Positions 1 to 15,049 of a stretch of 15,049 nucleotides of DNA are shown here, piece by piece. A program made the translations under genes and the position numbers. The notes under the pieces are model-generated. The model did no database searches. It saw nothing but the letters and a program-made list of their open reading frames with translations, and had not been told where the DNA came from. The first letter of the stretch is position 1; each line of letters begins with the position of its first letter. The DNA is taken from the UHGV virus genome UHGV-0082254; one strand, given 5' to 3'. The DNA comes from a virus.

Positions 1-101
1 ATCGGCTCAAACATGAAGAAATGAAATGACTGAGTCAGCCGAGAAGAATTTCCCCGCTTATTCGCACCTTCCCTAACACAGCAAAACTGCTTGCAGAAGA
101 A

Positions 102-764
102 TTGACCGGATTAATTCTGGATACAATTGTCTATCCCGACACTATTACCAGCTATGTTTCAACGATAAGAACAACCACAACCGGCTTAACGAACATTGGA
201 GAACTGGCAACTAAGCACGCGGACCTGTTGGCTGGTTATGCAGATCTGTCAATGCTGCTTCAACTCGATATTGGTTGGGATGTTTACTGCCGTGCTAATG
301 AGCGAGAAGTTTCAGAACTGCCGATCTCTATTGCCATTGGTGATGTGAATATTACTAAATCGCTTGAGGACGCTGTTAACGCGCTTAATACATCAAGTTT
401 AGTCGCTGCTATGGGGGAGATTAACCAGACCCTTAACACTGGCTCAGGAAGCTCGTCAGGCTCTGGTTCAGGCGGCGGCACTGCCACTCCCCCACCAGCA
501 CTAACAGAAGAGCAAATTGAATCTCTGAAAGTAGCAACTGAACAGTTTGGGGTTGTTTTCAACCAGACAACAGCGCCCACAACTGCGTTACAACAGCAGT
601 ATGAACGAGCGAATGAAAGCGCCAACGTAGCCATAACTGCTTATAACCATGCTATCGGTACCGCGCTTGCGGAAGCATCAGCAAATAAGGTCAGCACAGC
701 CAGCGCAGTTGCCGCTTTGGTTCCTGATTCTGTTCTTGATGAATTAAACAAAGCGGCACAGTAA
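102..764 (+). CDS. hypothetical protein with two halves joined by a Gly/Ser-rich linker
   Basis: 663-nt ORF. In-frame stop at 27-29 and no ATG until codon 51, so the start is TTG at 102 with only a weak purine-rich RBS (GCAGAAGAA). Contains a GSGSSSGSGSGGG linker followed by an Ala/Thr/Gln-rich C-terminal half. No catalytic motif recognised. Confidence 0.4.
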   Translation: MTGLILDTIVYPDTITSYVSTIRTTTTGLTNIGELATKHADLLAGYADLSMLLQLDIGWDVYCRANEREVSELPISIAIGDVNITKSLEDAVNALNTSSLVAAMGEINQTLNTGSGSSSGSGSGGGTATPPPALTEEQIESLKVATEQFGVVFNQTTAPTTALQQQYERANESANVAITAYNHAIGTALAEASANKVSTASAVAALVPDSVLDELNKAAQ

Positions 765-803
765 CAAAGGACTTCATTGATAATTTTTCTTCAGGAGGAA
801 GAC

Positions 804-1226
804 ATGTCATTCTTTTCTACGTTAAAAACAGCTTTGTCTTTGAAGGAGAAACTTGCTGCTACTGGTGTTCTTGTTCTGATTTGCGCACTTGTTGGTGCTG
901 GGTTTGCATGGGAACGTCATCAGCTAAAGCAAGCTATGGAGAAAATTGGCAGTCTTGATCAGGCTGTTAAGGAACGTGATAAGTCAATAATGGATCTTAA
1001 CCAGACCATTGAGACGATGAACAAAGCAGAGCAACATTTTCACAGCCAGGAAGTGAAAAATGAATCAGAACAAGCCAAATATGCTGACAGGCAAATGGAA
1101 CGAAAAGCTGAAGTTCAGAAACAACTGGTTGCGGCGGGTAATGTTCGCCAGCGCATTCCTGCTGACACTCAGCGGTTGCTCCGGCAGTCGATCAGCGAAT
1201 TTAACGCCGACGCCGACAAAGGTTAA
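804..1226 (+). CDS. i-spanin-like (Rz-like) type II inner-membrane coiled-coil protein
   Basis: ATG at 804 preceded by strong SD CAGGAGGAAGAC (the track start at 777 is an upstream TTG). N-terminal hydrophobic segment LAATGVLVLICALVGAGFAW, then a charged, heptad-rich periplasmic region (QAMEKIGSLDQAVKERDKSIMDLNQTIETMNKAEQ...). A lipoprotein ORF overlaps its 3' end in the +1 frame. Confidence 0.5.
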   Translation: MSFFSTLKTALSLKEKLAATGVLVLICALVGAGFAWERHQLKQAMEKIGSLDQAVKERDKSIMDLNQTIETMNKAEQHFHSQEVKNESEQAKYADRQMERKAEVQKQLVAAGNVRQRIPADTQRLLRQSISEFNADADKG

Positions 1227-1392
1227 CCACCCTGCCCCCAAAAGTGCATTTATGTGCAGGATGCCAGAGTTTAGCAGTGAATATTTTGATGATCTGCCAG
1301 CCTATATCCTTGATACAGAAACGATGCTGATGGGGATTAACAGGAAGAATCGCAACGTTAATGATTACAACCGCGCTATCAGCGGTAACTAA
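1141..1392 (+). CDS. o-spanin-like (Rz1-like) outer-membrane lipoprotein, overlapped architecture
   Basis: +1-frame ORF overlapping the 3' end of the 804..1226 gene and extending 166 nt beyond it. Signal peptide with lipobox (RR)VMFASAFLLTLSG|C; mature part is short and Pro-rich (TPTPT, HPAP) with one further Cys. Start is ambiguous: ATG 1141, TTG 1129 (gives MRRVMFASAFLLTLSGC) or the upstream ATGs at 1060/1081. Confidence 0.5.
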   Translation: MFASAFLLTLSGCSGSRSANLTPTPTKVNHPAPKSAFMCRMPEFSSEYFDDLPAYILDTETMLMGINRKNRNVNDYNRAISGN

Positions 1393-1403
1393 AAGGGATT
1401 TTT

Positions 1404-1796
1404 ATGTCTGATAAAGTAACAGTAAAGCAAACTATCAACAAAGCGACTTCAATCTACAAAATTGAGCACATCACTGTTGGCAAGCCAGGATCTGAACAAT
1501 ACCGTCATGCTTTCGAGCTTGCCGATCAGCTTGGTTTAAAACACCCGGATTGCATCGAGCATGTATTTCCGACCTATGCTGATGAGCAATGTACTCATGT
1601 TCTTACCGAAGAGGATTTTTTCAGCACTGAAGAACGAGAAGGCGTTGATCGCTGCATTGGTGTGATTTGTTCTTCGGTAAGTGATGAGTTATTCCCTAAT
1701 GTGCCTGAATATGGTGGTATTGGATACCAATTCCTGTACGAAGGCGATGAGCTTAAATGTTATGAACATGGTCTTCTTATCGAAAGCGTAGAATAA
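1404..1796 (+). CDS. hypothetical acidic Cys/His-containing protein
   Basis: 130-aa ORF with ATG start and SD AAAGGGA 6 nt upstream. Acidic, with spaced Cys/His (HPDCIEH, EQCTH, DRCIGVICSS, KCYEH) that could bind metal. Followed by a hairpin terminator. Confidence 0.6.
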   Translation: MSDKVTVKQTINKATSIYKIEHITVGKPGSEQYRHAFELADQLGLKHPDCIEHVFPTYADEQCTHVLTEEDFFSTEEREGVDRCIGVICSSVSDELFPNVPEYGGIGYQFLYEGDELKCYEHGLLIESVE

Positions 1797-1809
1797 TACC
1801 CTTCCTTCC

Positions 1810-1836
1810 AACCGGCTATGTTGGCCGGTTTATTCA
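1810..1836 (+). terminator. rho-independent terminator candidate
   Basis: AACCGGC-tatgttg-GCCGGTT stem followed by T-rich TTATTCAACTT, immediately after the 1404..1796 stop. Confidence 0.5.
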
Positions 1837-1838
1837 AC

Positions 1839-1847
1839 TTATCCACA
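1839..1847 (+). promoter_or_regulatory. DnaA box (TTATCCACA) at the plasmid origin
   Basis: Perfect 9-mer TTATCCACA directly upstream of the GATC cluster and iterons, as expected for a P1-type oriR. Confidence 0.7.
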
Positions 1848-1852
1848 GCATA

Positions 1853-1909
1853 GATCCAATAAACAGATCCCAAAGAGAACCTAGGAAGATCCAAAGAAGA
1901 TCCCGGATC
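1853..1909. repeat. cluster of five GATC (Dam) sites in AGATCC-type repeats
   Basis: GATC at 1853, 1866, 1888, 1899 and 1906, four of them within AGATCC(A/C) repeats; lies between the DnaA box and the iterons. Confidence 0.7.
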
Positions 1910-1950
1910 GCTGTAAGCCGCGCCGTTCATGGCCTGAAACGGGATCAACA

Positions 1951-2056
1951 TTGACTATACGCGATTTTATGTTGACTGTGTGCGATTTTATGTTGACTGC
2001 ACGCGATTTATTGTTGACTATACGCGACAGAAACGTTGACTGTACGCGATTTTAGA
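1951..2056 (+). repeat. five direct iterons (incC-like) of the RepA origin
   Basis: TTGACT(A/G)T(A/G)(C/T)GCGATTT(T)A(T/G) repeated at 1951, 1972, 1993, 2014 and 2036 with 21-22 bp periodicity, immediately upstream of repA. Confidence 0.85.
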
Positions 2057-2130
2057 GCCTGAATATTCACAGCTGTTGATAACAGTCATCTAAATTAACG
2101 CCAGGCCGCGCCACACATGGAGAAACCACG

Positions 2131-3015
2131 ATGCCGGAAGAAAGTAAAGGCTTCCTTAGCGTTGAAGAAGTTGCAGGAAATACAGGAGAAATCCACAGCC
2201 TGAAGCCCAATAACAACAGCACTATACAACCTATCGCTTTGTTGCGCTTAGGTGTGTTTGTGCCAACCTTAAAATCTACCAATGTGGCACTACGTCGCGG
2301 ATCGTCAGTTACTACAAACACAACGAACGCAACCGAAGAACTATCAAGCCTTAAAATTGTTGAGCAGGAAGGCTATGAGGGAATTGAAATTCATGGCCCA
2401 CGCCTGGATATGGATACTGATTTTAAGGTGTGGGTGGGCATAACCTCCGCGTTGTTTGACTACGCACCTGATGATGACGGCATAATCACCCTGCCATTCT
2501 CCGAGTTTGCCGATCGATGCGGCTATCCACGTAAGCGCCTTTCAAAGGCGTTCCGTAAAAGTATTGATGACTCTCTGACACGCATTCAGCAGACAGTTGT
2601 CAAATTCCGCTTCCCGGCGGCAAAAGGTCATCTCAATAACATTAACGTCAACTTGTTGGCATATAGCAGCCTGAATACCGAGCTTGATGTTATCGAGATC
2701 CAGCCGCAGAAACAGCTATCTGAACTTTACTATGTTGACTATAAGCGAATCCTGAAGCTGAAGATGCTGGATAAGCTCGGGCGCAAAGAGACGGCCAAGG
2801 TACTGTATACATTCTTTGAGGCTCTACCCGCCAACCCGGCACCTGTCAGCATTGAGCGCCTTAGAGCAAGGCTTAATCTCAAATCATCCGTTAGCGTGCA
2901 AAATAGCGTTATCAGAAAAGCCATGAAAGATTTGGAAGCTATTGAATATCTTAAATTTTCAGAGATAAAAAACGGCAGGAAAATCGGCTTCCAGATCCAT
3001 AAGCGCAATCCATAA
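2131..3015 (+). CDS. repA: iteron-binding plasmid replication initiator RepA (P1 RepA family)
   Basis: 294-aa ORF with SD GGAGAAA, flanked by iteron arrays on both sides. Protein blocks (PIALLRLGVFVP, GPRLDMDTDFKVWVG) resemble P1 RepA as I recall it. Confidence 0.85.
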   Translation: MPEESKGFLSVEEVAGNTGEIHSLKPNNNSTIQPIALLRLGVFVPTLKSTNVALRRGSSVTTNTTNATEELSSLKIVEQEGYEGIEIHGPRLDMDTDFKVWVGITSALFDYAPDDDGIITLPFSEFADRCGYPRKRLSKAFRKSIDDSLTRIQQTVVKFRFPAAKGHLNNINVNLLAYSSLNTELDVIEIQPQKQLSELYYVDYKRILKLKMLDKLGRKETAKVLYTFFEALPANPAPVSIERLRARLNLKSSVSVQNSVIRKAMKDLEAIEYLKFSEIKNGRKIGFQIHKRNP

Positions 3016-3017
3016 TA

Positions 3018-3272
3018 TTGACTATATGCGATAGCGAGAAGTTGACTATAGGCGACATTCGTTGACGCTGGTGGATTTTTGCTGGCGTCAATATTCTGCA
3101 AGTCGCTATTGAGATGGCTTTTAGGGTCATTTCATCGCGTATAGTCAACGTTTCTCCCGACAATATCTTACATAGTCGATCTTTGGTGGAGTTAAATCGA
3201 CTACAGTCAACTTTTGACTGTAGTCACATCGCGCATAGTCAACTATTCACATTAACTTTCGCGCATAGTCAA
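3018..3272. repeat. downstream iteron array (incA-like copy-control locus), about nine sites in both orientations
   Basis: Direct-orientation TTGACTRT.. at 3018, 3042, 3062 (degenerate) and 3214; inverted-orientation ..RTAGTCAA ending at 3148, 3180 (partial), 3210, 3242 and 3272. Confidence 0.8.
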
Positions 3273-3307
3273 CATTTGCGCGGTTCTCATCAAGCAGTGG
3301 TATTGAT

Positions 3308-4117
3308 ATGCAAGAAGAGAAACAACACTACCTCTACGTTCTGGTGCCGGAGAACGGAGATACTTTTAAAATCGGCATTTCATGTGGTCCATTGGCACGG
3401 TTTAAAGGGCTACAAGTGAGTCCCGATTTTGCGCTTTCACGGGTCTATCGTGGTACGCGTTTGGCAATAGTTAATCTTGAGCGGGCTTTACACGCAACCT
3501 TTTTCCCCTGGAATGCGCCGTGGGAGAAAAGCGCTGGTGGCGGGCATACTGAATGGTTTACACGAGAGTGTCTTGATAAGGTTTTGGCTCATATCGAATA
3601 TCTAAATGATATGTGGGGAGGGATTCTCGAGCGCATTAAGTCGAATGATTTACTTCAGCGTCCAGTAGATGCTGCCCGCTCTTTCGAAAAAGAGCTGGAT
3701 GTTACTTCTATCGTGACTTTCAAAGATGACGCAGGAATGAGGGACGTGGCTTATGTCTCCATATCTGGCTATGAACCGGACGCGATCCGCGCTCAATGTG
3801 AATTGCTGAAAGCAATGTTTATGCTTCGGACTAAATATCCCTGGGAGACAAGGCGGGTGTGCTTCCCTATGGAAGAGTTAACCGCCACCATTGATTCCCA
3901 GCTTTACCACGATAATCCAGAGAAGTTTTTTAGCCTTTTAGCCGGTAATGGGCTTAACTGTGTGTCCGGGCTGGGGCGAAGTAGAATCCAACATGCCTCG
4001 CTCTTCGGTCCCTTCTTTTACGATCGACACGGGTACTTTGAGGCTGAACTTCCGGCGCTTACGCGTGCTATAGATACTATCGATTTCGAACGATTATTCG
4101 CTGCTCTTAGCAAATAA
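3308..4117 (+). CDS. T5orf172 / GIY-YIG-like domain protein of unknown function
   Basis: 269-aa ORF with ATG start. The N-terminal ~90 aa carry the T5orf172-type pattern: HYLYVLV ... FKIGIS ... R ... LERALHATF ... GGHTEWF. The C-terminal ~170 aa are unassigned. Sits between incA and the par promoter. Confidence 0.7.
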   Translation: MQEEKQHYLYVLVPENGDTFKIGISCGPLARFKGLQVSPDFALSRVYRGTRLAIVNLERALHATFFPWNAPWEKSAGGGHTEWFTRECLDKVLAHIEYLNDMWGGILERIKSNDLLQRPVDAARSFEKELDVTSIVTFKDDAGMRDVAYVSISGYEPDAIRAQCELLKAMFMLRTKYPWETRRVCFPMEELTATIDSQLYHDNPEKFFSLLAGNGLNCVSGLGRSRIQHASLFGPFFYDRHGYFEAELPALTRAIDTIDFERLFAALSK

Positions 4118-4124
4118 CACTGAT

Positions 4125-4146
4125 GCCCCTGAACGGGGCTTTTTTG
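4125..4146 (+). terminator. rho-independent terminator
   Basis: GCCCC-tgaac-GGGGC stem followed by TTTTTTG, 8 nt after the stop at 4115-4117. Confidence 0.7.
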
Positions 4147-4285
4147 TGCCCTCCTTGTAACTCTCAATCGTGCAAAATGAACCAAACATGCAGAGAATGC
4201 TATGTACAAGCATCTGTGCATACATTATTATTTTATGCAGCATTTTTAATTAAATTCAAAAATACAGCATAAAGGATGGCTTTCG

Positions 4286-5482
4286 ATGAGTGATTCCAGC
4301 CAGCTTCACAAGGTTGCTCAAAGAGCAAACAGAATGCTCAATGTTCTGACTGAACAAGTACAGTTGCAAAAGGATGAGCTACACGCGAACGAGTTTTACC
4401 AGGTCTATGCGAAAGCGGCACTGGCAAAATTGCCTCTACTGACTCGAGCGAACGTTGACTATGCCGTGAGTGAAATGGAAGAAAAGGGTTATGTTTTCGA
4501 TAAACGCCCTGCTGGCTCTTCAATGAAATATGCGATGTCAATTCAGAACATCATTGACATATATGAACATCGCGGAGTGCCAAAATACCGGGATCGCTAC
4601 AGCGAAGCGTATGTGATTTTCATCTCCAATCTTAAAGGCGGTGTGTCAAAAACTGTATCGACGGTTTCTCTGGCGCATGCAATGCGTGCTCACCCTCATC
4701 TTCTGATGGAAGATTTAAGGATTCTGGTTATTGACCTTGATCCGCAATCTTCAGCAACGATGTTTTTAAGCCATAAACACTCTATTGGTATCGTAAACGC
4801 AACATCTGCACAGGCTATGTTGCAGAATGTAAGCCGTGAAGAGCTGTTAGAGGAGTTTATTGTTCCTTCTGTTGTACCTGGGGTTGACGTTATGCCTGCG
4901 TCGATTGACGATGCCTTTATTGCATCCGATTGGAGAGAGCTGTGCAATGAGCATCTACCGGGTCAGAACATCCATGCTGTCCTGAAAGAAAATGTGATTG
5001 ATAAGCTGAAGAGCGATTATGACTTTATCCTCGTTGATAGTGGTCCTCACCTTGACGCCTTCCTGAAAAATGCTTTGGCCTCGGCCAATATACTGTTTAC
5101 ACCTTTGCCGCCTGCAACGGTTGATTTCCACTCATCGCTTAAATACGTTGCCCGCCTTCCTGAGTTGGTGAAACTCATTTCGGATGAAGGCTGCGAGTGC
5201 CAGCTTGCGACTAACATTGGTTTTATGTCCAAGTTGAGTAACAAGGCAGACCATAAGTATTGCCATAGCCTGGCTAAAGAAGTGTTCGGTGGGGATATGC
5301 TTGATGTCGTCCTCCCTCGCCTTGACGGTTTTGAACGCTGCGGCGAGTCTTTTGACACTGTTATTTCAGCTAACCCGGCAACGTATGTTGGTAGTGCTGA
5401 TGCATTGAAGAACGCGCGAATTGCCGCGGAAGATTTTGCTAAAGCAGTTTTCGACCGTATTGAATTTATCAGATCTAACTGA
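4286..5482 (+). CDS. parA: partition ATPase ParA (type Ia, P1/P7 type)
   Basis: 398 aa; deviant Walker A box LKGGVSKT; long N-terminal extension typical of type Ia ParA; SD AAAGGATGG. Sequence and length match P1 ParA as I recall it. Confidence 0.9.
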   Translation: MSDSSQLHKVAQRANRMLNVLTEQVQLQKDELHANEFYQVYAKAALAKLPLLTRANVDYAVSEMEEKGYVFDKRPAGSSMKYAMSIQNIIDIYEHRGVPKYRDRYSEAYVIFISNLKGGVSKTVSTVSLAHAMRAHPHLLMEDLRILVIDLDPQSSATMFLSHKHSIGIVNATSAQAMLQNVSREELLEEFIVPSVVPGVDVMPASIDDAFIASDWRELCNEHLPGQNIHAVLKENVIDKLKSDYDFILVDSGPHLDAFLKNALASANILFTPLPPATVDFHSSLKYVARLPELVKLISDEGCECQLATNIGFMSKLSNKADHKYCHSLAKEVFGGDMLDVVLPRLDGFERCGESFDTVISANPATYVGSADALKNARIAAEDFAKAVFDRIEFIRSN

Positions 5483-5498
5483 GGAGTAAGAAACCCCC

Positions 5499-6500
5499 AT
5501 GTCAAAGAAAAACAGACCAACAATTGGGCGAACCCTTAATCCTTCAATATTAAGCGGATTTGATAGTTCTTCAGCCTCTGGCGATCGAGTCGAGCAGGTA
5601 TTCAAGTTATCAACTGGTCGCCAGGCCATATTTATTGAAGAGGTAATACCTCCGAACCAGGTAGAAAGCGATACCTTTGTTGATCAGCATAACAACGGGC
5701 GTGACCAGGCATCTCTTACGCCAAAATCATTAAAAAGTATCCGAAGCACTATTAAGCATCAGCAATTTTACCCTGCAATAGGTGTTAGACGGGCTACAGG
5801 GAAAATTGAAATTTTGGATGGTTCCCGGCGTCGAGCTTCTGCCATCTTAGAGAACGTAGGGTTGCGGGTTTTAGTCACGGACCAGGAGATCAGCGTTCAG
5901 GAAGCGCAAAATTTAGCGAAAGACGTTCAGACAGCATTGCAGCACAGCATTCGAGAAATAGGTCTGCGTTTGATGCGAATGAAAAATGATGGGATGAGTC
6001 AGAAGGATATTGCAGCCAAAGAAGGGCTGTCTCAGGCGAAGGTCACGCGTGCTCTCCAGGCAGCGAGTGCTCCGGAAGAATTAGTCGCCCTTTTCCCTGT
6101 GCAGTCGGAATTAACCTTTTCGGACTACAAAACGCTTTGTGCTGTTGGCGACGAAATGGGGAACAAGAATTTAGAGTTTGATCAGCTTATTCAAAACATA
6201 TCCCCGGAAATAAACGACATCTTATCCATTGAAGAAATGGCCGAAGATGAAGTTAAAAATAAAATCCTGCGCTTGATAACAAAGGAAGCCTCACTACTCA
6301 CGGATAAAGGTTCTAAAGATAAGTCCGTAGTTACTGAATTATGGAAATTTGAGGACAAGGATCGCTTTGCAAGGAAGCGCGTGAAAGGCCGTGCATTTTC
6401 TTATGAGTTTAATCGACTCTCAAAAGAGTTACAGGAAGAACTCGACAGGATGATTGGGCATATCCTTAGAAAGAGCCTCGATAAAAAGCCGAAGCCTTAA
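5499..6500 (+). CDS. parB: centromere-binding protein ParB (P1/P7 type)
   Basis: 333 aa, SD GAGGAG, immediately downstream of parA and followed by parS; sequence matches P1 ParB as I recall it. Confidence 0.9.
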   Translation: MSKKNRPTIGRTLNPSILSGFDSSSASGDRVEQVFKLSTGRQAIFIEEVIPPNQVESDTFVDQHNNGRDQASLTPKSLKSIRSTIKHQQFYPAIGVRRATGKIEILDGSRRRASAILENVGLRVLVTDQEISVQEAQNLAKDVQTALQHSIREIGLRLMRMKNDGMSQKDIAAKEGLSQAKVTRALQAASAPEELVALFPVQSELTFSDYKTLCAVGDEMGNKNLEFDQLIQNISPEINDILSIEEMAEDEVKNKILRLITKEASLLTDKGSKDKSVVTELWKFEDKDRFARKRVKGRAFSYEFNRLSKELQEELDRMIGHILRKSLDKKPKP

Positions 6501-6590
6501 ACTTTCGCCATTCAAATTTCACCATTAAATTACTGTTTTTAAAGTAAATCCTTCTAAAATTTCAAGGTGAAATCGCCACGATTTCACCTT
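6501..6590 (+). other. parS centromere (P1-type box A / box B arrangement around an AT-rich IHF-like core)
   Basis: Box B TCGCCA at 6504 and 6573; box A ATTTCAC at 6516 and 6581 and inverted GTGAAAT at 6567; AT-rich central segment between them. Confidence 0.8.
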
Positions 6591-6643
6591 GGATTTTACC
6601 TTTTCCCCCCTCCTCCCGAAAAAAAAAAATTTCTTGTCACGAG

Positions 6644-6671
6644 AAAGTCAACAAGTGACTTTCAATAAAAT
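6644..6671 (+). promoter_or_regulatory. candidate late-type promoter: palindrome AAAGTCA-N5-TGACTTT plus -10-like TAAAAT
   Basis: Perfect 7-bp inverted repeat at 6644-6662, followed after 3 nt by ATAAAAT, about 50 bp upstream of the first structural gene. Promoter function is inferred from position only. Confidence 0.3.
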
Positions 6672-6722
6672 CTCTTCCGAAAAGGGATTCACACAAGTGC
6701 CTTGTGTTTAAGGAAGAGTAAA

Positions 6723-8429
6723 TTGAGTAACTTACGCGAATACCAGAATCGTATTGCAGATATCGCAAAACGCTCTAAAGCTGTGCTTGGCTGGGCAAGC
6801 ACTGCGCAGTTCGGTACTGATAACCAATTCATTAAAGATGATGCCGCGCGTGCCGCATCTATCCTTGAAGCTGCACGTAAAGACCCGGTTTTTGCGGGTA
6901 TCTCTGATAATGCCACCGCTCAAATCGCTACAGCGTGGGCAAGTGCACTGGCTGACTACGCCGCAGCACATAAATCTATGCCGCGTCCGGAAATTCTGGC
7001 CTCCTGCCACCAGACGCTGGAAAACTGCCTGATTGAGTCCACCCGCAATAGCATGGATGCCACTAATAAAGCGATGCTGGAATCCGTCGCAGCAGAGATG
7101 ATGAGCGTTTCTGACGGTGTTATGCGTCTGCCTTTATTCCTCGCGATGATCCTGCCTGTTCAGTTGGGGGCAGCTACCGCTGATGCGTGTACCTTCATTC
7201 CGGTTACGCGTGACCAGTCCGACATCTATGAAGTCTTTAACGTGGCAGGTTCCTCTTTTGGTTCTTATGCTGCTGGTGATGTTCTGGACATGCAATCCGT
7301 CGGTGTGTACAGCCAGTTACGTCGCCGCTATGTGCTGGTGGCAAGCTCCGATGGCACCAGCAAAACCGCAACCTTCAAGATGGAAGACTTCGAAGGCCAG
7401 AATGTACCAATCCGAAAAGGTCGCACTAACATCTACGTTAACCGTATTAAGTCTGTTGTTGATAACGGTTCCGGCAGCCTACTTCACTCGTTTACTAATG
7501 CTGCTGGTGAGCAAATCACTGTTACCTGCTCTCTGAACTACAACATTGGTCAGATTGCCCTGTCGTTCTCCAAAGCGCCGGATAAAGGCACTGAGATCGC
7601 AATTGAGACGGAAATCAATATTGAAGCCGCTCCTGAGCTGATCCCGCTGATCAACCACGAAATGAAGAAATACACCCTGTTCCCAAGCCAGTTCGTTATC
7701 GCGGCTGAGCATACGGTACAGGCGGCGTATGAAGCACAGCGTGAATTTGGTCTGGACCTGGGTTCCCTACAGTTCCGCACCCTGAAGGAATACCTGTCTC
7801 ATGAACAGGATATGCTGCGTCTTCGCATTATGATCTGGCGTACTCTTGCGACCGACTCCTTTGACATCGCTTTGCCGGTTAACCAGTCCTTTGATGTATG
7901 GGCAACCATCATTCGTGGCAAATTCCAGACTGTATATCGCGACATTATTGAGCGCGTTAAATCTTCTGGTGCGATGGGGATGTTTGCTGGTGCTGATGCA
8001 GCATCTTTCTTCAAACAGTTGCCGAAGGATTTCTTCCAGCCAGCCGAAGACTATATCCAGACTCCGTATGTTCACTACATCGGTACCCTGTTCGGTAACG
8101 TGAAAGTGTACGAAGTACCTGCTGGTATTTGTAAGAATTTAACGACAGAGAACATTCAGTTCAGCTCGATGGATGTGCTGTGCTACGTCCGTGATGAAAA
8201 TCCGGGTAAAGCAGGCTTCGTGACTGGTGATGCTGTCCCGGCTATCCCGTTCCAGCATCCGACCACTCCGGCGCTGGTCAACCGTACCACGCTGTGGGGT
8301 TCGGCTATCAACGATATGCACCCACGCAACGGCGCTGATTACTTCACTCGTGTAACGCTGACAATGGCCAAAAAAGGCGGGCTTAACTTTATAAGCGGCG
8401 ACACGATTGATGCCGGTGACTCTGAGTAA
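6723..8429 (+). CDS. virion structural protein, probably the major head protein precursor (P1 gp23-like position)
   Basis: Frame is open from 6702, but there is no ATG in the first ~90 codons. Best start is TTG at 6723, 6 nt after SD AGGAAG (TTG at 6702 has no SD). Long ORF heading the structural operon directly after parS. Confidence 0.45.
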   Translation: MSNLREYQNRIADIAKRSKAVLGWASTAQFGTDNQFIKDDAARAASILEAARKDPVFAGISDNATAQIATAWASALADYAAAHKSMPRPEILASCHQTLENCLIESTRNSMDATNKAMLESVAAEMMSVSDGVMRLPLFLAMILPVQLGAATADACTFIPVTRDQSDIYEVFNVAGSSFGSYAAGDVLDMQSVGVYSQLRRRYVLVASSDGTSKTATFKMEDFEGQNVPIRKGRTNIYVNRIKSVVDNGSGSLLHSFTNAAGEQITVTCSLNYNIGQIALSFSKAPDKGTEIAIETEINIEAAPELIPLINHEMKKYTLFPSQFVIAAEHTVQAAYEAQREFGLDLGSLQFRTLKEYLSHEQDMLRLRIMIWRTLATDSFDIALPVNQSFDVWATIIRGKFQTVYRDIIERVKSSGAMGMFAGADAASFFKQLPKDFFQPAEDYIQTPYVHYIGTLFGNVKVYEVPAGICKNLTTENIQFSSMDVLCYVRDENPGKAGFVTGDAVPAIPFQHPTTPALVNRTTLWGSAINDMHPRNGADYFTRVTLTMAKKGGLNFISGDTIDAGDSE

Positions 8430-8489
8430 TCAGGGGAAGTTCTCCGTTTAACATAGCGCCCCCGTGCGGGGCGCATAACAGGGAAAGTT

Positions 8490-9980
8490 ATGTCTCAATA
8501 TTCAATTCAACAGTCATTAGGTAATGCATCCGGCGTCGCGGTTAGCCCGATCAATGCCGATGCGACGTTATCTACAGGTGTTGCATTAAATAGCAGCTTG
8601 TGGGCTGGTATTGGCGTATTTGCGCGTGGCAAGCCGTTTACTGTTCTTGCGGTTACTGAGTCCAATTACGAAGATGTTCTCGGCGAACCGCTGAAGCCGT
8701 CTTCCGGCTCACAGTTCGAACCAATTCGCCATGTATACGAAGCTATTCAGCAAACGTCTGGTTATGTTGTCCGTGCTGTTCCGGATGATGCGAAGTTCCC
8801 GGTTATTATGTTCGATGAATCAGGCGAACCGGCTTACAGTGCGTTGCCATACGGTTCTGAAATTGAACTTGATAGCGGCGAAGCCTTTGCTATCTACGTT
8901 GATGATGGTGATCCGTGTATTTCACCTACCCGTGAGTTAACCATTGAAACGGCAACAGCGGACAGCGCAGGTAATGAACGCTTCCTCCTGAAACTGACCC
9001 AGACGACTTCGCTCGGCGTGGTAACGACCCTGGAGACACACACTGTGTCTTTGGCGGAAGAAGCGAAAGATGACATGGGCCGCTTGTGTTATCTGCCTAC
9101 GGCTCTGGAAGCCCGTTCTAAATATCTGCGCGCGGTTGTTAATGAAGAGCTGATTTCGACCGCGAAAGTAACAAATAAAAAATCACTGGCGTTCACTGGC
9201 GGTACCAACGGCGATCAGTCGAAAATCTCCACCGAAGCCTACCTGCGTGCGGTTAAGGTGCTGAACAATGCGCCGTACATGTACACCGCTGTTCTCGGCC
9301 TGGGTTGCTATGACAATGCGGCGATCACCGCGTTAGGTAATATCTGTTCTGATCGCCTGATTGATGGCTTCTTTGATGTCAAACCGACATTGACGTACAC
9401 GGAAGCGCTCTCTGCTGTTGAAGATACCGGTTTACTTGGTACCGATTATGTAAGCTGTGCTGTCTATCACTTCCCGTTCTCCTGCAAAGACAAATGGACC
9501 CAATCCCGTGTGGTCTTCGGTCTGTCTGGCGCGGCGTATGCGGCGAAAGCTCGTGGCGTCAAGAAAAACTCTGATGTCGGCGGTTGGCATTACTCACCGG
9601 CTGGTGAAGAACGTGCCGTCATTGCTCGTGCGTCAATTCAACCGCTGTATCCGGAAGATACCCCGGACGAAGAAGCAATGGTTAAGGGCCGCCTCAATAA
9701 AGTATCTGTTGGCACCTCTGGCCAGATGATCATCGACGATGCTTTAACTTGCTGCACGCAGGATAACTATCTGCACTTCCAGCACGTCCCATCCCTGATG
9801 AATGCAATCAGCCGTTTCTTTGTCCAGTTAGCCCGCCAGATGAAGCATAGCCCTGACGGTACAGAACCGTATGTGCTGAAAGTTACGCAGGCGGAATTCG
9901 ATAAATGGGAAGTAGTCTGGGCCTGCTGCCCGACTGGCGTAGCCCGTCGTATCCAGGGCGTACCGCTGCTTATTAAGTAA
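8490..9980 (+). CDS. contractile tail sheath protein
   Basis: 496 aa, SD AGGGAAAG. C-terminal blocks (GGWHYSP..., VSVGTSGQMIIDDALTC) resemble the conserved C-terminal region of Myoviridae sheath proteins; located upstream of tube-like genes. Confidence 0.55.
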   Translation: MSQYSIQQSLGNASGVAVSPINADATLSTGVALNSSLWAGIGVFARGKPFTVLAVTESNYEDVLGEPLKPSSGSQFEPIRHVYEAIQQTSGYVVRAVPDDAKFPVIMFDESGEPAYSALPYGSEIELDSGEAFAIYVDDGDPCISPTRELTIETATADSAGNERFLLKLTQTTSLGVVTTLETHTVSLAEEAKDDMGRLCYLPTALEARSKYLRAVVNEELISTAKVTNKKSLAFTGGTNGDQSKISTEAYLRAVKVLNNAPYMYTAVLGLGCYDNAAITALGNICSDRLIDGFFDVKPTLTYTEALSAVEDTGLLGTDYVSCAVYHFPFSCKDKWTQSRVVFGLSGAAYAAKARGVKKNSDVGGWHYSPAGEERAVIARASIQPLYPEDTPDEEAMVKGRLNKVSVGTSGQMIIDDALTCCTQDNYLHFQHVPSLMNAISRFFVQLARQMKHSPDGTEPYVLKVTQAEFDKWEVVWACCPTGVARRIQGVPLLIK

Positions 9981-9989
9981 GGGAATACA

Positions 9990-10805
9990 ATGAGCAAAAA
10001 CTTTTTTCAATCCGGGGCATTTTTGGGGAATGGACTGTCCCGTTTCGCTTTGAACTCTGATCCTGTGCAGCTGATGGAGTCTGCCCGAGCAAGCGCCGAA
10101 CCGCCAACAGATCCGGTTATTAATAATAATCCGGAACCGGCGGCACAGACTAACGATAACGTTCCATCTGCCCCGGCTCCTGAGCAAATCCTGGAAGGGA
10201 AAGACGGTAAAGAATGGACCGTCGAACAGGCGCACCAGATGATTCTGGAAGCTGCAAATCGAAGTGCTATGCAGAATGCGTTGAGTGATGCGGCCGACGC
10301 CGTTTTCGCCTGGGCTGATAGCGGTGATCTGACTTTCGACTCCCTTGATGGTTTCGTTCAGGCTATCGCTGGTATCTCTGATGACGACGACTCCGAAGTT
10401 ACAGAAGAACAGGACGATGCCTATAACGAAGCATGGGCAAATGTTGCTGACTTCCTCGCAGCATGCGGTGTAGATGATGACCTGATCGAAGCACTGGCTG
10501 ACGATGAAGACGACGACGCAGCCGCTGATGTTGGTGCCTCTATCGCTGGTTTAGATAGCGACGACCGTGACGAACTGGAAGCGGCGTTTGTTGTTGCTGG
10601 CACTTCTGATGAAATGCTGACTGAAGCATTTAAGAAGGTTGTTCGTAACGGTGAGATCAAACTCATCCGTAAACGCCTGCGTAAAAAACGTCTGACTGCG
10701 GCTCAAAAATCGGCGCTGAAAAAAGCGCGTCGTAAAGCCCAGACCGGCGCGGCAAAACTGGCCCGCAAAAAGTCAATGAAACTGCGCCGTAAGCGCCTCG
10801 GCTAA
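9990..10805 (+). CDS. hypothetical virion-associated protein with acidic core and highly basic C-terminal tail
   Basis: 271 aa, SD AAGGGAA. Asp/Glu-rich centre (ISDDDDSEVTEEQDD, ADDEDDDAAAD) and a Lys/Arg-rich last ~45 aa (IRKRLRKKRL...KLRRKRLG). Confidence 0.7.
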   Translation: MSKNFFQSGAFLGNGLSRFALNSDPVQLMESARASAEPPTDPVINNNPEPAAQTNDNVPSAPAPEQILEGKDGKEWTVEQAHQMILEAANRSAMQNALSDAADAVFAWADSGDLTFDSLDGFVQAIAGISDDDDSEVTEEQDDAYNEAWANVADFLAACGVDDDLIEALADDEDDDAAADVGASIAGLDSDDRDELEAAFVVAGTSDEMLTEAFKKVVRNGEIKLIRKRLRKKRLTAAQKSALKKARRKAQTGAAKLARKKSMKLRRKRLG

Positions 10806-10840
10806 AGGAGGAGGCCGGAGAACTCCGGCCTTTAACTTGA

Positions 10841-11422
10841 ATGGCACCTATACCTTATGGGGTTTACAGCCAGGCTGACGGTGTATCGCCATATCTGAAA
10901 GTTACTTTAACGAACTCTCAGTACCAGGTTACCGGATATATCAGCCAGGGAGCGGCAATGAACATGGCCCAGAATTGGGAAGCGCCGTTTACCGGTATGT
11001 CCATGGGATCTGTTGCTGGTGCCTTCAGTGGTTTTGCGCAGGTTGGTACTGAAACAACGTCGGTTGCCCGTTGGAACAGCTTAATGGTTTGGGAAGGGGG
11101 AACACCGCCGACTTTCACGCTGCCAGTAACTTTCATCGCTTTGTTTGACCCATTCACGGAGGTTTCAGGAGCTATCGCCGCATTGTCAGCGATGATTAGC
11201 CCGGAACTTAAAGATGCCAGTATTGGTGGTCGAATCCCGGAGCGTGTGACGCTAAACATTGGTCGCCGGATCAACATCATTGATGTCGCTATCCAGGACA
11301 TAAGTTTCGATCTCGATGCGCCCAGGGACAGCAATGGGCATTTCCTGAAAAACACCGTCAACCTCCAGTTGACCGGTTCTTCGATATATAACAGCTCCGA
11401 TATTGTTCGGGCGTTCCAGTAA
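10841..11422 (+). CDS. hypothetical tail protein (size compatible with tube or tail-completion protein)
   Basis: 193-aa ORF with ATG start in the structural operon. The only SD (AGGAGG, 10806-10811) is separated from the ATG by a hairpin. Confidence 0.6.
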   Translation: MAPIPYGVYSQADGVSPYLKVTLTNSQYQVTGYISQGAAMNMAQNWEAPFTGMSMGSVAGAFSGFAQVGTETTSVARWNSLMVWEGGTPPTFTLPVTFIALFDPFTEVSGAIAALSAMISPELKDASIGGRIPERVTLNIGRRINIIDVAIQDISFDLDAPRDSNGHFLKNTVNLQLTGSSIYNSSDIVRAFQ

Positions 11423-11433
11423 AAGGATTTTAT

Positions 11434-11943
11434 ATGGGGCACAATAACACTAAGGGAAACCGTAAATTTATTAAGGGCCGCTATACTGCCAACGCGGCCA
11501 AAGGCGAACGACTGGTATCTTCTGAATTCCAGCTCACTTTTGCAGGCCATGAAGATATCAGCGTACTGGTTCGCACGTCGCAAATTCCTGAAATGACCCG
11601 CGAGGATGTGGAGGACTATGGTCCGAATGGTGTGAAGTTCAACCAGCACGGTCCAATTCGAAACTCTGGGGAAATCCAGGTCCAGTGCGTGGAGACTATC
11701 GAAGGCGATATTCTTCAGTTCATTAAAGATCGCATTGCGGCGAAGGACTATGTTGATATCACGATGGCTGCGACCCCTGAATCCAAATCTTCCGGGGTTA
11801 ACGCTGTGACAAAAGCTGCTACAACAATTGAAATGTTGGACTGCAAAATCTACAGTGATGCAATCGACTTTAGTACCGAAGATGTGACTGCCGCTGTGCG
11901 CCCGTCACTTCGTATCGTCTACAACTGGATTGAGTGGGATTAA
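11434..11943 (+). CDS. tail tube-like protein (T4 gp19-like pattern)
   Basis: 169 aa, SD AAAGGA. Pattern FQLTF ... GVKF ... GEIQVQCVET ... ends ...YNWIEWD, resembling gp19-family tube proteins that end in an aromatic-acidic motif. Confidence 0.5.
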   Translation: MGHNNTKGNRKFIKGRYTANAAKGERLVSSEFQLTFAGHEDISVLVRTSQIPEMTREDVEDYGPNGVKFNQHGPIRNSGEIQVQCVETIEGDILQFIKDRIAAKDYVDITMAATPESKSSGVNAVTKAATTIEMLDCKIYSDAIDFSTEDVTAAVRPSLRIVYNWIEWD

Positions 11944-11962
11944 GAGTTATCCCTTGTATTTT

Positions 11963-11989
11963 AAAGCTCCTTCGGGAGCTTTTTTATTT
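11963..11989 (+). terminator. rho-independent terminator of the structural operon
   Basis: AAAGCTCC-TTCG-GGAGCTTT stem with UUCG tetraloop followed by TTTTTATTT. Confidence 0.8.
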
Positions 11990-12059
11990 GGAGAGGAAAG
12001 GGTGCATTGAGGATACCTGACACACGAAGAGTGGCGGGGATCTCTCCCCGCCAGGTCTC

Positions 12060-12215
12060 TTACCTTTCAGATTCGTAGGCTGTGAAGACAGTGACCTCCG
12101 TCTGGCCGGTTCGGATTCGTACCTCGCAGAGGTCTTTTCTCGTTACCAGTGCCGTCACTATGACGGTTAAACAGATGACGATCAGAGCGATTAACATCGC
12201 TTTTTGCTGCTTCAT
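12060..12215 (-). CDS. hok: Hok/Gef-family type I toxin
   Basis: 51-aa minus-strand ORF MKQQKAMLIALIVICLTVIVTALVTRKDLCEVRIRTGQTEVTVFTAYESER with the Hok family signature; SD AAGGAG 9 nt upstream; GGCGGGGA-gaga-TCCCCGCC 3' stem-loop on the mRNA strand at 12022-12041. Confidence 0.85.
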   Translation of the reverse strand: MKQQKAMLIALIVICLTVIVTALVTRKDLCEVRIRTGQTEVTVFTAYESER

Positions 12216-12273
12216 AGCCTGCTTCTCCTTGACCTTTTGGTCGGTAAGAGGCTAATCTACGTATGCTAAGCAT
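12067..12273 (-). CDS. mok: mok-like overlapping reading frame (modulator of hok translation)
   Basis: 68-codon frame starting 58 nt upstream of hok in a different frame and ending 7 nt from the hok stop, the arrangement seen in hok/mok/sok loci. Confidence 0.55.
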   Translation of the reverse strand: MLSIRRLASYRPKGQGEAGYEAAKSDVNRSDRHLFNRHSDGTGNEKRPLRGTNPNRPDGGHCLHSLRI

Positions 12274-12549
12274 AGATATGGCCTCAGATTAATGTTAAGC
12301 GTCTTGCAGGACGCGTAATGTTATCTGGGGCTTTCTTCTATCTGCTTTTCGGGTAATGCCTGAAGCAGATAGCCTCAAGCACCCGCAGCGATTGTATCAA
12401 TGTCTGGCTTTTTTTCTATAGAAATCACCTGGAAGGGTGAATACCCACATCAGAAGAAACGTTGCAGCAAACATGATCCCTAATGGCCAGACCGCGCCAA
12501 AGAAAATCCATACTGAAAACGCCAGGTGACTCCAGATTAGAGCAATCTA

Positions 12550-13395
12550 TCACCCTCTGAATCCCGCCGGTATACCCCATTGTTCGTTATCTTTATTTTT
12601 GGCTAAAACCGCATTAAGAGCTTCGTTTACCGTCATGCAATGCGGTAGGTTATCGAAGTTTGATATCCCGCCAATATCAGGCGAACGCTTGTTCTTCAGG
12701 TAAGCATATTTCCGCGCAGCCGCCTCTACTTTCTGCTTGAACTCATGTTTTTGAGCGCGTTTTTGGGATAACCGCAGATTGTCAGCCTTTGCTTTTGCCT
12801 CAGCGATCCATGAAGTCAATTTTTTGAGTCTGGACGTTCCGGCACCGCCGGAAACTGATCTTTTTGTTTTTTTAACTTGTGACTTCTTATTCTTTATTGC
12901 CACGTCATCCTGACAGGGGGAGGGGGTATCATTTTGACATGGGGGTGTGGATATAAAATTAAATAAAGCCAATGACTTAGCGATAACAGCTTTAACCTTG
13001 GTTGCCGCTGAAGAGATCTTTAATTTGCTTTCAGTCAGCGCATTTTTGGCTTGTTGTGCGAAGGCCAAAAAGGATGGTGTAAACCGGTACAGGTTAGCGC
13101 GACGTTCACGGTGATCGCCGATAACAATCTCTACAGACAGGATTCCTTTGTTTACAGCTTCACGGAATGCACGAACGACGGTTGATTGGCTATAACCAGT
13201 TTCTGCCGCGATCAGGCGGTGAGGCTTGTGAATGAAGTATTCACTGGTTGTTGCCGCGAGATTTGCACATTGCGACAGGATATGCCCGGCGCTACGGGAT
13301 AGACCGGAGTGTGTTACAAAGCAGGCCAATTCATAGCCAGAAAAAGTAAAATCGCTCATCGTTATACAGCTCAGGAAAGTGACTTTAGCCAGCAT
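12550..13395 (-). CDS. repL: lytic replication protein RepL-like
   Basis: 281 aa, directly downstream of the KilA-N gene in the same orientation, under a C1-operator-like site: the P1 kilA-repL arrangement. No convincing SD at either the first ATG or the internal ATG at 13359. Confidence 0.6.
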   Translation of the reverse strand: MLAKVTFLSCITMSDFTFSGYELACFVTHSGLSRSAGHILSQCANLAATTSEYFIHKPHRLIAAETGYSQSTVVRAFREAVNKGILSVEIVIGDHRERRANLYRFTPSFLAFAQQAKNALTESKLKISSAATKVKAVIAKSLALFNFISTPPCQNDTPSPCQDDVAIKNKKSQVKKTKRSVSGGAGTSRLKKLTSWIAEAKAKADNLRLSQKRAQKHEFKQKVEAAARKYAYLKNKRSPDIGGISNFDNLPHCMTVNEALNAVLAKNKDNEQWGIPAGFRG

Positions 13396-13424
13396 TACAA
13401 TGCTGGTGGTTCTTACTACGTCTG

Positions 13425-14225
13425 TTAGCGCGTTGCCGCGACAGGTACCAGCACACCAGCATCAAGCAATCGCTTCATCAGCCACTGCTGACCTTTGCCG
13501 GTTATACGAGTCGTGAAAGAAATCCTGCTTCCATTGCTTGTATCGATCACGGTTTCTTTAAGGGTGAAATACCCACGGGATATGTATTCTTGTTTGGGGA
13601 CGTTCCTGCGTTCACCGGTTGCGATCAGAATTCCGTTATCACGCAACCAGGTGAAGAGATAGTTTTGGCCCAGGCCGAGCACTTTGGCATAGTTGCCGAT
13701 TAGAACCCCGCTGGCGGTAGCAACGCGTTCGGCGAATTCGACTTTAGGTGCATCCATAAGCATTTTTTGCTCCAGCCGTTGCTTTTGCTCTGCCAGGTCG
13801 GCAGCCAAACGGAGAGCTTCAGGGAGACTCTGCGGAATAGCAGGTTGTAATCTTCCAGCTCGATAGTCGATAAATGTCTGGTTTACCTTCAGCCGAAACG
13901 CGGGAGAAATCCAACCAGCGTACTCCACTGCGAGCAATTCATGGGCAAAAGTGCCGCCGCCACGGCCTTCGAACGAAACTATGCAATTCTGCATAGTTTC
14001 TTTTTCAAGCTCTTCGATGAGCTGTTTAGCTGACAGCGTTCTTAGCCATTGAGCTGGCGCTTTATGGGCACCGAGTCCGCTCGCTCTGTGTAGAGCATTA
14101 AGGTTGTAACGGCCAGCGCGGTCGGTCGTAATTTCAACACCACAAATAACGGGAAGAGTGGTTGAAGGATCGACATTTTGATGAAGGTTTGATATATTCA
14201 TATCCGCATTGAATGTTTGTTGCAT
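13425..14225 (-). CDS. kilA: KilA-N + KilAC (ANT) two-domain protein, KilA-like
   Basis: 266 aa, SD GGAGAAAAA. N-terminal KilA-N-like region; C-terminal KilAC/antirepressor region (LPEALRLAADLAEQ ... NYAKVLGLGQNYLFTWLRDNGIL ... RGYFTLKE ... TGKGQQWL). Confidence 0.65.
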   Translation of the reverse strand: MQQTFNADMNISNLHQNVDPSTTLPVICGVEITTDRAGRYNLNALHRASGLGAHKAPAQWLRTLSAKQLIEELEKETMQNCIVSFEGRGGGTFAHELLAVEYAGWISPAFRLKVNQTFIDYRAGRLQPAIPQSLPEALRLAADLAEQKQRLEQKMLMDAPKVEFAERVATASGVLIGNYAKVLGLGQNYLFTWLRDNGILIATGERRNVPKQEYISRGYFTLKETVIDTSNGSRISFTTRITGKGQQWLMKRLLDAGVLVPVAATR

Positions 14226-14294
14226 TTTTTCTCCAAATTTGCATCAACCTTCAATCACCAGCTCGAAATGGTGATTCTTTGCACTTAGAAAGCG

Positions 14295-14311
14295 AAATTT
14301 ATTAGAGCAAA
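14295..14311 (-). promoter_or_regulatory. C1 repressor operator-like 17-mer
   Basis: Minus-strand TTTGCTCTAATAAATTT matches the P1 C1 operator consensus ATTGCTCTAATAAATTT at 16 of 17 positions; about 70 bp upstream of kilA. Confidence 0.6.
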
Positions 14312-14354
14312 TTTTTCTAACTCGATCCAGATCGGGTTGGTCGATCTGCTCAGA

Positions 14355-14384
14355 AACCTGCCAGTTTGCTGGCAGGTTTTTTCT
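14355..14384. terminator. strong hairpin between the ant-like gene and kilA (terminator-like)
   Basis: AACCTGCCAG-tttg-CTGGCAGGTT perfect 10-bp stem followed by TTTTTTC on the + strand; on the minus strand it lies just after the ant-like stop but has only a 3-U tail. Confidence 0.5.
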
Positions 14385-14388
14385 TTTG

Positions 14389-14910
14389 TTAACCTATTGC
14401 TACTGGTTTTAACAAACCAGCATCAAGTAGCTTGCGAGTTAACCACTGCTGGCCTTTACCCGTTAATTGGGGCGTCAGCCGTATCTGGTAGCCATTTTCA
14501 TCATCCAACACCACTTCTTTCACCGTGAAATACCCGGCGTTGATGTACTGTTGGTGCGATACGTTTTTGCGCGCACCAAAAGCCATGAGAATGCCGTTCT
14601 GGCGCAACCATGAGAAAAGGGCGTTTTGCTTAAGTCCAACGACCTTTGCAAAGTTCCCGATCAGGATTCCATTGGCCACTGATACCCGGTCGGCAAAATC
14701 GACTTTAGGGGCTGCGGCCACCAGCTGTTGTTCCAACTGCATTTTCTGTTCTGCTAACTCGGCAGCCAGGCGTAGGGCTTCTGGTAATGTCTGGGGGATC
14801 GATGGGGTAGGGGAGTTTGCCTGCTGTAATTCTTCCAGTTTGTCGATCAGCGAACGGCGGACCGCTTTTGACTCGCGCGCGGCAACTCGCAGGGCTTGTT
14901 TGTAGGTCAT
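14389..14910 (-). CDS. stand-alone KilAC (ANT) domain protein, antirepressor-like
   Basis: 173 aa; in-frame stop at 15010-15012 and no alternative start in between, so complete in the window. Roughly 60% identical by eye to the C-terminal domain of the adjacent KilA (LPEALRLAAELAEQ ... NFAKVVGLKQNALFSWLRQNGIL ... AGYFTVKE ... TGKGQQWL). Confidence 0.65.
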   Translation of the reverse strand: MTYKQALRVAARESKAVRRSLIDKLEELQQANSPTPSIPQTLPEALRLAAELAEQKMQLEQQLVAAAPKVDFADRVSVANGILIGNFAKVVGLKQNALFSWLRQNGILMAFGARKNVSHQQYINAGYFTVKEVVLDDENGYQIRLTPQLTGKGQQWLTRKLLDAGLLKPVAIG

Positions 14911-14943
14911 TGTTATAATATCTATTTCTGCGCCGTTTTTTTG

Positions 14944-14964
14944 ACCTACGAAAATTTCGTAGGT
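14944..14964. promoter_or_regulatory. perfect 10-bp inverted repeat ACCTACGAAA-a-TTTCGTAGGT upstream of the ant-like gene
   Basis: 21-bp perfect palindrome 34-54 bp upstream of the ant-like start codon; candidate operator or RNA hairpin. Confidence 0.4.
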
Positions 14965-15049
14965 TTCTCCTTCAAGTTCATCCTTAACTCTGGCGGTAAT
15001 GACTCCAACTTATTGATAGTGTTTTATGTTCAGATAATGCCCGATGACT

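Follow-up and report, generated by a model that had tools for sequence, protein, structure and literature searches.

The ppfA/mlp genes of a P1-like phage-plasmid as a predicted overlapped two-component spanin separated by IS5 from the upstream part of its operon

The window analyzed here is a 15,049-nucleotide stretch of the virus genome UHGV-0082254, and its positions 804-1392, judged by sequence identity, are the ppfA/mlp gene pair of a P1-like phage-plasmid. The corresponding regions of P1, P7, SJ46 and RCS47 are 94-99% identical to the window with gene order shared, and these elements, together with many P1-like plasmids, carry the pair in the order upfB-ppfA-mlp-upfA-oriR. The encoded PpfA (98.6% identity) and Mlp (98.8%) differ from the P1 proteins by only a few amino-acid substitutions. 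The replicon downstream is of the p0111/RepFIB-like type, whereas that of P1 is of the IncY type, and upfB is broken in the window by an IS5 element, an interruption that the P1-type pair lacks. The region contains the following features:

1-72, strand not assigned: right end of IS5 (100% match of bases 1-76 to IS5-bearing records)
57-72: IS5 terminal inverted repeat, read from the sequence
73-76: CTAA, target site of IS5
73-764, plus strand: 3' part of upfB, its 5' end lost to IS5 (phrog_1559/36566 matches and P1 annotation)
792-797, plus strand: AGGAGG, Shine-Dalgarno sequence of ppfA (anti-Shine-Dalgarno duplex -10.3 kcal/mol)
804-1226, plus strand: ppfA, predicted i-spanin, 140 aa (phrog_89, "Rz-like spanin", 1e-25; 98.6% identity to P1 PpfA)
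1060-1062, plus strand: ATG, database-annotated mlp start (39-aa signal sequence; AGGAAG ahead)
1129-1392, plus strand: mlp, predicted o-spanin, likeliest extent, in the +1 frame relative to ppfA (phrog_30284 and phrog_456, "Rz-like spanin")
1141-1143, plus strand: ATG, alternative mlp start (P1 clade only; signal peptide without a basic n-region)
1404-1796, plus strand: upfA, last gene of the unit (phrog_1453; relatives match Pfam Phage_gp49_66)
1808-1834, plus strand: terminator-like hairpin and T-run between upfA and oriR

Homology to P1 runs from position 73 onward, the IS5 insertion point lying 154 nt into upfB, and oriR with its iterons starts about 100 nt past upfA. A preliminary description had presented the genes as a spanin-like pair next to the plasmid origin. 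The location is correct, but it misleads about the context: ppfA and mlp are the distal part of a late upfC-upfB-ppfA-mlp-upfA unit. The same description had noted no holin or endolysin in view, and indeed we found none among the open reading frames of the 15-kb window.

The upstream open reading frame spans 777-1226, and position 777 had been taken as the start of the gene. The likely start is instead ATG 804, preceded by AGGAGG, the same Shine-Dalgarno sequence that is recorded for P1 gp064 in Table S1 of Kongari 2018. The product has the features expected of an i-spanin, that is, a predicted single N-terminal transmembrane domain followed by a predicted helical, partly coiled-coil periplasmic domain. 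A hydrophobic stretch at residues ~17-35 (Kyte-Doolittle maximum over 19 residues, 2.35) would form the one N-terminal transmembrane helix; 35% of the residues of the periplasmic part are charged and none is cysteine. The AlphaFold2 model of PpfA consists of helices at residues 13-110 and 120-137 with a break at 111-119 (mean pLDDT 68), and residues 46-73 show a heptad pattern that was equalled by only one of 1000 shuffled sequences. The view of PpfA as a membrane protein with a coiled-coil periplasmic domain stood up at the level of prediction. From the distribution of charges, we infer an N-in/C-out orientation.

In the +1 frame, the open reading frame at 1060-1392 bears the lipobox LSGC, with the cysteine codon at 1177-1179 and serine at position +2. 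As anticipated, this frame starts within the 3' end of ppfA and continues beyond it, running 166 nt past the ppfA stop to position 1392; the two genes overlap by 98 nt if mlp is counted from TTG 1129 and by 167 nt if it is counted from ATG 1060. The predicted o-spanin gene thus overlaps the predicted i-spanin gene, as is characteristic of such pairs, and the putative lipoprotein Mlp possesses the lipobox cysteine and lacks aspartate at +2, as an o-spanin should. A LipoP cleavage site is given for the P1 protein, gp063, in Table S1 of Kongari 2018. The mature part would be 71 aa long. It had been described as proline-rich; prolines are present, although the enrichment is modest, with six residues clustered in TPTPTKVNHPAP.

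Comparison of relatives strongly supports translation of the second frame. All 12 P1-like loci examined, at nucleotide identities of 61-99%, preserve the +1 open reading frame and its lipobox (LSGC, LSAC, LNGC, LNAC or LVAC), and the C-terminal 45 aa of Mlp are near-invariant even in the loci of 61-68% identity. In the part that encodes mlp only, diversity at the three mlp codon positions is 0.15, 0.09 and 0.44, third positions being ~3-5 times more variable than first and second positions, which indicates purifying selection on the mlp frame. Conversely, third-position diversity of ppfA falls from 0.45 to 0.22 inside the overlap (Mann-Whitney p = 1.5e-5). These data show that both frames are under purifying selection among ten diverged relatives. 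The change point of ppfA third-position diversity lies at codons 108-113, with dual-coding constraint beginning near codon 109.

That boundary bears on the start codon of mlp, which the preliminary description had called ambiguous between ATG 1141 and TTG 1129. The ambiguity is real, and the databases add a third start, ATG 1060. Since dual-coding constraint begins near ppfA codon 109, translation probably starts at TTG 1129 and not at ATG 1060, and no +1-frame amino-acid constraint was found between ATG 1060 and 1129 in the comparison of relatives. Sequence comparison thus makes TTG 1129, 16 codons ahead of the cysteine, the most likely start. Its product would have (M)RRVMFASAFLLTLSG as signal peptide, and the next residue would be the cysteine predicted to be lipidated, encoded at 1177-1179. 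Nine of the 12 loci have ATG at position -16 from the cysteine, where the P1 clade has TTG, and the ATG 1060 form is flagged in Kongari 2018 with "Too long signal sequence". Against TTG 1129 count its missing Shine-Dalgarno sequence (duplex -0.5 kcal/mol), an AGG codon at position -16 in JK004, and an ATG further upstream, present in every clade and served by a Shine-Dalgarno sequence of -5 to -11.6 kcal/mol. ATG 1141 was rejected as a general mlp start, the relatives having Leu or Phe codons there, and so was the 46-aa "Rz1" open reading frame of MH422554, equivalent to window positions 1252-1392, which is without a signal peptide.

The upstream ATG, which lies at 1060 here and one codon downstream in other clades, is kept in every clade and is preceded in most by AGGAGG. 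It is conceivable, if rather unlikely, that mlp uses both this start and the one at position -16. The upstream start would give a precursor with a highly basic leader of 38-39 aa, while translation from position -16 (TTG 1129 here, ATG elsewhere) would produce a lipoprotein signal peptide of canonical type, 16 aa long. Were this true, the ratio of a slowly exported long form to a fast-exported short form could tune the amount of o-spanin at the outer membrane. Such a scheme would resemble the dual-start control of lambda S105/S107, except that in mlp it would act on the spanin.

We compared the two proteins with the spanin subunits of other phages. Sequence similarity indicates distant homology between Mlp and the P2 o-spanin LysC, short of membership in the LysC equivalog. 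BLASTP aligned Mlp and LysC with 38% identity over 68 aa (E = 9e-9), and the mature parts of the two proteins gave a z score of 6.8, with none of 2000 shuffles scoring as high. The similarity extends from the signal peptide through PTP and a conserved Cys-x-Met-Pro to a helix-like segment after it, the second cysteine and the PTP and MP motifs lining up in the alignment. In addition, Mlp matches phrog_456 at 4e-5, and phrog_456 is the best PHROG for P2 LysC. For PpfA the relationship is fainter. By sequence profile it falls in the same PHROG as P2 LysB, outside the lambda Rz family: phrog_89 matches PpfA at 1e-25 over 120 residues and LysB at 6e-61, although the PpfA match may be partly circular, PHROGs having probably been built with P1 proteins included. 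Pairwise and single-sequence profile comparisons of PpfA with P2 LysB or lambda Rz were not significant. Only the comparison of a PpfA alignment with a LysB alignment gave a signal, and a weak one (hhalign probability 40%, E = 3e-4 over 48 columns). A shuffle test of PpfA against LysB gave p ~0.015. The best NCBIfam matches were likewise P2 LysB for PpfA and P2 LysC for Mlp, both below the curated cut-offs (TIGR03495, 19.5 bits against 92.75; NF038368, 15.2 bits against 27).

In architecture, P2 LysB/LysC closely resembles the present pair, consisting of a 141-aa type II membrane protein and a lipoprotein whose gene overlaps the first in the +1 frame and continues beyond its stop. Both pairs lie within a late operon alongside tail or virion genes, the P2 genes R and S following directly after lysC. 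They differ in that P2 lysB/lysC sit in the Y-K-lysA-lysB-lysC lysis cassette, right after the holin gene Y, the endolysin gene K and lysA, whereas ppfA/mlp are remote from such genes, and in that periplasmic cysteines are conserved in LysB (C120 and C126 by alignment numbering) but absent from PpfA.

Lambda Rz/Rz1, the prototype that has been characterized by experiment and in whose mutants lysis halts at spherical cells when cultures are unshaken or contain 10 mM Mg2+, follows the same design, a helical type II inner-membrane protein with a +1-frame outer-membrane lipoprotein whose mature part contains prolines, but no sequence relationship of either subunit to PpfA or Mlp was detectable by BLASTP (E = 0.37) or by shuffling, which was non-significant for both proteins. 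Lambda Rz and Rz1 belong to other PHROGs, phrog_13 and phrog_3198. Rz1 is fully embedded in Rz and has a mature part of 40 aa, whereas mlp is overlapped and encodes one of 71 aa, and the lambda proteins form intermolecular disulfides in both subunits, whereas PpfA has no periplasmic cysteine to offer. In Pfam, searched at E <= 1, PpfA had only coiled-coil matches below threshold and Mlp had no match at all; no Rz/Rz1 family turned up, and neither protein reached curated Pfam or NCBIfam thresholds. Searches of 50,697 phage records by tblastn, with PpfA and Mlp as queries, found P1-like phages only; word-indexed protein searches found P1-like relatives only, at least 59% identical; and scans of genomes and viral contigs with the PpfA alignment found only P1-like loci of the same synteny. 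None of these searches brought up distant homologues in a lysis cassette as independent evidence from context.

The genomic position of the pair is not that of a standard lysis cassette. Typically, though not obligatorily, the holin and endolysin genes are followed at once by the spanin genes (PMC9025707), and ppfA/mlp show no such linkage. For P1 this is the normal arrangement: in the P1 record lyz/lydD/lydE are at 20 kb and ppfA/mlp at 63.5 kb, which leaves ~43 kb between lyz and the pair. The neighbors upstream are virion genes, UpfB and UpfC having been assigned by cryo-EM to the P1 baseplate as its tripod and its PAAR-like spike tip, respectively (PMC12810830). Synteny with upfC/upfB is kept in all relatives examined, and few genes are as well conserved across P1-like plasmids as ppfA and mlp.

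Published RNA-seq of P1vir infection is consistent with expression late in the lytic cycle. Between 10 and 30 min, the log fold change rises from 5.6 to 11.2 for ppfA and from 4.1 to 10.5 for mlp; these kinetics are like those of lyz, lydA, lydB, 22 and 23 and unlike those of the neighboring repA, parA and uhr, and the whole upfC-upfB-ppfA-mlp-upfA unit behaves as late. When we searched with the late-promoter pattern AAGTGAYTT-N4-TANNNT, derived from LPlyz and LP23, LP23 was recovered in the window, and the Lpa-type motif was absent upstream of ppfA in the window and in P1 and upstream of upfC in P1. The P1 record annotates the predicted sigma-70 promoters P1ppfA and P2ppfA upstream and no late promoter; a generic sigma-70 scan did not recover these weak promoters. 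In the present element, the sequence places IS5 within upfB, between ppfA/mlp and the upstream part of the operon. This separates the pair from transcription entering from upstream and makes it uncertain whether the two genes are expressed in this element.

Taken together, it is very probable that ppfA/mlp constitute an overlapped two-component spanin of the P1-like phage-plasmid, a prediction that fits every feature tested. This reading has been published before. Summer 2007, as reported in PMC9025707, identified the P1 pair as a spanin from predicted features; Table S1 of Kongari 2018 enters P1 gp064/gp063 as an overlapped ("ovl") i-/o-spanin pair; the RefSeq records of P1 and P7 name mlp "Rz-like spanin"; and several P1-like records name the pair Rz/Rz1. 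The preliminary description had believed the genes to be annotated only generically. This holds for the 2004 names ("possible periplasmic function" for ppfA, "membrane lipoprotein precursor" for mlp) and for most P1-like plasmid records, which have "hypothetical protein", but not for the literature just cited. What is added here is the homology of Mlp to LysC, the PHROG of PpfA, the probable revised mlp start, the place of the pair at the end of a late-expressed operon with the baseplate genes upfC/upfB, and the IS5 cut.

Membrane localization, complex formation and membrane fusion by PpfA and Mlp are inferred by analogy, on the model of lambda Rz/Rz1. The N-terminal helix would hold PpfA in the inner membrane, with its helical, partly coiled-coil domain reaching into the periplasm, while Mlp would be exported, lipidated at the LSGC cysteine and directed by the serine at +2 to the outer membrane, where it would sit in the inner leaflet. 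PpfA and Mlp would then span the periplasm together, connecting through gaps in the peptidoglycan. Once the P1 holin LydA and the SAR-endolysin Lyz, encoded elsewhere in the genome, had destroyed the wall, the PpfA-Mlp complexes would be freed to pull both membranes together and fuse them, so that the outer membrane, the final obstacle to phage release, would be eliminated.

We considered whether ppfA/mlp might instead be a prophage-expressed envelope module with a role in the lysogen, transcribed from sigma-70 promoters next to the plasmid replicon. Such a module might serve in superinfection exclusion, in modifying the envelope as lambda Bor does, or in maintaining the plasmid in some way. 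The proximity of oriR, repA and the par genes, the conservation of the pair on P1-like plasmids, the exclusively sigma-70 promoter annotation and the missing Lpa box agree with such a role, as does a CRISPRi knock-down study in which both genes scored as non-essential for plaque formation, with plating almost unchanged (P1 EOP 1.3 and 1.2 for ppfA, 0.24 and 0.19 for mlp), and lambda Rz as essential. The knock-down result also counts against the spanin reading itself. [quoted passage not shown] We therefore regard a lysogenic role as quite unlikely.

The operon shared with the spike-tip and tripod genes, and its synteny in all relatives, could also be read as a sign that the pair acts at infection and not at release, by helping the membrane-piercing apparatus to assemble or DNA to enter. 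This seems very unlikely: PpfA and Mlp are missing from the protein inventory of the P1 virion obtained by cryo-EM (PMC12810830), a Sec/Lsp-exported lipoprotein and an inner-membrane-anchored protein would be improbable virion parts, and P2 lysB/lysC, within a single late operon, likewise stand directly ahead of R and S, which are tail genes. Since P2 lysB/lysC are linked to tail genes as well, such linkage is no argument against a role in lysis. Finally, only ppfA might be real, the lipoprotein frame being an untranslated by-product and the "pair" an artefact of reading open reading frames. Gene callers usually omit mlp, many records have ppfA alone or the truncated 46-aa frame, and the favored TTG start is without a Shine-Dalgarno sequence. 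Yet the frame, its lipobox and its C terminus persist in the most diverged loci, third positions of the mlp frame are the variable ones outside the overlap, synonymous variation in ppfA halves exactly where the overlap starts, and mature Mlp is significantly similar to LysC, which makes this explanation extremely improbable.

For the predicted spanin pair, the discovery value of these results is small, the genes having been catalogued as the P1 spanin since 2007, surveyed in 2018 and so named in RefSeq. They matter more for annotation. The standard 110-aa model of Mlp probably begins 23 codons too early, and the "hypothetical" labels and the truncated 46-aa "Rz1" affect the automated annotation of lysis genes and signal peptides. 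P1 is a model phage with unusually scattered lysis genes. In the element studied here, the IS5 in the baseplate gene upfB may make the phage defective and leave the spanin genes without their usual transcription.

Over window positions 73-3100, P1-like phage-plasmids (SJ46, RCS47, vB_EcoM-Ro157c2YLVW and hundreds of plasmids from E. coli) match at 97-99% identity; with phage P1 itself, identity is 94.6% over positions 73-1924. The gene order in the P1 record is upfC-upfB-ppfA-mlp-upfA-oriR-repA-parA-parB-23-22-21, and PHROG scans of the larger ORFs of the window recovered the replication initiator, ParA, ParB, capsid, sheath and tube proteins in matching order. From this identity and shared order we identify the feature at 777-1392, at the sequence level, as P1 ppfA plus mlp. 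A membrane helix, a +1-frame lipobox ORF and a coding signature support the overlapped two-component spanin proposed in the preliminary description, and we consider it very probable that ppfA and mlp form such a pair. Publications and RefSeq already carry this assignment; modest additions here are the homology to P2 LysC, the comparison bearing on the start codon, the reading of the pair as part of a late baseplate operon, and the interruption of the window copy by IS5.

The ppfA start was previously placed at TTG 777, but ATG 804, which lies behind an AGGAGG, is the most plausible start. The resulting protein of 140 aa has a single hydrophobic segment (residues ~17-35), the rest being 35% charged, and residues 46-73 show a heptad pattern equalled in 1 of 1000 shuffles, in agreement with the proposed type II membrane protein with a coiled-coil domain. 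AlphaFold2 (13-sequence alignment, mean pLDDT 68) predicted helices at 13-110 and 120-137, broken at AAGNVRQRIP. The sole cysteine lies within the membrane helix and the periplasmic part has none. As had been described, the mlp ORF opens inside ppfA and outruns its stop: it runs in the +1 frame from 1060 to 1392 and encodes the lipobox LSGC, followed by Ser at +2. The mature part of 71 aa contains TPTPTKVNHPAP plus one further Cys. The introduction of PMC9025707 names ppfA the o-spanin and mlp the i-spanin, the reverse of what the PpfA transmembrane helix and the Mlp lipobox indicate; the labels in Kongari 2018 Table S1 agree with the sequences.

The +1 frame was compared among 12 P1-like loci, with nucleotide identity as low as 61% (including JK004, L088-L091 and L092-L096). 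The +1 ORF and its lipobox were kept in all 12, as was a near-invariant Mlp C-terminal segment, AFMCRMPEF..EYFDDLPAYI.DT.T.L..INRKNRN. Past the ppfA stop, nucleotide diversity in this alignment by mlp codon position was 0.15/0.09/0.44, the signature expected of a translated mlp frame. Within ppfA, third-position diversity fell from 0.45 in codons 1-108 to 0.22 in codons 109-140 (p = 1.5e-5), as expected of dual coding, since third positions of ppfA codons are second positions of mlp codons.

The start of mlp had been described as ambiguous between ATG 1141 and TTG 1129, and ambiguous it is, although ATG 1141 is confined to the P1 clade and would give a signal peptide lacking a basic n-region. 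A further candidate is the database start, ATG 1060, which implies a 39-aa signal sequence; Kongari 2018 uses it, and the table in that study carries the flag "Too long signal sequence". Across 1060-1129, ppfA third-position diversity (0.435) does not differ significantly from that of the single-coding part upstream (p = 0.71) and exceeds that of the downstream part (p = 0.001), the best change point lying at codons 108-113, which argues against an amino-acid-constrained Mlp extension from 1060. Sixteen codons before the lipobox Cys (position -16), nine of the 12 loci have ATG, and the leader then takes a canonical form, as in MRQVLLASAFLLTLNGC; in the P1 clade, to which the window belongs, the codon is TTG (1129), and JK004 alone has a non-start codon there (AGG), with GTG at -20. 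The P2 LysC N-terminus, MRTKIF..., aligns with Mlp read from 1129.

Against 1129 counts its lack of a Shine-Dalgarno sequence (-0.5 kcal/mol). An SD-like motif and a +1-frame ATG lie at 1047-1062 and at the equivalent sites (L004, L088-L096), 38-39 codons before the Mlp Cys; the upstream ATG occurs in every clade, preceded by AGGAAG (P1 clade and window) or, in most relatives, by AGGAGG, with duplex energies of -5 to -11.6 kcal/mol. This motif falls in the conserved PpfA residues Q-E-V-K, yet drifts synonymously, and no constraint in the +1 frame was seen in the codons from the upstream ATG to position -16. The upstream signal may have arisen as a side effect of conservation in PpfA, or it may be a second mlp start, and both starts may be in use. 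Overall, the comparison leans modestly towards 1129 over 1060.

The family links point to P2 LysB and LysC. PpfA residues 21-140 match phrog_89 "Rz-like spanin" at 1e-25 (P2 LysB, 6e-61), a match that may be partly circular because P1 proteins were probably in the PHROGs building set; direct similarity of PpfA to LysB is weak (hhalign probability 40%, E = 3e-4; shuffle p about 0.015). Mlp hits phrog_456 (4e-5) besides its own phrog_30284, while LysC matches phrog_456 best and phrog_30284 weakly. BLASTP aligned Mlp and LysC at 38% identity over 68 residues (E = 9e-9), and without signal peptides their Smith-Waterman score was 52, against 23.3 ± 4.2 in shuffles (0 of 2000 as high), with PTP and Cys-x-Met-Pro motifs aligned. 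These alignments indicate distant homology of Mlp to the P2 o-spanin; PpfA is probably related in a similarly distant way to the P2 i-spanin. The best NCBIfam matches, TIGR03495 (LysB) for PpfA and NF038368 (LysC) for Mlp, both lie far under the curated cut-offs, by which neither protein is an equivalog. P2 lysB/lysC are likewise overlapped, but sit in a Y-K-lysA-lysB-lysC cassette followed by tail genes R and S.

No significant similarity to lambda Rz or Rz1 was found in direct comparisons; these proteins sit in different PHROGs from PpfA and Mlp (phrog_13 and phrog_3198), and in a Pfam scan (E <= 1) PpfA matched coiled-coil entries alone, all of them below threshold, and Mlp matched nothing. 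We therefore place ppfA/mlp, as judged by sequence, outside the lambda family. Unlike the lambda pair, PpfA lacks a periplasmic cysteine, and Mlp has one conserved mature-region Cys, aligned with a Cys of P2 LysC.

As had been reported, no holin or endolysin was found among the ORFs of the window in PHROG scans. Lysis genes are scattered in P1, with lyz-lydD-lydE at 20 kb, lydA-lydB near 30 kb (expression table, PMC8201110 Table S1) and ppfA-mlp at 63.5 kb, and the P1 spanin genes have been described as "in yet another unlinked operon" (PMC9025707); lysis genes away from ppfA/mlp are thus the normal P1 arrangement. The pair does adjoin the plasmid origin, but this position is not informative, as ppfA/mlp follow upfC and upfB, an order kept in all relatives examined, and these encode the baseplate spike tip and tripod by cryo-EM (PMC12810830). 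A terminator-like hairpin lies between upfA and oriR.

Log fold change in P1vir RNA-seq, wild-type host (PMC8201110 Table S1)
Genes; 10 min; 30 min
upfC, upfB, ppfA, mlp, upfA; 4.1-5.6; 10.5-11.2
lyz; 6.1; 11.3
lydA; 5.2; 11.8
23; 5.4; 12.1
repA, parA, uhr, hrdC; 7.4-9.5; 10.2-12.0

Since their time course matches those of lyz, lydA and 23, ppfA/mlp behave as late genes in P1vir infection, whereas nearby maintenance and early genes are high by 10 min. A late-promoter motif built from LPlyz and LP23, AAGTGAYTT-N4-TANNNT, was found neither upstream of ppfA in the window nor upstream of upfC in P1, and the P1 record annotates no Lpa-type late promoter upstream of upfC-upfB-ppfA-mlp-upfA (P1 locus L001, 2441-3740). 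The window copy is interrupted as follows:

1-72, IS5 end, inserted 154 nt into upfB
57-72, terminal inverted repeat of IS5
73-76, CTAA target site

IS5 severs ppfA-mlp-upfA from upstream transcription, and the window genes would depend on weak predicted sigma-70 promoters (P1 record) or on IS5 read-out. With its baseplate tripod gene disrupted, the P1-like element of the window may be defective as a phage.

The spanin mechanism is established for lambda Rz/Rz1. By analogy, inner-membrane PpfA and lipidated outer-membrane Mlp would form a periplasm-spanning complex restrained by peptidoglycan, which, once LydA and Lyz had degraded the wall, would make the inner membrane fuse with the outer. 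In published CRISPRi data, P1 plating hardly changed when ppfA or mlp was knocked down, which counts against a strictly essential role.

Elsewhere in the window, identity to P1 itself ends at 1924. The iterons and repA (region 1925-4117) are of the p0111/RepFIB-like type, as in SJ46, RCS47 and JL22, whereas those of P1 are of the IncY type, and an additional 269-aa ORF with a T5orf172 domain (7.6e-6) lies between repA and parA (3308-4117). The place of pmgF-rlfB-rlfA in P1 is taken by:

12060-12384 (-), hok/sok type I toxin-antitoxin locus, between bplB and repL

Its Hok/Gef peptide has 51 aa (Pfam PF01848, 2.4e-22) and its sok RNA matches Rfam RF01794 at 114.9 bits. In the gene for the tail sheath (P1 gene 22; 8490-9980), 33 codons are missing in frame, corresponding to residues 458-490 of P1 gp22; outside this deletion the protein is about 98% identical to P1 gp22.

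Follow-up and report, generated by a model that had tools for sequence, protein, structure and literature searches.

In E. coli and Salmonella, ESBL, mcr and virulence genes are spread by P1-like p0111 phage-plasmids. About half of the P1-like phage-plasmids have the p0111-type replicon instead of the classical IncY replicon of P1. We analysed a stretch of viral DNA of 15,049 nucleotides (hereafter, the window) in which a P1-like replicon at 1839-3272 lies beside a P1-type partition system. The question raised by this locus is whether the replicon is that of P1 or has a specificity of its own. The results indicated that 1839-3272 is very probably the p0111-type replicon by which a P1-like phage-plasmid is maintained as a plasmid prophage, a reading that includes a P1-like way of working, and all replicon elements named in the original prediction were located where it had placed them. 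The p0111 replicon and its P1-like reading are already known and catalogued.

Replicon type and occurrence

The region 1839-3272 was 97.8% identical over 1434/1434 bp to pO111_2 (NC_013370), which as AP010962 is the reference of the PlasmidFinder type p0111 (PMC11165635). DNA identity over this region was 99.3% to phage RCS47 and 99.9% to pS51_2, and the RepA protein was identical to that of pO111_2 at 292/294 residues and 100% identical to that of RCS47. Across the p0111 elements pO111_2, RCS47, SJ46, JL22 and phi456, DNA identity was 97.8-99.9% over the whole of 1839-3272, RepA was identical at 292-294 of 294 residues, and the flanks were arranged as in the window, with upfA on the left and a GIY-YIG ORF and P1-type parAB on the right. 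The differences were point substitutions only, besides a 30-bp unit that some relatives (L021 and L025) lack in the control array.

The p0111 replicon was found in 556 plasmid records. Of 5426 complete E. coli genomes, 415 carried it, and 410 of its 418 locations there were plasmids. On these elements, of about 95 kb, p0111 was the sole annotated plasmid replicon. This frequency, the plasmid location and the status as sole annotated replicon indicate that the replicon is in active use. A contig scan of genomes returned a single locus, identical to the query. On the P1-like backbone the p0111 replicon occupies the slot of P1 repA, a layout common to all 44 sampled P1-context loci.

Origin region

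The replicon begins at its left end with a perfect DnaA box (1839-1847, plus strand, exact match to TTATCCACA), in agreement with the DnaA box that had been predicted. Alignment to P1 oriR pairs this box with the annotated tandem DnaA boxes, and homology to a divergent relative, L045, starts exactly where the box does, at 1839. A degenerate copy (TTATTCAAC, 1830-1838) adjoins it on the left. A further DnaA-box-like site with one mismatch (TTATCAACA, 2074-2082, minus strand) lies between the iterons and repA, and L045 has a perfect DnaA box (TGTGGATAA) at the corresponding place.

Next to the left box, five GATC (Dam) sites in heptamer-like repeats are clustered at 1851-1910, starting at 1853, 1866, 1888, 1899 and 1906; a sixth lies at 1943-1946, and the mean frequency across the window is one GATC per ~225 bp. 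The original prediction had described five GATC sites in AGATCC repeats. The five clustered sites are present, but the AGATCC repeat holds for only four of them, the fifth being GGATCG. In P1 oriR, five Dam sites are annotated at the aligned position, and the cluster probably serves as the region of origin opening and SeqA sequestration. Over 1839-1924, identity was 78% to P1 and 92% to L045.

Five direct origin iterons (incC equivalent) follow at 1951-2054 on the plus strand, with starts at 1951, 1972, 1993, 2014 and 2036. Each consists of a 14-nt core (TTGACTRYRYGCGA) and a T-rich tail, and the period is 21-22 bp, which bears out the five 21-bp direct iterons claimed for this region. The pattern TTGACTRNRNGCGA, with at most one mismatch, matched 12 times in the window, where 0.23 matches were expected. 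All 12 lay within 1951-3272, and none of 200 shuffles gave as many. DnaA boxes and a cluster of GATC heptamers thus stand beside five direct iterons spaced by about two helical turns, as in a P1-type origin.

RepA and the downstream control array

The gene repA (2131-3015, plus strand) encodes an initiator of 294 aa that was assigned to the RepFIB/P1 RepA (Rep_3) family by Pfam, PHROG and BLASTP. Its product scored 27.3 bits against Pfam Rep3_C (cut-off 21.1) and 22.0 bits against Rep3_N, just below the cut-off of 22.4, and it matched PHROG 775 with an E value of 2.6e-134. A phmmer search against PDB sequences returned no meaningful match, and NCBIfam had no model for this RepA or for P1 RepA. 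Homology to P1 RepA by BLASTP and the Rep3_C match are those of an initiator of P1-type iteron-controlled theta replicons.

The promoter scan found no plus-strand sigma-70 promoter upstream of repA at a match of 9/12 or better, so autoregulation by RepA is proposed purely by analogy. The best candidate, found by hand, was TTGACT at 2036 with a 17-nt spacer and CTGAAT; it reached only 8/12, and we do not claim it as the repA promoter. Pattern matching also revealed an iteron-like site within repA (TTGACTATAAGCGA, 2735-2748, plus strand). This site was identical at 14/14 positions, at the same codon position, in L045, where the repA DNA is only ~77% identical.

Downstream of repA, the control array (incA equivalent, 3018-3272) carries iterons in both orientations. 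Two strong direct sites (3018-3036 and 3042-3060, plus strand) and four strong inverted sites (3130-3148, 3192-3210, 3224-3242 and 3254-3272, minus strand) were found, together with a degenerate direct site from 3062 on the plus strand and degenerate inverted sites at 3073-3091 and 3161-3179 on the minus strand. The description "about nine iterons, both orientations" is therefore fair, with six strong and three degenerate sites. Successive sites on the minus strand lie 31, 31, 32 and 30 bp apart; in P1 incA, the six inverted iterons have a spacing of ~31 bp. A second, incA-type iteron array thus lies downstream of repA, and it is conserved in a relative with an 85% identical RepA.

Comparison with the IncY replicon, partition and incompatibility

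The classic P1 oriR layout that had been proposed was matched, feature by feature, to the annotated oriR, incC and incA of P1. The IncY replicons of P1 and P7 have the same parts in the same order and number (oriR, incC iterons, repA, incA), and P1 shares the 21-bp spacing of the origin iterons, the ~31-bp spacing of the inverted control iterons, a homologous origin half with DnaA box and GATC cluster, and the genomic slot between upfA and parA. P1 differs in having two left DnaA boxes where the p0111 replicon has one perfect box, and nine clear control iterons in incA where the p0111 array has six clear and three degenerate ones. RepA, held in the original prediction to be clearly diverged from P1 RepA, was 42% identical to it by BLASTP (115/272, E 9e-71) and 8 aa longer. 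In the comparison of RepA and iterons with P1 and P7, neither was near-identical: RepA was 42.3% identical to P1 RepA and P7 RepA alike, and the iterons were unrelated. The P1 iteron, the 19-mer GATGTGTGCTGGAGGGAAA, does not resemble the p0111 core; with up to 3 mismatches allowed, it had 0 matches in the window, and with up to 1 allowed, the window-type pattern had 0 matches in the P1 locus. The iteron core is thus unlike that of P1, as had been suspected, and the origin iteron cores were identical to the aligned P1 positions at 27/70, about the level of chance. Neither the P1-type iterons nor the near-identical P1/P7 RepA that mark an IncY replicon were found.

The partition system belongs to the P1 partition species (incB) by ParA, ParB and parS. 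parA (4286-5482, plus strand; Pfam HTH_54 and AAA_31) and parB (5499-6500, plus strand; Pfam ParB family) are of P1 type, and their products, described earlier as looking P1-identical, matched those of P1 at 397/398 and 332/333 residues. The P1-type centromere parS was located at 6505-6587 on the plus strand by alignment to the annotated parS of NC_005856; every annotated ParB A and B box is that of P1, and four substitutions lie in or beside the IHF site. Given a RepA with only 42% identity and iterons that have no relation to the P1 19-mer, the replication-control determinants (incA and incC equivalents) should not cross-react with IncY replicons. From sequence, a separate incompatibility specificity is likely and would be confined to these determinants. 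By analogy with P1, partition (incB) incompatibility with P1 is still to be expected, as ParB and parS are identical.

Among the complete E. coli genomes, p0111 was present in 415, IncY in 359 and either in 772, so that 2 carried both, against 27.5 expected under independence, a ~14-fold depletion confounded by the shared par and possibly by immunity. In these 2 genomes the two types were on separate replicons, and no single record carried both. The depletion could reflect some incompatibility, and shared par, and probably immunity, account for it equally well. It is also what a diverged IncY allele would show if it still cross-reacted with P1 RepA and iterons and so belonged to the same replication incompatibility group, and the P1-like architecture and the 78% identity of the host-factor half of the origin fit such an allele too. 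We consider this very unlikely, because RepA is so distant from P1 RepA, the iteron cores agree with P1 only at about chance, each iteron type is missing from the other's locus, two genomes hold both types on separate replicons, and identical ParB and parS by themselves predict the depletion.

Boundaries of the exchanged module

The original prediction had proposed a mosaic in which the replicon specificity was swapped and the partition system retained. The sequence comparison supports reading the window as such a mosaic, with the replicon exchanged and the P1 partition kept: the flanks are 97-100% identical to P1, RepA is 42% identical and the iterons are unrelated. On the left, identity to P1 is 97-100% as far as the end of upfA (~1796), and on the right it reaches the same level from ~4190 on, through parA, parB and parS; genes 23/22 in the flanks are likewise 97-100% identical. 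The swapped module extends from ~1797 to ~4190 and comprises the origin, repA, the control array and the GIY-YIG/T5orf172 ORF. At the right junction (~4184-4194), identity to P1 rises from 39-69% to 97-100% at ~4190, just past a terminator-like hairpin with a T run (4125-4149, plus strand). A left junction between the GATC region and the iterons, placed at 1924 by blastn, was rejected; sliding identity falls from ~1797. Because 1839-1924 is homologous to its counterparts in P1 and L045 but diverged from both, the whole origin is assigned to the incoming module.

The replacement of IncY by p0111 in P1-like phage-plasmids is already published. For JL22, "repA' (p0111) and gp57 replacing repA (IncY)" was described (PMC9603915), an earlier report noted two replicases at one position, typed IncY or p0111 (PMC7969092), and ~17 type switches were inferred on a tree of Salmonella phage-plasmids (PMC11165635).

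The GIY-YIG/T5orf172 ORF (3308-4117, plus strand, 269 aa; Pfam T5orf172, 26.8 bits; PHROG 2876) lies between the control array and parA and marks the right edge of the swapped module; it is a passenger gene and is missing from P1. It was present in all 44 P1-context loci; among 50,697 phage records it was found only in the 12 that carry the replicon. The ORF matched no defence system in PADLOC and had no NCBIfam model. If its product were no passive passenger but a free-standing homing-type nuclease that cut IncY P1 near the incA-parA junction, repair from a co-resident p0111 element would co-convert the whole replicon module. Such homing would explain why p0111 always travels with the T5orf172 gene in P1-like elements, why the right junction lies just past the terminator of this gene, and why replicon-type switches are many on the phage-plasmid tree; we nevertheless rate it as highly improbable.

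A divergent relative and selection on the iterons

Besides the p0111 elements, RepA was 85% identical to that of E. coli and E. marmotae phage-plasmids of ~90-94 kb with Pmg-like morphogenesis genes (for example NZ_CP085065.1; loci L045 and L046), whose replicon is the MOB-suite rep_cluster_2164. These elements have the same DnaA box, GATC cluster, five origin iterons and intragenic repA site. Their control array has three direct and then four inverted iterons, whereas the window has 5-6 inverted ones, and the neighbourhood differs, with a PmgB-like gene on one side, tail-tube genes on the other, and neither the GIY-YIG ORF nor an adjacent parAB. The spacers and the repA leader are only ~41-48% identical to those of the window.

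IncFIB (RepFIB) plasmids and SSU5-like phage-plasmids use the same initiator family. One could suppose that the module is an ordinary IncFIB-type replicon, recently captured from a conjugative F-like plasmid and with nothing specific to phage-plasmids, as RepA is a member of RepFIB, a very large family (at least 5000 matching plasmid records), and is annotated as "RepFIB replication protein A". However, RepA was only 44-49% identical to the nearest IncFIB-like proteins and 45.7% identical to SSU5 RepA, which makes them as distant as P1 RepA, and the sole intermediate relatives found, at 85%, are another lineage of phage-plasmids, those bearing Pmg genes. p0111 has also been reported only from P1-like elements (PMC9603915), and a recent IncFIB capture is in our judgement highly unlikely.

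The iteron cores are under purifying selection. Between the window and L045, 148 of 168 positions in all iteron cores were identical (88%), against 117 of 244 in other non-coding positions (48%; Fisher p = 5e-18). The origin iteron cores were identical at 64/70 positions and the control-array cores at 84/98, with 55/134 in the array spacers. Among 34 distinct close variants, core substitutions occurred only at the central positions 7-11 and none fell in TTGACT or GCGA. A raw polymorphism test in the close family was rejected as evidence of selection (24/154 versus 78/442 variable columns, p = 0.62); one unit deletion makes up 14 of the 24 variable core columns, and what is informative there is only where in the cores the substitutions fall.

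The relative also bears on whether the repeats are RepA iterons at all. Their strict linkage to the T5orf172 ORF in P1-like elements would suit operators for another DNA-binding protein, such as the adjacent T5orf172 protein, but the 85% relative has repA and the full set of repeats (five origin, three direct, four inverted) without this ORF, and the repeats mirror the RepA sites of P1 in number, spacing and position. We therefore regard operators of this kind as extremely unlikely and treat the repeats as putative RepA iterons.

Proposed mechanism and significance

From the architecture and the homology of RepA to the initiator of the experimentally studied P1 oriR-repA-incA system, we infer how the p0111 replicon would work. 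RepA monomers would bind the five direct iterons at 1951-2054 and host DnaA the flanking DnaA boxes, and the two proteins together would open the adjacent GATC-rich repeats, whose Dam methylation state would couple initiation to the cell cycle. RepA probably also acts as a repressor of its own promoter when it occupies the origin iterons. The array at 3018-3272 would titrate RepA and handcuff the origin, so that copy number would be held near one. In the literature searched there was no experiment on the p0111 replicon and no paper on p0111 and iterons in a replicon context.

An explicit iteron map and evidence of selection on the cores appear to be absent from the open literature that we searched. 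The module boundaries at ~1797 and ~4190, the constant GIY-YIG/T5orf172 gene, the core conservation in L045 and the co-residence count are small additions to what is known, and the findings on the p0111 replicon open no new question. They place the window in the p0111 branch of the P1-like phage-plasmids and offer a clean case of modular exchange, in which the specificity half of a replicon, with the initiator, origin iterons and control iterons, was swapped as a unit and the partition system and phage genes were left in place. The iteron map and the evidence of selection on the cores would be useful for the design of p0111 mini-replicons or P1-compatible vectors.

Layout of the replicon and comparison with P1

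We compared the region 1839-3272 with P1 (NC_005856), whose oriR contains tandem DnaA boxes, five Dam sites and five incC origin iterons at 21-bp spacing. The P1-like layout proposed in the original prediction was present in full, with a DnaA box, a GATC cluster, five direct iterons, repA and downstream iterons. The left DnaA box, TTATCCACA (1839-1847), is perfect (exact match), and clustered GATC sites follow at 1853, 1866, 1888, 1899 and 1906, with a sixth GATC at 1943; the window average is about one per 225 bp. The five clustered sites were thus as predicted, while the AGATCC context proposed for all of them was found at only four, the fifth being GGATCG. Next comes a set of five direct repeats, with starts at 1951, 1972, 1993, 2014 and 2036 (period 21-22 bp), and a one-mismatch DnaA box on the minus strand (2074-2082) lies between them and repA, a 294-aa ORF at 2131-3015. 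With one mismatch allowed, TTGACTRNRNGCGA gave 12 matches in the window against 0.23 expected, a count reached in 0 of 200 shuffles, and all 12 were confined to 1951-3272.

Downstream of repA, a weight-matrix scan and sequence reading located strong sites on the plus strand at 3018 and 3042 and on the minus strand at 3130-3148, 3192-3210, 3224-3242 and 3254-3272, together with degenerate sites at 3062 (plus), 3073-3091 (minus) and 3161-3179 (minus). With six strong and three degenerate sites, the estimate of about nine iterons in both orientations was fair. In P1, the control region incA comprises nine iterons, of which the first three share the orientation of the origin and the remaining six are inverted and about 31 bp apart; the inverted sites here are spaced 31, 31, 32 and 30 bp, indicating that the layout is that of P1.

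The sequences themselves are not those of P1. RepA was identical to P1 RepA at 115 of 272 positions (42%), with P7 RepA equally distant, the P1 19-mer iteron was not found in the window even with three mismatches allowed, and the window iteron pattern was not found in the P1 locus. Alignment of RepA and iterons with P1, and of RepA with P7, therefore did not show essential identity to P1, and the iteron and RepA differ from their P1 counterparts as proposed. In contrast, ParA and ParB matched P1 at 397/398 and 332/333 residues, in line with the prediction, and every annotated ParB box of the centromere parS was identical. Separately, one record labelled as P1 (OP279344.1, 'Escherichia phage P1 isolate del res del mod') carries IncY-type repA and, despite its label, partition genes that are not P1-type (parA/parB at locus 8575-10742). 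Their lengths differ from those in NC_005856, its parA shows about 64.5% DNA identity to the P1-type parA of the window, and its par may be P7-like.

Two further sites were observed. The iteron-like TTGACTATAAGCGA within the repA coding sequence (2735-2748, plus) recurs with 14/14 identity and in the same codon position in L045 and L046, two loci with 85%-identical RepA, even though DNA identity across the genes is only about 77%. The site could function as a RepA target inside the gene; alternatively, codon constraint by itself could preserve it. At 3062-3091, 45 bp past the repA stop codon, a pair of opposed degenerate iteron halves forms a palindrome with a 10-bp stem, TTGACGCTGG...CTGGCGTCAA, of which L045 conserves the left half. 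Possible roles for the palindrome are as a terminator or as a site bound by RepA dimers.

Mosaic junctions

Blastn aligned window 73-1924 and 4184-9861 with P1 and left 1925-4183 unmatched. Sliding identity was 97-100% to the end of upfA (1796), fell to 86, 78 and 73% across 1790-1931, and, on the right, climbed from 39-69% back to 97-100% around 4190, immediately past a terminator-like hairpin (4125-4139) and just upstream of the P1-annotated par promoter region. These shifts place the incoming module at about 1797 to about 4190, so that it contains the complete origin, repA, the control iterons and an additional ORF. The DnaA-box/GATC half of the origin arrived as part of the module; its 78% identity to P1 reflects a donor replicon that was itself P1-type, and its identity to L045, a more distant relative, is 92%.

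Elsewhere, the tail-sheath gene (8490-9980, homologous to gene 22) lacks 99 nt of the P1 sequence, an in-frame loss of 33 aa, at about 9853-9861, near the C-terminus and between short GACGGTA direct repeats, giving 496 aa here and 529 aa in P1; by blastn, the stretch is absent relative to RCS47 too.

Replicon type and distribution

The region 1839-3272 was 97.8% identical over its full length to pO111_2 of E. coli O111:H- 11128 (NC_013370 = AP010962), with RepA identical at 292/294 residues. Since AP010962 serves as the 'p0111' replication-gene reference (PMC11165635), the replicon type is p0111. The 1.5-kb region was 99.3% identical to phage RCS47 (RepA 100%) and 97.5-97.9% to SJ46, JL22, phi456 and others, and matched 556 plasmid records, mostly non-mobilizable E. 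coli/Salmonella plasmids of about 95 kb. JL22 has been described with repA' (p0111) and gp57 in place of repA (IncY), and 55 P1-like elements comprised 31 IncY and 24 p0111 (PMC9603915). A Salmonella phage-plasmid survey counted 132 p0111 and 94 IncY, with about 17 type switches on the tree (PMC11165635). No description of p0111 iterons was found in the searchable literature. Replicon labels for the family differ between typing schemes: pS51_2 (NZ_CP015997.1), a 99.9%-identical p0111 element, is typed 'IncHI1B' by MOB-suite in PLSDB, and the relative with 85% RepA identity carries the label 'rep_cluster_2164'.

RepA falls within the RepFIB/P1 RepA family, a very large one with at least 5000 matching plasmid records, about 395 of them at ≥95% identity, a handful at 60-95% and the rest below 60%. 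The listed IncFIB-like matches were 44-49% identical and an SSU5-type RepA 45.7%. By this distribution, p0111 forms a tight clade of its own, to which IncFIB is no closer than P1.

Iteron conservation in divergent relatives

An IMG/VR scan gave 46 loci, in two of which (L045 and L046) RepA was only 85% identical. These derive from E. coli/E. marmotae phage-plasmids of about 90-94 kb (e.g. NZ_CP085065.1), which carry PmgB-, PmgC- and PmgG-like genes and tail-tube genes and whose replicon neighbourhood is unlike that of the window. Homology (77% in DNA) begins exactly at the DnaA box (1839), and the DnaA box, GATC cluster and five iterons at 21/21/21/22 bp are kept; the right-hand DnaA box is perfect, and the control iterons are three direct and four inverted (31/30/32 bp). 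Against the 85% relative, iteron cores were identical at 148/168 positions and other non-coding positions at 117/244 (Fisher p = 5e-18), a contrast that points to functional repeats. The weak site at 3161-3179 aligned with a strong L045 iteron, indicating a decayed copy in register. Two IMG/VR loci (L021 and L025) were about 30 bp shorter, having lost exactly one 30-bp control-array unit (the iteron at 3229-3242), which suggests copy-number variation of control iterons; two plasmid matches (H40 and H41) were likewise about 30 bp shorter. Among 34 distinct close variants, core substitutions fell only at central positions 7-11, with none in TTGACT or GCGA; this pattern and the 30-bp unit losses would fit a bipartite recognition site.

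Replication control and co-residence with IncY

On the model of P1, a homologous system characterised by experiment, RepA monomers would bind the origin iterons and DnaA the flanking boxes, and the GATC repeats would be opened when methylated and sequestered when hemimethylated. RepA on the origin iterons would be expected to repress the repA promoter, for which a scan gave no convincing candidate, and the downstream array would titrate RepA and handcuff the origin.

The unrelated iterons and the 42%-identical initiator argue for replication control independent of IncY, the classical P1/P7 type, and the two replicase families, which occupy the same position and correspond to IncY/p0111 typing, may allow co-maintenance (PMC7969092). 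Among 5426 complete E. coli genomes, p0111 repA occurred in 415, IncY repA in 359 and either in 772, so both occurred in 2, against about 27.5 expected under independence; no single record carried both. Co-residence is thus possible yet strongly depleted. P1-type parA was present in 44/44 sampled p0111 elements, and partition incompatibility, and possibly phage immunity, is enough to explain the depletion, which therefore cannot be read as replication incompatibility.

Neighbouring genes

Between the control iterons and parA lies a 269-aa ORF (3308-4117, plus) with a GIY-YIG-like T5orf172 domain. It was present in 44/44 P1-context p0111 loci, absent from P1 and the 85% relative, and found among 50,697 phage records only in the same 12 that carry the replicon; the pO111_2 annotation divides it into two smaller ORFs. 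It had no PADLOC match. On the minus strand, 12550-14225 holds two ORFs sized like P1 repL (281 aa) and kilA (266 aa), the former with a weak 'replication initiation O-like' PHROG match and the latter KilAC/antirepressor-like. Three GATC sites lie within 23 bp (14324-14346) just upstream of the kilA-like ORF. These features suggest that the window holds a lytic replicon as well.

Taken together, the observation in 1839-3272 is confirmed and its interpretation supported: P1 flanks enclose a non-P1 module, as expected of a mosaic with the replicon exchanged and partition retained, which the literature also states. As a named replicon type, the feature was known before. What value remains is descriptive and lies in the iteron map, the junctions, a related replicon from a second lineage of phage-plasmids, the link with a T5orf172 gene and the finding that p0111 and IncY rarely share a host.

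Follow-up and report, generated by a model that had tools for sequence, protein, structure and literature searches.

A GIY-YIG/T5orf172 nuclease gene with a predicted winged-helix domain is exchanged with the replicon cassette of P1-like phage-plasmids

Odn (Gp88 of phage ICP1) and its origin-directed relatives in the coliphages Inny, Muut, and Mt1B1_P17 are T5orf172 nucleases with an acquired DNA-binding domain of the Rep type, and they cut a rival replicon at its origin iterons (PMC8263062, PMC10448857). Nucleases of this type evolved repeatedly and are often pseudogenized when unneeded (PMC8263062, PMC10448857). T5orf172 homing endonucleases, in turn, mark the boundaries of exchanged blocks (PMC10448857).

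The gene studied here occupies positions 3308–4117 on the plus strand of a 15,049-nucleotide stretch of DNA (UHGV virus genome UHGV-0082254), the whole of which is referred to as the window. The window belongs to a P1-like phage-plasmid of the RCS47/SJ46/JL22 type with a p0111-type replicon, and positions 2000–6600 are 98.7–99.4% identical to those phages. The open reading frame was confirmed in the window (ATG start, 269 aa plus stop) and is a real gene, syntenic in four lineages at 25–44% identity and with a pN/pS below 1. Neither the gene nor its GIY-YIG assignment is new to databases: RefSeq lists the product as “GIY-YIG nuclease family protein” for about 400 plasmids of PLSDB, with identities of 90% or more throughout. 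No functional study of the gene was found in the literature.

The p0111-type exchangeable replicon cassette (1925..4183, plus strand) contains origin iterons, repA, control iterons, the nuclease gene, and a terminator. A repeat search located five origin iterons of the TGTTGACTATACGCGA type with 21–22 bp spacing (1949..2049, plus strand) 5′ of repA (2131..3015, plus strand), which encodes a Rep_3-type initiator of the p0111 type (Pfam Rep3_C, 27.3 bits; Rep3_N, 22 bits), is annotated as repA/RepB family in databases, and shares 42% identity with P1 RepA in our identity matrix. The copy-control (incA-like) iteron array found by the repeat search at 3016..3277 consists of two forward copies (3016–3031 and 3040–3055) and four inverted copies (3135–3153, 3197–3215, 3229–3247, and 3259–3277), the last of which stops 30 nt 5′ of the nuclease ATG. 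A first-pass annotation had placed the gene between these iterons and the partition operon and given it a terminator of its own, and both points were borne out. An intrinsic terminator (GCCCC-TGAAC-GGGGC plus a T-run; 4125–4148, plus strand) lies 36 bp short of the right edge of the cassette, and the Ppar promoter/operator (4203..4231, plus strand; from a promoter scan and the P1 annotation via alignment) is the right neighbor of the cassette, outside it, with parA (4286–5482) and then parB downstream. Homology to P1 restarts 19 bp 5′ of the Ppar –35 element.

In both p0111-type lineages, one additional iteron copy (TGTTGACTATAAGCGA, 94% to the reference copy) was observed at a matching place inside the repA coding sequence (window positions 2733–2748; 9610–9630 of locus L003). 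This copy could serve as a binding site for RepA within its own gene, or its conservation may be a chance effect of coding constraint.

Between repA and the nuclease ATG, no sigma-70 promoter or C1 operator was found on the plus strand and no terminator was predicted, while the last inverted iteron lies 20–30 nt 5′ of the nuclease ATG in all four lineages. On these grounds, repA and the nuclease gene probably share one transcript, which would span the control iterons and end at the terminator at 4125–4148. Upstream regions aligned across the lineages were uninformative.

The N-terminal domain (residues 1–105; 3308..3622, plus strand) matches Pfam PF10544 (T5orf172) with 26.8 bits (E 7.6e-6; gathering cutoff 20 bits) over residues 8–85 and profile positions 2–87 of 101; MUG113 and Tox-URI2, from the same clan, score under their cutoffs. 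PHROG 681 (“endonuclease”) was matched at 1e-9, and the full-length PHROGs match is phrog_2876, a family of unknown function. An NCBIfam search with the protein returned no match, and the protein contains no CxxC motif. The motifs from which the domain had been recognized at first pass are all present (HYLYVLV, residues 7–13; FKIGIS, 20–25; LERALHATF, 57–65; GGHTEWF, 78–84). In an HMM alignment, the near-invariant residues Y10, K21, G23, R31, E58, H62, G79, E82, W83, and F84 are present in all four lineages, and Y10, K21, G23, R31, E58, H62, and E82 (in TEWF) are each found in 92–100% of 142 distant homologs. The catalytic set of the clan is a Tyr in strand 1, an Arg in helix 1, and a metal-binding Glu, for which Y10, R31, and E82 stand here; R31 and E82 would be the catalytic Arg and Glu as judged by motif position. 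E82 can likewise be matched, by motif position alone and not by superposition, to I-TevI E75 and to Odn E180, the catalytic metal-binding Glu mutated in Odn E180A (PMC8263062). In the structure model, this domain has the GIY-YIG α/β fold, with ICP1 ORF88 as a structural neighbor. The T5orf172/GIY-YIG assignment is thus backed by profile, fold, and catalytic residues, and nuclease activity is predicted.

An AF2 model computed from two sequences was too poor for use (pLDDT 51), but one computed from the four known lineages reached a pLDDT of 74.5, with about 80–89 across most of both domains. It consists of two domains separated by a disordered, length-variable linker (residues ~113–128; 3644..3691, plus strand), which has pLDDT <50 at residues 117–127 and is indel-rich in the lineage alignment. 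The C-terminal domain (residues ~129–269; 3692..4114, plus strand) is modeled as a winged helix plus extra strands, with a core made up of helix 157–173, strand 183–187, helices 188–194 and 198–211, and strands 215–220 and 227–231. By two methods, its best structural matches, with borderline scores, are the Rep_3 initiators (RepE, pPS10 RepA, MSBI1.176 Rep, and P1 RepA) and RctB, and the fold is closest to the WH1 dimerization/DNA-binding domains of Rep proteins, no match reaching E 1e-3. These matches were credited to the C-terminal domain through its winged-helix topology and the coverage of the N-terminal domain by the GIY-YIG matches, aligned query ranges not being given. The model makes the C-terminal part likely to be a winged-helix DNA-binding domain, the putative DNA-recognition module of the protein, and is suggestive of a “Rep-like” character. 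The initial statement that the C-terminal ~170 aa match nothing therefore stands at the level of sequence and gives way to a winged-helix fold at the level of modeled structure. Sequence homology to RepA was looked for separately and not found: hhalign assigned a probability of 0.2% when the domain was compared with five aligned P1-like RepAs, and nothing relevant was found in Pfam at E≤10 or in an HMM search of PDB sequences.

A fold most like Rep WH1 dimerization/DNA-binding domains, encoded beside the control iterons in all four lineages and probably co-transcribed with repA, could also belong to a domesticated replicon factor. Such a protein would bind the control iterons or RepA through a WH1-like surface and tune copy number, handcuffing, or repA expression, its GIY-YIG domain being inactive or confined to binding or nicking. 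CapR provides a precedent for the domestication of modules derived from homing endonucleases as regulators (PMC8096241); however, CapR is a DNA-binding module alone, without a T5orf172 domain, whereas here deeply diverged lineages have all retained the catalytic Tyr, Arg, and Glu, which is unexpected for a binding-only protein.

The distribution of the family was examined by a word-indexed search of 5.8 billion proteins, done twice, by an exhaustive HMMER search of 1.84 billion representatives, and by scanning PLSDB (tblastn with the P0009 and P0011 variants), IMG/VR, and GTDB genomes. Among the approximately 5.8 billion proteins, the full-length family comprises only four diverged lineages: the p0111 type of the window, P0004 (44% identical to it), P0009 from Salmonella (28%), and P0011 (about 25–30%, with the value varying by alignment). 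About 160 additional matches have only the N-terminal domain in common. All four lineages reside in P1-like elements and fill the same slot there, the nuclease gene following repA and its control iterons and preceding parA. The cassette layout is conserved (five origin iterons with 21-bp spacing, repA, and forward and inverted control iterons), and is shared by loci L003, L004, and L006 with their own iteron types; across the four lineages there are three distinct iteron sequences. Three T5orf172 proteins of comparable length from among those next in similarity (P0013, P0017, and P0018) were inspected for context: two have informative surroundings, a chromosomal island and a conjugative element, neither of them rep/par-linked, and the third lies on a 1.9-kb contig, too short to reveal its neighbors.

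Distant homologs are located in islands with Mrr/WYL genes or on conjugative elements, and GIY-YIG/T5orf172 nucleases are known in conflict systems. Both observations, together with the fast evolution and frequent loss described below, which are typical of defense genes, would suit a single-gene defense or abortive-infection effector that cuts unrelated invading phage or plasmid DNA and protects the lysogen. Against this, the protein gave 0 matches at E≤1 to the 5027 PADLOC models (PADLOC-DB v2), there is no partner sensor gene, the full-length family is confined to one replicon-cassette slot and absent from defense hotspots, and a defense role leaves the strict linkage to replicon type unexplained. 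Anti-phage defense, one of the three roles first suggested for the gene, gains no positive support from these results, and we regard it as distinctly unlikely.

Comparison of the window with P1 by blastn gave matches at 73–1924 and 4184–9861 only. These flanks are 94–100% identical to P1, with ParA, ParB, and gp23 at 100%, but the block between them (1925–4183) has no P1 counterpart, and P1 is without the nuclease gene. The same block edges recur between L003 and L004, whose backbones are 94–99% identical in DNA (ParA 100%, gp23 99%) and whose cassettes encode RepAs of 41% and nucleases of 29% identity. By sequence comparison, this is a second, independent cassette swap, in which each partner has its own diverged nuclease gene. 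The right edge of the cassette is abrupt; on the left, homology fades across some 200 bp of oriR. According to the alignments, the ~2.3-kb cassette moves as a unit between near-identical backbones, and the nuclease gene, which forms its right end, travels and is inherited together with rep rather than with par. Replacement with identical edges in two independent backbone pairs would be expected if a gene-less allele were cleaved and its flanks co-converted, and ordinary flanking-homology recombination predicts the same pattern. We considered the sharp right boundary as an independent sign of homing and rejected it, because the nuclease genes are too diverged for internal recombination and homology must resume just after them.

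L003 (Logan ERR2144811) and L004/L005 (Salmonella enterica GCA_007478465.1) are diverged P1-like elements, with gp23 about 80% identical to that of P1. The L003 replicon is p0111-like (RepA 84% to the window). L004 combines an IncY-like RepA (83% to P1) and P1-type iterons with a nuclease gene, so the nuclease is not limited to one replicon type. Within PLSDB, it accompanies about 401 of the 404 p0111 replicons (a count of presence and not of intactness), in agreement with the first-pass view of a cargo gene riding with the replicon.

All IncY plasmids examined in PLSDB join incA directly to par, of P1 or P7 type, and the nuclease gene is absent from them. A search for a nuclease remnant in the 170-bp incA–Ppar spacer of canonical P1 gave nothing better than E 0.4 (tblastn and short-word blastn). 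No clean empty site was found, and IncY elements differ across the whole cassette.

The partition side of the locus showed exchange of its own. The par module has also been exchanged independently of the rep cassette (L014, pHYEC7-mcr1; L015, E. coli D9 plasmid B; and L006), and IncY repA–incA is joined to a P1-type par (ParA of 398 aa) or to a P7-like par (ParA of 401 aa, overlapping parB), the rep–par junction being located exactly at the incA end. Between the window and L003, ParB (66% identity) is much more diverged than ParA (89%). Two p0111-type P1-like plasmids, L007 and L013, are typed “IncHI1B” by MOB-suite (via PLSDB), which looks like a mis-typing of their Rep_3 replicon.

The nuclease evolves much faster than its neighbors. 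Between the window and L003, dN is 0.52 for the nuclease (0.28 in the N-terminal domain and 0.70 in the C-terminal part), vs. 0.13 for repA, 0.07 for parA, and 0.26 for parB. The two domains are 65% and 31% identical, respectively, in this pair, and 61% and 27% between P0009 and P0011. Since the window and L003 have the same iteron sequence and RepAs of 84% identity despite the divergence of the C-terminal domain, this domain is not tracking the iteron of its own replicon. Across about 48 p0111 loci sampled from IMG/VR and from phages to represent the population, the nuclease has 32 synonymous and 40 nonsynonymous variants and a pN/pS of 0.36, about 20–30 times that of its neighbors (repA 0.02, parA 0.01).

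About 17% of the sampled nuclease alleles (1 in 6) are disrupted by a nonsense mutation or an IS, whereas repA and parA have zero disrupted alleles in the sample. Three independent nonsense mutations were found (W68*; S112*, in five loci; and Q228*, in SJ46), and frameshifted alleles are also present. An IS200/IS605 element (Y1 TnpA plus TnpB) replaces nuclease codons ~99–174 in the IMG/VR contig L056 (3294–5058), and in p50EVA-2, a complete 99.6-kb plasmid, the gene is interrupted near codon 122 by an element of the IS3 family (L007, ~3250–4560). The gene is thus a recurrent target of IS insertion.

The nuclease gene is dispensable for replication and partition, and its whole or partial loss is compatible with plasmid persistence, as in SJ46 with Q228*. 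Fast evolution and frequent disruption together argue that it is not a maintenance gene; the indispensability and strong purifying selection seen in repA and parA, by which a core maintenance gene would be recognized, are lacking in the nuclease. The proposals that it belongs to the core maintenance cassette and acts in plasmid maintenance are accordingly disfavored by its absence from IncY, its disrupted alleles, and its elevated pN/pS. The same data weigh on the domesticated replicon factor introduced above: IncY replicons of the same architecture function without the gene, complete plasmids and phage SJ46 carry IS-disrupted or nonsense alleles, selection is far weaker than on repA, and the C-terminal domain differs highly between elements that share iterons. 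We therefore consider such a factor unlikely.

The pattern also resembles the life cycle of homing endonucleases. A nuclease is joined to a separate recognition module (a winged helix by the model), and inactivated alleles point to a degeneration cycle; presence/absence polymorphism between close relatives with an intact empty site was not seen. The gene could be a decaying relic, a former homing endonuclease that became fixed in cassettes and is drifting to loss with no current function, as the share of disrupted alleles, the relaxed constraint, and the absence from IncY would allow. This seems quite improbable to us: the open reading frame is intact and the active site conserved in four lineages separated by saturated synonymous divergence, the pN/pS is clearly below 1, and nearly all p0111 replicons in PLSDB still contain the gene, by the same count of presence and not of intactness.

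We tentatively favor, with confidence somewhat short of even, a modular site-specific endonuclease that is a conflict passenger of non-IncY P1-like replicon cassettes and cuts rival DNA. Among the three roles suggested at first pass, the exclusion of competing elements fits best. The N-terminal GIY-YIG/T5orf172 domain would cut, and the fast-evolving C-terminal winged-helix domain, held by the flexible linker, would recognize DNA. Because ParA and ParB of the window and P1 are identical, such elements would be expected to compete directly in one cell, and the most likely action would be cleavage of a specific site in a competing related replicon when two elements come together in a cell. The rival could then be destroyed, as by Odn, or recombinational repair could copy the nuclease-bearing cassette into the rival backbone, as in homing.

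A narrower version of this proposal is a plasmid-encoded origin-directed nuclease whose Rep-like winged helix recognizes the iteron or origin DNA of rival P1-like elements (e.g., IncY), eliminating the rival or prompting gene conversion by which the whole cassette of origin, repA, iterons, and nuclease would enter its backbone. We hold this version to be doubtful. If true, a complete replicon would in effect behave as a homing element, nuclease action would add a layer to plasmid incompatibility, and the cleanly swapped replicon cassettes on near-identical P1 backbones would be explained.

New here are a likely C-terminal winged-helix domain that may be Rep-like, the finding that the family occupies a single slot in the replicon cassettes of P1-like elements and is exchanged with them, and the evolutionary signature of a conflict gene. 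In E. coli and Salmonella, P1-like phage-plasmids of the p0111 type are frequent vehicles of ESBL and mcr resistance genes, and more than 400 PLSDB records carry the p0111 cassette. Should the nuclease bias how P1-like elements compete or recombine, it would be an unrecognized factor in which replicon type wins and in how cassettes move between backbones, and the origin-directed nuclease principle, so far seen only between lytic phages and satellites, would extend to plasmid-vs.-plasmid conflict. If this reading is wrong, what remains is a clearly defined, dispensable protein of the T5orf172 nuclease family whose probable DNA-binding domain is new, and for which the RefSeq name is adequate.

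Two features elsewhere in the window were also observed. A near-perfect P1 C1 operator (TTTGCTCTAATAAATTT, 1 mismatch), the sole C1 operator found, lies at 14295–14311 on the minus strand, just 5′ of a minus-strand KilA-N plus ANT (antirepressor) gene (13425–14225), with a second ANT-domain open reading frame beyond it (14389–14910, minus strand); together these features resemble an antirepressor module under C1 control at the right end of the window. The tail sheath protein, gene 22 (8490–9980), has 496 aa in the window vs. 529 aa in P1, RCS47, L003, and L004. At ~9853–9861, the blastn HSPs overlap by 9 bp and omit about 99 bp of P1, which suggests that 33 codons near the end of the sheath gene were lost in frame between direct repeats of 9 bp.

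Among described systems, Odn is alike in its T5orf172 catalytic domain, in which the catalytic Arg and Glu are present, and in being a dispensable, fast-evolving conflict gene; ICP1 gp5 is likewise frequently frameshifted. Odn joins T5orf172 to an initiator-related DNA-binding module, and the predicted winged helix here is Rep-like by fold only. In Odn, a DNA-binding domain of the RepA_N family lies at the N-terminus and shares 42% identity with the RepA of its target, whereas the domain here is C-terminal and Rep_3/WH1-like by fold only, with no detectable sequence similarity to RepA. The settings differ as well: Odn serves a lytic phage against a satellite, whereas this nuclease gene lies inside a plasmid replicon cassette beside its own iterons.

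I-TevI and other GIY-YIG homing endonucleases have the same order of N-terminal GIY-YIG domain, flexible linker, and C-terminal DNA-binding domain, and are likewise free-standing genes at module boundaries that undergo cycles of decay. Unlike I-TevI, the protein here is of the T5orf172 subfamily, with “KIG” replacing “YIG”, and its modeled winged helix contrasts with the Zn-finger/helix-turn-helix string of the I-TevI DNA-binding domain. The T5orf172 homing endonucleases of ICP1 and other phages (with CapR, DUF723, or DUF4397 Zn-finger domains) share the nuclease domain family and the position at the boundary of an exchanged block; however, they have N-terminal Zn-finger repeats, which are absent here, and lie near essential genes of lytic phages and not in a plasmid replicon.

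GIY-YIG nucleases of the SLX1/UvrC type are structure-specific repair nucleases with other partner domains, and differ from this nuclease in being only 11–16% identical to it in sequence. Rep_3 initiators have a WH1–WH2 tandem, whereas the protein here has a single winged-helix-type module without sequence homology to them and is not an initiator. Rep_3 initiators and RctB nevertheless supply the best structural matches of its C-terminal domain, and it is just such an initiator, with its iterons, that the nuclease gene adjoins.

Follow-up and report, generated by a model that had tools for sequence, protein, structure and literature searches.

The locus at 12000-12418 on the minus strand of the window (the whole 15,049-nt stretch of virus genome UHGV-0082254 that was analysed) is, as read from its sequence, a complete hok/mok/sok type I toxin-antitoxin module. 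We regard it as probable that the locus constitutes a complete and active cassette belonging to the hokW/hokD clade, that a P1-like phage-plasmid carries it as cargo, and that it acts in post-segregational killing. A preliminary description of this DNA had proposed a hok/mok/sok-type module at 12000-12300. The type was borne out by the agreement of the toxin family, the mok overlap, the leader family, the sok promoter and hairpin, and the tac/fbi pairing; the module was indeed located in that span, but its true extent reached to about 12418. Every element was found intact in the window, namely both promoters, tac, ucb, dcb, fbi, mok, hok and the Sok hairpin. The match was far beyond chance, as judged from the E value of the leader family RF01794 and from the z-scores of the predicted mRNA and Sok folds. 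The locus is nonetheless an ordinary one, belonging to a known family and a known clade, in an arrangement already annotated in public records.

For these analyses, ORFs of at least 20 aa were listed across the window, and the region was also read directly. The locus was aligned with R1-type hok/sok, with hokW/sokW of 933W and with hok/mok of phage Rac, and the comparative set comprised 57 distinct sequences, that is, the window, 55 IMG/VR relatives (81-99% identity) and R1.

Toxin gene and overlapping mok frame

The hok gene (12060..12215, minus strand; MKQQKAMLIALIVICLTVIVTALVTRKDLCEVRIRTGQTEVTVFTAYESER), preceded by an AAGGAG Shine-Dalgarno sequence, encodes a toxin of 51 aa. The initial assignment of this protein to the Hok family was supported by a Pfam HOK_GEF (PF01848) score of 78.7 bits against a cut-off of 22 (E = 2.4e-22), with the match spanning profile positions 1-42 of 42, and by a match to phrog_251 'MokW-like host killing' (E = 4.9e-32). 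The protein scored below the cut-offs of two NCBIfam models, the subfamily model NF007279 for Hok family toxins (49.5 versus 73) and the HokA equivalog NF007290 (38.1 versus 89). Since Pfam, PHROGs and Rfam were all passed, these sub-threshold scores were not taken against membership in the Hok family. Moreover, as PGAP calls the identical protein HokD, this name presumably does not derive from NF007279 or NF007290.

The overlapping mok frame had likewise been anticipated, and the ORF list contained it as 68 codons at 12067..12273 on the minus strand, in a frame different from that of hok. Its start codon precedes the hok ATG by 58 nt, with a frame relation to hok like that of R1, and its end falls 7 nt before the hok stop. 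The mok AUG (12271-12273) is preceded, 9 nt upstream, by a GAGG Shine-Dalgarno sequence (12282-12285). The frame matched phrog_37205 (E = 8.6e-21) and could be aligned to the mok frames of R1 and of phage Rac, the latter annotated as such; its translational coupling to hok is a prediction.

The toxin reading frame was well conserved among relatives. Full-length Hok was encoded in all of the 80 best IMG/VR relatives, the column entropy of the hok coding region was 0.06 as compared with a locus mean of 0.19, and the changes within hok in the alignment were mostly synonymous.

Promoter, leader and predicted fold of the hok mRNA

A promoter scan placed the hok/mok mRNA promoter at 12391..12418 on the minus strand, with the −35 TAGAAA, a spacer of 16 nt and the −10 TACAAT, the latter being preceded by TG (extended −10). 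The −10 hexamer and the mRNA 5' end are 6 nt apart, the same arrangement as in R1 (TATGAT, 6 nt, GGCGC). Because the homology to lambdoid hok loci begins at 12396, that is, at the −10, the −35 of hok is contributed by the P1-like flanking DNA.

The full-length hok mRNA body of 385 nt (12000..12384, minus strand) is predicted to begin with tac and to finish with fbi; its 5' end is set by the start of the Rfam match at 12384. This match, to RF01794 'sok', extended from 12384 to 12210 on the minus strand over the full model (1-157) with a score of 114.9 bits against a gathering score of 59 (E = 4.7e-26), and was the single above-threshold Rfam match when the whole window was scanned. In calibration, the score of the window was comparable to the 113.5 bits of the validated hokW/sokW of 933W/Sp5, as against 88.9 bits for R1. 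The last positions of the RF01794 model are the hok AUG, so the model has the orientation of the hok mRNA leader; the match therefore denotes the leader itself, to which Sok is complementary. Alignment to known Hok/Gef proteins and to hok mRNA leader elements, which had been named as a check of the module, thereby gave scores above the cut-off for both Pfam HOK_GEF and RF01794.

The 385-nt mRNA was predicted to fold with a minimum free energy (MFE) of −156.5 kcal/mol, versus −104.7 ± 5.0 for shuffled sequences (z = −10.45). In the MFE structure, the tac element GGGUGCUUGAGG at the mRNA 5' end (12373..12384, minus strand) pairs with the fbi element CCUCAAUGCACCC (12000..12012, minus strand), which also forms the 3' border of the mobile cassette; this tac-fbi lock comprises 12 bp and one bulged U (mRNA nt 1-12 with 12000-12012). 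Across the 57 sequences, 99.4% of the alignment cells of the helix were paired, with 0 compensatory pairs, and inside the hokW/hokD clade covariation gave it no support because both elements are nearly invariant there. Covariation support came from the comparison with R1 only, in which GGCGCUUGAGG faces CUGAAGCGCC and the pairing is kept.

The ucb box UAGCCUCUUACC (12243..12255, minus strand), invariant from R1 to the window, is complementary to tac and pairs in the predicted fold with the dcb box GGUAAGAG at the hok stop codon (12057..12064, minus strand). For the ucb-dcb helix (12250-12243 with 12064-12057), 89.5% of cells were paired with 0 compensatory pairs (n = 57), and for the helix predicted to sequester the Shine-Dalgarno sequence and start of hok, 99.7% were paired with 3 compensatory pairs (n = 57). 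A GC-rich 3' stem-loop had been noticed earlier, and it was recovered in the MFE structure after the hok stop at 12032..12053 on the minus strand (GGCGGGGAG-AGAU-CCCCGCC), where 5 of its 9 pairs showed compensatory changes and 92% of cells were paired.

The energy of the isolated tac-ucb duplex was calculated as −17.1 kcal/mol. The penalty for enforcing the tac-ucb pairing was 14.7 kcal/mol with the mRNA at full length, and 6.3-6.7 kcal/mol in 3'-truncated forms. The same test on R1 gave 13.4 and 4.4 kcal/mol, respectively, the same trend as in the window, with a drop of about 8 kcal/mol. With this energy model, tac-ucb pairing was not the minimum-energy state of the truncated mRNA, either for the window or for R1.

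Beyond fbi, a terminator scan of the plus strand detected the hairpin terminator of the bplB operon (11963..11982), which is part of the P1 backbone and is conserved in reference P1. This hairpin probably also ends hok transcription arriving from the opposite side; read on the minus strand, it has a poor U-tract (UUU, then AAAA) and is weak as a hok terminator.

The predicted Sok antisense RNA

Position-for-position alignment with the annotated sokW of 933W predicted a Sok antisense RNA of 71 nt at 12265..12335 on the plus strand. A plus-strand antisense RNA had been expected from the outset, and this part was upheld by the alignment, but the span first assigned to it (12230-12310) was about 30 nt too far to the left. 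In its fold, the predicted Sok has a 5' tail of 15 unpaired nt, a long hairpin with interruptions and a 3' end rich in U (−29.1 kcal/mol, z = −4.78), and the RNA spans both the Shine-Dalgarno sequence and the AUG of mok (12282-12285 and 12271-12273). The palindrome TATGCTAAGCATA noted earlier at 12262-12274, across the mok ATG, was confirmed in the sequence.

Direct reading and homology located the sok promoter at 12229..12258 on the plus strand, composed of the −35 TTGACC (12229-12234), an 18-nt spacer and the −10 TAATCT (12253-12258). The TTGACC element, pointed out before as a possible −35, is thus present, and marks the start of the Sok promoter, not of Sok. A generic sigma-70 scan missed this promoter because its −10 agrees with the consensus at 3 of 6 positions, and it was accepted on its homology to the promoters of R1 and sokW, with which it aligns (TTGCGC, 17 nt, TATCCT in R1; TTGCCT, 17 nt, TAACCT in 933W). 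The column entropy of its elements was low (0.135 and 0.185). In the experimental work on sokW, the primers of the promoter-less construct reveal that the aligned −10 was the one mutated, and sokW RNA was detected by Northern blot and was antitoxic (PMC8621323). The most variable part of the clade, with 18 versions among 56 sequences, is the 22-nt segment 12259-12280, which contains the Sok 5' tail and the mok start.

Location of the cassette in the P1-like phage-plasmid

The window represents a P1-like (Punavirus, IncY) phage-plasmid, whose flanks on both sides of the locus were 97-99% identical to P1, P7 and relatives, and in which the backbone synteny (repA-parAB ... sheath-gp21-pmgG-bplB / repL-kilA) is kept. 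The replicon is a low-copy plasmid prophage, with repA/parAB in the same window. As had been described, hok is convergent with bplB (11434..11943, plus strand) and is co-oriented with, and downstream of, repL (12550..13395, minus strand).

The suggestion that P1 carries other genes at this position, made previously without alignment, proved right when the two were aligned: reference P1 has pmgF, rlfB and rlfA there. The view of the module as accessory cargo was confirmed by the limits of homology, since P1 homology ends at about 11985 and resumes at about 12536, with pmgF-rlfB-rlfA between these points in P1 instead. The left end falls directly after the terminator T-run, and the right resumption lies inside the C1 operator Orlf, of which an 11-bp core is kept at 12536-12546 and which is a hybrid operator here. 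The pmgF-rlfB-rlfA segment of reference P1 (rapA/rapB in P7) occupies the same slot, from the bplB terminator to Orlf beside repL, whereas its content is unrelated to that of the window in both sequence and genes, and measures 1.86 kb in P1 versus 0.55 kb in the window. Other cargo found in the slot included rapA/rapB in P7, a Lom-like gene in SJ46 and a 172-aa hypothetical protein in 673R5; rlfA of P1 is a DUF3800 gene.

The homology to lambdoid hok loci ended exactly at 12396 and 12000 in 49 of the 80 IMG/VR loci, and these sharp limits indicate that the mobile unit extends from the hok −10 to fbi. A small ORF upstream of hok was considered as part of the cassette and rejected, as it is absent beside the lambdoid hok copies; it is also present in P1-like phages with other cargo. 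The window carries a 143-bp deletion located 94 bp upstream of the hok −35, which leaves the module untouched; among the 30 PLSDB matches listed for the query spanning the cassette junction, 2 were in a single piece. An 801-bp stretch over the locus was 100% identical to the Escherichia marmotae IncY plasmid NZ_CP099352.1, which is a different element, as it carries IS1 copies where repL of the window is intact.

Prevalence and annotation

With a junction-spanning query (coverage at least 80%), the hok/sok arrangement was found in 222 PLSDB plasmids at about 99% identity, the copies being annotated as 'hokD: type I toxin-antitoxin system toxin HokD', as compared with 99 PLSDB plasmids having the P1-type slot arrangement. 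Accordingly, among sequenced P1-like plasmids the bplB-repL slot is occupied most often by hok/sok, and not by pmgF-rlfAB. The bplB-hok junction was present in 202 of 5426 complete E. coli genomes, and related hok DNA in 4296 of the 5426, at up to 7 places per genome. Six phage records share the arrangement, one of which is annotated MokW, and the exact Hok protein, named HokD in NCBI and UniRef, occurs on at least 1000 contigs. In the literature searched, hok/sok in P1-like elements received only passing mentions, with no dedicated study found, and no relevant paper treating rlfA and hok together was found. Since the family is a textbook one and the locus already bears the hokD annotation in hundreds of public P1-like plasmids, its value as a discovery is small.

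Comparison with known hok/sok systems

The closest relative characterized by experiment is hokW/mokW/sokW of the Stx2 phages 933W and Sp5 (Sakai), which displayed 88% DNA identity to the window over exactly 12000-12396. Like the window, 933W has a 51-aa toxin and a 71-nt antisense RNA of the same position, hairpin and promoter layout; its tac and fbi are as in the window save one bulged base, and the Rfam scores are equal. The two differ at 6 of the 17 nt that form the recognition tail at the start of Sok, and in the sok promoter spacer, which is 18 nt in the window versus 17 in 933W. In addition, a 1-nt deletion in 933W brings mokW in frame with hokW, which is annotated as an N-terminally extended Hok, whereas mok of the window is out of frame, like that of R1. 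The replicons are also distinct, being an integrated lambdoid prophage in 933W/Sp5 versus a plasmid prophage in the window. The hokW-sokW pair has been proven by experiment to be a toxin-antitoxin system, with both toxicity and antitoxin activity established, the latter being partly dependent on RNase III and Hfq (PMC8621323).

The hok/mok of phage Rac showed 91% DNA identity to the window and a like mok frame. E. coli hokD (relF) lends its name to the window gene through PGAP. The K-12 hokD/relF locus is not known to have working mok/sok elements upstream, whereas the window copy has all of them, and the C-terminal residues of the window Hok presumably differ from those of K-12 HokD.

The archetype hok/mok/sok (parB) of R1 shares with the window the gene layout, the mok/hok frame relation and the Shine-Dalgarno spacing, as well as the GC hairpin past the stop codon and the placement of Sok over the mok translation start. 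The ucb box is invariant between them, and ucb pairs with dcb in both; tac and fbi differ in sequence but still pair with each other. The proteins, in contrast, are much more diverged; HokW and R1 Hok are 44% identical (PMC8621323). The Sok hairpin of the window further differs from the Rfam consensus by a 16-nt palindromic extension. As compared with R1, the fbi strand of the window has a 1-nt bulge, and there is no dedicated terminator past fbi, with the bplB hairpin in its place.

Proposed function

We took the module to be active by the canonical mechanism, since its parts are intact and strongly conserved and hokW-sokW is a proven type I system. In the proposed mechanism, the weak promoter at 12418-12391 would yield a stable 385-nt hok mRNA, as inferred from the sequence. 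The tac-fbi pairing, indicated by the predicted fold and its conservation, would keep this mRNA untranslatable and closed to Sok, an effect transferred from R1. Slow 3' trimming would remove fbi and allow refolding, again by analogy with R1, so that mok and, via mok, hok would become translatable. The short-lived 71-nt Sok, for which complementarity, promoter and hairpin were all found here, would pair over the mok ribosome-binding site and start, and the resulting Sok-mRNA duplex would be destroyed by RNase III, in line with the dependence on RNase III and Hfq known for sokW. Upon loss of the plasmid prophage, Sok would decay first, and Hok would then be made, insert in the inner membrane and kill the cell. 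The net effect would be post-segregational stabilisation, on top of that afforded by par and phd/doc.

Post-segregational killing on a low-copy plasmid prophage is most likely the main consequence of the module; a low-copy plasmid is the setting in which stabilisation by R1 hok/sok is established. Both post-segregational killing and phage exclusion, the two roles predicted in the preliminary description, are plausible. The type II system phd/doc was also present in 4 of 5 distinct hok-bearing P1-like phage genomes, and the occupancy of the slot by hok/sok together with phd/doc suggests two addiction systems, one of type I and one of type II. The retention of phd/doc beside hok/sok in these P1-like relatives suggests that the killing function would be redundant.

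The same module might instead act mainly in the lytic phase, in that Sok would be lost on induction and early Hok would damage the inner membrane, advance lysis and raise phage release. As the main role we judge this unlikely; as an alternative or additional function, assistance to lysis is a live alternative, and would be compatible with post-segregational killing. P1 possesses its own timing system of holin, antiholin and endolysin, which argues against a lytic role, while the supply of addiction by phd/doc and the retention of the 11-bp Orlf core at 12536-12546 count in its favor. Furthermore, hok is co-oriented with the C1-repressed kilA-repL operon, 335 nt downstream of it, and only a weak terminator-like hairpin of 5 bp (12440-12425) separates repL from the hok promoter; from this position, read-through on induction could supply further hok RNA and disturb the convergent sok promoter, although such read-through from repL into hok is speculation. 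Among close phage-borne relatives, moreover, the sole one studied functionally is hokW/sokW, which shares 88% identity with the module of the window, and there assistance to lysis was the role found: sokW RNA is lost upon treatment with mitomycin C, HokW precedes endolysin by about 1 h, the module speeds growth arrest after induction, and deletion of hokW-sokW halves Sp5 phage release (PMC8621323). The effect in Sp5 is nevertheless modest, being two-fold.

Phage exclusion and loss of function are both less likely than post-segregational killing or assistance to lysis. For a module acting mainly in abortive infection, a lytic phage would shut down host transcription, Sok would decay, and Hok would kill the cell before the invader matures. 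That the slot is a cargo position with varied accessory genes, such as that for the Lom-like protein in SJ46 and rlfA (DUF3800) in P1, is consistent with such a role, and R1 hok/sok reportedly excludes T4, in work attributed to Pecota and Wood (1996), the effect being partial; as the main role, we hold phage exclusion to be very unlikely. Least probable is an inactive relic, carried along with expression or toxicity lost like several E. coli K-12 hok loci, for although many chromosomal hok copies are said to be inactivated (a finding ascribed to Pedersen and Gerdes, 1999), some lambdoid relatives are degraded by loss of the Sok hairpin segment (L067, L030, L069) or of the mok ATG (L035), and the window has a 143-bp deletion just upstream, that deletion lies 94 bp before the −35 and outside the module, all elements are intact, the functional hokW locus has an equal Rfam score, and conservation is about 99% over hundreds of plasmids with mostly synonymous changes in hok.

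Implications

Of modest value are the prevalence of hok/sok in the slot, the presence of addiction systems of both types in these elements, and the delimitation of a mobile unit with sharp borders, from the hok −10 to fbi. Two linked ideas reach further, namely that the cassette is wired to the lysis-lysogeny switch and that the segment 12259-12280 is a specificity determinant of Sok; taken jointly, they are rather doubtful at present. Induction could trigger Hok as a lysis accelerator, instead of or besides its part as an addiction toxin, and the variable segment may keep the plasmid Sok orthogonal to the 1-7 related prophage hok loci of most E. coli genomes. If it is true that this hypervariable Sok-tail segment governs cross-talk, it would help to explain how many hok/sok modules coexist per cell.

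Occupancy and boundaries of the bplB-repL slot

The interval between the bplB terminator and repL (window 11986-12535) is a cargo hot spot of P1-like elements. In comparisons referring to the loci L003, L087, and L088, this slot, filled by the hok/mok/sok cassette in the window, was found to be occupied by pmgF-rlfB-rlfA in P1, rapA/rapB in P7, a Lom-like gene in SJ46, a gene for a 172-aa hypothetical protein in 673R5, and an IS605-family element in RCS47. Among plasmid records of PLSDB, the hok/sok form of the slot (222 records) outnumbered the form of reference P1 (99 records).

On the repL side, the junction between P1 backbone and cargo was shown to fall inside the C1 operator Orlf (12530-12546, - strand), which reads ATTGCTCTAATTATAAC in P1 and ATTGCTCTAATCTGGAG in the window. 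The putative operator of the window retains the 11-bp core of the P1 operator, with its distal 6 bp replaced. A second core-like site, TTTGCTCTAAT, was located upstream of kilA at 14301-14311 and presumably corresponds to Op53.

At 12512/12513, the window lacks 143 bp that are present in most relatives (e.g., MH422554, locus L001), and the ends of this deletion share the microhomology ACT. An 81-aa, two-helix membrane ORF of phrog_3772, a family of unknown function, is located between repL and the hok promoter. Through the deletion it has lost its start and its first half, and remnants of it persist at 12397-12474 and 12513-12549; the 3' end of the ORF overlaps both the -35 and -10 elements of hok. 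The ORF was confined to P1-like phages, including those carrying other cargo, such as 673R5 (90% identity) and SJ46 (44% identity).

One plasmid (L086, NZ_CP099352.1, 10143-29717) shows 100% identity to the window over the hok locus. At the position of the window's intact repL-kilA, however, it carries ISKpn26, two copies of IS1, and a tellurite-resistance (ter) cluster, and therefore closely related backbones differ by large insertions directly beside the cassette.

Variation of the locus within the hokW/hokD clade

The Rfam model RF01794 matched the window at 12210-12384 on the - strand, which encodes the leader of the hok mRNA, with the match ending at the hok AUG. Though named "sok antitoxin," the model does not match the Sok-encoding strand, and its strand calls therefore need to be inverted in order to locate the antitoxin.

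In the window, mok is out of frame with hok, as it is in R1, and Rac and the remaining P1-like copies share this arrangement. Most lambdoid copies carry a 1-nt deletion (GG-CAAGG) that brings mok into the hok frame (933W, L002, 1563-1775, compared with window 12067-12273), and "MokW" has therefore been annotated as an N-terminally extended HokW. Three lambdoid contigs from IMG/VR (L067, L030, and L069) lack approximately 20 nt of the Sok hairpin-forming segment (columns 95-115 of alignment A5), and a further copy, L035, has lost the mok ATG to ATA; these four are possibly decayed or differently regulated hok copies.

The stretch varying most in the whole clade was 12259-12280, comprising the mok start and the target of the Sok 5' tail. 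Its mean column entropy of 0.74 exceeded the values for the locus (0.19) and for the hok coding region (0.06). The stretch occurred in 18 versions among 56 sequences, while the sok promoter and the Sok hairpin flanking it on either side were conserved. The P1-like copies have a version of their own, in which 6 of the first 17 nt differ from sokW of phage 933W. Where several copies reside in one cell, this segment may be what determines Sok/hok specificity.

Follow-up and report, generated by a model that had tools for sequence, protein, structure and literature searches.

The window analysed here is a stretch of 15,049 nucleotides from a virus genome, UHGV-0082254, and its last part carries on the minus strand the gene repL, the gene kilA, an open reading frame (ORF) of 173 aa and the end of an insertion sequence IS1 (Table 1). 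The original prediction had placed ORFs of 173 and 266 aa in this region, assigned an ANT/KilAC domain to both products and a KilA-N domain to the 266-aa product only, and recognized the neighbourhood of the ant and kilA genes of P1; both ORFs are found as described, the domain assignments are reproduced by Pfam profile search, and the neighbourhood agrees with P1 in sequence comparison as well as in annotation. The DNA of repL-kilA-ant is 98-99% identical to that of P1, P7 and RCS47, and P1-like plasmids match the window over bases 73-14994; by such comparison the window is identified as a segment of a P1-like (Punavirus) phage-plasmid, and the part studied here is where the immI region meets the lytic replicon. 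In intact relatives, the order along the minus strand is c4 RNA, icd, ant1/ant2, the operator and promoter Op53/P53, kilA and repL. Ant1 (344-347 aa) and Ant2 (about 261-264 aa, from an in-frame internal start) form the antirepressor, which inactivates the C1 repressor. The annotation notes of P1 state that C1 is inactivated through binding of the Ant1/Ant2 complex, and describe icd as an upstream gene apparently needed for ant expression. A functional P1-type operon has the P51 promoters and C4 target sites ahead of ant, and its icd overlaps the start of ant1. Plaque formation of P1 is possible without ant, icd, c4 and kilA, all four of which are dispensable (PMC10695390).

Table 1. Features at the repL-kilA-ant end of the window, in order of position.
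Feature	Position	Strand	Remark
repL (lytic replication initiator, contains oriL)	12550..13395	-	matches P1 repL
kilA, intact, 266 aa (KilA-N + KilAC)	13425..14225	-	8 nt and 1 aa from P1 kilA
ANT/KilAC domain of KilA, Ant-type	13464..13772	-	residues 152-254, Pfam E 2e-32
KilA-N domain of KilA	13857..14147	-	residues 27-123
Antisense promoter PaskilA (P53as), within the 5' end of kilA	14170..14198	+	consensus scan
C1 operator OrepL (Op53)	14295..14311	-	overlaps promoter PkilA/P53 (14301-14329)
Dam GATC sites, three	14324-14327, 14330-14333, 14343-14346		read directly
Intrinsic-terminator-like hairpin + T run, between ant and kilA	14352..14381	+	terminator scan
ant1/ant2 3' remnant, pseudogene	14389..14994	-	codons 144-344 of the 344-aa RCS47/pfosA3-type Ant1 + stop codon
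173-aa ORF	14910..14389	-	portion of the ant remnant downstream of internal Met172
ANT/KilAC domain (PF03374), complete, in the ant remnant	14425..14733	-	residues 60-162 of the 173-aa ORF
IS1 right end (IS1B-like), runs off the window	14995..15049	-	GGTAATGACTCCAACTTATTGATAG..., read directly

The elements that make up the kilA-repL operon of P1 are all found in the window, namely the 266-aa KilA, repL, the operator Op53 overlapping P53, and P53as. In KilA, the KilA-N domain (PF04383) scores 75.4 bits (E 3.7e-21; gathering threshold 23.8 bits) and the KilAC domain (PF03374) scores 112.2 bits over profile positions 1-106 of 108, while repL, which follows kilA within one operon under C1 control, gives only weak HTH signals in Pfam. 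The control region between ant and kilA is 98% identical to that of P1; operator and promoter positions were carried over from the P1 annotation with a constant offset of 9535, and the operator and the GATC sites were in addition read directly. PaskilA was recovered by the scan at its annotated P1 position (TCGACA-17-TATATT, extended TG, 10/12 matches). The hairpin between ant and kilA, a stem of 13 pairs followed by TTTTTTCTTTT, is conserved in P1 and pfosA3, and is likely the end of the antisense RNA, which would then run for about 180 nt from its annotated start at 14206. Compared with P1 KilA and its operon under Op53 and P53as, the operator, the Dam sites, the antisense promoter and repL are the same and the protein is one amino acid apart, so that there is no material difference except that the neighbouring ant is broken in the window. 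In the annotation of P1 (NC_005856), kilA carries the remark 'product can kill host', and host killing on KilA expression is reported in the literature (PMC8201110), from which we infer the activities of KilA and of the KilAC domain here. The operon, the C1 operator, the Dam sites and the antisense promoter are intact and presumably work as in P1, and KilA, a non-essential and host-toxic protein, would be co-produced with RepL upon release of C1 from Op53.

The situation is quite different for the 173-aa ORF, which the original prediction took for a stand-alone ant-like gene. Going upstream from the ATG at 14910, the frame continues open through 28 further ant codons, up to 14994, and this ATG corresponds to the internal Met172 of Ant1, the first in-frame ATG in the truncated gene; the length of 173 aa arises because ORF calling takes this first in-frame ATG. 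The remnant is 97% identical to RCS47 Ant1 over the C-terminal 201 residues, from about residue 143. The closest intact ant alleles are those of RCS47 (FO818745) and of plasmid pfosA3 (NZ_CP047005): over the last 201 codons the remnant is 8 nt away from RCS47, with a protein about 89% identical to that of P1, and it shows 2 nt differences in 606 to the intact pfosA3 ant1 (344 aa), the break falling after codon 143. Both differences from pfosA3 are nonsynonymous and change the adjacent KilAC residues 289 and 290 (P289S and R290H), and the Pro hit by P289S is conserved in P1 Ant1, RCS47 Ant1 and KilA. Instead of a full-length Ant1 frame with its own start codon, codons 144-344 alone are found, bounded on their upstream side by IS1 at 14994/14995. 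The best PHROG for the remnant ORF is the full-length Ant family phrog_63, matched at profile positions 191-365 of 431. In the Pfam search the ORF matches PF03374 with 105 bits (E 3.5e-30; profile positions 1-106 of 108; gathering threshold 25.3 bits); full-length Ant1 has its KilAC domain at the C-terminus, and KilA-N (PF04383) has no match either in the remnant or in full-length Ant1.

As originally observed, the ORF falls far short of P1 Ant in length, the annotated Ant1 of P1 having 347 aa and Ant2 264 aa. The Ant2 coding sequence is 795 nt long in P1 and 786 nt long in RCS47, and the remnant has only 606 nt; the start of Ant2, at about codon 84 of Ant1, is therefore situated upstream of the break, and the identification of the 173-aa ORF with Ant2 (about 261-264 aa) is ruled out. 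A naturally short ant allele is ruled out too, as the ant1 coding sequences of P1, RCS47 and pfosA3 have 344-347 aa; P1, P7 and RCS47 are each annotated with both ant1 and ant2. Compared with ant1/ant2 in the immI region of P1 and P7, the remnant is found in the same place, immediately upstream of Op53-kilA-repL, and has the same C-terminal KilAC, but it lacks the first 143 codons including the starts of both Ant1 and Ant2 and is therefore unable to make either protein, and it has IS1 upstream instead of icd, the c4 RNA and the P51 promoters.

At the junction, the terminal inverted repeat of IS1 (GGTAATGACTCCAAC..., with the end GGTAATGACTCCAACTTATTGATAGTG...) begins at 14995 and abuts the open ant frame. 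The 55 nt of the IS1 end match IS1/IS1B transposase annotations at 100%, the translation of the 3' end of insB finishes with ...VIGHYLNIKHYQ, i.e. ...KHYQ, and the stop codon of insB (15012..15010) shares the frame of the ant remnant, which it precedes by five codons. The window stops within IS1, and its sequence of this molecule does not extend to the other side of the element. A window that terminates in this way might suggest that the ant::IS1 junction is an artefact of assembly or a chimera, with ant intact in the source, as IS1 is highly repeated (with matches in 4962 of 5426 genomes) and repeats are a frequent cause of misjoins. We regard such an artefact as extremely improbable. Among 5426 complete E. 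coli genomes, nine share the identical junction (100% over 120 nt); they were assembled independently and come from various countries and sources, and CP056627.1 has the junction too. Furthermore, the ant1 of NZ_CP062860.1 contains a second, independent simple insertion of IS1, flanked by a clean duplication of 9 bp, and ant1 is thus a genuine target of IS1.

The relatives that share the junction also bear on the fate of the remaining part of ant. In CP056627.1, which is 100% identical, the two flanks of IS1 are unlike (aactctggc and cgaacgcag) and there is no 9-bp duplication, which indicates a deletion or replacement. Past IS1, the same-junction relatives carry TraI-domain, MobI(A/C) and MobH genes, and the DNA beyond the element in this lineage is IncA/C plasmid sequence. 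The one carrier examined in full, the 94.7-kb CX21 plasmid, is a P1 remnant heavily riddled with IS, and it has lost this part of immI: a BLAST search across the whole plasmid gives no match to the 5' part of ant, to icd or to c4. By the flanks and by the CX21 plasmid, a simple insertion of IS1, behind which ant would continue, is ruled out for the same-junction relatives. In the window, Rfam detects no C4 RNA, and from these relatives we infer that icd and c4 have probably been lost in this molecule as well. Taking these results together, we put at roughly 93% the probability that the 173-aa ORF is the 3' end of a P1-type ant1/ant2 cut by IS1, lying beside an intact kilA-repL, and that the remnant is likely silent. 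IS1 sits inside ant1 after codon 143. As proposed here, this came about by a deletion or replacement that IS1 mediated rather than by simple insertion, and the event would have removed the 5' part of ant, icd and c4 together with the promoter; what is left over is a promoter-less and start-less 3' fragment still encoding a whole KilAC domain.

Regarding the expression of this fragment, a promoter scan, an insensitive one that missed the documented P53 as well, found no minus-strand promoter-like site upstream of it, and reading of the sequence found no GGAG-type Shine-Dalgarno before the ATG at 14910. In the two junction-bearing copies examined, PGAP/RefSeq annotates the remnant as a 603-nt pseudogene, 'incomplete; missing N-terminus'. 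In all likelihood the fragment is a pseudogene and silent, and there may be low-level read-through transcription from IS1, with whose insB it is co-oriented and in frame. The original prediction had named a recent truncation pseudogene as the outcome contrary to its own reading, and the IS1 junction and the pseudogene annotation in two relatives are of exactly this kind.

The original prediction had instead suggested an antirepressor/host-killing module with partitioned functions. In such a case the ORF would encode a functional stand-alone KilAC/Ant protein, expressed via IS1 read-through or a cryptic promoter and paired with KilA, to which the complete KilAC domain and the open frame co-oriented with insB could be taken to point. 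Isolated KilAC is indeed active elsewhere. For AriS of Listeria (AntA/B+KilAC), KilAC alone blocks the SOS response via SOS/RecA inhibition (PMC9043618), and for Gp07 of the S. aureus phage phi11 (Bro-N+KilAC), KilA-C alone leads to filamentation and a block of cell division (PMC5944126); these proteins are alike in combining a variable N-terminal domain with a C-terminal KilAC, which by experimental evidence is the effector part there, but they have other N-terminal domains, other hosts and distant sequences, and such an activity of the P1 KilAC domains would be putative. CreP of Acinetobacter baylyi is a KilAC-only toxin of 103 aa, repressed by CRISPR and causing filamentation, and the profile of the family phrog_9438 has just 121 positions, and the product of the remnant would likewise be little beyond a KilAC domain; however, CreP and its like are encoded by entire genes under regulated promoters of their own (bioRxiv 10.1101/2024.01.05.574328), whereas the remnant is a leftover of an IS insertion without its own start signals and does not qualify as an independent gene of about 100-120 aa. 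What is more, the start of the ORF is a Met from within ant1, of which an intact allele exists only 2 nt away, the ORF has neither a Shine-Dalgarno nor a promoter-like site, and it has lost the native promoter, icd and the start codons of Ant1 and Ant2. The changes since the truncation are solely nonsynonymous, the junction is rare (9/5426 genomes), and its fully examined carrier plasmid and the PGAP calls in relatives also speak against such a protein. A functional protein and a working pair with KilA are thus very unlikely, and the ORF is to be read as a 3' remnant of ant1.

The similarity between the two KilAC regions is nevertheless as clear as originally claimed. The 173-aa ORF and the C-terminal half of KilA align without gaps over 136 aa with 65% identity (E 1e-66), at the DNA level the identity is 63% for this stretch and 65.6% for the 273 nt aligned by BLAST, and synonymous sites are saturated (pS 0.79) against a pN of 0.24, so that protein similarity, drifted DNA and purifying selection are all borne out. 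The old duplication deduced from them holds for the intact ant and kilA of all P1-like phages, where it is already known, and does not hold as a feature of this window; in fact the relationship between the KilAC regions of Ant and KilA is the source of the name of Pfam PF03374. Within KilA, the core (residues 171-258) shows 62-70% identity with KilAC of the Ant type or pRha type and 21-37% with KilAC of other KilA-N proteins, and block-wise over residues 126-258 the corresponding ranges are 53-78% and 19-60%. By this pattern KilA reads as a chimera, in which a KilA-N lineage gives way to a C-terminal half of Ant type around residue 125. When KilA was compared by phmmer with all sequences of the PDB, none matched at E <= 1. 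The AlphaFold model is of moderate quality (mean pLDDT 71, pTM 0.38; KilAC core 80-92), and Foldseek comparison of it with the PDB gave none at E <= 0.001, the best being weak winged-helix proteins at E > 0.1. It might be speculated, though we hold it to be rather unlikely, that an Ant-type module consisting of the linker helix and KilAC (from about residue 126 on) was swapped onto a foreign KilA-N, that KilA and Ant share a partner, either the C1 complex or each other, and that KilA is a second antirepressor under the control of C1.

On the whole, what was originally observed at this locus is partly confirmed and its interpretation partly supported, with the central reading being wrong, and the finding itself is ordinary and already known: a P1 ant truncated by IS1 beside the well-known intact kilA-repL. 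Its significance beyond annotation is small, in that a mechanical ORF call beside an insertion sequence mimics a new small gene. The immI/lytic-replication region of P1-like plasmids is a hotspot of IS-mediated remodelling (PMC6906374), and the loss of the antirepressor arm c4-icd-ant is consistent with this known pattern. The sharp boundary of the domain swap in KilA is a mildly useful by-product, and makes a shared target of KilA and Ant worth considering. If KilA were such a second antirepressor, it would reinforce derepression, and in the ant-deleted lineage this part of the operon would hold no other intact KilAC gene; with read-through from IS1 in addition, the KilAC-only remnant of ant could add to the activity of KilA or interfere with it.

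The minus strand carries three head-to-tail ORFs of 281, 266 and 173 aa. The 2.65 kb around them shares 98-99% identity with phages P1, P7, RCS47 and SJ46 and with hundreds of P1-like (IncY) plasmids; these records annotate the three genes as repL, kilA and ant1/ant2. The gene order of the window is RepA-like initiator, parA, parB, structural genes 23/22/21, pmgG, bplB, hok/sok, repL, kilA and ant. Homology to P1-like plasmids spans bases 73-14994, and since it starts at base 73, just after the end of an IS5, the 15-kb P1-like segment is bracketed by IS5 and IS1. In the place of P1's pmgF-rlfB-rlfA, between bplB and repL, the window has the hokD/sok pair. A 269-aa ORF, annotated as a GIY-YIG nuclease in a 98.5%-identical relative, is placed between the RepA-like initiator (2131..3015) and parA; possibly the plasmid replication/partition region has here taken up a homing-endonuclease-like insert.

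Coordinates of the features annotated in the window
Feature	Position	Strand or sequence	Basis
IS5 end	1-72	reverse complement of GGAAGGTGCGAATAAGCGGGG...	IS5 terminal sequence
269-aa ORF	3308-4117	+	T5orf172 domain, E 7.6e-06
hokD toxin gene	12060..12215	-	Pfam HOK_GEF, E 2.4e-22
sok antisense RNA	12210..12384	- strand region	Rfam RF01794, 114.9 bits
281-aa ORF	13395..12550	-	ORF call; repL by annotated matches
266-aa ORF	14225..13425	-	ORF call; kilA by annotated matches
Antisense promoter P53as	14170-14198		recovered independently by scan
C1 operator Op53	14295-14311	reverse complement TTTGCTCTAATAAATTT	transferred from P1 annotation and read directly
P53 promoter	14301-14329	overlaps Op53	transferred from P1 annotation
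Terminator	14352-14381	+	terminator scan
173-aa ORF	14910..14389	-	ORF call; ant1/ant2 by annotated matches
IS1 end	14995-15049	-	read from sequence and matches

Papers that cite Iyer et al. 2002 state that KilAC was first delineated at the C-terminus of P1 KilA. The ANT/KilAC domain PF03374, entitled "Phage antirepressor protein KilAC domain" in Pfam, was found at residues 60-162 of the 173-aa ORF (E 3.5e-30) and at residues 152-254 of the 266-aa ORF (E 2e-32), while KilA-N (PF04383) occurs only in the latter (residues 27-123, E 3.7e-21). An ungapped alignment of the C-terminal halves of the two proteins spans 136 residues (65% identity, E 1e-66); the DNA of this block is 63% identical, and BLAST aligned 273 nt at 65.6%. 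The Nei-Gojobori count gave a saturated pS of 0.79 against a pN of 0.24, which together with the amino acid identity bears out the factual description in the original prediction, namely that the two clearly related copies have diverged in nucleotide sequence while purifying selection has maintained them.

The proposal that the 173-aa ORF is a short stand-alone ant-like gene does not survive comparison with intact alleles. P1 ant1 encodes 347 aa and ant2, from an in-frame internal start, 264 aa; in RCS47 the annotated lengths are 344 and 261 aa. On the minus strand, the frame of the 173-aa ORF has no stop from its ATG (14910) back to the IS1 junction, reading first ...KHYQ* (where IS1 insB stops), next VGVIT, then ARVKDELEGETYEIFVGQKNGAEIDIIT-M-TYKQ..., and from ARVKDE onward it corresponds to RCS47 Ant1 from residue 144. 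The 606 nt from junction to stop differ at only 2 positions from pfosA3 (NZ_CP047005, Ant1 344 aa), the closest intact allele found, and by this comparison ant1 is broken after codon 143. Because the break falls there and the frame stays open into IS1, the ATG chosen by the ORF finder is the internal Met172 of Ant1. By the P1 annotation, the start codons of both Ant1 and Ant2 lie upstream of the break, and so do the C4 antisense RNA, the P51 promoters and the overlapping icd gene, on which ant expression apparently depends. No Shine-Dalgarno motif was seen before ATG 14910 (…GCAGAAATAGATATTATAACA-ATG, read directly), and an insensitive scan of that strand, which missed P53 too, gave no promoter-like site. 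The remnant belongs only to the domain family, and qualifies neither as a functional ant gene nor as a stand-alone KilAC gene; it is a truncation product of ant, the recent truncation pseudogene that the original prediction named as its own refutation, and is most likely silent.

Its two differences from pfosA3 are adjacent and both nonsynonymous, P289S and R290H (14473-14478, in the KilAC domain), and Pro289 is conserved in P1 Ant1, RCS47 Ant1 and KilA. These changes, only two as a sample, suggest relaxed constraint and may represent early pseudogene decay, for which two are too few.

Of 5426 complete E. coli genomes, 9 have exactly this ant::IS1 junction (99-100% identity over 120 nt), as does plasmid CP056627.1. 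A simple insertion of IS1 into ant1 is known from NZ_CP062860.1 (16064-17875), where an independent copy split ant1 after roughly codon 89 and duplicated a 9-bp target; both ant1 halves are kept there and icd is intact. At the junction studied here, the 9 bp flanking IS1 in CP056627.1 differ between the two sides, and beyond IS1 the junction-bearing relatives have IncA/C transfer genes (TraI-domain, MobI(A/C), MobH), not ant. The ant 5' part, icd and c4 of pfosA3 have no BLAST match in the entire 94.7-kb CX21 plasmid (NZ_CP081764.1), a P1 remnant heavily riddled with IS elements which shares the junction, and C4 RNA was not found in the window, where sok is the only Rfam match. Judged on these comparisons, the junction is a deletion, not a simple insertion. 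As the insertion in NZ_CP062860.1 is independent, IS1 has struck ant1 of P1-like plasmids more than once, which makes the gene a recurrent target, in agreement with the reported hotspot of IS-mediated change in the immI/lytic-replication region of these plasmids (PMC6906374). The CX21 plasmid has a further KilAC pseudogene ("missing N-terminus") at 24214-24459, adjoining the c1 repressor gene, with DNA 84% identical to the ant 3' end.

The downstream genes are intact. KilA differs from P1 KilA at one residue, and the ant-kilA intergenic region, 98% identical to P1, retains Op53, P53 and three Dam sites (from P1 annotation, read directly); the plus-strand terminator could end the antisense RNA. 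In the best-supported account, the kilA-repL operon would work as in P1, with C1 repressing at Op53 and derepression allowing RepL to start replication at oriL while KilA is co-produced. KilA is non-essential and toxic when expressed (P1 annotation; PMC8201110; PMC10695390), and the list of non-essential genes includes ant1, ant2, icd, c4 and kilA (PMC10695390). Loss of c4-icd-ant would take away the antirepressor route to derepression, something that a plasmid-maintained replicon tolerates.

Block-wise comparison indicates that KilA is itself a chimera, with a domain swap at about residue 125, the start of the linker helix. Over residues 26-125 it shares 70-93% identity with KilA-N+KilAC proteins of Serratia, Salmonella, Klebsiella and Aeromonas, which reach 19-60% over 126-258 and 21-37% over the KilAC core (171-258). 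Ant-type and pRha-type KilAC proteins, by contrast, are at most 24% identical over 26-125 and 53-78% across 126-258, and with P1 Ant1 and the remnant included, 58-78% in the linker (126-155) and the core. The switch makes the predicted duplication a domain-level event: its old age stands, since synonymous sites are saturated (pS 0.79), and what was joined long ago would be an Ant-type linker and KilAC to a KilA-N of another lineage. This fits the domain shuffling attributed to the family by papers citing Iyer et al. 2002.

The predicted structure of KilA is moderate (mean pLDDT 71, KilAC core 80-92), with weak fold matches only, which would agree with an APSES-like fold for KilA-N and a small winged-helix-like one for KilAC. 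Elsewhere, SOS suppression by Listeria AriS is achieved with the KilAC domain on its own, probably through RecA (PMC9043618), the KilA-C part of S. aureus phi11 Gp07 makes E. coli filament irreversibly (PMC5944126), and CreP, a 103-aa KilAC-only toxin, blocks division with weak FtsZ co-precipitation (bioRxiv 10.1101/2024.01.05.574328). All parts of the locus map onto described entities: P1 ant1/ant2, truncated, P1 kilA-repL, intact, and IS1. There is a small probability that the ant remnant has a product, or that KilA acts as a second antirepressor through the Ant-type module it shares with Ant; KilA as a further antirepressor is a suggestion of M. Lobocka (personal communication, as cited in PMC8201110). 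The domain swap gives a rationale for asking if KilA and Ant have a partner in common.
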